Origin: Takifugu flavidus
Lineage: Eukaryota
Length of the DNA: 64,000 nt
Direction of reading: 5' to 3'
Assembly: GCF_003711565.1 (NCBI RefSeq)
Contig: NC_079534.1
Coordinates: 9,589,991-9,653,990, forward strand
Shown here: positions 1-64,000 of the stretch, piece by piece
Layout: each line of letters begins with the position of its first letter
Position numbering within the stretch: the first letter of the stretch is position 1
Translations under genes and position numbers: made by a program
The notes under the pieces: generated by a model
Seen by the model: only the letters and a program-made list of their open reading frames with translations
Told to the model about the DNA's origin: nothing
Databases searched by the model: none

Positions 1-204
1 AAGAAAGGTCATGCACAGGCACAGAAACACCCCTTCTAAATCCTCGAGACATCAGTTTACAGTGCAGTATCACACCAGCTAATACCACACTATAAAAAGT
101 GTTATAGGAAAGGTGTGTCAGCAAACAGCCCACACAGATTTGTCCTTAATACATAAGTGAGGAAGAAGCAATGCAGGACCAGTCATTTTACTGCTTCTTC
201 CTCA

Positions 205-414
<210 letters not shown>

Positions 415-444
415 TTAAAAAATACAAGACAACGCACTTTTAAG

Positions 445-500
445 AAATGTGCACATGCACGCACGCGCGCGCACACACACACACACACACAGACACACGT
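445..500. repeat. (CG)n/(CA)n microsatellite in a copa intron
   Basis: gcacgcgcgcgcacacacacacacacacacagacacac. Confidence 0.9.
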
Positions 501-597
501 AAGGTTTGTTGCAAACAAAAAAACTGATACAAAATATCTTAATCTAACTGTAGTTTTAAAACTGCATTTTCCTACTACAAATTTCATTGTAATATAC

Positions 598-674
598 CAG
601 ACACAGGTCCTGGACTGCCAGTTCCAAATGCGAATTGTCTGGTCATCTGAGGCACTCAGAATCCAGGGATACTC
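598..674 (-). CDS. copa: copa coding exon 5 ([25 protein letters not shown])
   Basis: Match to COPA. Acceptor ctctgtag, donor gtatat; phase consistent with the neighbouring exons. Confidence 0.88.
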
Positions 675-730
675 CTACAGAGAGCATAAAATAATGTCAT
701 GAATTTCAAGGTTATGTCTAGTGTAGTTTA

Positions 731-835
<105 letters not shown>

Positions 836-969
836 CTACTCGAAGTAAGCATCGAATAATATCTAATACTAATCTCCAATGGGAAAATTACTGTTTTTAT
901 ACAAACTACAAATCTGATGAAGTATATGTACATGAAGATATGATGAACAAATGTACGTACAATAATTTA

Positions 970-1119
<150 letters not shown>

Positions 1120-1168
1120 TCAATTTTTTTAACAGAATATAACTATTATAATGGATTGGTCCTATCTA

Positions 1169-1297
<129 letters not shown>

Positions 1298-1650
1298 TTA
1301 GATACTTATTCATTTACAACATAATACAAACGTATTAACTTGTAATACAACGAACAGATATTCTGCCGTGTTGTTATTAACAAATAAAAAGATCCAATTA
1401 AAAACAAAAAAAACTTGCGTTAGCTATATGCTTTCACTGTAGCCGTTAGCTATATGCACTACCTATTAAAAAGCAAAACATGTCTTTGTTGCAAATGTGC
1501 GACTGGTACGACATCAGTTATTGAAAAAGACATTTGAATATGTCTTTTACTGAAATAATAATAATTATAAGGTGCAAAATATATATTTTAGCTTTGTAGT
1601 AGATTCGCTAACGATAGCTCCAGTGTTACCTGCCGCTAGCGAGATCTTAC

Positions 1651-1690
1651 CTTTAACACGAGCGGACTTGGTTTCAAATTTTGTCAACAT
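1651..1690 (-). CDS. copa: copa exon 1 coding part (MLTKFETKSARVKG)
   Basis: ATG at 1690-1688, donor AAG|GTAAGA at 1650. Identical to the conserved COPA N-terminus. Confidence 0.88.
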
Positions 1691-1699
1691 CTTTTCTTG

Positions 1700-1900
1700 A
1701 GAGGAAAGCAGGTTGTAACTTTAGCTGCGCTATAAGTTTAACCCACGCAACTGTACAAACAATATTCAAACAGGAAAATTCGGATAACCTAAATCGACTT
1801 CGCTGATTTAGCTTACTGAAGCTGACACGTCGATCGTTCCATCTTCCGGTCATGAACAATATTTGACGCAGGAAGCTCCACGACCGCGGAAGTTTTTCTT
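1700..1900 (-). promoter_or_regulatory. copa: Putative copa core promoter / 5'UTR region
   Basis: Lies immediately upstream of the copa ATG and contains CpG dinucleotides (cgaccgcgg). Inferred from position only. Confidence 0.3.
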
Positions 1901-3640
1901 CTTTGTGTTTATTATTGGGTGGCGTCTAATGGTAGAAGGAGCATTACCGCTACCTACTGTGTCGGTGTGAGGGTCAGAATAGGTAGAAGAACAAACCAAA
2001 GAAACAAGATACTAATTATCTCTGACCATTCCCGTTTCTCCCGAAATTTGAAACTTGGGTTTGTATTATTTCTTCACGCCTCAATACAATTTGGACATTA
2101 AATACTGCAATGTGTTTAGTTGATTTTTCCATGTTAATTTTCAATAATTTCAAATAAGATGGTAATCACTCTCCTCAACTCACAATTCACACAGCTCAAG
2201 TAACTATATTAAACACTTTACTACACATTGTGCCAAAAACACAAGTAAAAACAAAGAGAAATAAAAGCAAAAACACACAAATGGGGTTAAAACCATGAAG
2301 ACATTTAAAAGCAAAATAATTTTAAAATCAATTCAAAAGCAAACAGGAAGCCAATGAAGTGAGACTAAATCACACAAATTAAAAGATGTGCAGACACATT
2401 TTGGACCAGCTGCAGATGGAAGAGCAGTCTGGCTAAGATCAACAATAACAATTTTGAAATGTATACACCTTATTGCTAGGCATTAACAAAATATTATTGT
2501 AACCATTTTCTTACATAAATGCATGAAATATAAAATGTACAGATATCTTCAAATACAACGCAATGTGGAAAAAGAGAAATAAGGTCAATGCAACAAACAT
2601 TGTTGTACAATATTTAATTTCAGATGTTTACAAAACAATTGTGTTATACACCTTTTCATTTTTAAAACCATTTGCTGGGGACATTTGCATCAGCCAAGTC
2701 AATAAGGATTATGCTCCCACCTCAACTGAAAAACCAGGGATGATACAGTAAACTGACTTTCTTTATGCACTCATGTCATTTGCAGAATTTTCACTATGGC
2801 AACAAAGCAACCACAACAAAAAAATAAATAAAATCAAAATAACAGCAAACTGTTGATGTTATACATGACAGCACCCCTTTTCTTGTCTCATATGGAGTTA
2901 GTCATTTTGCACTTCATAATTGCTACAAATAACAATTTATAATTAATGAATCAAGAATCACAGAAAAATCTAGAAGATTTACTATGTTCATGTTTAATTA
3001 CAGATATTTCTTTCATAAAGGGGACTCCAAATCATAGACAGTAGCCTTTACAAAAAACCCTGGGAATTACAAGGGACAATATGCACAGTAGCTATAGTAT
3101 AATGATCACTGTAACCACAGTAAAGGGATCCAAAAATCAACATCACAATCACTTAAAATCCAAATCAGCAGCTAGGAAAAATGGACTCACACGGAGCAAT
3201 TTATCATGGGAAATTAGTTGCACTAAAAGCAATTTCTTATACGGGAAGACCTGATTTTATTTTATTTTTTTATAAAGGCAACAATAGTAGCAGTGTAGTG
3301 AGAATTTGAGTTAACCGTGAGGATAAACAGCAGGGTAAACATGCCTTTTTAATTTCAACAATTAAATTGTGAGGAGATTATAGAATCAGTTGAAGGTGGG
3401 AATGTTAAAATGTTCTCAATCGTATGTTCAGTGAATGCAGGTATTTGGCATGTGGCCGGTCCTTGTTGGTCTCTATCTGGAACCTCCTATTGTTATCTCA
3501 GCAGCTACACCTTTCTGATTTCATAGAAAAATGCATTTATGGCCTTCTCCCATATGAGGTTCTTTTATTGCTGCCTGTCACTGATGCACACTGAGTAACT
3601 CGTTTTCAGAGCTTCGAATGGCCCCCATCTTCACCTCACA

Positions 3641-3727
3641 TCACATGATAGAGCACTGCTCTGCTTCCCCTTTCTCAGGACCTCCTGGCAGATTAAGGGA
3701 ATCTGGGTTAAAATTAAAACCTGGAGG
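3641..3727 (-). CDS. pex19: pex19 last coding exon (PPGFNFNPDSLNLPGGPEKGEAEQCSIM*)
   Basis: Matches the human PEX19 C-terminus, including the CaaX farnesylation box (CSIM versus CLIM). Stop TGA at 3643-3641, acceptor ttag at 3728-3729. Confidence 0.88.
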   Translation of the reverse strand, partial: PPGFNFNPDSLNLPGGPEKGEAEQCSIM

Positions 3728-4231
3728 CTAAAGGAGAAAGAAGAATTAGAAAAATGCTTTCTAGGGAAAGATGAGCACGTTGATGCTCCCTTAACGCGTG
3801 ACATGTTAAATTGCAATGTAAAGTGACAATAAAAAGTTATCAGATTAACTTTTTAACTGCAGTATTAGGAGACAAAATGCAGCAGAAAATACACATACTC
3901 GTCGATCTAATATTGCAAATAGTTATTTTGCACACTATTTTGGATTTAGAATAAAGTTGTGCAAATATCCATCTCAGGCTGCTCTACATTTGACGGGAAA
4001 AACAAAGCCAAAATACTGGTTATTATTCTACATACCTACTTACTTATCATGACAGCCTTGAAAAAAGACATTAGTCATCAATTCAATGATTTAATTCCAG
4101 TATACTTTCAACTCGCGCACAATATTTTGTTCATCCTGGCATTTATTTATATGTACAGAATAGTAAGCACACTATGTGATTATGTTGTGCATTTTTTCCC
4201 CAGTGTTAATCATATTTTAAACTCGACTTAC

Positions 4232-4276
4232 AGCATCCCCTGCTAGTTCTCTGGGTGGCTGACCAAGTTCTTGAAG
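4232..4276 (-). CDS. pex19: pex19 exon 7 (LQELGQPPRELAGDA)
   Basis: Matches human LQDLGHPPKELAGEM. Acceptor acag, donor gtaagt. Confidence 0.85.
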
Positions 4277-4484
4277 CTGTGAATCAGGACACGAAAACGC
4301 AGTGAGTTTCCTCATTAAGACAATTCAATTCTGCTCATATACTACATAACAGATTAGGTAATAAAAGACACATTGCCTTTAAATACATGAAATTTCAGTG
4401 GATATCAGAAAATCAAAGTTGAAGTTATCAATTTCTGAATTATTCAGAGACTGTAAAGTTCAGTGCAGAATCGTTCTACCATAC

Positions 4485-4652
4485 CTTTTGCATGAGGTCC
4501 ATGATATTCTCAAAAGTGCTTTCTTTTTCCGATTCTTGCTTTCCCCTCTCAAAGTGCCCACATATTTCTGTCATTATTTGAGCTTGCTGTTCATAGCGTA
4601 GGTAATCTTCTGAACTAAGGCTGGTCTTGTTGGCTTCCAACCATTTCGGATA
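4485..4652 (-). CDS. pex19: pex19 exon 6 (YPKWLEANKTSLSSEDYLRYEQQAQIMTEICGHFE...MDLMQK)
   Basis: Matches human YPEWLQSHRESLPPEQFEKYQEQHSVMCKICEQFE.... Acceptor cacag, donor gtatgg. Confidence 0.88.
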
Positions 4653-4727
4653 CTGTGAGGATGAGTGATGTTCACAAAGGACACCCGATAGTGAAATTAC
4701 AGAGGAGTGAGTAAAACAGATGCAAAC

Positions 4728-4901
4728 CTTAGCAGTGATGTCTTTCAGAGATGGGTAAAGCACTTCTTTAGAAAGAAGGTTCTGCATGATGGACTGCATG
4801 ATGGGCAGGATATTACTGTCATCACCACCTCCATCACCTCCCTCCCCCAATCCCAGGTCTTCTAGAGCCTTGACTAGGTCATCTCCAGCTAGTCCAGAAG
4901 T
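4728..4901 (-). CDS. pex19: pex19 exon 5 (TSGLAGDDLVKALEDLGLGEGGDGGGDDSNILPIMQSIMQNLLSKEVLYPSLKDITAK)
   Basis: Near-identical to the human ILPIMQSIMQNLLSKDVLYPSLKEITEK block. Acceptor ccccaacag, donor gtttgc. Confidence 0.88.
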
Positions 4902-4991
4902 CTGTTGGGGGACTCTATGGTTAAAACTTTTCAATCACTTGTTTTTATAAAAGGAGTTTTATAGTAACAGACTGAGTTTCATTTTACCCAC

Positions 4992-5077
4992 TTGAAGGCC
5001 ATCTGTATTTTTGGCCAGGCCACGGAGGGTGTCTTTCAGACAAGAAGTAAACTCTTGCTGGGATGCCGTGTCAGTAC
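4992..5077 (-). CDS. pex19: pex19 exon 4 (TDTASQQEFTSCLKDTLRGLAKNTDGLQ)
   Basis: Matches human SDMTSQQEFTSCLKETLSGLAKNATDLQ. Acceptor cacag, donor gtgggt. Confidence 0.87.
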
Positions 5078-6775
5078 CTGTGCAGTTAGCAGCAATAACA
5101 TTTAAATTTGAAGCACATTATTGTTTTTAATTTAGTGTCAGATAAGCTGAACTGAGTTTACATTTAATTAAGGTGTATATGTGGTTCAACACGCATCAGA
5201 GCAACAAAATTGAGCCTGCTTGCATGTTCATGTGTGACACATCCAAAATAGTCAACTTAACTGCACATTCATTTCGTGGAATTAGAAGCCTATTTATGAA
5301 CATTTAATTCTATCAGATTAATGAATATCAGCAATATGTAACGGCTAAGTTAATAAAGTCACTGTTCAGAATTGAATTAAGTTAGAAACATATTTACAGA
5401 TTCACTGGTAATGACTCAATAACGCAACACAGAAACATTAATTTTTAAAAAGTAAGCCCTTATCTTAATCTTCGCAAAGTATACAATCAACAAGAACCTG
5501 GTTTTAAATTAATTATCATAACTATGTCTCAGATTAACACCTCAGAGCAGAAACAGATCGCTGGTTGATATTAGTTCTTGTGTTTGTTTGTGATTGAGTT
5601 ATTATATATTATAATCTACTTAAATGCTGCCTCCTCTTTACAGTCACTGTGTGCAGCGGCTCAGCCACAGCCTACTAGCAGGCTAATGAACGCACAGCTA
5701 TGACCATGGAAACTGTTGACTAAGCTGGGACAGCCTAGTTTTGCCTGCTTTTCACAAACACTACAGGGCTATCTCAGCCCATATGGGGCTACAGATCACA
5801 CGCCGTAGCATATTTCTCAGACCCAGAAGTTGATCATTTTTTGCTTTACCACTGAACAACTTTCATAGGAATAAATGAAGGATCCACCAGCTCTTTTAAT
5901 GGATATATGGATCCCATGTTCCTCAGAGGAAGCATTTTCTGACTGGTAGACAGAAAACACAGCTCAACTGTGGTTCTTTAGAAACAGATTTGGGTACCTT
6001 CTTTCACAAGAGTGAAAAAAGAACCAATCACAACTGAGGCTCATATGCCCCTTTGCCACTAGGCATTTTCCCTGTGATAAGCAAGACCATGCTGTGCCGA
6101 TTTTCTTTTCTGCCACTAAGGTGTGCTGGCTCCACCCAAAGCAGGTCACTGTGAAGTCAAATAGCTGTAATCTAGCTCTGAGGGAGTAAAACTCCACCCT
6201 GTGCAGCCTCAGCTTCACACAAAGGCCGAAAATGTGTGGGAACTGTTTAATAAGGAGAAAAATTAGGCATCAAATTTTCTGTTGACTTTTAAAATACACC
6301 TCTACCGTTTTATGTAGAGAAAAACCTTTTAATATCTGCTCACTAACCATTGACCCATATTTAAAGACACATTTACAAATACATTTTAAAACATGCAAAT
6401 GACAAGAATTGCACAACCAGTTAACATATGCCATAACTGCTGCTGGACCCTGCACCAGCATTTATGAGCTGCCCTCAAGGGGGCAGTTCAGGTGTGAAGA
6501 AAAAGCATTTCTCTTAACCATGCTGGGCCAAACCTTGCAGAACCAAAACAGTCCGCTACTGAAAAGGCAACAATAGACATTTCCACACGGGAGATATCTG
6601 GTTATGACAAAGGGGTCCTTGTCAGATCCTGATGACATGGTCAAGTTTGATAAGTTTCAAGTCGATATAAAAACAACTAAAATTTTAAGTTTGGTTAAAC
6701 TGAATAAAATATAGTCAGCTGTTTAAAAGTCAAGATCAAAACTCAGATAGCGGTGGTTATATCTACAGGCCTTAC

Positions 6776-6938
6776 CAACTTTGCCTGCAGCCTCTGACAG
6801 CCTCTGAAAGTGTTGCAGTAGTTCTGGCTCTTCGTGGGCCAGCTCACTCATAGCTTTATCCCAGTCATCCTTAGCTTGTGCAGCCATTTCACCTTCAAAA
6901 AGTGTCTCAAAGAATTTGCAGTCTTCAAGCAAGGGAGG
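6776..6938 (-). CDS. pex19: pex19 exon 3 (PPLLEDCKFFETLFEGEMAAQAKDDWDKAMSELAHEEPELLQHFQRLSEAAGKV)
   Basis: Matches human EKFFQELFDSELASQATAEFEKAMKELAEEEPHLVEQFQKLSEAAGRV. Acceptor atatag, donor gtaagg. Confidence 0.88.
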
Positions 6939-7098
6939 CTATATTGAAGTATACAAGAAAATGTTTGAGTCCTTAGAAGATCTTGCTGAAAAAGAATGAG
7001 TGTTAAAATGTATCAAGCGTGAATTTTGTATATCCATATTAAATAACCTTTAGCTGAAGGGAATAACTTTATCACCCCTTCAAAGGTAATAAACCCAC

Positions 7099-7178
7099 CT
7101 TCCCTACATTGTTGTGGTCTGAGGGGGAAGCACCTGTAGACCTAATAGTTGATGTAGTCTCAAAGTCATTTAATGCAC
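7099..7178 (-). CDS. pex19: pex19 exon 2 (SALNDFETTSTIRSTGASPSDHNNVGK)
   Basis: Matches human SALDDFDKAKPSPAPPSTTT. Acceptor cccacag, donor gtgggt; phase 1 to 0. Confidence 0.8.
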
Positions 7179-7570
7179 CTGTGGGACAGGGGTTGCATTT
7201 TAGGTGAAAGATGGAAACAAGTTTCTGAAAGTGTCAAAACTATTATTCAACTACTTTCAAAGTACATAACAATCTTTACTAACTGCGCATTCACTGTATG
7301 TTCAGTGTAGAATATTGTCAATCTCCATAATATACAAATACCAAAAATAAGCACCGTTGATCTGGGTCACAGTCAAATACCTTAACATTAGCATCAACGC
7401 GTTTTTATCACAAAGCTAGCGGGTTATAGATAGGCCACATTTTAATTGTTTCTGCCACTACAAAGTCTAACTATTCGATTGTCAACGCCATTGACAATAT
7501 TGACTCGAAATGACAAAGGTCGTTTTGTTCCAAAAGTGACCAGGTCCAAAGATTCTATGTAAACACTGAC

Positions 7571-7634
7571 TGTCCAACAATTCGTCCAATTCTGCATCGT
7601 GTCCACTGGAAGTCTGTCCTGTCCCAGACGCCAT
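7571..7634 (-). CDS. pex19: pex19 exon 1 coding part (MASGTGQTSSGHDAELDELLD)
   Basis: ATG at 7634-7632; matches human MAAAEEGCSVGAEADRELEELLES. Donor gtcagt at 7570-7565, phase 1. Confidence 0.82.
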
Positions 7635-9611
7635 GACGTTATCCTCTCCAAACACCCTCGGTCCACAGGGACAGAGGTTTCTATTGCGAAGATGTCGCTT
7701 GTCAAGTGCGTCATATCCTGGCACCGGAAGTGTAGCTAGCGCCATCTAGTGACACTAATGGAGAAACTGTCGTGGACTGACACGCTGATTGATATCAGCA
7801 AAGTTCCTGACAAAAATAGTTTCCGAAGATGGTAAATCTGTTCCATTTTGCAAATAAGTACATAGCTTGCTCATACGTAAATTTATAGTAAATAAATTAG
7901 ACAGAATTTATATTGTTTATTTAAATTTCATTACAAAATATAACATTTTGGCGTTGCTGGTTTACGCAAAAATGAAAAAAAAAATCTGTTCGGCATCTGT
8001 TCCTGTACTAAATTGAAAACAAAACACACAGCTGTTCCAGTAATGACTAACATGCAGGCGACAGTATGCAACACCTTTGCAAAACCCCGCATATTGTATT
8101 GGTAAATATGTCGTTACCATAGTTACTGTTGCCTTCGTAAATCAAAACAAACCCTCACACAATATGCCGAAACACACTGTGCCTTTGGAAAATTAGGGCG
8201 AAAATTGCGATGATGATTTCGGCCATAGCGATAGAAGTGAGTTCCTCATGACAACAGAGCGAGCTTAAGAGCTCTTTGCTAGACATTTATGCCTTAGAAT
8301 GCACTCTGATTCTTGTTTAACAAACTCCAGTGCGCTCAAGCCGAAAAATATTCCGACATATTAAATCTTATTTAACTCATAAGTTGCACATACAAATGCA
8401 GAAAACAACTTGAACGAACGAAGGGATCCGCTTTAACATTTAAAATGAAGGTTTCTGGGTGTATCGGTGTGTCTAGAGTCTGGACTCAGAGCATGACAAA
8501 AGGGTGTGTCTAGAGCAGGACAAAAAGGAGGAGCAGGAGGAGGAGAGATCGGCAGGCCGACGTGAGTAACGGTGCAGACATTTGATGCCTAACTTGGTCT
8601 GTTGGGCGGAGTACTGCAGGCTGCTGAACACTGAAAACTACGTTTTTCTCTCCCTGGAAGTCCCTACGAACAGAGCCTGTCTGCAAGCAACATCGACAAA
8701 GGTAAATAAGTCTGGTAAGAAGCCACAGATTCTGACTGGATCACTTTTAGAAGGCTTTGCGCCGCAGTGACTTGTTGCCTCTTGCTTATCTGCATGTCTT
8801 AAACACTGATCATTTTCATTGATTTTTTTTTTATGTGTTAGATTTTGCTACTAATAAAATATATGCGTAAGAAAAAGCTAAAGTGGTTGATTGGTGATGC
8901 TAAAGCAACTTTATTACTATTTTATAAAATCTTTTGTATTGGTTTGTGGTTGATAAATTCCAAACTTCCATAAATGCAATAGTGAACACACAGTTTTCTC
9001 ATGCATGTTTTGTGTCAAGTTTGTGTTGTGATATAGTGTGGTTTGTGTGGCAGAAGCTGGGTGTGGCACACAGCACACCCACCATCGCCACCAATGAATG
9101 AATCTCTTCTGGAGCCTAAAACTTAGTCAACACATGTTTTTATGGTGACTTTAACCCTTCCTTTCCTAAAGTACACATAAAAAAATCGAGTCTGTCCTTT
9201 ATGACCCCCTTTATGTAAGCTTCCTTTTAGGTGTGGTGGTCAGGGTCGGCATTGAAAAGCTGTTTTCTTCAAAATGATAAAATTATAAAAAGGATAGTTA
9301 TAATTACAATTAAAATTATGTGTTTTAACCTTTAAGAATGCAGTTAGATTTAATAGTGTCACTTTCCCTCTTTCTCTCTCACTTGTCACACACAGTCCCT
9401 CTCTCTCTCTCTTTCTCTCTCTGTCTTCCTCTCACACAAACATACATAAATACACCACACCACTCACACACACACTTATAGCCTATGGGATGTTTTGCCA
9501 GGTTGTCTTGTGCTTCAACCCATGGATATAGTTTAAATTGATTAAATTGGAAAACTCGAGTTAGTCTTGAGTCATGACAACCACACAGCAGCCCACATGA
9601 TTTTTTTTTTG

Positions 9612-9612
<1 letters not shown>

Positions 9613-9682
<70 letters not shown>
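9613..9682. repeat. (GT)35 microsatellite
   Basis: Perfect GT dinucleotide run. Confidence 0.95.
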
Positions 9683-9684
<2 letters not shown>

Positions 9685-11449
9685 TAATGCTGTATGGATA
9701 TGCACAATAACAATGTCACAGCCTGTTTGCTGGTCTGCTGCAAGCCCGAAACCTATTGTCACCAGCTTTTCTATTTGGAGAAGCACCCTAAATTCTGCAT
9801 TCAACACCACGCTCTGGAAAGACATTTTCTTACACTTTAGTTGCTTTTTTTGATTACCTTTCTGCCATTTTCTTCTCACATTTTCTTCCATAATTTATTT
9901 CCATGAAGCAAAGTGTGGCAGACCTGATTTTTCCAATTGGGTATTCATATTTGACATATTTGGTACTCGGATTTAAAAATAAGACAAGGAGCTCTGAGCT
10001 GGGAGGGTAGGATGGGGAAAGGAGAATTCATGGAAAATTGAAGACGTCACCAAGGAAGATCTAAAAGGGAGGCAATAAAATAAATAACTTGGCAAATATG
10101 ATAAAGTTAGCAGTTGTTCACAGCAACGGCAATAGTTTTGGTGCAGCACATCTGGAACCCATCAACAAGTTGGAAAATCTTACAAGAAATGAGGGGGGTG
10201 GGATGAAAAGAGTGGGGCCCAGTGGTGACTCATTCCTGCTATTCTGCTCCACCACCATATTAAAACTATGTGTCCTTTTGTGGCCATAGGGCTTCCCTAG
10301 TGCCCCTCCCTACCCTTCCTTTTTCAGCCTGATTTTTTCCCGCCCATATTCCTCTCTCTTTCTTTTTTTAGATGTGACTTTACTCAGCTTTCAATGGTTT
10401 TAGTGTCCAAGGCTGATCTCAGCAAGTTACTGGACTTGTTTAAGGTTTAAGATGTTTCGCCTCTTCTCCAAAAGGCTTCTTTAGGTCAGAAATAGCTGGA
10501 GCCAGAGCTTGAAGCGTGTGGACCATGAGCATGCTAATGATTTGAGTGGACCTATTAGTGATGATTATTTTTAGCAACAGGAAACAGAAGAAAATGACAG
10601 CAGAATGTTGCAACGCAACTGCAGAAAGTGAACACGAGGTTGTAGTCTGAGTTGGTGGAAAACGCCTCAATTCAAGTGAATCTCTGGATCAACAGGTTTT
10701 TGAATATCTTGACCTAATGATTTTTTCTTACTTTTTTCTAATCTAGGAAAAAAAAAATGTTTTGCACTGTGCACCAATGATATATCATGCTTTACCTCTG
10801 CAGGCAAAACCACATTAGGGGTTAGAAAGCAGCGCCTCTCCATACTTTTTCCTTAGAACTGACATTGTGTTTAGAGGTGAGAATTACCTACCTTACCCCA
10901 AGCCCCAACTCATGATGATGTGACATCATGAGTTGAGAATCTATCGACACACATTTTTCTTTCTAGTACTGTATCTCTTTTGTAATTTAAATATTAGCTA
11001 CAAATAAACATTTCTGACGGGGAAAAATTAGCATTTTTGGTTTGGAGTGTATTTGGAGCAGATGTGGTCATGAGAGTGGAATAAATGAAGAACGACATGT
11101 TTGGAACATGACAAACAGTCTGTAGAGTTGAGGGAGGTTGGCCACACCTGATACCAAAGATATACGCCTGGATGAATGCTTGAGTCAAACAATCTGCCCA
11201 ATCTCTTCTTCATTGACTATTCTGGATGTTAAGATCATCCAGGAAAAAAGATGATTGCCAGATGAGTGCAGTCAACGCCAATCTGTTACCATTGCTGCTT
11301 TATTCTCGGTGCTTTGACTATTCTCGTAAAGTAAAACAAAAATAAAGATTAGGAAAATGATGTCTAAACCTATGTTGTCATAAACCTCACATATCTTTTC
11401 TTCCTATAGTTCCATTGCCTGATCTGAGTGGCTGTAGAAATCTAACCTC

Positions 11450-12328
11450 ATGGCCATCGTTTTGCACTCCAGCCCCCTCCTGTGGGCCCGGTTAGCAGCC
11501 CTGATCTTCTCCTGCGTGGCCTTTTCTGTGGCGGTACACGGTGGTGGCCTTAATCATGGAACTGGAGACTGGTGCATCTTCTGCTGGGCCTTCAGTTTTG
11601 CTGGTACCCTGGTCGTTATTCTGGTGGAGCTCTTTGGCCTTCAGACCAGAGCCCCTGTTTCTTGGAAGAACTTCCCAATCACCTTCGCCTGCTACGCTGC
11701 CCTCCTCTGCCTGTCCGCCTCCATAATCTTCCCCCTCTACTTCCTCAAAGGTTCCAGTGGTTCATCTGAAGTCCAAAAGTACCGTATCGTGTCAACTGTC
11801 TTTTCCTGTCTAGCCACTATTGCCTACATGACCGAGGTGAGCATCAGCAAGGCACGGCCTGGTGAAGTTGCAGGTTACATGGCTACAGCCCCTGGTCTGC
11901 TGAAGGTGTGTGAGACCTTTGTGGCCTGCATCATCTTTGTCTTCATCAGCGATCCCATACTGTATGACAATCATGATGCTCTGAAGTACTGCATGGCTGT
12001 CTACTGCATTTGCTTCATCCTATCGGCAGCCATCATCATGCTCTGTATCGGTGAGTGCACTGGCTGTCTTCCCTTCCCTTTCGCCCGTTTCCTGTCTGCC
12101 TATGCACTTCTGGCCGTGGTCCTCTATTTGTCTGCTACCATTATCTGGCCCATATTCAAGTTTGACCCCAAACACAGGGGAATAAAACAAAGGCCTTCCA
12201 CCTGTGGCGGTGCAGGGTTGTGTATTTGGGATAAGTGTATGGCCGTGGCTGTGCTAAGTGGTGTTAACTTTGTCCTTTACCTGGCCGACCTGATCTACTC
12301 CACCCGATTGGTGTTTGTCAATGCTTGA
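11450..12328 (+). CDS. MYADM-like (myeloid-associated differentiation marker family) MARVEL-domain protein; intronless 292-aa CDS
   Basis: Continuous 879-bp ORF with eight predicted hydrophobic helices, consistent with a tandem-MARVEL topology. An acceptor ttcttcctatag at 11398-11409 lies just upstream of the ATG, implying spliced 5'UTR exons. Confidence 0.7.
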   Translation: MAIVLHSSPLLWARLAALIFSCVAFSVAVHGGGLNHGTGDWCIFCWAFSFAGTLVVILVELFGLQTRAPVSWKNFPITFACYAALLCLSASIIFPLYFLKGSSGSSEVQKYRIVSTVFSCLATIAYMTEVSISKARPGEVAGYMATAPGLLKVCETFVACIIFVFISDPILYDNHDALKYCMAVYCICFILSAAIIMLCIGECTGCLPFPFARFLSAYALLAVVLYLSATIIWPIFKFDPKHRGIKQRPSTCGGAGLCIWDKCMAVAVLSGVNFVLYLADLIYSTRLVFVNA

Positions 12329-14549
12329 AGGAAGAGCAAGCTTGTTAGGGCAGAAGTATACTGCAGAAAATTGAATTTGTCACTTTGTTTGGTGACGTCT
12401 ACACAATCGAAAATGCTTTTTGGGGCAGGAACAATTGGTGTAACTGAGTGTAGGATGTTAAACTAGAACAATTCAATTATGTTTAAATTAAAGGATATCA
12501 TTTCACTATAGTGCTGCAAGGAAAAGCAGCACATGAGAAAAACAAGATGCCAAGCAAAGGTTCATCTATCTAATCTGGTTACTCAAACCACAATATTGTG
12601 GTTCTATGGCGCCAAACACAGTTATGGTTACATGTCTCTATCCCTGCAATCCTGCCAAATTTAATTTCGCATAAAGTATAATGTCACCATAAGCTTTATG
12701 AGAAGAAATGTCAAGAGATATGTTTACATGTAAAACGGTATTGTCTTCAGTTCTTCTTTATGTGCAACTATATCAAGCTTTAGCTTTCAGTGTCCGACTT
12801 GACAGTGTTTTGATTGAGAAAGACCAATGTGATTTACGGTGCTGATATAACCTCACTTTGATTGTAATTTGAAAATACATGTAAAAATTAGATCAGAAAG
12901 CTATGGGAGATCATGTGACTCCTGCAATTCATTGTTCATGTAAACATAGTATGTGGTGACAGCGATGGAAAAATATGTTTTTTTTCTTATAACTGTTTTT
13001 AGTTTGATGCCAAAAACACTGCCAATTTATTTGGTTTGCAACCTCAAAGGATAGATTGTAGAAGAAATTAAGATAGCAGCTATCAGTGCAAATTTATATT
13101 ATATTTTGAATTCAGAGATTCTTGAAAACAAGGCCTTTCTGGTTCTATGATGATTTTATAAAATGTTTTCCTATGTGCAGAGTATCTAGAAATGATTTGT
13201 AAATTTCTAATGGCTTCAAGTGTTAAAGACTTTTAGTGTTGCACCATAGCTTCCATGATGGTAAGATGAGTGCTAAGCTAGCTTTTTGCTCTTATTATAA
13301 TATACTTTGGGTATGGGTAATCATATTGGCAAGCCACAATAAAATGCAACAATATCTTCATGAAAAAATAATATGCACGTTTGAGAATTAAATAACAAAT
13401 ATGTTATCTGAACAGTGAACTTAATTTTTTTTCATGTGGATTCATTTCTTCTGTATTAATTTGTGATAAGGTTGTATCAGCAAATTCATTTATCTTTCAT
13501 TTTGGGTCTGATGATTATACTGTTGTTGGCAATGGAGACCAAAAGCCTCTCTCAATCATGTTCCTGTCATATTGTCTAAGATCATTTTACTATTCCTTTA
13601 TTCACATTATTTGCGTGGAAACCATGTCAGTGTTGCAAAAATTAATTCAGTGTTTCAATAAAAAACACATGGAAAAGCACGTGTGGTTGTGTTATTTCAT
13701 TTTAAGATTCCTTAAAAGTGACAAAGACTGGGGTTCCTCTGTAACCGTCACTGCATTCCACTGTTCCATTGTGGGGCTTGTGTACATCACAAGGTAGGCG
13801 GATGAACTATATGGTAAACAAAAAATCCCTCATTTTGCTATTGTTGTATTTATTCTTATTCTGATTCACAAAAAAAAAAAACAAAGAGTGAAATTCATCA
13901 GTGCTACAATGACTTGATACAATCTCGAATGAAGCTGGGCAGAGAAAGAGCTCTGTATCTGTTTCCCACTCTTTAAGCGGATGCTTTGTTCCCACCAAGA
14001 TAAAGAGTCAAATGTGAAACAACCACAACACTTGAACAAAAGTGTGGATTTAATTTTCTCCAAATCTGAGCCAGGTTTAATTTCTGCTTCTTTTTCATTT
14101 TCTTCTTCTTCTGCTGGACTGATTAAATGTTTTTTTTATTCTAATGTCTGTTAATTTGTGTTCTTCTTCTACTTTGTGTAATTTGTTTCTTCCTGTTCTG
14201 TATGGAGAAAATACAAGGACATTTTAATGCTCTAGTGTATTATTTACTATTATGACACAATAGGTTTTTGTGTTTTTATTTATTTTATTGTTTTACCTGC
14301 ACTTCTTTGATGTAGCCTGGCAATTTGCTACTTTGATTTACAGTATTTATTCCAAGTGAGCTAGATCTCTGCCAATGTTTTACTTAACATGGGAAATCAA
14401 GGCAACAGTGTTCAAAATTGGTTAATAAATGAAGTACATAACACCATAATATTGTGAAGACATTTAAGTCCTATATTTAGGAGTAGTCTAGTCATTGGGT
14501 GCATATGGGTGAAGGCAGGACGCACCACTGAATGAATCACCAGTTCATC

Positions 14550-14730
14550 CAGGACCCTATGCAAGCATTTGGGGGTTTGATAACTTGCTCAAGGGAACCT
14601 CAGGAGTACTCTGAAGGCATCTCCCCCTACTACCAGAAAATGTTTCAAGTTTTCTCCAAACTGAGAACCCTCCATTTTTCAGCCCCCTACAGACTGAGCT
14701 ACTCTAATACAAAATCAGTAATGGTAGAGA
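14550..14730 (+). repeat. tRNA-derived SINE copy (family A, copy 1)
   Basis: Shares ...ttgctcaagggaacctc..ctaccagaa...ctgagctactc with the copies at 15.8 kb and 56.4 kb. Confidence 0.55.
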
Positions 14731-15809
14731 CACAGTGTGTTTAAAAATCTGCATTCTTTTCAGTACATCTCACATGAACAGCTGTCAGATGTAGCCAGAT
14801 GGCTTTACTACTCCCACAAACCTTTGTGTTCTCATACTTAGTTTGATGTTTGGCTTGTCCAAACTTGAATGACCCATGTTCAGACAAAATAATCACTCTG
14901 TTATCACCTGCATTCACTGCTGATTGTTGGCATTTCCATTAAGGATCAATATTTCCATGAACCTGTGCATGTCAGTCAGACTGAATGACACTGAGATTAG
15001 TGCACATCTCTGCCAGTGGCTGAACATCAGATCATGTTCCCGAGTTGGCTAAGTGCATAGGATATAAATATTTTGCTGTGGACAGTATACTTAAAACTTC
15101 TGTCTCTGGTGCTTTAAATAAAAGGTTGGGTTTTTTTTAGAAAAAGGAATCCAAACAATTTCTTTGTAGGATGTTAAAAATCTGTAAGGAAACTGTGATA
15201 AAGCTAATATCAAATTATTAATTATTAATATCGAATTATTTACCTATCGTAAACATTCTTAAACTACTGCTTGGAAGAAAGAAGGAAATGGACATTAATT
15301 GTGTCACAGATAAAATATTGTTTGAGATAATGCACTTACATTATTGCTAAAAGCTTTTCAAAGCTCTATCCTGTTGCCTTAACACTTATTCAGTCTCAAG
15401 TTCCTGACATGGCCTTTTATGGTTGTGCAGATCCATTTCCACACATAAACCTGGCATGAAAATATATATACACCACTTGAGCATCATTTGATGAGATTGG
15501 TGCATTTTTTACAAGGTCTCTACGCACTGCCTGAGCCATCCATTAACAACAGCCAGATGTAGCCATTTTCTCTACCAGACCTACTGAGCTTATTTACCAC
15601 TTGACTCTGATGAAATGTGCTTTTTTACAGCAGGAAAAGCTAAGCTGTTTTATTACTTGTGTCTTATGATTGTGATTAAGGGGAAATATGAGTGTAGTTG
15701 AATGTTGTAATTTCCTTTCTTGTATTTTCTTCTTTTTCTTGACTGCTTCATCCTTTTTGGGGTCTCAGGGAGGGTGCTGAGTCCGTCCCAGCTGCATCTG
15801 CGTGAAGGC

Positions 15810-15990
15810 AGGGTACACCTCTGTGTCACCAGCTTATTGCAGAGCATTGCGGGGTTTGGTACCTTGCATAAGGGTACCTCGGCAGTACTCTGATGGTGTC
15901 CTGGCACCTTTCCCTGCTAGCCGAGCACCTCCCAAGATTCGTCTGCACCAGAGCTTAAACTGAGAACTCATCACATCTCCCATGGAGACT
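15810..15990 (+). repeat. tRNA-derived SINE copy (family A, copy 2)
   Basis: ggtaccttgcataagggtacctcggcagtactctgatggtgtcctggcacc... is homologous to the 14.55 kb and 56.4 kb copies. Confidence 0.55.
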
Positions 15991-17054
15991 GAGAGACCAC
16001 CACCCCTTTTTGTAATTCATTCATTTATTTTGAATTTGAATCAGTTTTGCTTTTGCAAGAAAAACAGAAAAAAGCACACTGAACCCAGACACGCCCTTAT
16101 ATAATTTATGTTGATAGGATGTTAAAACATTATATTTCCTTTATAAAACAACAGCAATTTCCTGTGGTCAAAATGACAGAATTCATTGTAACTAGCATCT
16201 TAATACCAGCAGCATAGAATTTTTTTTAAAATGATGGTGAAGAATAAAAGGCACAAGTGTCAGCTCAGTTTGGCTAGTTGTTCATCTGCGACTGGTAAGA
16301 GTGGATATCCTCCCCAATTAATTGTGTTACTATGGAGGAAAAAGAGAAAGTCACAATGCTGTTCATCGCACCATTTCATATCCACATTTCCTAGGTTTCT
16401 GAGAATGTTAACTCACATTATAAAGACAGAATCAAGGGAATAATCACTTTGTGCTTGTTTAGCCCTGATGAGAACATGTTTCAGTCTTAAAGTTACTATT
16501 ATTTAGTTTAATTGGGCTCAAATATCAGAGGTAGCATCAGGAGACATCTGCTCACTCTTTTGCAGCTGGTATACTTTCCCACCGCCCAGGGAGGAAGTCC
16601 TTTTATTCTATACTCTGTCTACTTGTGTCAAAAATTAACACTATTCGCTACTTCATAATGCCTTTTTTTTTGCTGGGTGTTATAGTTCTGGTAAACAGAG
16701 TGAAATTGTATTTCATAAATACAGTGAAATAGTTTGATTTCAAGTATTATTTGTTGTATCTATAATTTGCGGTTGATAAAATCACGTTGTTAATGTACTA
16801 ATATATCTTATCAGGATAGTAATGTGACCACACCTGAGTCCTAACACATAGCGCAGCATGTATAGACTGAATATTTTAACTTTTATTTGACTAAATGAAG
16901 AGCTTGAAAGCTTATTATCAATCAATGAATAACATACAGACATACAGTGTATATATTTACCTATGTGCATATATCTGCAGATGAACACATATATGCACAT
17001 GAATGAAATCATTATCATTGTTATTGCATGGAAAGAAAAACACATGTAGCTCAC

Positions 17055-17768
17055 CTTCATCAAATGTAATATGGTGCATAGACGCAGAGCTGTTAAACTC
17101 TAGTGGGCACTCCTGAATTTTTTCAGCCCTCTCTCTGACATATTCAGTTTCCACTGCTCCTCCTTGCATCTCCCAGCTATCATATTGAGAGTATGGTGTT
17201 GAGCTGATGTTCTGATAAGGGCTGGGTCTGGAAGGAGGGGAGGAGCACACCTCTTGAGGATATGGAGAGCACTGCAGGTAAGGGGAGGTGGGGATGGGAG
17301 GGAGAGGGGAGGTGGAGATTGGACTACTGGCAGGAAATGGGCTAAAAGAGGAAGAGTGCGACGGTGAAGGTGAAGAGGACAAGTAAGGTGAGTCCAGCCA
17401 TGGGGAAGGGGAATGGGCCTGTGGCCCACGGGAATACAGAGGGGGGAGGAGCTCAGTGAAGCCCAGCTCCAGGTTTTCAAAGCTGGGGTGACGCTCTGAC
17501 AGAATTGCCCTGGGCTCCTCCAATACCACGTCAGGTTTGGAGATGTAATCATCAGGGCAAGACATAGTTGGACAGGGAGGGGAGTAAGTGGAAGGGTAGG
17601 GAGAAAAGTGGAAGCCCAGGCCTCTGTCTTTATTCATGGGATCACTTCTCATGTGGAAACCCCTGTCTATGCTACGCTGACCAGCCAATTGACACACAGT
17701 CCCCCTATCCAGGTGCTGGGCTGAGGGCTGAAGGGAGGACAGTAAGGGGTCCTCTTCTTTAAACATGA
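17055..17768 (-). CDS. nfatc4: nfatc4 large C-terminal exon (IMFKEEDPLLSS...SP-rich transactivation region)
   Basis: Follows the NGKRKRS exon. Matches human NFATC4 VICKEEPLPDSS. Acceptor cctaacag, donor GAAG|GTGAGC at 17054; phase 1 to 1. Further 3' exons and the stop codon were not resolved. Confidence 0.7.
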
Positions 17769-18043
17769 CTGTTAGGAGAAAGAAGAAACAACATTGACAA
17801 ATAATAACATCTTTTCAATCATATCATATAATTTTGTAGTTTTTCACATTTCAATCATTAAGAAAATTCTACCACAAGGTGGTAAAAATTATCTCTCTTG
17901 GGAATAGTTATTTTTTAAGTTGGTAGATAGTTACAAAGTTAAAGTTGTGTATAATGTTTTCAAAGGCATGCTGTAAATGTAAGGGAAATTTCAAAATAAT
18001 AATTTTTGTTGTTATTGAAATCTCTTTTTAAAAAAAGACTCAC

Positions 18044-18170
18044 TGGGAAGATACTTGAAGCAATGAGTGCTGCTCCTTTTCCTTTTCCCATTGGAGACAT
18101 AAAGATTAACGGACACTGGGCGAGCGATGGAGAGGTCGCTGTAGGTGGGGATCCTCACACACAGCAAACA
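18044..18170 (-). CDS. nfatc4: nfatc4 exon (CLLCVRIPTYSDLSIARPVSVNLYVSNGKRKRSSTHCFKYLP)
   Basis: Matches NFATC4 TLTVPEYSNKRVSRPVQVYFYVSNGRRKRS. Acceptor atttcag, donor gtgagt. Confidence 0.85.
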
Positions 18171-18231
18171 CTGAAATAAGAACAGTTAGCTTAGCTGACT
18201 CTTACCACATTTTCCTGATTTTATCATTTAC

Positions 18232-18287
18232 CTCATTGCTGTTGTCGCGGTCAACATGGGCCTCCTCCTCCCACTGGAATTTACCAT
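18232..18287 (-). CDS. nfatc4: nfatc4 exon (DGKFQWEEEAHVDRDNSNE)
   Basis: Matches NFATC4 DGKLQWEEEATVNRLQSNE. Acceptor cttttag, donor gtaaat. Confidence 0.85.
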
Positions 18288-18479
18288 CTAAAAGAGCACA
18301 ACTTAAATGAAGTATAATCTAGGTGGAAAAACACTGCAAATAATATGTTTAATGTAGTTTTTTTTCCCATGTCCCATTTTGGCTCTTTTGCACTGTAGAA
18401 CTCTGATTTTGAGAACACAGAAGATGCAACAGAAATAAACATCATCAACAATATGAAAAAATGATGTAGGGACTTTTAC

Positions 18480-18620
18480 CTGTCCCTCTTTCTGTAAACA
18501 GGACTCTTGAGACTGGCAAGAAGTTTGAACCACTCAACATGAGTTCTTCCCCTCCCTCAACTGAGCAAGAAGTAAGACTGATGGACTCAATAACGGGAAG
18601 CTCCTGAGCTGAACGCTGGG
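18480..18620 (-). CDS. nfatc4: nfatc4 exon ([47 protein letters not shown])
   Basis: Matches NFATC4 [46 protein letters not shown]. Acceptor cctcag, donor gtaaaa. Confidence 0.87.
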
Positions 18621-18756
18621 CTGAGGTAGCAAAGAATGAGAGAGAAAAAAAAGTGAAATCTCAGCTGCACTAAATGCACCCAATTTAATAAGAATTGGAA
18701 ACATTCTGATATCTCCAACTATGTGTCAATCTGCTTGAAAATAAAACTTTACTCAC

Positions 18757-18944
18757 AGCATTCAATGGGCAATGAGGCAACCTGTAGAGCCAAGACTCGC
18801 CCAGAAGGAGCGACAGGGGGCGCAAGAGGAAGATGGACACGAAATACTAAACGGACACGTGTGTTCTTCCTTCCAACATCTGTTTCTCCTTTCCTTAGCT
18901 CAATGTCTGAGTTCCTCAGCTTTAGAATCCCGGCACAGTCAATG
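18757..18944 (-). CDS. nfatc4: nfatc4 Rel-homology exon ([40 protein letters not shown]...LPIEC)
   Basis: Near-identical to the NFAT Rel-homology domain core. Acceptor tgttgtag, donor gtgagt. Confidence 0.9.
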
Positions 18945-19470
18945 CTACAACACAGAGACTCGTTTACATTCATGTCATTGTTACTTTTGATAACTTACCA
19001 CCATCTACATGAAAATGCCTGCTGGATTTAATGATTATTTAAATGCAGATAACATTCTGGGACAGATCTACAAAAACTGCAAGTTAAAGAAAACTTCTTG
19101 GACTGTAGGGAGATGTGTCAGTGCAGCTCAATCAGTGCTGAATCCAATAAAAGCTATTACTCCATTACTTACTATGGCATTAAGCAATTTATCAGTTTAC
19201 TGGTTACTAGTTTACCCAATTTACAATACATCACATGATAACATGATAACCTTCCTATAGAGAAGGGTTTTGTTTTCTTGGAAAAAGTTACAAAATGGAT
19301 CTTCTAATAATTATTACCTGGGTTGCTTCCCCAAAGATCCATGATAAATCATTTAATCAAAGTTTTCTAGGTAAACTATAAGAAAACCCATACATCCATA
19401 AGAAAAACTGAACATTTTTAGTTCAAAATAAAGGGTGAACGCCTTGAGCTTTCCTGTCTGCACCACTCAC

Positions 19471-19572
19471 AGCACTGTCATGTTGTTCTCGGGCGTGAGG
19501 GGGATGTCCAAAAGTTTGGTTCCTGCCTGGACACTCTCATGACTGGCAGTGCCCACCATCTTTCCTGTCACC
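19471..19572 (-). CDS. nfatc4: nfatc4 Rel-homology exon (RVTGKMVGTASHESVQAGTKLLDIPLTPENNMTV)
   Basis: Matches [35 protein letters not shown]. Acceptor ttttgacag, donor gtgagt. Confidence 0.87.
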
Positions 19573-20661
19573 CTGTCAAAAGAGAAAACAGCATTTATTG
19601 CACCTCAAACCCACCTCTGATCCTACACTGACAAGTCAGTCTACTAATCTACCAATTCTCCTATCCACCAAATTCATGGAATTGCAATGAGGAAAGATGC
19701 CGAAGGGTGGGGTGGGGGAAGATGATATGTGCTAAGTTTAACCCTTTAAAGCCGTTTGTATCATATTTGATACGCGAGATTCTGAGACGTCTCTTTTTTC
19801 TAAACCAAAATCAAGTGTGGCAGACCACTGTCCTCTCCAGAAACAACTCCAACACCACCCCGTAAAAGAGGCTGCAGTGTGCCTCTTGTGCTAAAAAGTG
19901 CTATGCAAAAAAAACAAAGAGAAAAATGTTGTTCATGTTCTATATTGTCAAAATGTTATGGGCAAACTTTGTTTTTGTGTCTAAAGTTAACATAGTCGTG
20001 AGCTAAAAGTTGCCGAAATCGCCTAATGTATCATATTTGATACAAAAAAAATGTCATAAACAAAATTTAAAAAAAATTGGGATTTTGTTAAAAGGTTCAA
20101 TAAACATCTCATTTCCAAAAAATTAGAATTTTCTGGCTATTTTTTGATGTGTCAGGCTTTATAGGGTTAAGTTATTTACAAATTCCAAAAATGAAGGATC
20201 TTTTACGGTTTATGAAAAGTGGTTTTGCTAAATTGATTTTGATTTTGTTACTTCTGGATGAAAACATTGCATAATGATCCATGTCCATACATACAATTCC
20301 TATAATTATAATAATATAAATAAATAAATGTCATAAATAATTATGATATGTTATTAATTGTAATGACACATTATATCTTTGTAAACTTTATTGAGAAAAG
20401 TTTGAAAAGTTTGTTTGTTTTTAGCATGCTGATACCAAGGATCTATGTAAGCATAGATTACATTATCTTCACAGTTATGTTTATACTGTTTTTACATTTT
20501 CAATTATAACTGCTGACAGGAACAACAGAGGGTCAGGGGTTCAGTTCTAAGTTGGTTAGAGTGACATTTTGATGAATGATGAGCAGTCTTGATGAACAGA
20601 AAATGACAGAAGGGTGAAATAAATCATAAATTGCTAATAATTGATTGGCGTTTGTTTCCAC

Positions 20662-20762
20662 CTGTGTATCTGATAGAAGGGATGTGGCCGGATTGATCGG
20701 TCATCGGCTGTTCCGACAAAAACCTGCAAGGAGAGTGGCTTCCTCTCAGTGAATCCACATAG
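20662..20762 (-). CDS. nfatc4: nfatc4 Rel-homology exon ([33 protein letters not shown])
   Basis: Matches [33 protein letters not shown]. Acceptor gtccgcag, donor gtggaa. Confidence 0.87.
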
Positions 20763-20878
20763 CTGCGGACAGAATAAAACAGTAAAAACATCACATCTCC
20801 CAAGATCTTGTTCCAATGTTTTGAAACTATTCTGTTTCTGTATCTACAACCACCTGTAGCTGCAGATTTGTATTTCAC

Positions 20879-21041
20879 CTTGACGACAGGATGTCCTGTC
20901 GGTGTAGCCTTCACAGCTCCTCTGCTCCCTTCCGTTTCATAGTGGGCTCTATGGTGAGGACGAGGCTGCACCTCAATACGTAGCTCATACTGGTCAAACT
21001 GGGAAGGCAGTGGCCAGTCAAGTGGTGGCAGCGCATTAGAC
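20879..21041 (-). CDS. nfatc4: nfatc4 Rel-homology first exon ([54 protein letters not shown])
   Basis: Hallmark NFAT RHD N-terminus; closest to NFATC4 ([43 protein letters not shown]). Acceptor ggtggtag, donor gtgaaa. Confidence 0.9.
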
Positions 21042-21495
21042 CTACCACCATATTTAATCAATACACAATCAGCATGCCACATATTCACTGTGATATCTGT
21101 GATTACATAAAGCAAATCACCATCAAACAAGCTTCAAATTATGAGTGGGTAAACAAAACAAAACAGAGCTATTTAGCTATTTAAAAATGTACATAGATTA
21201 GCAAAAATCTATATTCTGTGCACTTAAACAGCAGACTGTTGTATTGTAACACCATTCTATTAAACATTAACATTCATGAAGCTAAAATTGTGCCTAAATT
21301 ACAACTATCTTTGTTCAATATTTTCGCATTCATACAACTCTGGAAAATGACAACTTTCGTTATAGTTTATTTCATGAAAATTAAGAGCTATGCATGTTTA
21401 CCTTCACCGACTCAGAGTACAACTGAGACTGAAATCAATTCATTCCGTGCAGGACAAAAAACATTATTATATGATATGGTGACGTGTATCCTTGC

Positions 21496-21671
21496 CTGAA
21501 CAAAGGGCTGTGGGTATTGACTCGGGCTCTGCCCCAGGCAAGGGCAGGAGGTACAGAGAGGTAGTCCATGCCCAGTGATGGAGGCTCTCTCCTGGTCTTC
21601 TGGGTCTCTGAGAGCAGGCAGGGTGAGCTGGGGCCTGGAGACTGCTCCTGGTCTACCTCCCTGGGAGACAA
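21496..21671 (-). CDS. nfatc4: nfatc4 exon (LSPREVDQEQSPGP...LGMDYLSVPPALAWGRARVNTHSPLF)
   Basis: Matches NFATC4 AGMDYLAVPSPLAWSKARIGGHSPIFR. Acceptor cctctag. The downstream splice is a GC donor (AG|GCAAGG at 21495). Confidence 0.75.
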
Positions 21672-21745
21672 CTAGAGGACGCAAAGGTTTGCTACAATGA
21701 CTAAAATGTATTTATTTTAATGACTATGAAGCCACCAATCTTCAC

Positions 21746-22257
21746 CTGCCCCAGTGATGTCTTCCTGGTTTTCTGTGGGATGCTGAGCTCACAACTGATT
21801 GGCTGTGCCTGAGTCAGGTTGATGGAGTCTCCACCCTCGAGGTCGCAGCCATGCAGGTCTTCTGAATAACTGCTTCTCCTTGTGTCGGGGGAGGCAAAAG
21901 GTGTGTTCCTACGCTTTTTACCCCCAGGGGATGTGGGCCTTGAGGATGGAGAGTGCATAAAGTTCATTGTGGCATCGTTCACGTCTTCCTCCTCCACCAA
22001 GAGGGAATCACAGCTTGAAGCGGGGCTGAGCCATCCTCGGGAAGAGGGGCTGGAGGCAGGGCTAGGACTTGGGGAGCTGGGGCATCTGTCACGGTAAGTA
22101 AAAGGATCCAGCAGTGGAAGGTAGAGACGCTCCCTGTCCCAGCAACCACCACCACCACCATCACCCATATCCCAGTACCTTGAAACAGTGGAAGGTGGGT
22201 CATCTTCTGGGGAGATTGTAGTTATCTGAATACTTGGGCACTCAACCACACGAGACT
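21746..22257 (-). CDS. nfatc4: nfatc4 regulatory-domain exon (ESRVVECPSIQITTISP...SP-rich motifs...SRPTSPGGKKRR...IPQKTRKTSLGQ)
   Basis: Contains the calcineurin-docking PxIxIT motif (PSIQIT), serine/SP repeats, the KRR nuclear-localisation signal and the KTRKTS motif. Acceptor gtttcag, donor gtgaag. Confidence 0.85.
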
Positions 22258-24119
22258 CTGAAACCTGGAGGGAAAGTTAGAAGATCTTTGTATCAAAATG
22301 TAGAGAGATATCTTTGTGCACTTTTTAAATATCTATTCGAGGTGATCTCTAGGGAATCAAATCATGAGGTACCACCCTGCTTGTTACCCAAGGCAGCAGG
22401 AAACCATAACTCCTGAAAAAATCAAAAAATATTTAGTGTTGTCCTGAAGTGAAGAAACGGTAATGTCCACAGTTCATGTTGCATTTGAGTGTTTCAACAT
22501 GTGTATGTTGTCATTGTGCCAAGTTCAATTAAATACTTAAATATACAAATGATTACACTGTATTTATGTTTGACAACATCCAGTCTTAATATATATTTTT
22601 TTTCAAAGTAAAACATGTAAAAAACAAAACAATAATTACTAGTTATTATAGTTATATTTGTAGTTATTATAGTTATAGTTGTGTTATAGTTTGTGTTCAG
22701 ATTTACCTGGACAGAACGTGCCGGCAGGCTCTCATAGGTCCCGATGAACTCTCTGATGGCGGCACGTCGTGGTGGAGGGGAATTCATCCCAGCTTGCTGA
22801 CTGACTAAGGGAGGTGGACTGGGGATGATGATCAAGTGTTCATCATGAGATGTAGCTAGGTGATTATCTGCAACTGAGAAATGGATAAATTCAAACACCG
22901 AATGTACGTAAACACCAAAATCTGTGGCACTGAAGTAGGATGAAGTTTAGAGTGGAGCTTTTCTTCAGTTACGCTATAATCACCTACAAAGAACAACATT
23001 GAGATGCTATTAAATGATGACAGTGTTCCCTTCTCCAACTTTCTTTGTTGTTGCTTTCTTCTTTTTTAAAAAAATGCTTCATTTACTGCCCTTTAATAAT
23101 TTTTCAGAGGGGTAGTTATCTTTAAGCAATAATGCCGGTGGGCCAGCTCTAATAGTCAATTGGTATGGCTTCGCGGGCCAAATATAATTACACTGCGGAC
23201 CAAATTTTAGAGTTTGACACCTATGTTTTAGAGGCTTTTGCCTGTGACCTGAGCTTGAAAATGTGCTGATTTTAAGAACATTCATTCATAATAAAGACAT
23301 TTAAAAATTTGATTCAAAACAGTCCGTGTCTTTTTCAATGTATGTTCAAAGACCTTGTCGGAGATTTGGGCCCAAACAATCAGATGACACAAACCCTGGA
23401 AAGTGGCAGCAGCACTCGCCACAGATTGTGAAGTCCGTTTTGGTAAAGATCAATGTACATCTGCAAGTGCCAAGAAATGAGGTCTGTGTGAAAATGGCTT
23501 CAATTGTTTCCTGGCAACATAAATATTTCCAAGTAATTAAATGTGTAATGCTGAGGCAACTGTTTCGCTGGTAGCACAGCAAACAAGCAAACTGTGATTT
23601 GTAAGCTTGTGTACAGAAAATGACCTATTTAAGACAATGAAGCTAATTTCAAATTTACAGGATAAAACACATTTTATTCTTATTCCTGAGTTAAACCTTC
23701 AAGAGAAATGGAGAGTTAAATGTTAAATACAATCAAGTTTGAGTCAGAGTTAGCTCTTGTCATACTTCCAAATAGCTTTTTTCTTCTACAGAGCACTTGT
23801 ATTTAGGGAACAAAATATCTTGTTCTTTAAAGAAACCTCATTTAAACTCCAACAGTAGAGTAGGTCCTGGGCTATGATACCATCTTCATGTATTGTAATA
23901 GCTTTCACAAAAGTCGGCATCAACGCTGAAGCGGAACCGGTTGGTGAGTCTGATTCAGATGATGAAGAAGAGGAATTCGGGATGTTGGACATCGAAATAG
24001 CGCAGCTGTTTAATTCAGATACAGGAGATGAAAACTTTGATGGTTTTGTGGCGGAAGAATGAATATTTTGTTAACTGTGTCGAAACTCACTGTTTTACTT
24101 CCATTGTCATTTTTTACTG

Positions 24120-24245
24120 TATGTTTTAGCATGCGCCTAATAATACAGTGCGCCTTATGTATGTTTTAAATACAGATATAGCACCCGTAACTGAGACCTT
24201 TTATTACAGTGCGCCTTATGGTCGTGAAAATACGGTACTGTATGA
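24120..24245. mobile_element. Partial MITE copy, same family as 59441-59986
   Basis: Shares the cagtgcgccttatg...aaaatacggtac terminal motif with the element at 59.4 kb. Confidence 0.45.
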
Positions 24246-24770
24246 ATATGTTCCAAATTTTGTCACGTTTGATTTCAGTTATTTAAAAAGGCCATGCTGC
24301 CGAACTAATCACTGAAGCTTCAATGACCAGCTTAAAAGCAAAATTCATAAATATCTTTAAACACAGAGATTATCTAAGTGAGTAAAGTTAGTCTGAGACT
24401 GTGTATATGAGGTTCCTTCCCATATGGCAGTTGTTAACTATACAGTACTCACACGCACAGCTGATTAAATGTGATTAGAAACACATTGAGTCTGGGTTTG
24501 CACGCAGGCGTGCGCTATTAGAATTACGCGCAAAGGCAAGTCAGAAAAAGTTTAAACGCGCGCACATGTTCACGCAAAGCAAAAGCATACTAATATACAC
24601 GGTGGCATGCTTACAGACACAGGCACGCAAGCAGCGCAATCCAGACCAAACAAATCCACATGAACTGACCGCGTAGATAAAGGCTGCTATCGCGCTTGTG
24701 CAAATAATTTTCCGTGCAACAGCATGGCCCTTTAATTTTAACATGCAATCATCAGAGAAATGACTCTAAC

Positions 24771-24942
24771 CCAGGTTCCTGGTGTCGGGATAGTCCAGCA
24801 GGGTATCCTCATTCTTCTCTGGGTTTCCAGAGTTGTCCGGTTCGGATGTGCGCACTGGCGATGGCCCCTGGCTCTCTTCTTCAAAGACCAACTTAAATTC
24901 GAACTCGCCCTCATCCCAGCCCGCGCCTGGCGCGGCCCCCAT
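24771..24942 (-). CDS. nfatc4: nfatc4 exon 1 coding part (MGAAPGAGWDEGEFEFKLVFEEESQ...DTRNL)
   Basis: ATG at 24942-24940 in a gcgATGg context. Matches human NFATC4 MGAASCEDEELEFKLVFGEEKE. The donor (gttaga at 24770) is weak, so the 3' boundary is uncertain. Confidence 0.7.
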
Positions 24943-27049
24943 CGCCCACCACCAGATAAGGACAGGATACAGCTAGATGAATGCAACCGCGTTCAATTGA
25001 GTTCTCGGTATGCCTCCAAGGTTTCCTGGAGCTGCTTTCTCCTATATGTGATCCTAAATGCGAGTCATTCCCGGAATAGCCGATCTCGGATGAAATTCCA
25101 GTAAAGATTCTACGCTGTTTTCACACGACGACGGCTGGCTCTTGCTCGAATAATTCCAACTTTTTCAACTTTCAGGCTTTACAGGAGAAGTCATATCTGT
25201 CTTTTCGGTTCCAGTAGGTCGAGAATCGTTGACTTCCCTCTGACTTTTCCGCCGTCTGCACAGCTCCTTCATCATGCCCGGTCAAGACGGAGAGAAGGGG
25301 GTAAGTTTAAATATTCAAATATTTTTTTCTTGTCCTTTACCCTTAATTGCCTTTGGGTGGGTTCCTAGCTCCAGTTGGTCCGTTACTCTTTCTCCATAGG
25401 ACCTTTTGGCTGTCAGTCATGAAGTCCCCCCACTCCCAGCCTGCTTCCTCTCCCCTCTTCCCCTCTTGCGGTTTCTCCATGAATCGCTCCAATCTCTCTC
25501 CGTCTCGCGTTTTATTTGTATTATCTGTTCATCAGTTGCTTATTCTTTATCTGTTCTTGACGGGGAGTTAGTTCATCTTCATAACTTTTTTTTTGCATTG
25601 ATTACTTATAACATTTTAGAAGTCAATCACACGTGTTTTTAATTCATTCAGAAGCACAAAGTTATGGGAACTAGTTTCTCGTCATCTAAGTCTGCCATTG
25701 TAGACCAGCAGGTCTGTGACATTCACATTGGAAACATAAGAGGGCCCATTTCCTGTGGCGATGTACTTAACAGCCCCCCTTTTTTGGAAGTCACTTTTTC
25801 CTCTCCTCCCATTTTCCATGTTTTATAACCCCAATCCTCCTTCCTCTTTTCTCCTGACCAACTCCTCAATGTTCTACCTTCTCTTCAATCTTGTTTCCCT
25901 CCCCTTCCTCTCAACCACAGATCTGTTTCTCATTATCCTCTGTAGTCTGCTCTCTGTCTGAGTCAGGAGATGAAAAACTTCAATAAACATACACTCTCTG
26001 GCAGTCTTTATCCTGGTCAAGCACCATGTCGCACAGCCTCCCTTGCTCTTTCTACCTTACTCCTTCATCCTACTTTTATTCTCACAGTGGAATTTACTGA
26101 CAGGGCAAGGCAGTTCTCTAACTGTCCCCTTTACCGTCTTGAGATCAATAGTCAAACCCCGGTTTGATCACAAAATGCTGCAGTGTGGTTGGGGAGAGAA
26201 CAAAGATCTGTATACTGACTGAAGATAAAAGTCAACCTGATACAACCTGATCTGATAACCAATATTTAACAACTATATTGTGTTTAGAACTATGGGGTTA
26301 GTTACAGCTATTTAAAAGTATTTCTTCTTCTCAGTTTGACCCCCTTTGTTTTAGTTGACATATTCAGATTTTCTGTAACATTCATGAAGCAGTAGCAAGC
26401 AGCCACAAATATCATGTGTGTTTAGAATGTGAAGCATACCTTGAAGACTCCTGTACACATATACCACACATATACCAGTTATAGTAGATACAAGAAGTTT
26501 AATGTTATAAACTGAGCCACCACTGCATGAGGCGTATTTGCTGAAACTGTAGTTTATAGGGTAGCTAAAAAGAAAAACTTGGTTTTTTATTACCACACTA
26601 AGTCCTGATACAGGCAAAAGACAGCTTCATTTTCCATGTGATTTACAAATCTGAACACATTTGGTCAGGCTGTGCTTCAAAGAAAAGCCACATTTATATG
26701 CATGCAAGGTTGGTAATCTTCTGTAGCGGCAATACTTCAAAATAAAAGTGAACTCATAAAAATCCAGTCTGGGAGAGTGAGATGAGGTAATCTCATATGA
26801 ATATGCTGCCACCCAGTGGTAAAAACCAAAACACATTCATTTCCCTCCAAAGTCAGCTCTGTTTTACAAAATGTAATGAAGATGTGGATCTAAGAAAACA
26901 AAAAAATTAGAGATGAGACCAAAATGAAGCGTGTTATGTTTGTTGTGATAGGCCCTCATCAGTCCAGTGATATTTGCACTAGTCCTAGTGGAGCAACTCA
27001 GTATGGATTTAGAGACAGTGAAGAAATAGTGTAGCTTCAGCTAGCGGTC

Positions 27050-30000
27050 CCCCGGCAGCAGCCGGCTAGCCAGGACGGCTGGGTGACGGTTCGCAGGAAG
27101 CGTAGCCCAAACCAAAGGCCCACGGTGAACCACCAACCGCTTCCCCTGGCTAACCGTTTTTCCCCACTCGGCGACACACCCGCTGAGAAACCGACCCTCG
27201 CAATTGGGGATTCTGTTTTGTGCTACGTGAAGACGACTCCAGCGACCATAGTCAAGTGCATTCCGGGGGCCATAGCGGGATAGAAGCAAATTTATGGCTT
27301 CTAGCGAGACGTAAACGTAAGTTATTATTCACGTCGGAGCCAACGACATCCGGCTTCGTCAGTCGGAGGTCACCAAAATTAACATAGAGTCGTTGTGCAA
27401 CTACACAAAAACGATGTCGGAGTCCAAAGCATTCTCTGGTTCCCTCCCCAATCTGGCCAACGATGAAATGTTTAGTCGCATGTCGTCGCTTCCTCACTGG
27501 CTGTCATGGTGGTGCCTCGAAAACCAGGTGGCCTTTATAGACAATTGGAGCACTTTTTGGGGAAAACCTGGTCTGATTAGGAGAGATGGTGCCTCTCTCA
27601 TTTCTAGTAATTTGGCTAATTTTATTAGACCCAAAGTGACCTGACAATCCAGGGTCCAGACCAGGATGCAGAGTTGTAGTCTTACACACCTCTCTGCTGC
27701 TTCCATAGAACCCTCATCCACCAACAATAACATATTTAACACGATAGAGGTAGTCTCTGTTCCACGGTTAAAAGTTCACCAAGCACAGAGCAGGGGAGCG
27801 GTCAATCACCATAATCTTATTAAAATTAATACTAAAGCACAAGTTGGAGAAACTAATATCACAATTAAGTGTGGACTGGTAAATATTAGATCTCTTTTGT
27901 GTAAATCCCTGTTAGTGCACGACCTGATAGCAGATCATCACATTGATTTATTTTGTCTTACTGAGACCTGGCTTCAGGAGGAGGAGTATGTTAGCTTAAA
28001 TGAATCTACTCCTCCTACCCATCTTATCATATTCCTCGTGTTACTGGTCGAGGAGGGGGAGTGGCAGCAATCTATCACTCCAAGGTATAAGTTAATCCTA
28101 GAGCAAAACATGGCTCCAGTTCATTTGAAAGCCTGACTCTCGGCATCACCCATCTGAGCTGGAAGACAGAAAAGCCACTTCTGTTTGTAGTTGTATATCG
28201 GCCCCCTGCTGGGCCACATTCAGCGTTCCTGTCTGAGTTCTCTGATTTCTTATCTGACTTGGTCCTTAGAACAAACAAAGTCATTATTATTGGAGACTTT
28301 AATATCCATCTAGACGTAAATGACAGCTTTAGACATGGCTTCATTTCATTACTTGAGTCAGTTGGTTTCCTCCAGCAGATAAACCAACCAACTCATAACT
28401 TCAACCACACCCTAGATCTAGTTGTGACTTATGGTGTTGAGGTAGAACATGTGTCAGTGTTCCCTCAGAACCCACTCCAGTCAGACCATTCTTTGATCAC
28501 TTTTACATTTTTGATTAAGAATTCTTCTATGCTCAGAGCACAGTCTTACTATAGCAGATGTCTTTCAGATAATGCTGTAGCTAAGTTTAAGGAAGCGATC
28601 CCTCTGCTAATCCCAGGACCACTGTGTGTTTCCCCAGGGATCAATCATTATAATTTTAGCCCTACTGAGGTTGACTCTATTGCTGAAGGTGCAGCAACCT
28701 CACTGAGAATCACGCTTGATTCTGTTGCCCCCCTGAAAAAGAAAATAGTCAATCAGAGGAGGTGTGCCCCCTGGTATAATTCACATATCAGGACCCTCAA
28801 GCAGAAAGTGCGCAGACTAGAAAGGAAGTGGCATTCTTGTAAAATAGACAGCTATCCTGTAGCCTGGAAAGACTGTCTATTAGTTTACAAAAAGGCCCCC
28901 CTCAAGGCTAGAACAGCTTATTTTTCTTCTTTAATTGAGGATAATAAGAACAACCCCAGGTTTCTTTTCAGCACTGGCCAAATTAACCAAGAGTCACAGT
29001 GTTTTAGATCCACGTATCCCTTCTTCCCTTAGTGGTGAAGACTTCATGAGCTTCTTCACTGATAAAGTTCTAGCCATTAGAGAAAAAGCTAACCAGGCCA
29101 TCCCAACAACTGGACCATCACCATAGTACATAGTGGGTACATACAGGTTCTCCAACGAGCCCTTAAACTCCTTCACCCCTATATATTTTTCTGAGGCGTC
29201 TTCGCTAATTCAGAAATCCATGACCACCAAGTGTCTTTTAGATCCCATCCCAACACACCTGTTGAAGGATGTTTTACCAGTGATAGGCAGATCTGTCCTG
29301 GACCAGATCAATTGTTCTTTAGTGACAGGGTATGTACCCCGGTCCTACAAGGTGGCAGTGATTAAGCCGTTGCTTAAAAAACCATCACTGGATCCCGATG
29401 TGTTAGCAAATTACAGGCCGATATCCAACCTTCCTTTTATCTCTAAAATTCTTGAGAAGGTTGTGGTGACTCAGTTACTGTAGCACCTGCAGAGAAACAG
29501 CCTGTTTGAGATTTTTCAGTCAGGCTTTAGAGCTCATCACAGCAAAAAAACAGCACTTCTTAAAGTTACTAATGATCTTCTTATAGCTTCAGATCATGGA
29601 CTGGTCTCTATGCTGGTTCTGCTGGACCTCAGTGCTGCTTTTGATACAGTTGATCACAGCATCCTGTTACATAGACTGGAACATGTGATTGGGATTAAAG
29701 GGACAGCACTAGACTGGTTTAGATCATATTTATCTGATAGATACCAGTTTGCTCATGTCCATGGTGTTCCCTCCTCATACAGTAGGGTTAGCCATGGAGT
29801 TCCTCAATGTTCTGTACTTGGACCAATCCTCTTCACATTGTACATGCTTCCCTTAGGGAACATTATTCGGCAGCATGGGATAAATTTTCATTGTTATGCT
29901 GATGACACTCAGCTTTATTTATCCATGAAACCAGAGGAGACAGAGAAGTTAGTGAAGCTTCAGACCTGTCTTAAAGACATAAAGTCCTGGATGTCTTCAA

Positions 30001-30540
30001 ATTTCCTCCTCCTTAACTCAGGATAAACTGAGGTCATGGTGTTTGGTCCTGAACCTCTCAGGGATAGATTAGATCATATGATCACTCTAGATGGTATCTC
30101 ATTAACATCTAGTCTCTGTGTGAGGAATCTTGGAGTAACTTTTGATCAAAACCTCTCCTTCAACTCACACATTAAAACAGTCTCTAGAAGTGCCTTTTTT
30201 CACTTGAGAAACATCACAAAGATCAGGAAGCTACTGACGCGACATGATGCTGAAAAGTTAGTCCATGCATTTGTTACTTCCAGGCGGGACTATTGTAATT
30301 CTTTATTATCAGGGTGTTCAAACAACCTTTTAAGAAGCCTCCAGCTGATCCAAAATGCTGCAGCCAGAGTTCTGACAGGTATTGACAAAAGAGATCACAT
30401 TACTACATCACTACTTTTAAGATTAGGCTTAAAACCTACCTCTTTGAAAAAGCTTATTGTTACTAATTCTGTAGTTCCAGTTACTATTATAGACAGACAA
30501 ATTATCATACTTATGTGGTCGTCTAATCATTAGGTTAACA
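27050..30540 (+). mobile_element. Non-LTR retrotransposon (LINE) copy, degenerate; AP-endonuclease plus reverse transcriptase
   Basis: Five consecutive frame-shifted ORFs carry endonuclease motifs (LTETWL, IIIGDFNIHLD) and reverse-transcriptase motifs (VLLDLSAAFDTVDH, QGSVLGPILF, YADDTQLY, FHLRNITKIR). Confidence 0.85.
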
Positions 30541-30671
30541 TCTTAGTTATGTTGTGATAGGCCAAGGCTGCCGGGGTCCGGAAACATGATCACCTGACAG
30601 GCCTTTGTCACCCCATTGGGTCATGGTTTCCTCTCCTCTCCTCTCCTTTCCTCCTCCTCATCAAGCAGACT

Positions 30672-31066
30672 CACTCACTCTCTCACTCACTCATTTTCTA
30701 CCGCTTGTTCCTCCACTGAGGGTCGCGGGGGGGCTGGAGCCTATCCCAGCACAATGGGCGGAGGCAGGGTACACCCTGGACTGGACGCCAGTCAATCGCA
30801 GGGCTAACACATATAGACAGACAACCATTCACTCTCACACTCACACCTACGGGCAATTTAGAGTTTCCAATAAGCCTAATCCCCAATCATGCATGTCTTT
30901 GGACTGTGGGAGGAAGCCGGAGTACCCGGAGAGAACCCACGCAGGCACAGGGAGAACATGCAAACTCCACACAGAAAGTCCCCAGCCTCAGTGCCAACCG
31001 GGGATCGAACCCGGGGCCTTCTTGCTGTGAGGCAACAGTGCTAACCACCACACCACCGTGCCGCCC
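30672..31066 (-). mobile_element. tRNA-derived SINE insertion with intact 13-bp target-site duplication
   Basis: On the minus strand it opens with a tRNA-like head (gggcggcacggtggtgtggtggttagcactgttgcctcacagcaagaaggccccgggttcgatccccgg) and ends in a (gagtga)n-like tail. It is flanked by direct repeats catcaagcagact at 30659-30671 and 31067-31079. Confidence 0.8.
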
Positions 31067-31227
31067 CATCAAGCAGACTAGTTATCCTAATTCTTGTGTA
31101 GTTTTTCTGCTTCTCCATCCCCCCCCCTTCTGTATTCATTGACAGGTAGCTGCATGATGACCTCCGGCCCCGCTGACCCACTGTATAAATAGTGTATTTT
31201 TGTATGTGTTTCTGTGCTCTGTGCCCA

Positions 31228-31380
31228 TCCTCTCCTCTCCTCTCCTCTCCTCTCCTCTCCTCTCCTCTCCTCTCCTCTCCCTCTCCCTCTCCTTTTCCTT
31301 CTCCTTCTCCCTCTCCTTCTCCCTCTCCTCTCCTCTCCTCTCCTCTCCTCTCCTCTCCTCTCCTCTCCTCTCCTCACCTC
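31228..31380. repeat. (CCTCT)n/(CTCCCT)n simple repeat
   Basis: Pentamer array. It is the reverse complement of the (GGAGA)n array that follows the repeat copy at 45.96 kb. Confidence 0.9.
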
Positions 31381-31560
31381 TCCTCTCTCTCTACCCAGCC
31401 GGCCATCAGCAGGAGGGTCCCCCTACATGAGCCTGGTCCTGCTCAAGGTTTCTTCCTGTTAAAGGGGAGTTTTTCCTTGCCACTGTTGCTTGTCCGGGGT
31501 TAGGCCCTGGGACTCTGGAAAGTGTCTTGAAACAATTTTGATTGTAAAAGACGCTATATA
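31380..31560 (-). repeat. Interspersed repeat family B, copy 1 (inverted relative to the copy at 31860)
   Basis: Reverse complement of ...cccagggcctgacccc.caagcaac..tgg.aggaaaaact.ccctttaacag.aagaaaccttgagcaggaccaggctcatgtagggggacc.tcctgctgatggcc... Confidence 0.7.
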
Positions 31561-31859
31561 AATAAAGATTGATTTGAACAGGAGGAGACCTTGAGCAGGA
31601 ACAGTCTCATAACAGGGGACCCTGATGACAAACAAACAAACAAACAAGCAAGCAATTTTAATCTTAATTTTAAAAGATGAGAGGGAGTTTAGGGTTATTG
31701 GGGTGATGCCTCTCTGGATAGGATGCAGGTGGAGTTGGAGGACACGCCCCACCAGACAGAAGAGGAATCCCAAGCCCAGCAATGCCAATAAGCGGTGCTT
31801 AAGGAGGCACATTGTTGCCAGACCTACTGTAGGTGCTCAAGGCCAGGGTATTGCTCCTT

Positions 31860-32100
31860 AAGAGGACCATGAGACAGGAATGTCTGGCAATTCAATTCAG
31901 TTCATTTTTATTTATATAGCAACTGTTACGATCAAAATTGTCTCTGGGGAATCCCAGGGCCTGACCCCCAACAAGCAACAATGGTAGGAAAAACTACCCT
32001 TTAACAGAAAGAAACCTTGAGCAGGACCAGGCTCATGTAGGGGGACCTTCCTGCTGATGGCCTACTGGGCAGAGATGGAGGTGAAGGGGGGGACAGGTAG
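31860..32100 (+). repeat. Interspersed repeat family B, copy 2
   Basis: ttcatttttatttatatagcaactgttacgatcaaaattgtctctggggaatcccagggcctgacccccaacaagcaac...ctgctgatggcc, followed by G/A-rich sequence. Confidence 0.7.
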
Positions 32101-33183
32101 AAGAGAATAGACATAAATTATGGAAATACATTAATTAGATGACACAATGGGTTTAGTTTGTCAGCATTTTTTGCCATGGTTAAAGTTATCTGATTTGCCC
32201 CTGAAATCAAATAATTGTGTTCATATCTCAGAATTTATGATAAAACAGTGTTTTTCGCTCTCAGAGAAAGCCAAAAACTGCAGTGCAGAGGATGTGTTTG
32301 GATCACTAAAATGTGTGAAAAGCAGTGTTTTTTCCACTTAGAGAAGACTACAAACAGAGGTGTTGATGACCAAAACACTTCAGTGGCTGCAGCACCTAAA
32401 ATGTGATGTTTCCACATGTCATTATCATGTATTAGAGGTTGTTCCTTCCAACAGGAGTTAAATTCATCAATCAGCAATGTTCCTAGCACAGAACCACATC
32501 ATGCGGAATGATGATAATGGACTTTGTCCTATGTGAAACCCAATTCACACTTTTCAGTACTCTTGTGAATTTGGAGACCAATATTAATATTGTCAGGCTA
32601 ATCAGTATTTCCAGTGTGCAATATTAATATTTGAGATCATTATCCTAAATTTCCAAACAAACATATCACATATGCTGGAGCAAAAGGTTGCTGTAACTTT
32701 GATTTAGGCATGCAATTGTAATCGGTATGGTGCTAGGTGTGTGAGTGTGTATGAGTGCGTTCTGCAAGTTGCCGCTTGTACACTCTTCATCCTTTACATG
32801 GAGCTTGTGCAAGAATTTGAATCACCTAGTCATCTACCGTTCCTTGAAATTACTCAACAATTGACGTATGCTGTAACAAGGGCCCCAGGATATATAAAAT
32901 GGAATTTTTCGGTGTGACGCTTACATTGGTAGGGAATAATACATTCGTCTAATAAAAATATATGGTTGCAAATAGTGTTGTATTGTGTCGTATGTCAAAC
33001 TGCACAATTTGAATAGATCCCAACTTAACAGGGTACTTTGTTTAACATTAATAGACTCTGTTTTGGGAATGGGGGGGATTGCAGGACACACCCTCTTAAG
33101 CACAGCATGTTAGAGCCTGTGTGACAGAATGTTCCTCGGTTTATTATGGTCTGTAGAGTGAGAGTGAGACGGCAGCAAGAAAA

Positions 33184-33227
33184 ATGAATATGACACACGC
33201 CATGGAGAAACATCACATCCTGAAAAG
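33184..33227 (+). CDS. Putative first coding exon of the ltb4r-like GPCR (MNMTHAMEKHHILK)
   Basis: ATG followed by donor AAAG|GTAAAT. The phase (2) matches the acceptor at 34609. No in-frame ATG exists between the upstream stop and TM1 in the next exon. Speculative. Confidence 0.3.
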
Positions 33228-34609
33228 GTAAATTTTCTTTTTTTGAGCTATTCATAAAGTCCTAATATTTATCTTAAGCCTTCGTTATGATTGCCAGCCA
33301 TTGTTAAATCTTATAATGTAAGTTTAAATTCCTGCTGTAGTAAAGTTACCAGTATATTAAATATGACATCTATGTTGAGCAGCAAGCACACAATTCTAAT
33401 TCCTATTTTTATGCTTCTCTCCAAGTGACAAATCTATTTTACAAAATGTTTTATCATTACTTTTGTACACTGATGCCTTTATGGTTCTATTAATGATCAG
33501 GGTGTGCTATGGAAATTTGTTATTTTCCATGTGCTGCAGTACGTAATGGAATTTAGTCTTTAAGTCTTAAAGTTCTTAAAGTTTAAAGATAAAACATTAC
33601 AGAATTATATCTTGTTCATCATAAACATCAGATATCTTGACTTCAGCCCATGTTAGTACAGTTGTTAGTGAGACTGCATTTTTAACTCATACTGTGTTTT
33701 GTTGTTTTTCTGGTTGAAATTGTTAATGACAAATTACATCTTGCTAAAGTTTGGACTAAACCATATAACAGTAACTGAAAATATCATTTTCTTAGAAGAT
33801 TTTTTAAGTGTTTAAATGGGAAAAAAGAAGTATTTGACTTTCGATTTTAGAAATCACCCATGAGAAAAATTGTCCATGATTGACCATGACAGCATCAATA
33901 TCTTTCTTAGACATGACATGTTGCTTCTGTAGTGAAGTAAATCTGGCCACATTGTTTACAGGGTCACTTGATTATATAGCCATCAGGGGAAAATAAAGCA
34001 CTCAAGTTTGACCACAATACAAATATTAGGGCTCCATTTGGGCTTATCAGGAAATGCATACTTAATAGAAAATGTAGTTTCTCAAACATCAAGTCTCTGA
34101 ATCAATTGAATTTTGTCTCTCTCACTTATAGTAAAATGCTCATAATATTAGTATAGTCTCAATGAATGAACTGCTGTGTGTTGTTTTCATGTCAGAATAG
34201 AGAGGCTTGACAAATGTAAACAGGAAATCAAACCAGAAGAAAACAATAAATTAAAGATTGTTCACTAGAGTCCAGCTGAATATTATTTACAAATGTCTGT
34301 GAGATTGTGAATATTTTAAGGTATAGAGTAGTTCCAAATAGTTCTTCAGTCTGGTTAGTAACATTGTTAATGTAATAAATAAATAAATACTGTCATCGTG
34401 TTCAAAGCCAATGAAGTCTCTGCTGCAGTGTTACTGCAGATATTTTACAAACTTGATCCATTATACAAAATAAAATTGCATTATAGATAATACCGTAAAA
34501 GTATACAGTTTTTTAATGTGTTTCTTTCAATCAGGTTAGTAACATTCTTAGTCTGACAATAAGATACCTAAGACGCCTTAATTCTTTAACATTTCCATGT
34601 CATCCTCAG

Positions 34610-35201
34610 GATCAACCATTCTGCTAGCACGGACAACTTGAAAATTTCTCATTTACTTTTAAATGAGACAAACATTGAGGAAGAGAGTGTTGTGAGCAAT
34701 GACTTCTCCACAACCTTAGGTGCCCTCATCCTCAGCTTGGTCTTCCTTCTGGGTGTCCCTGGCAACCTTTTCATTGTCTGGAGCATCCTGGCACGTATCC
34801 GCCAACGCTCAGTAACCACCCTTCTCATCCTCAACTTGGCGTGTGCTGATGGACTCTTAATGGCCCTGACCATCTTCTTCATTGTCTATCTAGCCAACCA
34901 GACATGGTTATTTGGTGACATCATGTGCAAAGGTCTCTTCTATCTGTGCAACTCCAACATGTATGCTTCTATCTTCTTGATCACACTGATGAGCATGCAC
35001 AGGATGGTGGTCTTGGTGTTGCCCAGGAAAATATCTTCTATTGTCACCAGTAAATTCATGAAGAGGACCATCATATGCATGTGGGTGCTGGTGATGATGA
35101 TTTCTATCCCATCCGCTGCCTTTCGAGAAGTAAGAGAGGATATTGATGACAGAAATAAAATAAGACTTGTCTGTGCTCCCAATCACACACTGCCACAACA
35201 T
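34610..35201 (+). CDS. ltb4r: ltb4r-like class-A GPCR, exon encoding N-terminus and TM1-TM4 (NHS/NET glycosylation sites; LNLACAD; MYASIFLITLMSMHR; ...CAPNHTLPQH)
   Basis: Acceptor tgtcatcctcag at 34609, donor CAT|GTAAGT at 35202. Similar to leukotriene-B4 receptor BLT1 (MYASVLLITAMSLDR). Confidence 0.75.
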
Positions 35202-37087
35202 GTAAGTAGGCCACTATTTTCTAATTCATCATATTTCTTATTATATTTATTTCTTATTCAGAAGTACATATTTAATAATACCCATCATCCAAGGGGCTTC
35301 TTCAATTCCCTCTGACTGGTAGAGTTGTGTGTGTGTATGGGCATTGTTAAGAGTTGAAGGTTTAATACGCGAGTCATTGGGATAGTTAGTCATCTAGGTC
35401 ACATGGAGCCAGGTATGGATGTGTGTTGGGGCACTGAGAACTGTGTGGCAGAGTTTGAGCCTTATGCCACCTCCTCTGTTTAGAAACTATTTTTCTTGCC
35501 TGACAAAGATGACTTAATTTCTGGCCAAAATCTGAACATTCACCTGGGACAGGTAGGTCAAAACCAAAACCAGGGAAATGGGGGCCTTCACTGATCATAT
35601 CACAGGGGGACCATAACAGCAAGTTTCCCATGAAGAGGTCAAACTGAAAACAGTTTAAGACTTTGCAGTCCACACTGAATCCAATCTCTCAACCTGAAAA
35701 TTTGCATAAACCCCACACGGAGTTAAACACCCACTCTGTTCCACACCACCCACTTTAAAGGATAGGGGTAAACACCAAGCACAGGATATACCCACAAATA
35801 CAGAGGGACAATTAACGGAGCAGAAACACACTAGGGATGCTGTGAAAATGTGTGGATATCCAAACTGGGGTTTTAATTAAATCCAGCAAAAGAAATAAAA
35901 TCTGTGTAGAAAAACCTGGACAGAGCAAAATTTTTCATCCTCTACATTTCATTACTTTTCAACAAACACCACTTGTTCACTTTAAATATAGGAACAGGTT
36001 AAGGCAGAAAAGAGTCCTCCCAAAAGACAAAACACAAGAAGAGCAATGTGGTCTATTCAGTCAGGTGTGGTAAAGATTGCACAGTACCAGTATATGGGAT
36101 CGATTTGGGGAACTCTTCAGGCCAGGACTCAGCAGTAGAGGGACACCTCAAGGTCACGGGCCAATCTTTGAAAGAAACGAGTAGTCAGAGCTTCACCAGA
36201 GCAGGCCGGTGGTTTAAAAGAACCAAAGAAAGCATTCTTGACAGACTGGGAAAGCACAAGATTTTAAGGCACTAAGAACTTAGGCCTACAAAACCCAGAT
36301 TTCCCAATGCCATTTACACCTGTCAGCACGGCCCAGATGACCCACAAGTCAAGAACATGCTGGAAAATGTTTTCTTTCATTCGGGTCATCTTGAAATATA
36401 TCAACTTGAATTCCTCAAAGTTATTTGAAGATGTTTTGCCTCTTATCCAAGAGGATTCTTCAATTCTGAGAACTTTTAAGATGAAAAGAAGGTACTATTG
36501 ACAATGGCCCCATAGCAGTTCCAGGGACTCATGCATGATATCTTCAACTCTTAGTCCCACCTACCATTGTTTTTTCCTTAGAAGTATATAACTCTCTACC
36601 AGTCAGATAGAACTAAAATAGCCTCTTAAGTGAATTTTTACAAATGGATGTAGCCCAGTCGAAAGCACCCAAGCAGCAACTGATGGTGGCATTAGTAAAA
36701 CTTTTTACTCATGTCATGGAACATCTGTTGTGGGTTTCTCATACGACAAATTCTATATTAACATAAAATGAACTGTTTTCTAACTTTGTATGAAACAAAT
36801 TAAAACAACTTTTTGTTATTTTTAAATACAGAAAATGAATAAATTGTCCAGTAATGTCCAGGTCAATCAAAAGCTCTTTCATCAACACAGCAAGTTACTA
36901 ACTACAAAGCAAACAATCAGAAACTGAAGCTGCTGTAGTGAACTGGCAATCAGAGAGAAACTCTGACTATTCATTTTTTTCATGTCACATATGCTGTGGT
37001 GGTGCTGTATAGTCGAAAAAGTGATAACATTACAGGCGATACTTCTCTTATGGCATTTGAAAGGACCTGTTTTGTATCTTTGTGCAG

Positions 37088-37288
37088 GTGAGGTTTCAGT
37101 ACACCTTTGAGACAGTATCAGGATTCATTATTCCTTATGCTGTCATTATAATGTGCTATGTGCTCATCCTGAGACGCCTGAGGCAGACCAAGTTCCAAAG
37201 AAAGGTCCACAGTGAGAAACTCATCTTGGCCATAGTGGTGACATTTGGCATTTTCTGGCTACCATACCATGTTATCAATATGTTACAG
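37088..37288 (+). CDS. ltb4r: ltb4r-like GPCR exon encoding TM5-TM6 (VRFQYTFETVSGFIIPYAVIIMCYVLILRRL...FGIFWLPYHVINMLQ)
   Basis: Acceptor tgtgcag at 37087 (alternative acceptor at 37099), donor CAG|GTATGT at 37289. Matches BLT1 FHLIFEAVTGFLLPF...FWLPYHVVNL. Confidence 0.75.
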
Positions 37289-37670
37289 GTATGTACGGGG
37301 TTGTTCTAGGCTTGTTTCTCTGAAATCTCCAATTCTGCTTTCACACAAAAAAGAAATTTTGAAAGATGTTTATTAATTCCATTTTCTTTTTTTTTGGGGG
37401 GGGGGAAAGGTGGCAGCTGAGTGGTACCCAGAGGATTCACCCACAAGAGAAATGTAAGAAAGGGTTGCAATACCTTCTCATTCAAAAATCACAAGACAAT
37501 CTTCAACACTGAGGATTTTACCATGTTTACTTTTTTCTGATGGTGAAATTAGTCATATGTTTTAATCACTTCATATCAGAAGAAGTAATTTTTCTCCATC
37601 ATTTTAGAACATCATAATCAGAAATTTTGACATCTGTTAAAAATTAAAAATGCTGGTTTTGTTTTGGCAG

Positions 37671-37941
37671 ACTGGATCTTATCTCAAAATCCAGCCGTGC
37701 GGTCACCTCGGCTTTTGCTTTCACCAGTAGCTGTGCCAATCCAGTCCTGTACACCTTTGCTGGAAAGTCTTACATCAAACAGAACGGCGTTGCATTTATG
37801 GCTCGACTCTTTGAGGGAACGTCATTGGACCAAACAGGAAACAAAATGAGTCGGCTCATGAGAAAAGACAATATAGGAAACAGTATTCACTCGTCAAATT
37901 GCTCAACAATTCCTGTTTCACTCAAAGGAGTTGATCTGTGA
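37671..37941 (+). CDS. ltb4r: ltb4r-like GPCR terminal exon encoding TM7 and helix 8 (AVTSAFAFTSSCANPVLYTFAGKSYIKQNGVAFMARLFEGT...GVDL*)
   Basis: NPxxY motif present. Matches BLT1 NPVLYACAGG...KLLEGT. Acceptor ttttggcag at 37670, stop TGA at 37939-37941. The reading frame is incompatible with the strong donor at 37289 (see findings). Confidence 0.65.
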
Positions 37942-38439
37942 ATTAAAATGTAATTGTAAATTATGTTTTCCAAGAATTATGAGTGAACTTTTTAAAAAGT
38001 ACCACTTAAGGGATGTCAGTAGTGTAAATAGTGTTGAAGCTGGCCTGAAGGTCAGCAGTGTAAGTGCACTGTAGCTGAAGAGTGGTCGAACTGAATTGTT
38101 TATATTCTATAACTGTCAGTAGCATTCGAGCATTGAGAAATTCTTCATTTGGTCCTTTGGGAACCACGTCTTTTGCTCATATTGATTCAACAACTCTTAT
38201 AACATATCAGTTTGTGTGACACCTTCATACACCATTCCTGACTCTAATAATTATTGCTTTGTTTGAATATGTAAAAAAGGGTAGCAACTTTGCACCACTG
38301 ATATCAAGATATAGTTGGACTTAATCTGAGTATTCTGACTAACTACAGTATATTGCCTCTCAAGGCAACATCTGCAACTGAACTGCTCATGGTTCCATTC
38401 ATCTTAAATATTTGTTAAGATGAACTAAAACATGGAGGT

Positions 38440-38506
38440 TGTATGACATACACATATATATATATATACACACACAAACACACACACATATATATACTGT
38501 ATATAT
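38440..38506. repeat. (CA)n/(TA)n compound microsatellite flanking the Tc1 left end
   Basis: acatacacatatatatatatatacacacacaaacacacacacatatatatactgtatata. Confidence 0.9.
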
Positions 38507-40091
38507 ACAGTGCCTTGCGAAAGTATTCGGCCCCCTTGAACCTTGCAACCTTTCGCCACATTTCAGGCTTCAAACATAAAGATATAAAATTTAAATTTTT
38601 TGTCAAGAAACAACAACAAGTGGGACACAATCGTGAAGTGGAACGAAATTTATTGAATAATTTAAACTTTTTTAACAAATAAAAAACTGAAAAGTGGGGC
38701 GTGCAATATTATTTGGCCCCCTTGCGTTAAAACTTTGTAGCGCCACCTTTTGCTCCAATTACAGCTGCAAGTCGCTTGGGGTATGTTTCTATCAGTTTTG
38801 CACATCGAGAGACTGAAATTCTTGCCCATTCTTCCTTGCAAAACAGCTCGAGCTCAGTGAGGTTGGATGGAGAGCATTTGTGAACAGCAGTCTTCAGCTC
38901 TTTCCACAGATTCTCAATTGGATTCAGGTCTGGAATTTGACTTGGCCATTCTAACACCTGGATACGTTTATTTGTGAACCATTCCATTGTAGATTTGGCT
39001 TTATGTTTTGGATAATTGTCCTGTTGGAAGATAAATCTCCGTCCCAGTCTCAGGTCTTGTGCAGACTCCAACAGGTTTTCTTCCAGAATGGTCCTGTATT
39101 TGGCTCCATCCATCTTCCAATCAATTTTAACCATCTTCCCTGTCCCTGCTGAAGAAAAGCAGGCCCAAACCATGATGCTGCCACCACCATGTTTGACAGT
39201 GGGGATGGTGAGTTCAGGGTGATGAGCTGTGTTGCTTTTACGCCAAACATATCGTTTTGCATTGTGGCCAAAAAGCTCGATTTTGGTTTCATCTGACCAG
39301 AGCACCTTCTTCCACATGTTTGGTGTGTCTCCCAGGTGGCTTGTGGCAAACTTTAAACGAGACTTTTTATGGATATCTTTGAGAAATGGCTTTCTTCTTG
39401 CCACTCTTCCATAAAGGCCAGATTTGTGCAGTGATTGTTGAAGGACGACTGATTGTTGTCCTATGGACAGACTCTCCCACCTCAGCTGTAGATCGCTGCA
39501 GTTCATCCAGAGTGATCATGGGCCTCTTGGCTGCATCTCTGATCAGTTTTCTCCTTGTTCGAGATGAAAGTTTGGAGGGACGGCCGGGTCTTGGTAGATT
39601 TGCAGTGGTCTGATACTCCTTCCATTTCAATATGATTGCTTGCACAGTGCTCCTTGAGATGTTTAAAGCTTGGGAAATCTTTTTGTATCCAAATCTGGCT
39701 TTAAACTTCTCCAGAACAGTATCTCGGACCTGCCTGGTGTGTTCCTTGGTCTTCATGATGCTCTCTGCGCTTAACAGATACCCTGAGACTATCACAGAGC
39801 AGGTGGATTCTATTTATCATCAGTCATTTAGGACAACATTGGATCATTCAGAGATCCTCACTGAACTTCTGGAGTGAGTTTGCTGCACTGAAAGTAAAGG
39901 GGCCGAATAATATTGCACGCCCCACTTTTCAGTTTATTTGTTAAAAAAGTTTAAATTATTCAATAAATTTCGTTCCACTTAACGATTGTGTCCCACTTGT
40001 TTCTTGACAAAAAATTTAAATTTTATATCTTTATGTTTGAAGCCTGAAATGTGGCAAAAGGTTGCAAGGTTCAAGGGGGCCAAATACTCAT

Positions 40092-40093
<2 letters not shown>
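38507..40093 (-). mobile_element. Tc1-like DNA transposon with long terminal inverted repeats; transposase gene degraded
   Basis: Left terminal inverted repeat TACAGTGCCTTGCGAAAGTATTCGGCCCCC.... The right end (gggggccaaatact) is its reverse complement but lacks the last ~14 bp. Internal inverted repeats of about 200 bp each contain the shared string caatattatttggcccccttgcg. Confidence 0.9.
38727..39795 (-). pseudogene. Tc1 transposase, split into two overlapping ORFs by a frameshift (paired-like DNA-binding domain 39367-39795; DDE catalytic domain 38727-39506)
   Basis: ORFs translate to ...SRSTVQAIILKWKEYQTTANLPRPGRPSKLS... and ...WSDETKIELFGHNAKRYVWRK...FQQDNYPKHKAKSTMEWF...DLNPIENLW.... 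Confidence 0.85.
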
Positions 40094-40124
<31 letters not shown>

Positions 40125-40262
40125 CATATATACATATACATATATATACATACACACACACACACACACATATATATATACACATACACACACACACACA
40201 TATGTGTGTATGTATGTATACACACACACACACACACACATACATAAATATATATAAATAAA
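40094..40262. repeat. (CA)n/(TA)n compound microsatellite at the truncated Tc1 right end
   Basis: catacacacacacacacatatatatatatatacatatatacatatacatatatatacatacacacacacacacacatatatatatacacatacacacacacacacatatgtgtgtatgtatgtatacacacacacacacacacatacata. Confidence 0.9.
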
Positions 40263-42218
40263 ATACAATATTGTATGTTGATCATACAAAACATATATAT
40301 ATTCCAATATGAAAAACTTCAGTGTCTTACCATTAAGCACCCTCATTTTCAGTTATGATTTAAAAGTTGTGAAATCAAGACTCCATACAATGAAAACTGA
40401 ATACTTTAATATATTCAGACAAAAAAAACCAAACATGTGAAACACATTTTAACAGTGTATATTTTAAAAATCTTGTCAAGTTTGCAAATCCAGCAGCTTT
40501 ATTTTGTGAATACGCTTGAAACCCACTTTGTGATCCATAGGCTACCTGTAAGAACAAAAGATAACACGCAAGATTTGGAATTTAGTTCATCAATGACAAA
40601 ACTAAAACGATATTGAGCACTGCTATGAAACCAATGTCAGTCCCCATGTTAAGTGATACACACCTCAAAATCCAATGCCTCTATGCTGTCAGGTTCTCCA
40701 TTCCTAAAAGGGAGCACACTGTTTAGTGTAAATTGCATTATAATAGGTTCTTCATAATTGTGTCTTGTCAAACCCCATCAGTGCAGTGAAGTTATAATCA
40801 CGAGTTTCAGGTGAAACACGGACACATGCAACTCATCATTAAGGTTTGACACTGGCTGAAAAACAATCCCAATATAGTTTCATCATTACCACCAAGAGTG
40901 CACCCACAGCTTCAATTCAAATGATCTATGGGGATGCAGCACTTTATTGTATAGTAGCTTCAAAGATACAATTTTTAGAGTACTTACTGAATTCTGGCGT
41001 CAAATCGTATAATTACAAAAATATGTAAAACCACACGAAATATACGAAAGTTAAAGGTGATTAAAAATATTGCCTAATAAAACTTGCGAGGTTCGCCGAT
41101 TGATTAGGTTTAGTAATTAAGACAACCTTTATAAAAAATAAAAAAAATAAAAAATAAAAGCTCTCCGGCTCTTTATAATTTTGGGCATGTCCACTGACCA
41201 CGAGGTCGACAAGATGGGCATTAACAAGCTAACAAAGAAGGGTTAAGAAAACAACCAGAAGAAGAAAGTACATGCATATTAATGTGAACCATGGACATTA
41301 TCTACTTACCCAGAACTCGAGGTTATACCTTCAAACAATCAGTTCGAACGCTGGTGTGTATAACTCAGTGCACCACCATTTAACACACCATCACAGTCAG
41401 GAAGAAGGGAAATTGAAGAGAACGAAGCTTAATTTATTTCTAAAACCACGTGATCACTGCTTTCGTCACCCACCAATCGTGTGGTTTCCGGGTTGTTTGT
41501 CAGTCCTAAAAAACTATGTATGCGGTATAAAACCCAAAAATAATTATTTAAATACAACTGTTTTTTCGTCATCTCACAATATTGTGAATTAGCACAAAAT
41601 GTGAATTATGCAATATTATGTAACTGTTTTTACTTTGAAAGGAAAACCCAGAAAAAGAAAATTGCTGACAATTGTATTGGCTATAATAGGGCCATAGATA
41701 ATAGAGCCTTACAAAAAAGTAAATTTAAAGAAACCCCAGCAATTTCAGTGTATTTAGCACATTTTAAAAAAAAACAGATTGCTAGTATGATGATCAACTA
41801 TATGATGAGACAATAGTTAGACATTAACCGTCATTTAACCTTCTAAATAAAATCAGTCACAATTGATTTTTTTCTTTATTTCATTTTGTTCTTTAGTTTA
41901 GTGTGTAATTTAAAAAACCAAACAAACCTAGTAGATTTTAGTACGTAGAATATTTTGTTCCGCACTCCAGTCTAGACGGGGGCGGTATTTCACTTAGAGT
42001 GCCACCCGCCATAAATAATAGGAAGGAAGAAGTTAACTGTTAACGCCAGAAGAAGAAGTCGACAAGGTCGTCCTACGGAACAATAATTACAGCAGCCCTG
42101 GTTGCTCGGTTAAATGGCTGCCTGTCACTTCAGGGGTTAACTAGACTCGTCGCGGCGCTGCTAGAACGACGATATTGTTGTGACAGACTAATCTAAGGCT
42201 CGATACTAACAAGACACG

Positions 42219-42234
42219 ATGAGGTTTTTAATAG
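42219..42234 (+). CDS. sdr39u1: sdr39u1 exon 1 coding part (MRFLI)
   Basis: ATG at 42219, donor ATAG|GTATTT. Joins the next exon to give MRFLIGGGSGFVG, matching human MRVLVGGGTGFIG. CpG-rich sequence lies upstream at 42000-42180. Confidence 0.75.
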
Positions 42235-43012
42235 GTATTTTGAGTTATGCAATCCAATTTGTTCATAAATGTTAACCAGAAATATATATCAACTGCAATA
42301 GCTATAGCATGTGAATTCGTAATTAGTTGAATCAGTAAACGTTTGAAAGTTTCTTCCAGAAAACTGCGTTTAAAGCGGGATAGCTTTGTTAATGCTCAAA
42401 GCATTTCTATAATTGTTGTGGCACAGCGATGTTTGCAAAAGTAACGCACCTTCGTTTTGTAAGCATGTGACCCACATAGATTAAGCTGACAGGCGACAGG
42501 CAAATTCTGATTTTTTTTCCCCTTCAACGTGATTGTTCATATGAATTAAAAACTTAAATCCTATGTTTAAGCTTTTGAGCTGCTGCAAACGTCCAATTTT
42601 CCCTCAGTGGGATCGAATAAAGTAAATCTTTAATTTTTTATTTTTTTTTCTTTAGTAGGAACAGCTCAAAGGGCATATTCCAGTTTAAAGACCACTTTTA
42701 GTCATTGTTAAGAAAAATAATTCGGGAGCATGTACTAAATTACAAAACTTTAATTTAGAAATGAGAGGCCTTTAGTGAGAGTTAACCACTCTAACCAAAT
42801 CAAGGCCATTGTGATATTTGTGTTTTTGCCTCCAATTTAGTCCGGCAGTCTTATTTGTCTTTACACTTAATTTAATCTTGTGAAATATGGGCAAAATATG
42901 TTTTGCACTTGTCTTGTTTGTACGGGTAGCTGTCACACTCAATATGTAATATGCAATATGTAATTCTGCTGTTTTTGTGTACATTTGTGTCTGGTGTTTT
43001 TCTTACTTACAG

Positions 43013-43119
43013 GAGGGGGATCAGGATTTGTAGGCAGAGAGCTGATGTGCTTACTGAAAAACAAAGGCCATGAGGTGACTGTGATATCTCGACAGCCTGG
43101 TCCAGGGAAAATAACATGG
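43013..43119 (+). CDS. sdr39u1: sdr39u1 exon 2 (GGGSGFVGRELMCLLKNKGHEVTVISRQPGPGKITW)
   Basis: Rossmann GxGxxG motif. Matches human GTGFIGTALTQLLNARGHEVTLVSRKPGPGRITW. Acceptor cttacttacag, donor gtatga. Confidence 0.9.
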
Positions 43120-43302
43120 GTATGATGAAGAGGTTGATTCCTCAGCTTTGGGAATTTTTAATTCATTCACAGTGAGACCTCTTCATTTATTTCATTACAT
43201 TTATTGTTATTATAATTCCGGAATCACTTTTTCTTTGCTTTTCCTCCAAATAATGAGCAATTTATGAATACCTAAACCTTTTTCAACAACTTCTCTGTTT
43301 AG

Positions 43303-43385
43303 GATGAGTTGGAGTTGAACGGCCTTCCACATTGTGAGGGGGTCATCAACTTGGCAGGAGAAAATCTGATGAACCCACTGAGATG
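43303..43385 (+). CDS. sdr39u1: sdr39u1 exon 3 (DELELNGLPHCEGVINLAGENLMNPLR)
   Basis: Matches human DELAASGLPSCDAAVNLAGENILNPLRR. The exon ends at a GC donor (ATG|GCAAGT at 43386). Confidence 0.85.
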
Positions 43386-43733
43386 GCAAGTGTTAAATAA
43401 AGCCTTTGTCTAAGTCCATTAGATAGTTGCAACTACTTTAAATAACACTAGAAAGTCCTGCCTGATTTTTAAGATTTTCACTGATCCCTATTAAGTAACT
43501 GATTAGAAACTTGTTTGGAGAGGCTGTGTGTAAATTAAAACACCATTTGGCTCTCTTGGGGAATATTTTTGGCTTGTGGATTAAACTAGCTATTTGAGGA
43601 TGTCATTTTTGACATCTTTCCATTTTCTGACATTTTATTGCCCAAATAACAAATTCTGAATACAACAAAAGTGAAGATGCAGAACTATCAAATATATTAA
43701 AGAACCGATTTCTCGTCTTATTTTTGGTCTTAG

Positions 43734-43855
43734 GTGGAATGAAGGCTACAAAAAGGATTTATTTTCCAGTCGCATCAATACTACAAAAAGTCTGGCTCAA
43801 GCTATTGCAGGGTCTCCCAGTCCACCTTGCTCCTGGGTCCTGGTAACAGGTGTAG
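43734..43855 (+). CDS. sdr39u1: sdr39u1 exon 4 (WNEGYKKDLFSSRINTTKSLAQAIAGSPSPPCSWVLVTGV)
   Basis: Matches human WNETFQKEVIGSRLETTQLLAKAITKAPQPPKAWVLVTGV. Acceptor ttggtcttag, donor gtatgt. Confidence 0.9.
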
Positions 43856-43980
43856 GTATGTAGTAGTTACGCATAATAATAACACAGGCTCTCTGATGTA
43901 GCTGTAACTGTAGCTGCAGCATCAAATAACACAAACTTAAAGATGATAAAGTGAGACCTCTCTGTGTTATTGTGGATCAG

Positions 43981-44133
43981 CTTGTTACAAGCCCAGTCTG
44001 ACAGCTGAGTATTCAGAAGACAGCAAATGGACACCATTTGATCTTCTCTCAAAACTTGTGAAAGAGTGGGAGGCTTCTGCACTTCTTCAAGAGAATATGG
44101 CAAAAACCACCAGACAGTTCATCATCAGACCTG
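43981..44133 (+). CDS. sdr39u1: sdr39u1 exon 5 (CYKPSLTAEYSEDSKWTPFDLLSKLVKEWEASALLQENMAKTTRQFIIRP)
   Basis: Matches human AYYQPSLTAEYDEDSPGGDFDFFSNLVTKWEAAARLPGDSTRQVVVRSG. Acceptor gatcag, donor gtatgt. Confidence 0.9.
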
Positions 44134-44968
44134 GTATGTCCAAACAATGGATTTTATGGTACATTGAACAAACATTACCAGTTAAGTCAGAAAAGGAGAT
44201 GTTGTGTATCAAAGAATTTGATATTTTAAGAAATGTGAAAAAGTTGTCTGTGTAAAACAATGTCATACTAAGTCACCCAGATTTTTATTTGTAAATCTTG
44301 TAAATAGCTTTAATTTCACAAGCTGAAAAGATGAATTGGCATACACAGTTTTTGTACATCCTTGTACCTACCTCTCTTGAAGCATACACACAGTTGTAAG
44401 TTTGGATCAACATTGGCAGAACTTCTTTAAGAAGAAAACACATCTGAACACAGTGCGCGAATGCTGTTTATAGATTTCAGTTTCATCATTCAATCGAATC
44501 ATGCCCCTCTGGCTCATTCTAAAGATCATTCAGCTGGGGCTGAACCCTGCCTTTTGCAATCAGGAAAACACAGATAATATGACAACAGGAGTTCCACAAG
44601 GTTGACAGCATCACAGAATCACTCACCTTGCTCATTAACTCCACATCACTGGCCAAGAAAGCCAACACCTCAAGTTCACCTCAGGTTCCTCCGCAAGTTG
44701 AAAAAAGCTTGAGCTCCGCCCCAATTGTAATTTGCAATATTCATATGCACTTAAATCGGTTATGTGTGTTATTTTTATTTACTTTAGTTTGTTTACATGA
44801 TTTTACCCTATTTTGCACGCTCTTTTTTGTGATTTGGATTAATTTTTTAGAAACTGCAAGAAATATCCAAGGCTGAAAGGAATAAAATAACGTTCTCACA
44901 GGCCACAGAGCGGAATATGTAATAACCTTGACTCTGGCTGCTAAATATGCTAAATTTCTTGCCACCAG

Positions 44969-45396
44969 GTGTAGTTCTCGGCCGTGATGGTGGTGCCATG
45001 AAGCAAATGCTGCTGCCTTTCTGGCTTGGCCTTGGTGGAACTTTGGGCTCAGGACGCCAACCATTTCCCTGGATCCACATCTCAGATCTAGCAGGAATTA
45101 TTGCCCACGCCCTTGAACACCCTGGAGACGTTGCCTCCTCCTCTCCACAAGTTTTTAATGGAGTAGCGCCTGTACTGAACACCAATTATGAGTTCACCAA
45201 AGAGCTGGGCAGAATAATGAGGAGACCAACCATTCTCCCTGTGCCTGGCTTCTTTGTTAAAGCTCTAATGGGCTCTGAGCGGGCCATGGTCCTCACACAG
45301 GGCCAGAAAGTCATACCAAAGAGGACACAAGAGTCCGGATATCACTACAAATACCCAGACTTGACCTCAGCCCTTATCGAAATTGTAGGGGATTAA
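44969..45396 (+). CDS. sdr39u1: sdr39u1 terminal exon (VVLGRDGGAMKQMLLPFWLGLGGTLGSGRQPFPWIHISDLAGIIAHALE...ALIEIVGD*)
   Basis: Matches human [50 protein letters not shown]. Acceptor gccaccag, stop TAA at 45394-45396. Confidence 0.92.
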
Positions 45397-45769
45397 CAGA
45401 TATTTAATTTTACTGTCATGTAGTACTGTACTCGAATGTCAAGCCCACCAGTACCAGTGCTCTAGGAGAATGTGTTTTTAAAAAAAATCTTCAACCACTT
45501 TGAAACATACACAGAATCGTAATGCAGTTGACTCAAATGGAAAATGTATCAAAAATCAGAACTTGATTTTTTTTGCACTTAGTGTTTAGCTGACTATTAT
45601 TTTGTTCTTTACTTTGCCCAAATTAATATTTAATGCAGAAGTTTCTTTTCACAAGTTTTAAGAAAGAATTTCAGGCTGAAATTGATTAATAGTTACAAAA
45701 AAATCTAAGGCACTCTGTCTTTTAAAAGGACAGATTATAATAAGAGTATTATAAAAATCCTGCCTTTTG

Positions 45770-45960
45770 AATCAAATCAAATCAATCTTTATTTATATAG
45801 TGTCTTATACAATCAAAATTGTTTCAAGGCGCTTTCCAGAATCCCAGGGCCTGACCCCAGACAAGCAACAGTGGCAAGGAAAAACTCCCCTTTAACAGGA
45901 AGAAACCTTGAGCAGGACCAGGCTCATGTAGGGGGACCCTCCTGCTGATGGCCGGCTGGG
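45770..45960 (+). repeat. Interspersed repeat family B, copy 3
   Basis: aatctttatttatatagtgtcttatacaatcaaaattgtttcaaggcgctttccagaatcccagggcctgaccccagacaagcaac...ctgctgatggccggctggg. Confidence 0.7.
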
Positions 45961-46150
45961 TAAAGAGAGAGGAGAAGGGGGAGGACAGGTAGAGGATAGA
46001 ATAGGTAGGAGAGGAGAGGAAAGGAGAGGGGTAGAGGAGAGGAGAGGAAAGGAGAGGGGTAGAGGAGAGGAGAAGTAGAGTGAAGGGGAGGTAGAGGAGA
46101 GGAGAAGGAGGAGGAGGGGAAAGAGGAGAGGAAGGGAGAGGAGAGGGAGA
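45960..46150. repeat. (GGAGA)n/(GGAGAG)n simple repeat adjoining repeat B copy 3
   Basis: gagaggagaagggggaggacaggtagaggatag...(ggagaggagaggaaa)n. Confidence 0.85.
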
Positions 46151-46289
46151 GTGGGGTGTGTCGTGGAATTTTTAGCCGTTTTGAGAAGTAAACAATGAAT
46201 CTAAGTAACTGCGTAGGAGATGGTTTTATTCCAGTCAGTCGGTCAGGATACACACACAGAAGCATGCGGAGAGATCTCTATTAAGTGTT

Positions 46290-46480
46290 TACAGTTCTGA
46301 TCTTATATAGCCGAAGGCCCGCCTCTGAGGCGCGGACACAGGACGTCTTCACAGCATGTGTGTGCTGCATGCACAGGACACAGGACGTCAACACAGTAGG
46401 TGCACGCTGCATGCACCACAGGTGTTTGGTGCCTTCACAGCATGTGTTCCGGCTGGCGCAAGAAGTTGAATGACTGAGAA
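46290..46480. repeat. Tandem duplication of a roughly 45-bp unit (acaggacgtc..cacag.a.gtg..c.ctgcatgcac)
   Basis: Two to three imperfect tandem units are visible by eye. Confidence 0.6.
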
Positions 46481-46559
46481 TGTCCCCCCCTCAGTTGTTT
46501 GACGCCGGTCTCCTTTGAACCTTTGTTTCTTACAAATGCATGAGGTGGCAAACGGACTT

Positions 46560-46690
46560 CATCTGCTCTCCTAAATTTCCATTTCAACCCTTCCTTTTGC
46601 ACTCAATTTACATTTCACAATAAAATTCCATTTCAATTTTCTCCTTTTGCACTCAATTTACATTTCACAATAAAATTCCATTTCAATTGC
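46560..46690. repeat. Tandem repeat, 2 x ~57 bp (ccttttgcactcaatttacatttcacaataaaattccatttcaatt)
   Basis: Near-perfect direct duplication. Confidence 0.85.
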
Positions 46691-47269
46691 TATCCTCCAA
46701 CCAGCTAATTAACCCAAAAACACACGCAAAGCTTTCCTGAGCCTTGAAACAGTCTCTCAGTCTCGTTCGGTTGGCAAAACAATGACGAGAGAGACTGCTG
46801 CCTGGACACTTGTCAAGATAATAGTGAGACAAAGCCCAATTTAAGAACATGAAAGAGATTCACAGGACTACAGCTGAAGTCAGAAGAGACAACATTAGGT
46901 GTTTTTTACCTGGATGAGGACAAAAGGTACTGGACTGTTGCTCAGTGGTCCAAAGTCCTTTTTTCACATGAAAGTATATTTTGCATTTCATTTGGAAATC
47001 AAGGTTCCAGAGGCTCAAGTAAGTAGAGAATCTCTGGTGGTGACGAGGAAGAGGTGAGATACCTGAACGAACAATGCAAATGAACTGATGGCCCAACATG
47101 CACCTTGTTGATTTGGAACGCACAAGCAATCTTGACCATATGGTAATACTGCCAAATTATCAACAGCACTGTTTGACTTTATTGAAATAGACTTAAACAA
47201 CTATATGCTGCAATACTATGTTTTAAATTCCACTTTCTCTGAATAACTGGACTACTTATGTTTTCCATC

Positions 47270-47740
47270 CATCCATCCTCTACCGCTTATCCGGGGTCAG
47301 ATCACGGGAAGAAGAGAAGCCCAGACTTCCCTCTCCCCAGCTACTTCTTCAGCTCATTCGGGGGGATCCCCAGGTGTTCCTCACCAGAAACGAGTTTGAC
47401 TTAACGCCAGCAATGTGGACCAAACTGTGACACCGATCGTACAGGGAACGGACGGCCCGTATCAGTGGGCCCGACACCCCATACTCTCAGAGGACCCCCC
47501 ACAGGACCCCCCGAGGGACACGGTCGAATGCCTTCTCCAAGTCCACAAAACACATGTGGACTGGTTGGGCTAACTCCCATGCACCCTCGAAGACCCTGCT
47601 GAGGGTGTAGAGCTGGTCCACTGTTCACGCCCAGGACGAAAACCACATTGCTCCTCCTGAATCCGAGGTTCGACTATCCGGCGGACCCTCCTCTCCAGTA
47701 CCCCTGAATAGAACTTACCAGGGAGGCTGAGGAGTGTTAT
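47270..47740. mobile_element. Internally deleted fragment of a widespread teleost retroelement-derived repeat
   Basis: Begins ccatccatcctctaccgcttatccggggtc... and continues ...gacacggtcgaatgccttctccaagtccacaaaacacatgtggactggttgggc...ccagtacccctgaatagaac. Confidence 0.6.
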
Positions 47741-48006
47741 GTTATGTACTTATGTTTTGATTAGAAATTTCAAATATTTAGAAAAATTAATATAATGGTA
47801 ATTAAATGTACCCAGTAAAAGTACGGTAGTTCATATTATGATAGTAGTAGTCAACCATGTAGTGACTGCAATCATATAAGTTTGATTACAAGAAATCTTT
47901 TATTAAATTTCCAGTATCCAGCAGTCACATTTTCAATAATACAGGCACTTTAAAAGTGCCCATAATTTTAAAGTACGTTCTTGTTTTCAGCCTTCTTTTA
48001 AATGTA

Positions 48007-48100
48007 TCACTCTGAATCTGTCTGGATGTCACTGTCGTCTTTTGGAATGATTGGCACCCGGTCTCCCCAGTCACTGCTGCGTGCACATCGGTACACATCT
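48007..48100 (-). CDS. mettl17: mettl17 terminal coding exon (DVYRCARSSDWGDRVPIIPKDDSDIQTDSE*)
   Basis: Matches human [21 protein letters not shown]. Acceptor tcatttcag, stop TGA at 48009-48007. Confidence 0.75.
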
Positions 48101-49071
48101 CTGAAATGAGAAAGAACAAAAATGACATCCAGTCAGGATTTGAAAAAGCAAACACAAAGTCACATCTTATAATGCAAATAATTAACGCGTCATGACAAGC
48201 CCGCAACATGCTGAGTGTTCAGCAGGCTCATTTATTGACGGTTTTGCATGAAAAAAGACAAACTAAAGTTTGGGTACAACATGGCACTGTTGTCTGAAAG
48301 TGTTTCCTAGGTTTCAGTATTTCCTTTTCAATTAAATATCTGGATGTCACTGTGATCTTTTGGAATTATTGGTCTTGTCTATTGATCATATACTGTATAT
48401 CACCAGTAAGTTCCAGTAAATAAAGCCTGGTTGATCCATCAGTCTCAGGACTAAAAGTGAACTATTTAAATCCAATATTATTGACCTTAAAACATCAATG
48501 GTTTAAACAAGAAGGGGAAGGTATTTTAAAGCAATAGCAATAGTTCAAAGACCAAGTCGTTTGCTGTTAAGAGAAAATGGAAAATGGATCATGATTGGTT
48601 TGATGTCGAAGGTTCTGTGGTCAGATGAAAAAAAAAAATCCGGGTCATTTCCCCTTATAAGTGGTGTCGCGTCAAGAGGGAGTTTTTAGAATCAAGAACA
48701 CTGGCTACAGTCAAACCCGGAAGGTTGAGGTATTATGATGTGGGTGTTTTTTCAAAGAAAGTAAATAAAATTAGGAGAATAGCCTCTAAATTGTAAAAGT
48801 AAACCAGTGAAAAGCTATAAGGTGCATTTAGGTGGCAGAACATCCCCAAACAGCAGCAAACCCAGTCAGTCTCAACATTCGGTAATAGGAGTTGTACCTT
48901 ATCTATAACCTACAATCAAGTCTGTAAAGCAACAAATGTAGTTAGCCTACACTAAATCTGGCAGAAATAGGGTCAGGGTTACGTTTAGGCAAGCCAAAGG
49001 CTTGTATACTGTATGTCTACAGCACAAAAACCAACATTTTAGAACTTGGCATGTCACAATGAAGACTTTAC

Positions 49072-49262
49072 CTGCCGTGTTTTTTTGCTGTCAGCACAAT
49101 GTGCTGCAAGTGTCCATCTGGGCTGCACAGTCGACAGTGAACATGTCTTGCTCTGCGCTGTACTGGTGCCACCAACCGGGACCAGCTTACACCTTCTGTA
49201 TCAACATCTGTTGGCTCTTTTCGAGTCAGAATCAGGTAGCTGAACTTCTCCGTCTGGGGCAT
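49072..49262 (-). CDS. mettl17: mettl17 exon (..PQTEKFSYLILTRKEPTD...RLVAPVQRRARHVHCRLCSPDGHLQHIVLTAKKHG)
   Basis: Matches human KPKEEKFSMVILARGSPEE...[35 protein letters not shown]. Donor AG|GTAAAG at 49071; the 5' boundary is approximate. Confidence 0.75.
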
Positions 49263-49713
49263 ATTGTGCTGGAAAGGAAAGAGTATGTCAGGGCTTGAGC
49301 TGCTGAGGGTTTCACAGACAATGTTGCAGAGTTTGGTCTTACACCAGCCAGAGCAAGAGGATGGTGCATCTGCTGGAAGTTGCAGGGCATAACAGACCCC
49401 AGTACTAGTTTAGGGCACATTATTTCATGAGGACACTGTAAAAGTATAAACATGAGAAAATTACTAGAGCTTTGGCACACAGGACGAAAATCAGGAGGTT
49501 CCACCTACTGGAGCAAACACTGATGCTGGCCTGATGTCATAAACAATCTTGTCCTGTGTCTAAAGACAAACAACTGCTTTTAATAATTGCATCACATCAT
49601 TTACACACACATATTGAAAGTTAATAAAGTTGAATGAATGATTATGCTCTTTTCTAAATATTATATATTTTTAATATATTTTTGCTAGATCGCTCTTCAT
49701 CAATTGTTTATAC

Positions 49714-49782
49714 CTTTAATAAAGTTTCTCTGGCTTCCATTAGTATTTGATGGCCTTCTTTGGTGCCATTTTCCACCAACAC
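49714..49782 (-). CDS. mettl17: mettl17 exon ([23 protein letters not shown])
   Basis: Matches human [23 protein letters not shown]. Acceptor atttag, donor gtataa. Confidence 0.85.
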
Positions 49783-49857
49783 CTAAATTCAGAAAACATG
49801 AAATACTAATATAGAAGCTTCAGATAGTAGGAGAGATTACAAACCAATTAATATCTC

Positions 49858-49892
49858 CAAGCACACACACACACACACACCACACACACACA

Positions 49893-49950
<58 letters not shown>
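49858..49950. repeat. (CA)n microsatellite directly abutting the mettl17 exon-9 splice donor
   Basis: About 45 CA units with two interruptions. On the transcribed minus strand it reads (GU)n, beginning at intron position +1. Confidence 0.9.
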
Positions 49951-49952
<2 letters not shown>

Positions 49953-50058
49953 GGTATGAGTTTGTCTTCCTCCACAGAGTCAGCACAGCATCCTCACGAT
50001 CCTTCACACCAGGAAGTTCTGACAGGGTGAAGGCAGCAGTCACCAAGTCAAACTGCAC
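49951..50058 (-). CDS. mettl17: mettl17 exon 9 ([36 protein letters not shown])
   Basis: Matches human [36 protein letters not shown]. Acceptor cctgcag. The donor is the first GT of the (GT)n array. Confidence 0.85.
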
Positions 50059-50321
50059 CTGCAGGAACATAAAGTCAAATGTAAAAAAAAAAAAATCAGG
50101 TTGCTAAAATTAAGAATGGTTTGACATTTGGAGACCACAGACTGCTCTGTTTTTTTCGATTTGCCTGACCGATTCTTGTCTACTTTTGGGTTCTGCTGTT
50201 ATTTTTGGCATACTAGCTGATGCCCACCCAGTGTGGTTTCAAAGGCATGAGGTCCAAGATAAAGAAAAATGAAGAACAACATTTTTTTTTCTTATCAAAT
50301 TACATTAAAATCATGCTTTAC

Positions 50322-50392
50322 CTTAGGAGAGACAGGGAGGAACTGTCTGAAATAGACTTGCTTTATGCATGGCTCCCCTCTTTCTTCAATTC
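50322..50392 (-). CDS. mettl17: mettl17 exon 8 ([23 protein letters not shown])
   Basis: Matches human [23 protein letters not shown]. Acceptor aaaag, donor gtaaag. Confidence 0.85.
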
Positions 50393-50480
50393 CTTTTCAT
50401 CAAGACACAAAAGATCAGGAATGGACTTCAAAAAAGTTTTTGGAAGTATTAAGTTGTTTTAGAAATGCCTGTAACAGTAC

Positions 50481-50575
50481 CTTTCAGAAGTTTCTCTGCT
50501 AGGATGTTCATTGGCCCAGAGCTGTCCACACACACCATCTCCTTTAAAGACTCACTCCAGCATGAGTGTGCAGCC
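50481..50575 (-). CDS. mettl17: mettl17 exon 7 ([31 protein letters not shown])
   Basis: Matches human [32 protein letters not shown]. Acceptor tacag, donor gtactg. Confidence 0.87.
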
Positions 50576-50645
50576 CTGTAGGAGAGTAGTAGGGATAGTA
50601 CCAGCAAAGTCTACACACTAACCAGATGTATAATGTTTGACTCAC

Positions 50646-50719
50646 CAGACAACTGTTCCCAGACCAGAACCAAAATCTAGGAGAGTCTGGGGAGCAAACA
50701 AAGGGTCCCTTTTCTTTAT
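50646..50719 (-). CDS. mettl17: mettl17 exon 6 (IKKRDPLFAPQTLLDFGSGLGTVV)
   Basis: Matches human [25 protein letters not shown] (SAM-binding GxGxG motif). Acceptor cttag, donor gtgagt. Confidence 0.87.
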
Positions 50720-50851
50720 CTAAGATAGAAAAGGAAAAGGTTTGTTATAGTGAGTATATAAATTTAAATAAAGAAGCTCTTAGACTCTTCAAATGAGGTG
50801 CTGTTGTGTGAGTGAAACTACGAATATTAATGATTTTTTTGTTGCAGGCAC

Positions 50852-50933
50852 CTCATTTACAGCTCTCCTAACTGCTGCGTAACAACCAGCAAGCCGAGCT
50901 GCCATGTACACCAGACCCAGCTCTTCATCATAC
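50852..50933 (-). CDS. mettl17: mettl17 exon 5 ([27 protein letters not shown])
   Basis: Matches human [27 protein letters not shown]. Acceptor gtatcag, donor gtgcct. Confidence 0.87.
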
Positions 50934-51448
50934 CTGATACACAGAGAGCACAAAATAATCAGTATCTTATAATGAAGCAGACCCCCCATTTTACATCCCA
51001 AGCTGAACATTATGATGAATCCATTACCATGAAAAATTCCATTAATGTGAACAGTTGAGAAATTTGAAGATAAAATAATCTCCAAAAAGCATTAAGTTAA
51101 ACACAAAAAGGAGAAAGCAGCCCCCTGCCAAGAAAATGGGAACCTCCTGAGATTTGGGCTCTCTAATAACTTTGACCAAGTCATCATACCTTAGTTGGCC
51201 TGTTATTCTGTGTAAGTTATAAAGAGAATGTGTCATCTGTAACTTTATGTCTTTTGGAGAACATTTTAAGTGCTCAAATTTTTGCATGGCAGTGTAACAG
51301 ATGCTAATGGTAACAAATGATGTGCAACTAAAGAAATGGTTGGGAGATGTGTTAACTGGGCATAAACAGCGTTTATTTAAAAAAATAAAATAAAATAACA
51401 GGCTTGTATTCCTGATATATACTGTGACATGGGAGATAAAAGTCATAC

Positions 51449-51536
51449 TTCAGGGGAGTCCAACGATATGTGGTTCTTCTTAGCTCAAACAACACTTTTT
51501 TCCTGATTTGCTCTTCAAGCAATTGTTCATCTAAAC
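51449..51536 (-). CDS. mettl17: mettl17 exon 4 (LDEQLLEEQIRKKVLFELRRTTYRWTPL)
   Basis: Matches human [26 protein letters not shown]. Acceptor ttttgcag, donor gtatga. Confidence 0.85.
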
Positions 51537-51625
51537 CTGCAAAAATAATAAACAAGCTCTATAATCGCAGGTATATCATGTAATTTTACAGCTGCTGTTA
51601 CTTTTTGACTTGTAAATCCACTCAC

Positions 51626-51775
51626 CATATCCCTTTTTAATTGCTCTCTCCCTCAGCTCTTTCTCTAAGCTCATAGCTTTTTTCTGCAAGGTCACATTCT
51701 CAAATGCTCGCTTTCTGCTCCAGAGGAAGTTTTTGAGGAGATTGGCACGGTCAGTTAGTCGAGCCACCTGAGCTT
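51626..51775 (-). CDS. mettl17: mettl17 exon 3 (AQVARLTDRANLLKNFLWSRKRAFENVTLQKKAMSLEKELRERAIKKGY)
   Basis: Matches human [31 protein letters not shown]. Acceptor tcttttag, donor gtgagt. Confidence 0.82.
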
Positions 51776-51852
51776 CTAAAAGATTGAAAATATACTGCAT
51801 TAACAAAATGTCAGGACCAGCAAAAGCTGCATTAGAATTCAAAATGACTTAC

Positions 51853-51988
51853 TGTGAAGAATTTGGCATGCGTGTGTCTGTAGCGTTTCAGGAAGACGCA
51901 AGGTTTTCAACTTAGACACACCTGGGTGCTTCCGGTGCACTTCTCCTTTTAGGAAATCTATATGAGGCTGTGCAGCTGTACTGATTCC
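51853..51988 (-). CDS. mettl17: mettl17 exon 2 (GISTAAQPHIDFLKGEVHRKHPGVSKLKTLRLPETLQTHACQILH)
   Basis: Matches human [42 protein letters not shown]. Acceptor ttaattaatag, donor GTAAGT. Confidence 0.82.
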
Positions 51989-52397
51989 CTATTAATTAAA
52001 AAACATGTAACGACTTTACGGTCTATTTTACCCCAATTAGACAAACAATTCTAGAAAATATACTGTATATAAATCACTATTATACGAATATTGCATATAT
52101 TGAAGAGACTGCATTGAATTTCTGCTCAATTTAGCACTCCATTTGCAGTCAACAGTTTTTATTCTAAGACATTTAAGAAAATTTAAGTTTTTAAAAAAAT
52201 TATATAGATATACTCCAATAACATGAGCATTTTTACTTTTTACTACGAGTAGAAAAAAATACAATGCAATCAAGAGCAACTAATACTAATTCTGAAAATT
52301 GCAATTAAAGCAAAATCTGTATTTTATTTTCCATTTCTCAGCTGTGGAAATGTGTTTTCCACATTTTCGACCTATTTAGCAAAGAAATTACACTCAC

Positions 52398-52466
52398 TTT
52401 ACATGTCGTCCTCACAACAGCAGCCTTACGACAAACGACACTGGCGACATAACTCACTGCAGCCAT
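52398..52466 (-). CDS. mettl17: mettl17 exon 1 coding part (MAAVSYVASVVCRKAAVVRTTCK; basic and amphipathic, resembling a mitochondrial presequence)
   Basis: ATG at 52466-52464, donor AAA|GTGAGT at 52397. Human begins MAAALKCLLTLGRW. Confidence 0.75.
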
Positions 52467-52974
52467 GTCTTTGGCGTATGTGCTGAGGCTTATTTTCTTT
52501 AATTTTAGGTTTTACTAATACCCACTCCTCGGCGACAATAGCGTAAGCATTTTCGTACCCTTAGTCCTTCAACGGAAAAAAATCCGATCATCACCTAATG
52601 AGGAACCATCGGTCCCGAAGTTTTGTTCCACCTTGTTAGTACATACGCCAGGGCATTCACTTTGCTAATAATGCAGGGGCACGGTCTTTTTGGTCTAATT
52701 CATTATTTTCCCGTGAATTGCTTTCGCCCAGAAATAAAATGCAAATATATAGGGTGCCGAGAGCCAGTTGCAATTTCATTAACTTTGCGCTTGTTTAAAG
52801 AAGTAGCCAATGTATGTGGCAGTGTGAGACATCTTAATTCTTAAAATGATCTTTAGCAGAGCAGAGCGGGTGACGGCGCGGCCAAACTTTTGAGTCCTTT
52901 GTTGACGTCTCAGTGCACGTTAAAGTGCTTTAAGATAACCCAGCTGAATGAGGTTTTATACCTCGTTAAAAATC
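52467..52974. promoter_or_regulatory. Shared head-to-head (bidirectional) promoter region of mettl17 (-) and parp2 (+)
   Basis: Only ~508 bp separate the two start codons. Contains an ATGCAAAT octamer immediately followed by ATATATAG (52739-52754) and CpG clusters at 52870-52890. Confidence 0.6.
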
Positions 52975-53041
52975 ATGAGGCGCCAAAGAAGCGCAAGAAA
53001 TAAAAATCAAGCTGTCGAAGAAAGTCCGAGTTCCGACACAG
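52975..53041 (+). CDS. parp2: parp2 exon 1 coding part (MRRQRSARNKNQAVEESPSSDT; basic N-terminus)
   Basis: ATG at 52975, donor ACAG|GTCAGT at 53042, phase 1. Human PARP2 begins with a similarly basic MAARRRRSTGGGRARALNESK. Confidence 0.75.
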
Positions 53042-53609
53042 GTCAGTGCCTAGTCTTGTACTGTCAGTTCGCTTGCTAACACAGTTAGCTGCTGTAACTG
53101 TCACTGTTAAAACATGTTGTGGTATCGAAGTGGAAACTCGAGCTCGTGTATTTAAGGGTTATCTCATGTTGAGGCTTGTAGATATTATCAAAACTATTTG
53201 AAAGTATTAAAAGAAAGACTTCGTTGTCAAAGAGAGCCACCTCGATATGTTAGCTAATTTACACCTTTCTTATTATCCCTCTCCTGTCCCGTACAAAACA
53301 CTGTTCAGAAATAGATTATTAATATTGTTGTTAATATATTATTAATATTATTATTGTTGTAAGTCCTTATTGTTATATTAGTGATCCTTTAAAAAACAAG
53401 CACGATAATCTAGCAGATCTTATTTTTTGTAAGAAATTTGCATAATTTAGGCAATTTTTTACATTTATTTAATTTTCATTTAGTTCAAAAACCTTTTAAT
53501 TTTAACTAGCAAAATATTCTTTTCTTACTATATTTTCAAATTGCTACAGATTGTTTTGAATTGTTACAGTGTCATAGTAGTGTACAGTATTTCTCTATGT
53601 GTGAATCAG

Positions 53610-53816
53610 TGTGGCAGTGGCAGGGAGACGAAGGACAGTGGGAACCATACTCGCCCTCTGTCTGCACCTTACTGAACTCAGCAGTTGCGTCTGGGAACTC
53701 TGTCCATCTCTCTTTGGACTCTGGGCAATCCTATGAAGTTGACCTGAAGAAAATGCTTCAGATTAACCCTGTGACCAAGTACAAGAGGAAGATTCGTTGT
53801 CAGACAGTAAAACCAG
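53610..53816 (+). CDS. parp2: parp2 exon 2 encoding a WWE-like domain (VWQWQGDEGQWEPYSPSVCTLLNSAVASGNSVHLSLDSGQSYEVDLKKMLQINPVTKYKRKIRCQTVKP)
   Basis: Acceptor gtgaatcag at 53609, donor CCAG|GTACAT at 53817. Phase 1 in and phase 1 out, in frame with exons 1 and 3. The W.W..(D/E).G.W..Y...........G...(V/I)....G..Y.(V/I)D...M.Q.N..T...R.(I/V)RR pattern resembles the RNF146 and PARP11-14 WWE domains. Confidence 0.65.
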
Positions 53817-54044
53817 GTACATAAATTCCAGTAATGGTAATGCATTATATGGACCCAACTAAAGACTTGTGTTTTTTTTAAAATAGAAAAAGAAATCAGT
53901 CTTTACTACAATGTGGTTTGTGTAACATAAAAAAATACAACATCTAATAGCAAAACCAATTACATAGTTTAAAGCTATACAAATATTGGGATACTTAATA
54001 TGATAGACTGACATTAAATTGATGACAAAGTCTATCTCTTACAG

Positions 54045-54206
54045 AAACCATGGCCAATGCTATTGAGGAAAGCCAACAGAGCAGTACTCGAGTTCAAATT
54101 AAAGAGGAAGAGGAGGAAGAAGATACAAACAAGCAGCCTGCTACTAAGAGGATGAGAGGACAAACTAACTATGAAGGAAGTCCCAAAGAGAATCCAAAAA
54201 TTGAAG
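54045..54206 (+). CDS. parp2: parp2 exon 3 (ETMANAIEESQQSSTRVQIKEEEEEEDTNKQPATKRMRGQTNYEGSPKENPKIE; acidic/basic linker)
   Basis: Acceptor tcttacag, donor gtaact; phase 1 to 1. Confidence 0.75.
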
Positions 54207-54382
54207 GTAACTTGGATTTATTGGCCACTTTTGTTGTCTTTGTAATGCATACAACCAGTGTGAAATGGGATGACAAATGCAGTTGCTCAGCCAAATGCCT
54301 GTTTATGTAGGTTTTTAACATATTACTTTATATGAACTTGGTGTTATCTCTCAATAAAAGTTTGTATTTGCATGTTGAAAAG

Positions 54383-54453
54383 AGGTGGTAAAGATGGTGG
54401 TCCTGAAAGGAAAAGCTCCAGTGGACTCTGAGTGTAAAGCAAAGCTCAGAAAG
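54383..54453 (+). CDS. parp2: parp2 exon 4 (EVVKMVVLKGKAPVDSECKAKLRK)
   Basis: Matches human SESVKALLLKGKAPVDPECTAKVGK (WGR region). Confidence 0.88.
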
Positions 54454-54641
54454 GTACAAGATTTCATATACGGTACATCCTTAAAAGACTTTAAAATATT
54501 GATTTAGAGTTATCAAAATACTCTGTAAACTGGGCTTTATTTTAAAAGCTGTTTTGAGTCACAAAGAGTTTTGAATTATATCAATAGACTTTTTATAATT
54601 AATCAAATATTACATTGCTAACTGTTAATTTCTTCTCTCAG

Positions 54642-54692
54642 GCTCATGTTTACACTGAAGGAAATAATGTTTATGATGTCATGTTAAATCAG
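54642..54692 (+). CDS. parp2: parp2 exon 5 (AHVYTEGNNVYDVMLNQ)
   Basis: Matches human AHVYCEGNDVYDVMLNQ. Confidence 0.92.
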
Positions 54693-54780
54693 GTACACTT
54701 TTAATTTATCTGGATGATCTAAAATGAATTTACAAAGATCATTCAGCTGAATTTGATTCCCATTCTGATTGATTTTCTAG

Positions 54781-54877
54781 ACAAATCTTCAGTTTAATAA
54801 TAACAAATACTACCTGATGCAGCTGTTGGAGGATGATAAATCCAAATTTTACAGTGTGTGGTTTAGGTGGGGAAGAG
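54781..54877 (+). CDS. parp2: parp2 exon 6 (TNLQFNNNKYYLMQLLEDDKSKFYSVWFRWGR)
   Basis: Matches human TNLQFNNNKYYLIQLLEDDAQRNFSVWMRWGR (WGR domain). Confidence 0.92.
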
Positions 54878-54962
54878 GTGAGTGTATGACCATTCCTTCC
54901 TATGTATCTTTTAGATAAACTGAATTAATGTTGGTTTGTTTGTTTCTCTGGTTCTTGTTCAG

Positions 54963-55038
54963 TGGGAAAAGTGGGTCAAAACAATCTGATCGAATGTGGT
55001 GCAGACCTGAACCAAGCCAAAGATATCTTCAAGAAGAA
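54963..55038 (+). CDS. parp2: parp2 exon 7 (VGKVGQNNLIECGADLNQAKDIFKK)
   Basis: Matches human VGKMGQHSLVACSGNLNKAKEIFQKK. Confidence 0.9.
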
Positions 55039-55115
55039 GTAAAATGATGCAAATGAAAATGATTTTTTTTAATCAAACTAGAATAAGTTGGATATGGTTC
55101 CTTTGTTTTCCACAG

Positions 55116-55218
55116 GTTCCTTGACAAGACTAAAAATGAGTGGGAGGACAGAGAAAACTTTATGAAAGTAGCAGGAAAATATGACATTGTGCTTATGGAC
55201 TACAGCGCAGATGAAAAG
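55116..55218 (+). CDS. parp2: parp2 exon 8 (FLDKTKNEWEDRENFMKVAGKYDIVLMDYSADEK)
   Basis: Matches human FLDKTKNNWEDREKFEKVPGKYDMLQMDYATN. Confidence 0.9.
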
Positions 55219-55306
55219 GTAAAAAATCAAAGGTAATAAATCCTTAATTTGTTCACTTCTTCATAAGGTTTTGTTCATTCTGCATGAACATTTTAACCCA
55301 TTTTAG

Positions 55307-55454
55307 GAGAAGAAAAACGCCATGGTAGATACCAAAAAACAGGCCTCCATGCTGGATGTGAAAATCCAGGAACTATTGGAGCTAATCTGTGATCTTAAAG
55401 CCATGGAGGAATGTGTGCTGGAGATGAAGTTTGATACCCAAAAAGCTCCACTTG
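55307..55454 (+). CDS. parp2: parp2 exon 9 (EKKNAMVDTKKQASMLDVKIQELLELICDLKAMEECVLEMKFDTQKAPL)
   Basis: Matches human LDLRVQELIKLICNVQAMEEMMMEMKYNTKKAPLG (helical domain). Confidence 0.9.
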
Positions 55455-55535
55455 GTCAGTGCGACATAGCAGAAAGGTATTAATGTGAATGAAAGCTTTT
55501 GCTTAACATGTTCGCGGTCAAAATTTGTCCTGCAG

Positions 55536-55674
55536 GTAAATTGACCTCAGAACAGATCCGTGCAGGCTATGTGGCTCTAAGGAAAATTGAGGACTGTTTG
55601 AAAAAGAAGAGCAGCCGCAATGAGCTGTTGGAAGCATGCAACCAGTTCTACACTCGCATCCCTCACAACTTTGG
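55536..55674 (+). CDS. parp2: parp2 exon 10 (GKLTSEQIRAGYVALRKIEDCLKKKSSRNELLEACNQFYTRIPHNF)
   Basis: Matches human GKLTVAQIKAGYQSLKKIEDCIRAGQHGRALMEACNEFYTRIPHDFG. Confidence 0.92.
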
Positions 55675-55745
55675 GTAGGGACCATGCACTAATGTCTCAA
55701 TGATTGGATAAGTATTAGCTGTAAAATAAATCTGCTTTTCTCCAG

Positions 55746-55809
55746 GTTGAAAACTCCTCCAATCATTCATACAGAACAAGAGCTAAAGGAAAAGATTGCA
55801 CTTTTAGAG
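55746..55809 (+). CDS. parp2: parp2 exon 11 (LKTPPIIHTEQELKEKIALLE)
   Basis: Matches human LRTPPLIRTQKELSEKIQLLE. Confidence 0.9.
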
Positions 55810-56128
55810 GTAAACAGGTCATCAAATGTAGACAGGGCACCAGAAGGTGGGTGCTGGGGGGGGGTTTGCAGGAGATGGTGCTGTTTATTACACTGCTTGT
55901 ACCAAATTTCATCTATTTAGTCTTTTCCAACTCCTTTACTTATTCTCTGTACCAGCAAAGTTTCAGAAACTGTAATGTTAAAGAAATAATCTCAACAAAT
56001 ATGTTGAGACCTTCACCCCTCCAGTGACAATAGGGCTGTGTACAATGCACTTATCAATCACACAGTTAATGTCTCCTGTAAAATCTCTGGTTGGTGCTCT
56101 CATTTATTTATTTCTGTCTTTTTTGAAG

Positions 56129-56263
56129 GCACTGAGTGATATTCAGATTGCTGTGAAAATGGTTAAATCTAATGAAGACGGTGATGAAAATCCACTAGAC
56201 AGGCAGTATCGCTCCCTCCATTGCAGCTTGCAGCCTCTGGACTCCAGCTCCCATGAGTACAGG
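56129..56263 (+). CDS. parp2: parp2 exon 12 (ALSDIQIAVKMVKSNEDGDENPLDRQYRSLHCSLQPLDSSSHEYR)
   Basis: Matches human ALGDIEIAIKLVKTELQSPEHPLDQHYRNLHCALRPLDHESYEFK. Confidence 0.92.
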
Positions 56264-56394
56264 GTCTGTAGTAACCACTCACTGTTCTAACAATGAAAAG
56301 ACACAAAGTTATCTCATCTTGTCTTCTTAACTGCTTTACTTCTTTCGGGGTAATGGGGGAGCGTACACAATGGCTTCACAATGGGTAAAGGCAG

Positions 56395-56590
56395 GTCCAC
56401 GCCTGGATAAGTCGGCAGGGCCCTATGTGAACATTTGTGGCTTAGGTACCTTGCTCAAGAGTACCTTGTCGGTGCTCTGAAGTTGTTCTGGCACCTTCCC
56501 CTACTACCAGAACACCTTGCATGTTTTGTCTGTACTGGGGCTTGAACCAGGAACCCTCTACATCTCAGCCTAGTTCCTAACTGAGCAACC
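56395..56590 (+). repeat. tRNA-derived SINE copy (family A, copy 3) in a parp2 intron
   Basis: cttaggtaccttgctcaagagtaccttgtcggtgctctgaagttgttctggcacc...ctaccagaacacc...gaaccctctacatctcagcc...ctgagcaaccactgctccac. Confidence 0.55.
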
Positions 56591-57978
56591 ACTGCTCCAC
56601 ACAAGGTTATGGATATCAAATATATTTATCTGGCTTTCTGTGTGACGTGTATGGTATGGACCCAAGTGCAGTACAAAACAGGCAATGAACTGATGATCAG
56701 TTAATAGGTGTATTAACTGAAATCTGGCACACAAAATTAGTTTGAGGGTGGGGCAGTGGACTTGGTCGAGGCAGGCAAAAGTTCAGTAACCGGGAGGCAG
56801 GCAGAATCAGGCAAACAGTCCAGAGGGAGACTGGCTGAGCTCGTGGTCAAAACAGAAGACAGAGGGAATTTACCGGGGGTCAGGCAGAACAGGCAGGTCG
56901 TACACAGGCAGGGTCGATACCGGGAAGACAGGCAGGTAAATGCTGGAAAGTCTTGCATTGCAGAGAACAATCTGGCACCGAGTGAGTGTGCGGCTGGAGA
57001 ATATATACTGGTAGGTGAGCTGATTGATGAGTGAGAGCAGGTGTGTGATCAGTGACTGAGAGTGGGTGTGGTGATCAGAGGGTGTGGTGTGAGCAGGGCA
57101 GTGGAAAAGTACTGAGTCCATGGGCTGGAGCAGAGTGTGACATTCTGGGGGTCCTTTCAGATATAAAGAAAAGACAATCATTGGGGCTCTTTTTTTTTTT
57201 AAAACCTAGTCATGATATGCATTCCCTGTTCAGTATTTACACAATAACAGCATTGTGTGTGTGTAATTCAAATTTATGAAAAACTATACCTGTATTTACC
57301 TGACTCAGGAATAATGACCTATGCTTTGGCTGAAGTGAAGCTGTCACTGTTTCCACTTGCTATGTAGCTCTTTAATATACTAAGAGCAGTAGATCAAATG
57401 TTATTGAGTATTCACTGAATAAACCATTATGCAATAATAGATTTGAACATGCATTTCAGTAAAGAAAAATTCCTGTCTCTGGCCATTCTTTTTACATAAG
57501 ATTGATGTAAATTTAAATGGACATCTTTCACTTATAAAAATGATGTGGGGAAAAAAGGCCAGCTGTTTTTTATTTTTTTGTTTTTTTTTAACATTTCCCA
57601 AAATGCATTAAGAACACATTAGGGGAATTTCCCATTTTGCTTCAGCACTAACTGCGTATGTTATATCAAGGTGAAATCTGTTCCTAAAAGGGTTGTTTAT
57701 GTAGCGTGAACATGTATTTTTAGCTATGTTTTGCCACCCACCCCCTCAGCATTTTTCAGACTATAGCTCAACAAATACTAGTATGTGAAGACACTAGTAG
57801 TACCGGTAATGCAAAGAGCGAAGCTGACAGCTTTAAAAATCAATCACCCAGAAATACTCCAACCGCTGTGGTGACCAGAGAGATGAACTTGAAACATCAA
57901 TTGCACGTTTTGGAATGTTGTTGTGCTTTAAAGTCCATTCTACTGTGTAATGCGGTTGCTCTGTTGCTCTGTGTGAAG

Positions 57979-58106
57979 GTAATTGAAAAGTATCTCCAGT
58001 CTACTCATGCTCCCACCCATTCAGACTACACCATGACCGTCATTGACATTTTCACCGTTGACAGAGAAGGAGAGAGTAACAATTTCCTGTCACACTTTCA
58101 CAACAG
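57979..58106 (+). CDS. parp2: parp2 exon 13 (VIEKYLQSTHAPTHSDYTMTVIDIFTVDREGESNNFLSHFHN)
   Basis: Matches human VISQYLQSTHAPTHSDYTMTLLDLFEVEKDGEKEAFREDLHN (catalytic domain). Confidence 0.93.
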
Positions 58107-58252
58107 GTAATACACGGATAGCCAAAATTAGTCCAGCTTATTATCACTCATGTTCAAATGTTGTGCTGTTGCGAAATGTGCTTTGCAGTCAGTGGTCCAT
58201 AAATAAAAAGATTGTGTCCCCTCCCTCTTATTATCTTTATCTGTCTAACAAG

Positions 58253-58352
58253 GACTTTGTTGTGGCATGGTTCCCGTCTTTCTAACTGGGTTAGCATCCT
58301 GAGTCAGGGGCTCAGAGTAGCTCCACCTGAGGCTCCAGTCACTGGATACATG
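58253..58352 (+). CDS. parp2: parp2 exon 14 ([34 protein letters not shown])
   Basis: Matches human [34 protein letters not shown] (H-G-S of the catalytic triad). Confidence 0.93.
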
Positions 58353-58508
58353 GTAACACCTAACTTCTGATATTCTACCATCTGCTTTATTTGTTTTTAG
58401 CTATACTGAATCTTGTCTCACAGTATAAGTATATTATACAATACATATTGTGTCAGGCAAACATGGGAGTAAATTATTGGAAATGAAACCTGCTACTCTT
58501 TGTTGCAG

Positions 58509-58607
58509 TTTGGAAAGGGTATCTACTTTGCTGACATGTCATCAAAAAGTGCTAACTACTGTTTCGCCAATCAGAGTAACCACATTGGACTGCTACTACT
58601 GTGTGAG
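58509..58607 (+). CDS. parp2: parp2 exon 15 ([33 protein letters not shown])
   Basis: Matches human [33 protein letters not shown]. Confidence 0.93.
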
Positions 58608-59440
58608 GTACGTTCACTTATTTTCTTGATGGTTCTGTGTTGTATCTTCTTTAATTTAAGATCTGTATTCTTTGCTGTTCGATTGAAAAACACTCTGGTA
58701 ATCTCCGACTTTCTGGCACTACAATAGTGCTTTTCCACTAGTACCTGCTCAGGTCAGCTCAAAGCTTCAGGGTTTTCCATTACGAGATACTTTTTAGCAC
58801 CTACTTGGTCAGGGTTCTAAGTGTGCTGAGCCTGGGTTTGAGCTGAAATTGGTAATGCAGGCCAGTGATTGGCCAGGGAAAGATGGGTCGTGACAGTCAC
58901 TCAGTCACTTGACTTAAACGTGTCACTTTAAAAATCTGGCAATGGCGAACAAGCTTTTTCATTACCTCTTTGAACAAAATGATAATGGCTATGTACACCG
59001 ACGAGGTGCAGTCTTCTGTACAGAAGCCTGAGAGAGCTTCCGAATACAGAGCGATCTAAGATAAGGGGGTTACCAGGAGGACTCTGAGCTGATGGTTTCT
59101 CATGCAATTACCAGACCATCAAGGACCACAGCGGTCAGGTTGGGTTGAAAGGAAAGGACTGGATGTGGTTTAATGAAAATGGATGCTGTTGGGTGGAGGC
59201 TTTACAGTTTGTGTCCAGGGTCTGCAGCGATGTCACGGGTCCTCCTCCTGGCGCTGGACTATGAGTCCTGGATAGAGGGAAGATCGGTCCTGATGATTTT
59301 CTCTGCAGCTCCAATTGTCCTTTACAGCTCTTATCCAATTTGGTGGCAGAGTCAAACGAGATGTGATGGAAGTGCACAGGACAGACTGAACTGTTGAAGT
59401 GGGTTCCAGGAAGCAAGTTGAACTTCCAGAGAACCCTCAG

Positions 59441-59986
59441 GCAGTACCGTATTTTCCGGACTGTAAGTCGCACTTTTTTTCATAGTTTGTCAGGGGGTGC
59501 GACTTGTACTCCGGACCGATTTAAATTATTACATTATTACGGAATTTCACATGTTCATTATTTTCACACTGACAACCACAAGAGCGCTCTAGGCGTGTGT
59601 ACCTGAGGAATGAGTTCCTTTAGTGACGCAGAAGAAGCGGTGCTTCATCTATGGAGTTAGACTTGATTGTTTGGTAAACTTGCTCGGATGTTCTTTATGC
59701 TATAGTTATCTGAATAACTGTTAATATGTTACGTTAACAAAGCAGACACATACTCAGTTCGTTGTGGGTCATGTAGCTGAATTTGTTATGTTAGCATACC
59801 GTAACCCTATTGCTAATCCATGCGAATTGCCTTTCAAGATGAAATGTATGTTCTTGGTCTCGGATTTTATCAAATAAATTTTTCCCCAAATGCGACTTAT
59901 AGTCCAGTGCGACTTATATATCTATTTTTCTTCTTTATTATGCATTGTTTGGCTAATGCGACATATAGTCCAGAAAATACGGTACA
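59441..59986. mobile_element. MITE-like non-autonomous DNA element (~545 bp) with ~30-bp terminal inverted repeats
   Basis: Left end cagtaccgtattttccggactgtaagtcgcac. Right end gcgacatatagtccagaaaatacggtac is its reverse complement with a few mismatches. Internal subrepeats gcgacttatagtccagtgcgacttatat. Confidence 0.6.
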
Positions 59987-61199
59987 TCCTCTGCAGGGCC
60001 TTTTTGGTGACTGTTTATGTGGGAGGTCCACAGTAGACATTGCATTTTTGGGAAGGGGGTTCAGCTCCAGTTTATTCTGACTGTACCAGAAGACCAACTG
60101 TTCTGCCCGACCATTAAGCTGATCCATCAGCAGCAGTGATGGTGGTGGTGCTTCTGTAAACCAGATCATCTCCTCTTAGCTTCTCTGATTCTCTTGTTCA
60201 GTTTTTTTCTGGTGTGCCTGTACAGGCCCCCTACCATTTGCAGGCCTCCTTGGTCATGATTTTTTTTATAACCCATGGCTTATTGTTTTTGTATATACAG
60301 AAGTTTTTTGTCTGTTTAGAGCTGATGAAAGATGTGAGTGGGCGCATCCAAGTCGGGATTGTGTCCTCAATTGAAAAGTGATAGAACCTGCATGGAGTCA
60401 AGCAAAGTGGTGCCACTATTGTTTACAGGAGAACCCCATGTATGACGATATCACATGCTTATTTCACATTTTTTTTCCTGCCTGCTAAGATTGTTAAATT
60501 ATTTGGCTATTGAGTAATAGTTAGACGTAATTATTATTAAATTATTTGATCCAAGTACATTAAATCACCTTGGGGCACCTCCTGATCACAACAACTCGCT
60601 ATAACACAAATACAACTTGCTTGACTGGGCCTAGTTTGTGTTACCGGTCCTGGAGGGAGAGATACTTACTCCAGTGTGTTGCTCTACTGAGATGGTGATC
60701 CATGTGGAGGAGCCAACCTGGGAAAAGATTCTAGATCCAATTTGAAAGCTTGTGCATTCCTGGTGGTTGCAGAAAACTGGTAGCTACTTTGAGGTAGCTT
60801 GTTAGCAGCTCAATGCTAACTGGCTGGATGGCTCCTGTTGCTGAGATGTTTAGCTTGCCAACCTTGTGTTGGGTGTCTTATGGCACTTGTCCCATCTCGT
60901 TGCTGTGAGAAATGGCAGTGAAGCGAGGAGAGCAAAAGTAAGAGAGAACTAAGTCAAGCCACATGCCACAGTCAGCCAGTGGTAACTACTAGATCAGGTT
61001 TTCACACCTGGAGGATTGTGGGACATTTGAAGTTATAGTGCTTTTCTTTGTCTCCAAGACAAAGAAAGACATGCAGTCATCTTGGTTATGCTTGGGTAGC
61101 CTCCACTGCTCACCCACAGGTCCAGGTCCCAACAAAGGTGCAGGAGAGAGAATCCACCATGTCCAGATCTCAAACTGATTGATGACGGCAGTAGAAATA

Positions 61200-63045
61200 G
61201 TGAAACTGATATAGAATAAGAATCAGAATCAGAGTACTTTATTGATCCCTTTAGGGGGTGTCCATTAGGGAAATTAGCATCTCCCCAAAGAAAGGTACAG
61301 CACTGTTTAAAATATTAAAAATATTAAAAATAATAAAAAATAAAAATAGAATAAAATAAGAAATAAAATAGAATAAATTAAAAATAGAATATAAATATAA
61401 AATATCAAACTATAGAAATCTAAATAAATGAACTGAATGAATGAATGAACGGAATGAATGGATGTCCCAGTATTATGTTATTGCAGTGTTGTTCCAGTCC
61501 TTCTGTTGGCCCTCCTCCCCCCCAGTGAGGAGTTGAACAGTCTGATGGCTCGGGGGATGAATGAGTTCCCCAGTCTGTTTGTTCTGAATTTGGGGAGGCG
61601 CAGCCTCTGGCTGATCAGGCTTCTCTGGGTGTGGATGACAGTGTGCAGAGGGTGGCGGACATTGTCCATGATGCTCTGCAGCTTGTCAATAGTTCTCCTC
61701 TCTGCCACTGTCACCAGAGGTTTCAGTTTCATCCCAACCACCGAGCTGGCCCGCCTGATCAGCTTCTCCAGCCTGGAGAGGTCTGCTTTTGTCACACTCC
61801 CCCCCCAGCACACCACAGCGTAGGACAGGACGCTGGCGACCACAGACTGGTAGAACATCCAGAGGAGTTTCCTGCAGATGTTGAAAGATCTGAGTCTCCT
61901 CAGGAAGTACATCCTGCTCTGGGTCTTCTTGTACAGCTGCCTTGTGTTGCTTGTCCAGTCCAGCCTATTGTCCAGCCACAGCCCAAGATATTTGTAGGTC
62001 TGCACGCCCTCCACCTCCTCCGTTCCTATCTGAACTGGTCTAGGTCTCGGTCGGTCCCTCCCAAAGTCAATGACTAGTTCTTTAGTTTTGGAGGTGTTGA
62101 GCTGCAGGCCGTTGTTGTGGCACCAGGCAACAAAGTCCCTCACCAGGCACCGGTACTCCTCCTCTTCGTCGTCTCTGATACATCCAACGATGGCTGTGTC
62201 ATCAGCGAACTTCTGAATGTGACACATTTCAGAGTTGTAACAGAAGTCCGAGGTGTACAGAGTGAAGAGGATGGGGGACAGCACAGTCCCCTGTGGAGCA
62301 CCGATGCTGCTGACCACAGTGTCAGACGTGATGTCCTTCATCCTGACGAACTGCGGCCTGTCGGTGAGGTAGCTGGAGATCCAAGCAACCAGGCAGGGGC
62401 CCACTCGCATCTGTAGAAGCTTGTCCTGTAGGACAAGGGGCTGGATCGTGTTGAAGGCACTCAAGAAATCCAAAAAGAGGATTCTCGCTGTGCCACTCCC
62501 CTTGTCCAGATGTGAGTGGAGGGAGGAGGGGAGGTGGAGGAGGGAGGAGGGGAGGCGGGGTTGGGGGAAGTTGTGGTGGGTGGCGGGTTGGAGGGAGGGG
62601 GGGGTAGAGGGGGGCTCGGCTGCTGGGGGGGAGTGGGGGGGGGGGGGGTGGAGGGGAGCTGGGCTGCTGAGGTGGGGGGCAGAGGATTGGAGTGGAGTGG
62701 GCTGACTGAACCTGTTGAAGAATTGGTTCAGGTCGTTTGCCCTCTCCACTCCTCCCCCTTCCGTGCTGGTCTTGGCTTTGTGACCAGTGATGGTCCTGAC
62801 ACCTTCCCAGACGTCCCGCATGTTGTTATCAGCCAGCTTCTTCTCCACCTTCTTCCTGTAGGTGTTCTTTGCCTCCTTCAGGCAGCGTTTCACCTCCCTC
62901 TGCGCTTCTTTCATCTCCTCCCTGTCTTTATTTCTGAAGGCCTTTTTCTTCTTATTGAGGACATCCTTGACTTCCTGTGTTACCCATGGCTTATTGTTAG
63001 GATAACACTCTACAGTCTTGGTGGGGACAACCACATCTACACAGA
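61200..63045 (-). mobile_element. 5'-truncated non-LTR retrotransposon (LINE) copy in a parp2 intron, antisense to parp2
   Basis: 518-aa minus-strand ORF (61478-63034) with reverse-transcriptase motifs (ILFLDFLSAFNTIQP, QGTVLSPILFTLYT, FADDTAIVG). The 3' end on the minus strand has a (CATT)n tail and an A-rich stretch (61200-61470). Confidence 0.85.
62500..62700 (+). repeat. G-rich low-complexity tract (GGGAGG/GGGGTG runs) inside the LINE reverse-transcriptase ORF
   Basis: ggagggaggaggggaggtggaggagggagg...gggggggggggggggtggaggggagctggg; encodes a proline-rich insert on the LINE coding strand. Confidence 0.85.
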
Positions 63046-63238
63046 AATTGAGGTAGTCTGTGAGACTATCATATCATATCATATCAATACATTATCAATA
63101 CAATACATATCATATCAATACAAATATAAGCTTAGATTTGGCAGAGGTAATAAAAACATAAATATTTCTTTTTGACTTCGTTTGATTTGATGTAGAACTA
63201 TCTCCTTATCCATACTGTGTTTCTATATGTGATTCTAG

Positions 63239-63363
63239 GTTGCCTTGGGTGACAGTAACGAGTTATTGGATGCAGACTTTGAGGCCAGCAAACTGCCTGA
63301 TGGAAAACACAGTACCAAGGGCCTCGGACAGACCGGACCTGACCCCAAAAACTCTCTAATTCT
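63239..63363 (+). CDS. parp2: parp2 exon 16 ([41 protein letters not shown])
   Basis: Matches human [42 protein letters not shown]. Acceptor gattctag. The 3' boundary is tentative (donor gttagt at 63364). Remaining exons lie beyond the window. Confidence 0.8.
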
Positions 63364-63439
63364 GTTAGTAGATTCAATCATGCTCACTATTACGGCTAAA
63401 GAAATATCTAGACAGGGATGTTTGTTGATGTTGTCACAT

Positions 63440-64000
63440 TAAGACTATTTACACGACGAAAACATACACTGCTTAAAAAAATTAGAGGAACACTTTTTAA
63501 TCAGAGTATAGCAACCTATCATTCAAAGTTCTGGGATATTGATCTGGTCAGTTAAGTAGCAGAGGGAGTTGTTAATCCGTTTCTGCTGCTTTGTTGTTAA
63601 TGAAATGAACAAAAGGTGCATCAGAGGGGCAACAATGAGACGGCCCCCAAAACAGGAATGGCTTTCCAGGTTGAGGCCACTGATACCTTTTTTCCTCCTC
63701 ATCTCTTTTGGCTGATTTTTTTTACTGACTGACTTTCTACTGCTGTCATTATTCATTTGGCTTGGATCAACATCTCTGTTGATAGCATGGTGCGGTACCT
63801 GTATGCTACAGAGGTTGCACAAGTAGTCCAACTCCTCCAGGATAGCACATCAATACATGCCGTTGCAAGGTTTGCTTTGTCTCCCAGCACAGTCTCAAGA
63901 GCATGGAAGAGATTCCAGGAAACCGGTAGTTACTCCAGGAGCGCTGGACAGGGCCATAGAAGGTCCTTAAACCCTCAGCAGGATCGGTATCTGCTCCTTT
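63440..64000 (+). mobile_element. 5' part of a second Tc1-like transposon, in a parp2 intron; continues past the window end
   Basis: Terminal inverted repeat-like start tacacgacgaaaacatacactgcttaaaaaaattagaggaacac..., then a transposase N-terminus MVRYLYATEVAQVVQLLQDSTSIHAVARFALSPSTVSRAWKRFQETGSYSRSAGQGHRRSLNPQQDRYLL from 63783. Confidence 0.8.

Follow-up and report, generated by a model that had tools for sequence, protein, structure and literature searches.

The window analyzed here, 64,000 nt of Takifugu flavidus contig NC_079534.1 (RefSeq assembly GCF_003711565.1), contains an intact and functional-looking ltb4r2b gene, which by its sequence encodes a rhodopsin-class GPCR of the leukotriene B4/12-HHT receptor family. 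In its 3' half, an apparent conflict of reading frame between the exons for TM6 and TM7 is almost certainly resolved by a conserved 44-nt micro-exon. Two introns and this small exon were read as one intron of 381 nt, and this is the source of the apparent conflict.

RefSeq already contains this gene for Takifugu and many other teleosts, with its protein and an exon structure that includes the 44-nt micro-exon, and the finding carries little biological weight. XP_056913678.1 (T. flavidus leukotriene B4 receptor 2b, 383 aa), like its sister RefSeq proteins a predicted model, was mapped onto the window by exact spliced mapping and matched with 100% identity over all residues and the stop. It occupies five coding exons, 33184-33227 and the four exons from 34610 onward in Table 1, and all introns are of the GT-AG type. 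A preceding sequence-only reading had described a coding sequence split by introns and had recognized three of these exons, those of 592, 201 and 271 nt; reading and translating the sequence confirmed them together with their boundaries and phases. Teleost ltb4r2b is as a rule annotated with such a split coding sequence, and the finding is not new.

Table 1. Features of the ltb4r2b locus and of its surroundings, in window positions. Slashes mark splice junctions.
Feature	Position	Strand	Remarks
Pex19 exon	4476-4934	-	
292-aa single-ORF MARVEL-domain protein	11450-12328	+	
NFAT-family exons	16957-22898	-	Neighbouring Ser/Pro-rich ORFs look like NFAT regulatory region
NFAT Rel-homology ORF	20624-21130	-	Matches start of NFATC2/NFATC1 domain; PDB NFATC2 E=1e-22
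Alternative first coding exon of ltb4r2b	25274-25300	+	MPGQDGEKG, donor GGG/gtaagt; tblastn with T. rubripes isoform X2 residues 1-9, 100% identical
Upstream coding exon	33157-33227	+	ctgtag/AGTGAG ... AAAAG/gtaaat; exact spliced mapping
Large exon, 592 nt	34610-35201	+	cctcag/G ... CAT/gtaagt; N-terminal tail, TM1 to extracellular loop 2; ends in phase 0
201-nt exon	37088-37288	+	gtgcag/G ... CAG/gtatgt; TM5, intracellular loop 3, TM6 (VRFQY...FWLPYHVINMLQ); ends in phase 0
121-nt intron	37289-37409	+	Holds weak pseudo-donor GG/GTTGTT (37299/37300) and T9 G10 run before acceptor aaag/
44-nt micro-exon	37410-37453	+	VAAEWYPEDSPTRE and two bases of an Ile codon; donor AAT/gtaaga
217-nt intron	37454-37670	+	Between micro-exon and last exon; exact spliced mapping
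Last coding exon, 271 nt including TGA (37939-37941)	37671-37941	+	Acceptor ttggcag/A; rest of extracellular loop 3, TM7 NPVLY, C-terminal tail
Tc1/mariner-type transposon	38522-40088	- (transposase)	Just downstream of ltb4r2b
sdr39u1-like exon (DUF1731)	44947-45396	+	Downstream of ltb4r2b
518-aa reverse-transcriptase ORF, retroelement	61478-63034	-	

In a database homology search, the assembled protein aligned over its full length with 'leukotriene B4 receptor 2b isoform X2 [Takifugu rubripes]' at 99% identity, and with more than 100 teleost proteins annotated as ltb4r2b at 70-80% identity over at least 83% of the query. Every named match was called a leukotriene B4 receptor; among the best 120 matches listed, all came from named spiny-rayed fishes or were unnamed sequences, and no zebrafish, gar or tetrapod locus was among them. 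The Pfam profile 7tm_1 was matched end to end by the model with the micro-exon (profile 1-260 of 260, residues 84-339, E=4.7e-45), with a score of 154.5 bits versus a gathering cut-off of 30.5. The cysteines of TM3 and extracellular loop 2 (in MCKG and LVCAPNH), FWLPYH in TM6 and NPVLY in TM7 could all be identified. The closest solved structure was human BLT1/LTB4R (PDB 7VKT, 7K15; 7vkt E=2.4e-63). The top three PDB matches were all BLT1 (E=2.4e-63 to 5.5e-52) and the next family, C5aR1, followed at 2.9e-36. Both the RefSeq name and the structural match thus agree with the homology to a leukotriene B4 receptor proposed from the sequence. Human BLT1 and ltb4r2b are collinear from TM1 to helix 8, and the alignment is unbroken over extracellular loop 3, which is similarly long in both.

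The DRY motif at the end of TM3 is replaced by HRM in ltb4r2b, whereas human BLT1 has DRS at this place. The HRM site lies at 34997-35005 of the window (protein ...SMHRMVV...) and its histidine aligns with the D of the BLT1 DRS, the classical DRY position. H130 is nearly invariant (at least 90% of the aligned orthologues) and R131 is invariant, and HRM would thus be a trait of the whole orthologue group and not a lesion.

The human LTB4R and LTB4R2 coding regions each consist of a single exon, whereas the coding sequence of this fish gene contains at least four introns. For zebrafish blt1, too, a structure of exons and introns is described (Okuno et al., 2015, PMC4349892). In the same work, zebrafish Blt2b expressed in transfected cells signaled upon exposure to 12-HHT and, with lower potency, to LTB4. 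In a morpholino study of ltb4r2b no macrophage-migration phenotype was obtained and its role remains undefined (PMC10790086). A receptor function of the Takifugu protein is assigned by orthology only and is to be regarded as putative.

The acceptor of the last exon and an alternative acceptor at 37694 both require two upstream bases, as had been stated in the sequence-only reading. Direct joining of 37288 to 37671 indeed resulted in ...NMLQTGSYLKIQPCGHLGFCFHQ*, in which 19 codons are followed by a stop. The conclusion that TM6 and TM7 are in genuine frame conflict could not be upheld, since the supposed intron 37289-37670 contains the 44-nt exon, which resolves the phase exactly. This exon reads aaag/GTGGCAGCTGAGTGGTACCCAGAGGATTCACCCACAAGAGAAAT/gtaaga (GTGGCA...AGAAAT), is entered in phase 0 and left in phase 2, and encodes the start of extracellular loop 3. 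When it was included, an uninterrupted ORF ...PYHVINMLQ-VAAEWYPEDSPTRE-ILDLISKSSRAVTSAFAFTSSCANPVLY... was obtained up to the stop. In the proposed splicing pathway, the strong donor at 37288/37289 would be joined to the micro-exon acceptor at 37409/37410, and the strong donor of the micro-exon to 37670/37671. Phase 0 would in this way be turned into phase 2, keeping the frame open through NPVLY to the TGA.

A scan of the supposed intron identified 15 open AG..GT segments within 37289-37670 that would also restore the frame. Frame restoration was therefore rejected as evidence in itself, and it is homology, not frame, that picks out 37410-37453. With an HMM built from 112 non-Takifugu orthologues, the model with the micro-exon scored 669.5 bits, compared to 617.8 bits for splicing from the weak in-frame donor GG/GTTGTT (exon end 37299) to 37671 and 498.1 bits for the direct join, which corresponds to advantages of 52 and 171 bits, respectively. 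The distance from PYH in TM6 to NPxLY in TM7 was exactly 51 residues in all 112 non-Takifugu orthologues as well as in the model with the micro-exon. When the protein was aligned to ten other teleost orthologues, the junction region showed the consensus QVAAEWYPxxSPTRExLDxISKSSRAVTS.

Use of the weak donor had been offered as the one way to restore the frame. It does so, giving a 372-aa ORF with a short extracellular loop 3, and in this respect the earlier proposal was correct; the translated product is ...NMLQVCTGLDLISK..., and the peptide that had been given for it contained one G too many. However, the spacing between PYH and NPxLY is 40 residues in this product, 11 residues shorter than in 112 of 112 orthologues, and the conserved VAAEWYPxxSPTRE is replaced; its HMM score is also lower. 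In addition, the donor is off consensus at +3, +4 and +5, and this form is absent from the database proteins of all species. Although H2SX84, an old Ensembl model, starts with QVCTG, it reads on into the intron and looks like a prediction artefact. Splicing from the weak donor is thus considered very improbable.

Recent pseudogenization or truncation, in which 37288 is joined to 37671 and the frameshift leads to a protein without TM7, was likewise put forward on the basis of the premature stop, and this stop does arise in the direct join. Against it, the 383-aa ORF is intact with consensus-like splice sites only and is common to three Takifugu species, which together differ at only three positions. 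Also the family motifs, the TM3/extracellular loop 2 cysteines, FWLPYH and NPVLY, are all kept, and the exon structure is conserved across acanthomorphs. A frameshift, stop or loss of a motif in every plausible splice model of ltb4r2b, by which a pseudogene would be recognized, was not found. This explanation is therefore regarded as extremely unlikely.

To compare intron positions and frame with related fish, as had been suggested, genomic sequence was taken for five acanthomorph orthologue loci and each protein was mapped by exact spliced alignment. The last three exons measured 201, 44 and 271 nt in Nelusetta ayraudi, Myripristis murdjan and Polymixia lowei, and 201, 44 and 268 nt in Chaetodon auriga and Boleophthalmus pectinirostris. 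The same trio of exons was thus present in all five species and the phases were identical in five of five (for the 44-nt exon, 0 in and 2 out). The age of the introns was traced as far as basal acanthomorphs (Polymixia). The intron upstream of the micro-exon had a length of 84-111 nt in the five other species and of 121 nt in the window. In these five species, the splice sites of the micro-exon followed the patterns [ac]ag/GTGGC at the acceptor and /gt[ag]agt at the donor. Within the micro-exon, 5, 5 and 11 variable columns were counted at codon positions 1, 2 and 3, respectively (six species).

The acceptor context in the window (37386-37409) consists of a run of T9, a run of G10 and AAAG, and the five other species have an ordinary pyrimidine tract up to [ac]ag. 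This T9-G10 context is odd for the recognition of a 44-nt exon; it is intronic, and errors in its length would be harmless.

An assembly error of 1 bp near 37280-37310 or 37660-37700 had also been considered as the origin of the conflict. Apart from the apparent conflict itself, the only point in its favor is the nearby T9 G10 homopolymer, which is error-prone but intronic. By contrast, the annotated protein maps exactly with no correction, and the exon lengths of 201, 44 and 271 nt equal those of Nelusetta, Myripristis and Polymixia. The T. rubripes models X1 and X2 and the T. bimaculatus model, which derive from separate assemblies, carry the identical VAAEWYPEDSPTREILDLISKSS segment and are identical over both junctions, and a 1-bp correction is therefore needless. 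An error of this kind has next to no probability. In sum, none of pseudogenization, weak donor and assembly error is needed to account for an intact ORF that is identical to the RefSeq T. flavidus protein.

Two Logan contigs, L001 (1217 nt, SRR13709154) and L007 (1329 nt, SRR11928264), contained uninterrupted ORFs of 1089 and 1086 nt, respectively, both including the micro-exon segment. This suggests that they are transcript-like and look as spliced mRNA would. The junctions 37288^37410 and 37453^37671 are probably used in Takifugu mRNA, as far as can be judged from sequence comparison. The micro-exon might be included usually and skipped sometimes, or the acceptor at 37694 might be used sometimes, and minor isoforms would then be predicted, either a 6-TM truncated protein or a receptor without LDLISKSS. 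Skipping is a general tendency of very short exons, and the Ensembl model H2SX85 joins the micro-exon in frame to the 37694 acceptor. However, the full spacing is kept in 112 of 112 orthologues, and the two T. rubripes RefSeq isoforms, X1 and X2, differ only at the N-terminus. Such minor isoforms are accordingly thought to be unlikely, though less so than the explanations discussed above.

A similarly small chance is given to a wider reading, in which either the 44-nt exon acts as a splicing switch in extracellular loop 3 or the three introns of the receptor core are lineage-specific gains. In the first case, skipping would cause a frameshift and a stop in the last exon and would yield a 6-TM receptor fragment, while the T9-G10 acceptor might modulate inclusion. 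Nonsense-mediated decay is not expected for a stop in the last exon. In the second case, introns would have been gained in a family in which the coding region of tetrapod members is a single exon.

The large exon of the window contains no in-frame ATG before TM1; a stop is located at 34587, and the ATG that follows at 34597 is in another frame. Because the frame is closed by this stop, the start must sit further upstream in another exon, where the RefSeq models place it. In the T. flavidus RefSeq model the ATG is located at 33184 in the upstream coding exon, which ends two bases into a codon. Chaetodon, Boleophthalmus, Myripristis and Polymixia have an ATG inside the large exon. In the two Tetraodontiformes, Takifugu and Nelusetta, the start codon lies in a short exon further upstream (44 and 52 nt, respectively), and therefore the 5' structure of the gene has changed in this lineage. 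The isoform X2 model of T. rubripes has two alternative upstream coding exons (MPGQDGEKG and SESETAARKMNMTHAMEKHHILKR), both 100% conserved in the window, where the first of these is intact. The intron of ∼7.9 kb between them contains LINE-like endonuclease and reverse-transcriptase ORF fragments (27666-30533, + strand).

Three public Takifugu models are wrong, each in a different way. H2SX84 ignores the donor at 37289 and continues into intron sequence (QVCTGNF...FFFWGGGKVAAE), and in H2SX85 the conserved LDLISKSS is deleted as a result of the 37694 acceptor. The older T. flavidus GenBank entry TWW73536.1 (321 aa, 'Leukotriene B4 receptor 1') retains the micro-exon; its first exon, at 32057-32098, is doubtful, and 24 residues are missing from extracellular loop 2. 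When two well-supported exons seem to be in conflict of phase, the reason is more often a micro-exon that escaped notice than a pseudogene or an assembly error, and this calls for caution in similar cases; the old Ensembl model H2SX84 erred at the same junction. In the ltb4r2b model of Pseudoliparis swirei (542 aa), the whole part from TM5 to the C-terminus (VRFQY...) is repeated. This repeat could stem from tandem duplication of the last three exons or be an artefact of assembly or annotation.

The neighbourhood of the gene (Table 1) appears to fit the vertebrate BLT locus. Both nfatc4 and sdr39u1 are named in the legend of a BLT locus map (Okuno et al., PMC4349892), and the NFAT paralogue in the window would from synteny be expected to be nfatc4. 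The Tc1/mariner-type transposon has terminal inverted repeats of ∼200 bp, with arms at 38522-38728 and 39891-40088 that are 90-99% complementary. Its transposase is distributed over two overlapping ORFs (HTH 39367-39795 and DDE_3 38727-39506), and this copy is therefore frameshifted. The flanking sequence is TA/CA-rich and microsatellite-like.

What the first reader, a model, noticed from the sequence alone, without database searches (positions are those of the whole stretch)
53561..53824. parp2 carries an in-frame exon encoding a WWE-like poly(ADP-ribose)-binding domain
Between parp2 exon 1 and the WGR-domain exons lies a 207-bp exon at 53610-53816 (see features for the residues). It splices in frame on both sides, phase 1 in and phase 1 out. 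Its motif pattern is that of WWE domains. WWE domains bind iso-ADP-ribose and occur in RNF146, Deltex and PARP7/11-14; the human PARP2 N-terminal region is a short basic segment with no WWE domain. A PAR-reader domain fused to a DNA-damage PARP writer would be a functionally meaningful architecture. I cannot tell from sequence alone whether this exon is annotated in other teleost parp2 genes.
Basis: partly seen in the sequence, partly recalled or inferred. Interest (0 to 1): 0.78.

Follow-up and report, generated by a model that had tools for sequence, protein, structure and literature searches.

The report
Pufferfish parp2 WWE-domain exon, already annotated
The 207-base exon is a real, constitutive exon of the pufferfish parp2 gene that encodes a WWE (ADP-ribose-binding type) domain, but it is already annotated in every teleost PARP2 examined and was described in 2014, so it is correct but not new.

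Summary
Window 53610-53816 (+) is a 207-nt AG/GT exon, phase 1 in and out, between parp2 exon 1 and the WGR exons. Its 69 residues score 65.9 bits against Pfam WWE (cut-off 21.1). The predicted fold matches only solved WWE domains (TM 0.74-0.86).

My 16-exon model is an exact substring of Takifugu flavidus RefSeq PARP2 XP_056913661.1. All RefSeq isoforms of T. flavidus and T. rubripes keep the exon. All 123 full-length teleost PARP2 proteins retrieved carry the domain. A transcript contig from another fish joins exon 1, WWE and exon 3 directly.

The architecture is old. Tandem WWE-WGR-HD-ART PARP2 occurs in sponge, oyster, flatworm, centipede, ray, frog and platypus. Teleosts keep one WWE; human PARP2 has none. 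Perina et al. 2014 already reported WWE domains in frog and fish PARP2.

The adenine/phosphate pocket residues of RNF146 (Y107, Y144, Q153, R163) correspond to W26, Y64, Q73 and R82, which are invariant in 95 teleosts. The phosphoribose contacts are not conserved. Binding of ADP-ribose or PAR is therefore likely but untested, and I found no functional study.

Verdict: real, correctly interpreted, already known, low interest.

The parts
52975..53041 (+). parp2 exon 1 (coding part): MRRQRSARNKNQAVEESPSSDT plus 1 base. The T. flavidus RefSeq model starts 27 nt upstream at ATG 52948.
   Evidence: Donor is CAG|gtcagt. The teleost consensus start is MRR....
53610..53816 (+). parp2 exon 2: 207 nt, phase 1/1. 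It encodes the whole WWE domain, protein residues 23-91.
   Evidence: Pfam WWE scores 65.9 bits. AF2 pLDDT is 86 and Foldseek returns WWE-only hits. In related fishes, conservation stops exactly at the exon ends. It is the only WWE-coding segment in 50000-54400 in six frames.
53618..53620 (+). Codon W26 (exon-peptide W4), aligned to RNF146 Y107, the aromatic residue that stacks on adenine.
   Evidence: Alignment. Role in RNF146 from PMC8853533. Invariant in 95 teleosts.
53732..53734 (+). Codon Y64 (exon-peptide Y42), aligned to RNF146 Y144, a phosphate contact.
53759..53761 (+). Codon Q73 (exon-peptide Q51), aligned to RNF146 Q153, the buried glutamine that hydrogen-bonds adenine.
   Evidence: This column is Q in all 19 WWE domains aligned.
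53786..53788 (+). Codon R82 (exon-peptide R60), aligned to RNF146 R163, a phosphate contact.
54045..54206 (+). parp2 exon 3: 162 nt, phase 1/1. It encodes a poorly conserved linker with an acidic run (EEEEEED) and a basic KRMR patch. A nuclear-localisation role for that patch is inferred only.
   Evidence: Mean identity among teleosts is 0.40, against 0.75 for the WWE exon.
54383..54453 (+). parp2 exon 4 (start of the WGR region).
54642..54692 (+). parp2 exon 5 (WGR).
54781..54877 (+). parp2 exon 6 (WGR; ...FRWGR motif).
54963..55038 (+). parp2 exon 7 (WGR).
55116..55218 (+). parp2 exon 8 (end of WGR and linker).
55307..55454 (+). parp2 exon 9 (helical/regulatory domain, PARP_reg).
55536..55674 (+). 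parp2 exon 10 (PARP_reg).
55746..55809 (+). parp2 exon 11 (PARP_reg).
56129..56263 (+). parp2 exon 12 (PARP_reg).
57979..58106 (+). parp2 exon 13 (start of the catalytic ART domain).
58253..58352 (+). parp2 exon 14 (ART; LLWHGSR carries the catalytic His).
58509..58607 (+). parp2 exon 15 (ART; GIYFAD carries the catalytic Tyr).
63239..63363 (+). parp2 exon 16 (ART). The gene continues beyond the window end; the final coding exon or exons, with the catalytic Glu, lie past 64000.
   Evidence: The C-terminus ...LLYNEFVVYN... is seen only in P0148.

Best explanation
Window 53610-53816 is the constitutive second coding exon of parp2 in a Takifugu flavidus-type genome. It encodes one complete WWE domain (residues 23-91). 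That domain is joined by a poorly conserved linker of roughly 60-90 residues (exon 3 onwards) to the WGR DNA-break sensor, the helical regulatory domain and the ADP-ribosyltransferase domain.

Shown here:
- the exon, its phases and its junctions;
- its inclusion in annotated isoforms and in a related fish transcript;
- WWE family membership by profile and by predicted fold;
- its presence in all teleost PARP2 proteins retrieved, with conservation close to that of the WGR domain;
- the wide metazoan spread of WWE-PARP2, usually as a tandem pair.

Inferred:
- The domain binds an ADP-ribose-derived ligand through a pocket formed by W26, Y64, Q73 and R82.
- It thereby gives PARP2 a built-in reader of poly(ADP-ribose) laid down at DNA breaks, mostly by PARP1.
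- That would hold PARP2 on already PARylated chromatin, or bring its active site next to existing chains for elongation or branching.
- This is the job proposed, and disputed, for the basic N-terminal region of human PARP2.
- Therian mammals lost the WWE exon or exons. Teleosts kept one of an ancestral pair.
For: Exon and frame. The spliced model is an exact match to XP_056913661.1.

Family: Pfam WWE scores 65.9 bits against a cut-off of 21.1. The whole protein gives WWE + WGR + PARP_reg + PARP. It scores 672 bits to human PARP2 against 396 to PARP1.

Fold: AF2 pLDDT is 86.3. The top 24 Foldseek PDB hits are all WWE domains: TRIP12 0.84, HUWE1 0.85-0.86, RNF146 0.83. The next hits have probability below 0.3.

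Inclusion in mRNA:
- Takifugu RefSeq isoforms X1-X5 (T. rubripes) and X1-X3 (T. flavidus) all keep the exon.
- The 2477-bp Logan contig L001 carries an uninterrupted 637-aa ORF with the WWE domain.
- L001 aligns to the window in 16 blocks that match my exons.

Constraint:
- 123 of 123 full-length teleost PARP2 proteins have the domain.
- Mean identity is 0.75, against 0.44 and 0.40 for the flanking exons and 0.81 for WGR.
- dN is 0.085, against 0.175-0.218 for the flanking exons, and dN/dS is 0.30.

Pocket: RNF146 Y107/Y144/Q153/R163 (roles from PMC8853533) align to W/Y/Q/R. These are invariant in 95 teleosts.

Antiquity: tandem WWE PARP2 is found in oyster, sponge, flatworm, ray, frog, platypus, centipede and snail, and WWE-bearing PARP2 relatives also in snake, tick and nematode.

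Literature: Perina 2014 reports WWE at the N-terminus of PARP2 in frog and fish as a putative PAR-binding module. Chen 2018 reports that the human PARP2 N-terminal region binds PAR and stimulates branched-chain synthesis.
Against: - No binding or cell-biological experiment on any PARP2 WWE domain was found in the held literature.
[quoted passage not shown] R110 aligns to Asp, and the C-terminal extension with K175 is absent. Specificity for the internal iso-ADP-ribose unit of PAR cannot be assumed.
- The closest solved relatives, TRIP12, HUWE1 and DTX1, were crystallised with ATP, ADP or ADP-ribose.
- The eponymous Glu position is Asn in Takifugu and Asp in most teleosts.
- The human analogy is contested. 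Lin et al. 2025 (PMC11838041) find the human N-terminal region neither necessary nor sufficient for recruitment, which instead runs through XRCC1.
- The full-length AF2 model was too poor (pLDDT 51.6) to say anything about contacts between domains.
Confidence: 0.75

Rival explanations
1. The domain is a genuine WWE fold, but it does not read poly(ADP-ribose). It could be a protein-protein interaction module, as first proposed for WWE domains and as in Deltex-Notch binding. It could instead bind free nucleotides such as ATP or ADP, or only mono-ADP-ribose.
For: The phosphoribose sub-site of RNF146 is not conserved. The nearest solved structures are complexes with ATP, ADP or ADP-ribose rather than iso-ADP-ribose. 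ZAP WWE2, with the same W-for-Y107 substitution, accommodates an ADP unit rather than iso-ADP-ribose (PMC8853533). Citarelli 2010 describes WWE domains as postulated protein-protein interaction domains.
Against: The four adenine/phosphate pocket residues are invariant across 95 teleosts. An ADP-ribose unit is the repeating unit of PAR, so a pocket of this type still reads PAR, as ZAP does. The fusion partner is itself a PAR writer that acts where PAR is abundant.
Confidence: 0.2
2. The exon is a cassette exon that is usually skipped, which would give a mammal-like PARP2. Alternatively it belongs to a separate nested transcript.
For: The exon is symmetrical (207 nt, phase 1/1), so skipping it keeps the frame. 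Two Ensembl-derived Takifugu fragments, A0A674MV82 and A0A674P2U0, lack a complete WWE domain.
Against: All eight RefSeq isoforms in two Takifugu species include it. All 123 full-length teleost proteins include it. At least one intron-free transcript contig joins exon 1, WWE and exon 3. The two Ensembl fragments start inside or after the exon, so they are truncated models, not skips. No own start codon or promoter is needed to explain the exon.
Confidence: 0.03
3. It is a decaying relic of the ancestral tandem WWE pair with no remaining function.
For: Teleosts have lost one of the two ancestral WWE domains and therian mammals have lost both, so the module is dispensable in some lineages. The canonical Glu is replaced.
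Against: Conservation is close to that of the WGR domain: identity 0.75 against 0.81, and dN 0.085 against 0.084. This is far above the flanking exons. No frameshift or stop was seen in any of more than 120 species. The fold is predicted with confidence.
Confidence: 0.02

Closest known systems
Annotated teleost PARP2 (for example Takifugu flavidus XP_056913661.1, T. rubripes XP_029686723.1, UniProt H2TS30_TAKRU)
   Same: It is the same gene and the same exon. The window-derived protein is identical to XP_056913661.1 over all 590 residues encoded in the window. The domain string is WWE-WGR-PARP_reg-PARP.
   Different: Nothing of substance differs. Only the choice of start codon varies, 52948 against 52975.
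Tandem-WWE PARP2 of other animals (oyster XP_011443308, sponge Ephydatia Em0023g523a, electric ray XP_069796903, frog A0A8C5Q305, platypus XP_028933514)
   Same: These are PARP2-type proteins with N-terminal WWE followed by WGR, HD and ART. The second WWE keeps the Y144-, Q153- and R163-equivalent residues.
   Different: They carry two WWE domains and teleosts carry one. In the tandem proteins the first WWE has I, L or T at the Y144 position. The teleost domain has Tyr there, but overall it scores equally against both copies, so which copy survived is unresolved.
RNF146 (Iduna) WWE domain, PDB 3V3L
   Same: Same fold (TM 0.83). Aromatic, Tyr, Gln and Arg residues of the adenine/phosphate sub-pocket are conserved.
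   Different: Only about 23% identity. The R110 and K175 contacts to the phosphoribose are absent and there is no C-terminal extension. The domain is attached to a PAR writer rather than to a RING E3 ligase.
TRIP12 and HUWE1 WWE domains (PDB 9BKR, 6PFL)
   Same: These are the closest solved structures by sequence (30-35% identity) and by fold (TM 0.84-0.86, rmsd 1.0-1.7). They are single compact WWE domains without the RNF146 extension.
   Different: They sit in HECT ubiquitin ligases. They were crystallised with ATP, ADP or ADP-ribose.
Human PARP2 N-terminal region (NTR)
   Same: It occupies the same position in front of the WGR domain. It is reported to bind PAR and to stimulate PARP2 (Chen 2018).
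   Different: It is a short, basic, unstructured segment with no WWE fold. The human protein aligns to the fish protein only from residue 133. Its role in recruitment is disputed.
Clade-3 WWE-containing PARPs (PARP7, 11, 12, 13, 14)
   Same: WWE reader and ART domain lie in one polypeptide.
   Different: Their catalytic domains are mono-ADP-ribosyltransferases or inactive, and they lack WGR and HD. The WWE-ART combination in PARP2 sits in clade 1, the DNA-break-activated poly-ART clade.

Membership tests
WWE domain (Pfam PF02825) | Profile-HMM score above the curated gathering threshold over most of the model. | tested here: met
   65.9 bits against 21.1, E = 4.1e-18, profile positions 2-66 of 67. 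Also 62 bits in the context of the whole protein.
WWE domain (Pfam PF02825) | Compact beta-sheet fold with one alpha-helix, superposable on solved WWE domains. | tested here: met
   The AF2 model has pLDDT 86.3, six strands and one helix. Foldseek PDB ranks 1-24 are all WWE domains with TM 0.66-0.86. Non-WWE hits have probability below 0.3. This is a prediction, not an experimental structure.
WWE domain (Pfam PF02825) | The conserved Trp, Trp and Glu residues that give the family its name. | tested here: inconclusive
   The tryptophans are present and invariant in teleosts (W24, W26, W33). The helix Glu position (RNF146 ...LEDAF) is Asn in Takifugu and Asp in most teleosts. It also varies (E, D, Q) among solved WWE domains.
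WWE domain, ADP-ribose/PAR-binding subclass (RNF146-like pocket) | Adenine/phosphate sub-pocket: an aromatic residue at Y107, plus Tyr144, Gln153 and Arg163. | tested here: met
   These positions are W26, Y64, Q73 and R82. Roles are from PMC8853533. All four are invariant in 95 teleost PARP2 proteins.
WWE domain, ADP-ribose/PAR-binding subclass (RNF146-like pocket) | Phosphoribose sub-pocket that gives iso-ADP-ribose specificity (R110, W114, K175 in the C-terminal extension; this residue list is recalled from Wang et al. 2012, which I could not read). | tested here: not met
   R110 aligns to Asp. K175 has no counterpart because the domain ends at the exon boundary. The W114 alignment is ambiguous. 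The residue list is from memory; the paper I did read, PMC8853533, says only that four unnamed RNF146 side chains contact the phosphoribose.
WWE domain, ADP-ribose/PAR-binding subclass (RNF146-like pocket) | Measured binding to PAR, iso-ADP-ribose or ADP-ribose. | not testable with these tools
   This needs ITC, pull-down or filter binding with recombinant domain. No such data were found for any PARP2 WWE domain.
PARP2 orthologue (clade 1 DNA-dependent PARP) | WGR, helical regulatory domain and ART domain in this order, with no zinc fingers or BRCT. | tested here: met
   Pfam finds WGR at 180-259, PARP_reg at 292-422 and PARP at 436-586.
PARP2 orthologue (clade 1 DNA-dependent PARP) | Closest to PARP2 rather than to PARP1 or PARP3. 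| tested here: met
   672 bits to human PARP2 (6x0l), 396 to PARP1 and 174 to PARP3. Identical to the RefSeq protein named PARP2.
PARP2 orthologue (clade 1 DNA-dependent PARP) | Catalytic H-Y-E triad. | tested here: inconclusive
   His (LLWHGSR) and Tyr (GIYFAD) are encoded in the window. The Glu lies in an exon beyond base 64000. It is present (LLYNEF) in XP_056913661.1, which matches the window exactly over the part encoded there.

The most novel reading that the evidence does not exclude
The WWE domain is the ancestral, direct PAR-reading device of animal PARP2. It makes PARP2 a 'second-wave' polymerase that docks on PARP1-made chains and extends or branches them. Therian mammals lost it and now reach the same end indirectly, through XRCC1 and/or the basic N-terminal region. 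Under this reading, fish or frog PARP2 would be the natural system in which to settle the dispute over how PAR recruits and activates PARP2. Nothing here excludes this reading and nothing here tests it.
Probability: 0.4. Interest if true: 0.45.

Novelty: already known. Interest (0 to 1): 0.14.

Why it matters
As a discovery it does not matter much. The exon is in RefSeq and UniProt for every teleost PARP2 retrieved here (over 100 species), and the architecture was noted in a 2014 survey.

What remains open is function. I found no experiment on any PARP2 WWE domain. Meanwhile the question of how poly(ADP-ribose) recruits and activates human PARP2 is actively disputed: direct binding by the N-terminal region against XRCC1 bridging.

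The comparative picture assembled here offers a ready-made test of whether direct PAR reading is an ancestral PARP2 property. That picture is a tandem WWE in sponge through platypus, a single WWE in teleosts, none in human PARP2 (the only therian sequence examined), and a conserved adenine/phosphate pocket.

Tried and rejected
- **First homologue search.** Searching with only the 146 N-terminal residues returned just 30 candidates, all single-exon ORF fragments from raw contigs and none annotated. These were useful for exon-boundary conservation but misleading about annotation. The full-length query was needed.
- **Third homologue search.** A tandem-WWE profile, meant to map which vertebrates have two WWE domains, returned 10 short unnamed or unrelated hits. 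The distribution therefore rests on 20 named cluster representatives.
- **Wang et al. 2012.** The paper (PMC3278890) is not held. RNF146 residue roles were taken from PMC8853533 instead. The R110, W114 and K175 roles are from my own recollection.
- **Full-length AF2.** The model with 95 teleost sequences had mean pLDDT 51.6, and even the WGR and ART domains were poor. It was rejected as evidence for linker disorder or domain docking.
- **W1 or W2 descent.** I tried to decide whether the teleost WWE descends from the first or the second ancestral copy. Pairwise scores are equal and motif features are mixed, so this is unresolved.
- **Relic second WWE exon.** A six-frame search of 50000-54400 found none.
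- **Rfam scan.** The window has no hit at gathering thresholds. In particular there is no RNase P RNA gene next to parp2, unlike the human arrangement as I recall it.
- **Literature.** Searches for functional work on a PARP2 WWE domain in zebrafish, Xenopus, chicken or platypus found nothing relevant.
Full report
**1. The observation**

Reading the window directly, bases 53610-53816 on the + strand form a 207-nt open segment. It is bounded by a polypyrimidine-rich acceptor (tatttctctatgtgtgaatcAG) and a GTacat donor. Exon 1 runs from the ATG at 52975 to 53041 (67 nt) and leaves one base over.

With that base, exon 2 reads VWQWQGDEGQWEPYSPSVCTLLNSAVASGNSVHLSLDSGQSYEVDLKKMLQINPVTKYKRKIRCQTVKP. 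It again leaves one base, which exon 3 (54045-54206) completes.

**2. Is it a WWE domain?**

- Against Pfam-A the 69 residues score 65.9 bits on WWE (PF02825). The gathering cut-off is 21.1, E is 4.1e-18, and profile positions 2-66 of 67 are covered.
- Against PDB sequences the best matches are the WWE domains of DTX1, TRIP12, Deltex, HUWE1 and RNF146.
- An AlphaFold2 model built on 19 fish sequences has mean pLDDT 86.3, with six strands and one helix.
- In a Foldseek search of the PDB, ranks 1-24 are all WWE domains: TRIP12 TM 0.84, HUWE1 0.85-0.86, RNF146 0.83, plus DTX1, ZAP, PARP11 and PARP14. Everything after that has probability below 0.3.

Family membership by profile and predicted fold is therefore met.

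**3. The gene**

I assembled 16 exons between 52975 and 63363. All have AG/GT boundaries and consistent phases. The 590-residue product has Pfam WWE (23-85), WGR (180-259), PARP_reg (292-422) and PARP (436-586). It scores 672 bits to human PARP2 against 396 to PARP1.

The alignment to human PARP2 starts only at fish residue 133, so the human protein has no counterpart of the WWE exon. The gene runs off the window: the last coding exon or exons lie beyond 64000.

**4. Is it annotated elsewhere?**

Yes.

- The full-length query returned more than 115 teleost proteins, most of them named poly [ADP-ribose] polymerase 2. Every complete one carries PF02825 together with PF05406, PF02877 and PF00644.
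- My spliced model is an exact substring of Takifugu flavidus XP_056913661.1. It differs at six positions from T. rubripes XP_029686723.1.
- The window is therefore T. flavidus or something indistinguishable from it, and my junctions are those of the RefSeq model.
- All five T. rubripes and all three T. flavidus RefSeq isoforms keep the exon. They differ only near the C-terminus.
- Two Ensembl-derived fragments lack a whole WWE domain. They begin inside or after the exon, so they are truncated models rather than skipped-exon isoforms.

**5. Transcript evidence**

P0025 is a 637-residue uninterrupted ORF on a 2477-bp Logan contig (SRR28040466; L001) with WWE-WGR-PARP_reg-PARP. A complete ORF of that size on a contig that short can only be an intron-free transcript assembly.

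Aligned to the window by blastn, it breaks into 16 blocks whose ends coincide with my exon ends. One block, 53602-53818, directly abuts the exon 1 and exon 3 blocks in the cDNA. This is another species (81% protein identity), so it shows inclusion in a related fish and not in this individual.

**6. Constraint**

- In ORF fragments from other fishes, similarity begins exactly at VWQW and ends at VKP. It decays at once into intron-like sequence on both sides.
- Across 117 non-Takifugu teleost orthologues, mean identity to the window protein is 0.75 for the WWE exon.
- The comparison values are 0.44 for exon 1, 0.40 for exon 3, 0.81 for WGR, 0.84 for the helical domain and 0.85 for the ART domain.
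- Against L001, dN is 0.085 for the WWE exon. That matches WGR (0.084) and is half that of exon 1 (0.218) and exon 3 (0.175). dN/dS is 0.30.

The exon is under purifying selection as a folded domain.

**7. The ligand pocket**

According to PMC8853533, RNF146 binds the AMP half of iso-ADP-ribose as follows:
- Q153 hydrogen-bonds adenine.
- Y107 stacks on it.
- R163 and Y144 hold the phosphate.
- Four other side chains hold the phosphoribose half.

I confirmed that my recalled RNF146 sequence equals PDB chain 3V3L_A residue for residue. I then aligned it with the fugu domain, four solved WWE domains and 13 WWE domains from distant PARP2 proteins.

| RNF146 residue | Fugu residue | Note |
|---|---|---|
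| Y107 | W26 | Trp as in ZAP, TRIP12, HUWE1 and DTX1 |
| Y144 | Y64 | |
| Q153 | Q73 | Q in all 19 sequences aligned |
| R163 | R82 | |
| R110 | Asp | phosphoribose contact, not conserved |
| K175 | none | C-terminal extension absent |
| W114 | ambiguous | alignment uncertain |

W26, Y64, Q73 and R82 are invariant in 95 teleost PARP2 proteins. The roles of R110, W114 and K175 are from my memory of Wang et al. 2012, which I could not read.

The domain therefore looks competent to hold an adenosine-phosphate unit, as the ZAP, HUWE1 and TRIP12 WWE domains do. It cannot be assumed to have RNF146's iso-ADP-ribose specificity.

**8. How old is the architecture?**

An exhaustive HMMER search of 1.84 billion cluster representatives with T. 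rubripes PARP2 gave 1708 hits at E below 1e-30. Of the best 150, 25 carry WWE matches to a teleost-derived HMM, and most of those carry two in tandem. Pfam confirmed WWE(x2)-WGR-PARP_reg-PARP in nine of ten tested representatives; in the frog representative, a 536-aa entry, the PARP catalytic domain was not matched.

Cluster names place these proteins as follows.

| Pattern | Organisms |
|---|---|
| WWE-bearing PARP2; tandem unless noted below | oyster, sponge *Ephydatia*, flatworm *Macrostomum*, centipede *Strigamia*, tick, snail *Bulinus*, nematode *Auanema*, electric ray, frog *Leptobrachium*, platypus |
| One WWE detected | garter snake |
| No WWE detected | a tunicate, tapeworms |

For the tick and the nematode only one WWE match was detected.

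The tandem WWE is thus ancestral for animal PARP2. Teleosts kept one copy. The loss usually described as 'mammalian' happened after monotremes branched off.

In the tandem proteins the first WWE has I, L or T at the Y144 position and the second has Tyr. This suggests that only the second copy binds ligand. The teleost domain has Tyr, but it scores equally against both copies. There is no relic of a second WWE exon between 50000 and 54400.

**9. Literature**

Perina et al. [quoted passage not shown] Citarelli et al. 2010 had listed WWE only in clades 2 and 3. The 2023 domain re-annotation of human PARPs does not discuss non-mammalian PARP2. I found no functional study of a PARP2 WWE domain.

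**10. Mechanism**

This section is inference. The most economical reading is a tethered reader. The WWE domain sits on a poorly conserved acidic/basic linker and binds ADP-ribose units of PAR made at DNA breaks. That would retain PARP2 on PARylated chromatin or place its active site on existing chains.

The reading parallels Chen et al. 2018, who reported that the human N-terminal region binds PAR and promotes branched-chain synthesis. That analogy is weakened by Lin et al. 2025. They find the human N-terminal region neither necessary nor sufficient for recruitment, and they assign PAR-dependent recruitment to XRCC1.

The rivals are a non-PAR ligand or protein partner, a cassette exon, and a vestigial domain. 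They are weighed in the structured sections of this report. The last two are contradicted by the annotation, transcript and conservation data.

**11. Verdict**

It is, however, standard annotation and published knowledge. Novelty is 'already known' and interest is low. The residual value is that the function of this domain appears never to have been tested, and it bears on a live dispute about PARP2 recruitment.

Noticed in passing
window 61481-63073 (-): An intact 531-codon ORF with a reverse-transcriptase domain (RVT_1, E = 5e-20) lies antisense inside the 4.6-kb parp2 intron 15 (58608-63238). It is a retroelement insertion that accounts for most of that unusually long intron.
   Followed up: partly
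window 63733-63999 (+): A stop-free stretch running to the window end reads like the N-terminal helix-turn-helix part of a Tc1/mariner transposase (...SPSTVSRAWKRFQETGSY...), inside parp2 intron 16. This was judged by eye only.
   Followed up: no
window 52948-52977 (+): An in-frame ATG lies 27 nt upstream of the conserved parp2 start. The T. flavidus RefSeq model uses it (MRFYTSLKIM-RRQ...), whereas T. rubripes and the teleost consensus start at MRR (52975).
   Followed up: partly
window 54045-54206 (+): parp2 exon 3 is also symmetrical (162 nt, phase 1/1) and is missing from the Ensembl fragment A0A674MV82. A related Logan ORF (P0018, 93% identical) has a 4-residue insertion (PKSQ) in this exon. 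The linker therefore tolerates indels.
   Followed up: partly
P0158 (platypus XP_028933514.1), residues 36-175: Platypus PARP2 keeps a tandem WWE pair (Pfam 88.9 bits, two stretches). The loss of the WWE module is therefore not shared by all mammals and happened after monotremes branched off, whereas the 2014 survey speaks of 'non-mammalian' species.
   Followed up: partly
PMC4245714, sections 3.1.1 and 4: The 2014 survey cites 'bird' as an example of WWE-bearing PARP2, yet also concludes that PARP2 is lost in all sequenced birds. I did not check bird genomes.
   Followed up: no
window 27035-30530 (+): A run of long ORFs has an endonuclease/reverse-transcriptase signature (Exo_endo_phos_2, E = 3.5e-8, for 28091-29029). 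This is a LINE-type retrotransposon.
   Followed up: partly
window 38730-39813 (-): Tc1/mariner-type transposase ORFs (DDE_3 and HTH_Tnp_Tc3_2) are flanked by (TG/CA)n-rich sequence at about 38420-38700 and 39980-40350.
   Followed up: partly
window 205-674 (-) and 4479-6938 (-): Neighbouring genes on the minus strand. The first segment holds WD40-repeat exons that read like coatomer alpha (weak Pfam WD40 hit only). The second holds pex19 exons (Pfam Pex19, E = 4.5e-31).
   Followed up: partly
window 11438-12325 (+): A single uninterrupted 296-codon ORF has two MARVEL membrane domains (E = 1.6e-25). It looks like an intronless MYADM-like gene.
   Followed up: partly
window 16960-22276 (-): Several long Ser/Pro-rich ORFs, plus one with the start of a Rel-homology DNA-binding domain (20627-21133; weak, 21.7 bits, below the cut-off). 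These are probably exons of an NFAT-family gene.
   Followed up: partly
window 34590-37938 (+): A rhodopsin-type GPCR (7tm_1, E = 1.3e-25, for 34590-35312) has its C-terminal transmembrane segments in separate ORFs at 37061-37306 and 37648-37938. The gene is either split by introns or disrupted. I did not resolve which.
   Followed up: no
window 44932-45393 (+): An ORF with DUF1731 (E = 1.4e-17), the C-terminal domain of SDR39U1-type epimerases.
   Followed up: partly
window 1-64000: No Rfam family reaches its gathering score anywhere in the window. In particular no RNase P RNA gene lies next to parp2, unlike the human PARP2/RPPH1 head-to-head arrangement as I recall it.
   Followed up: partly
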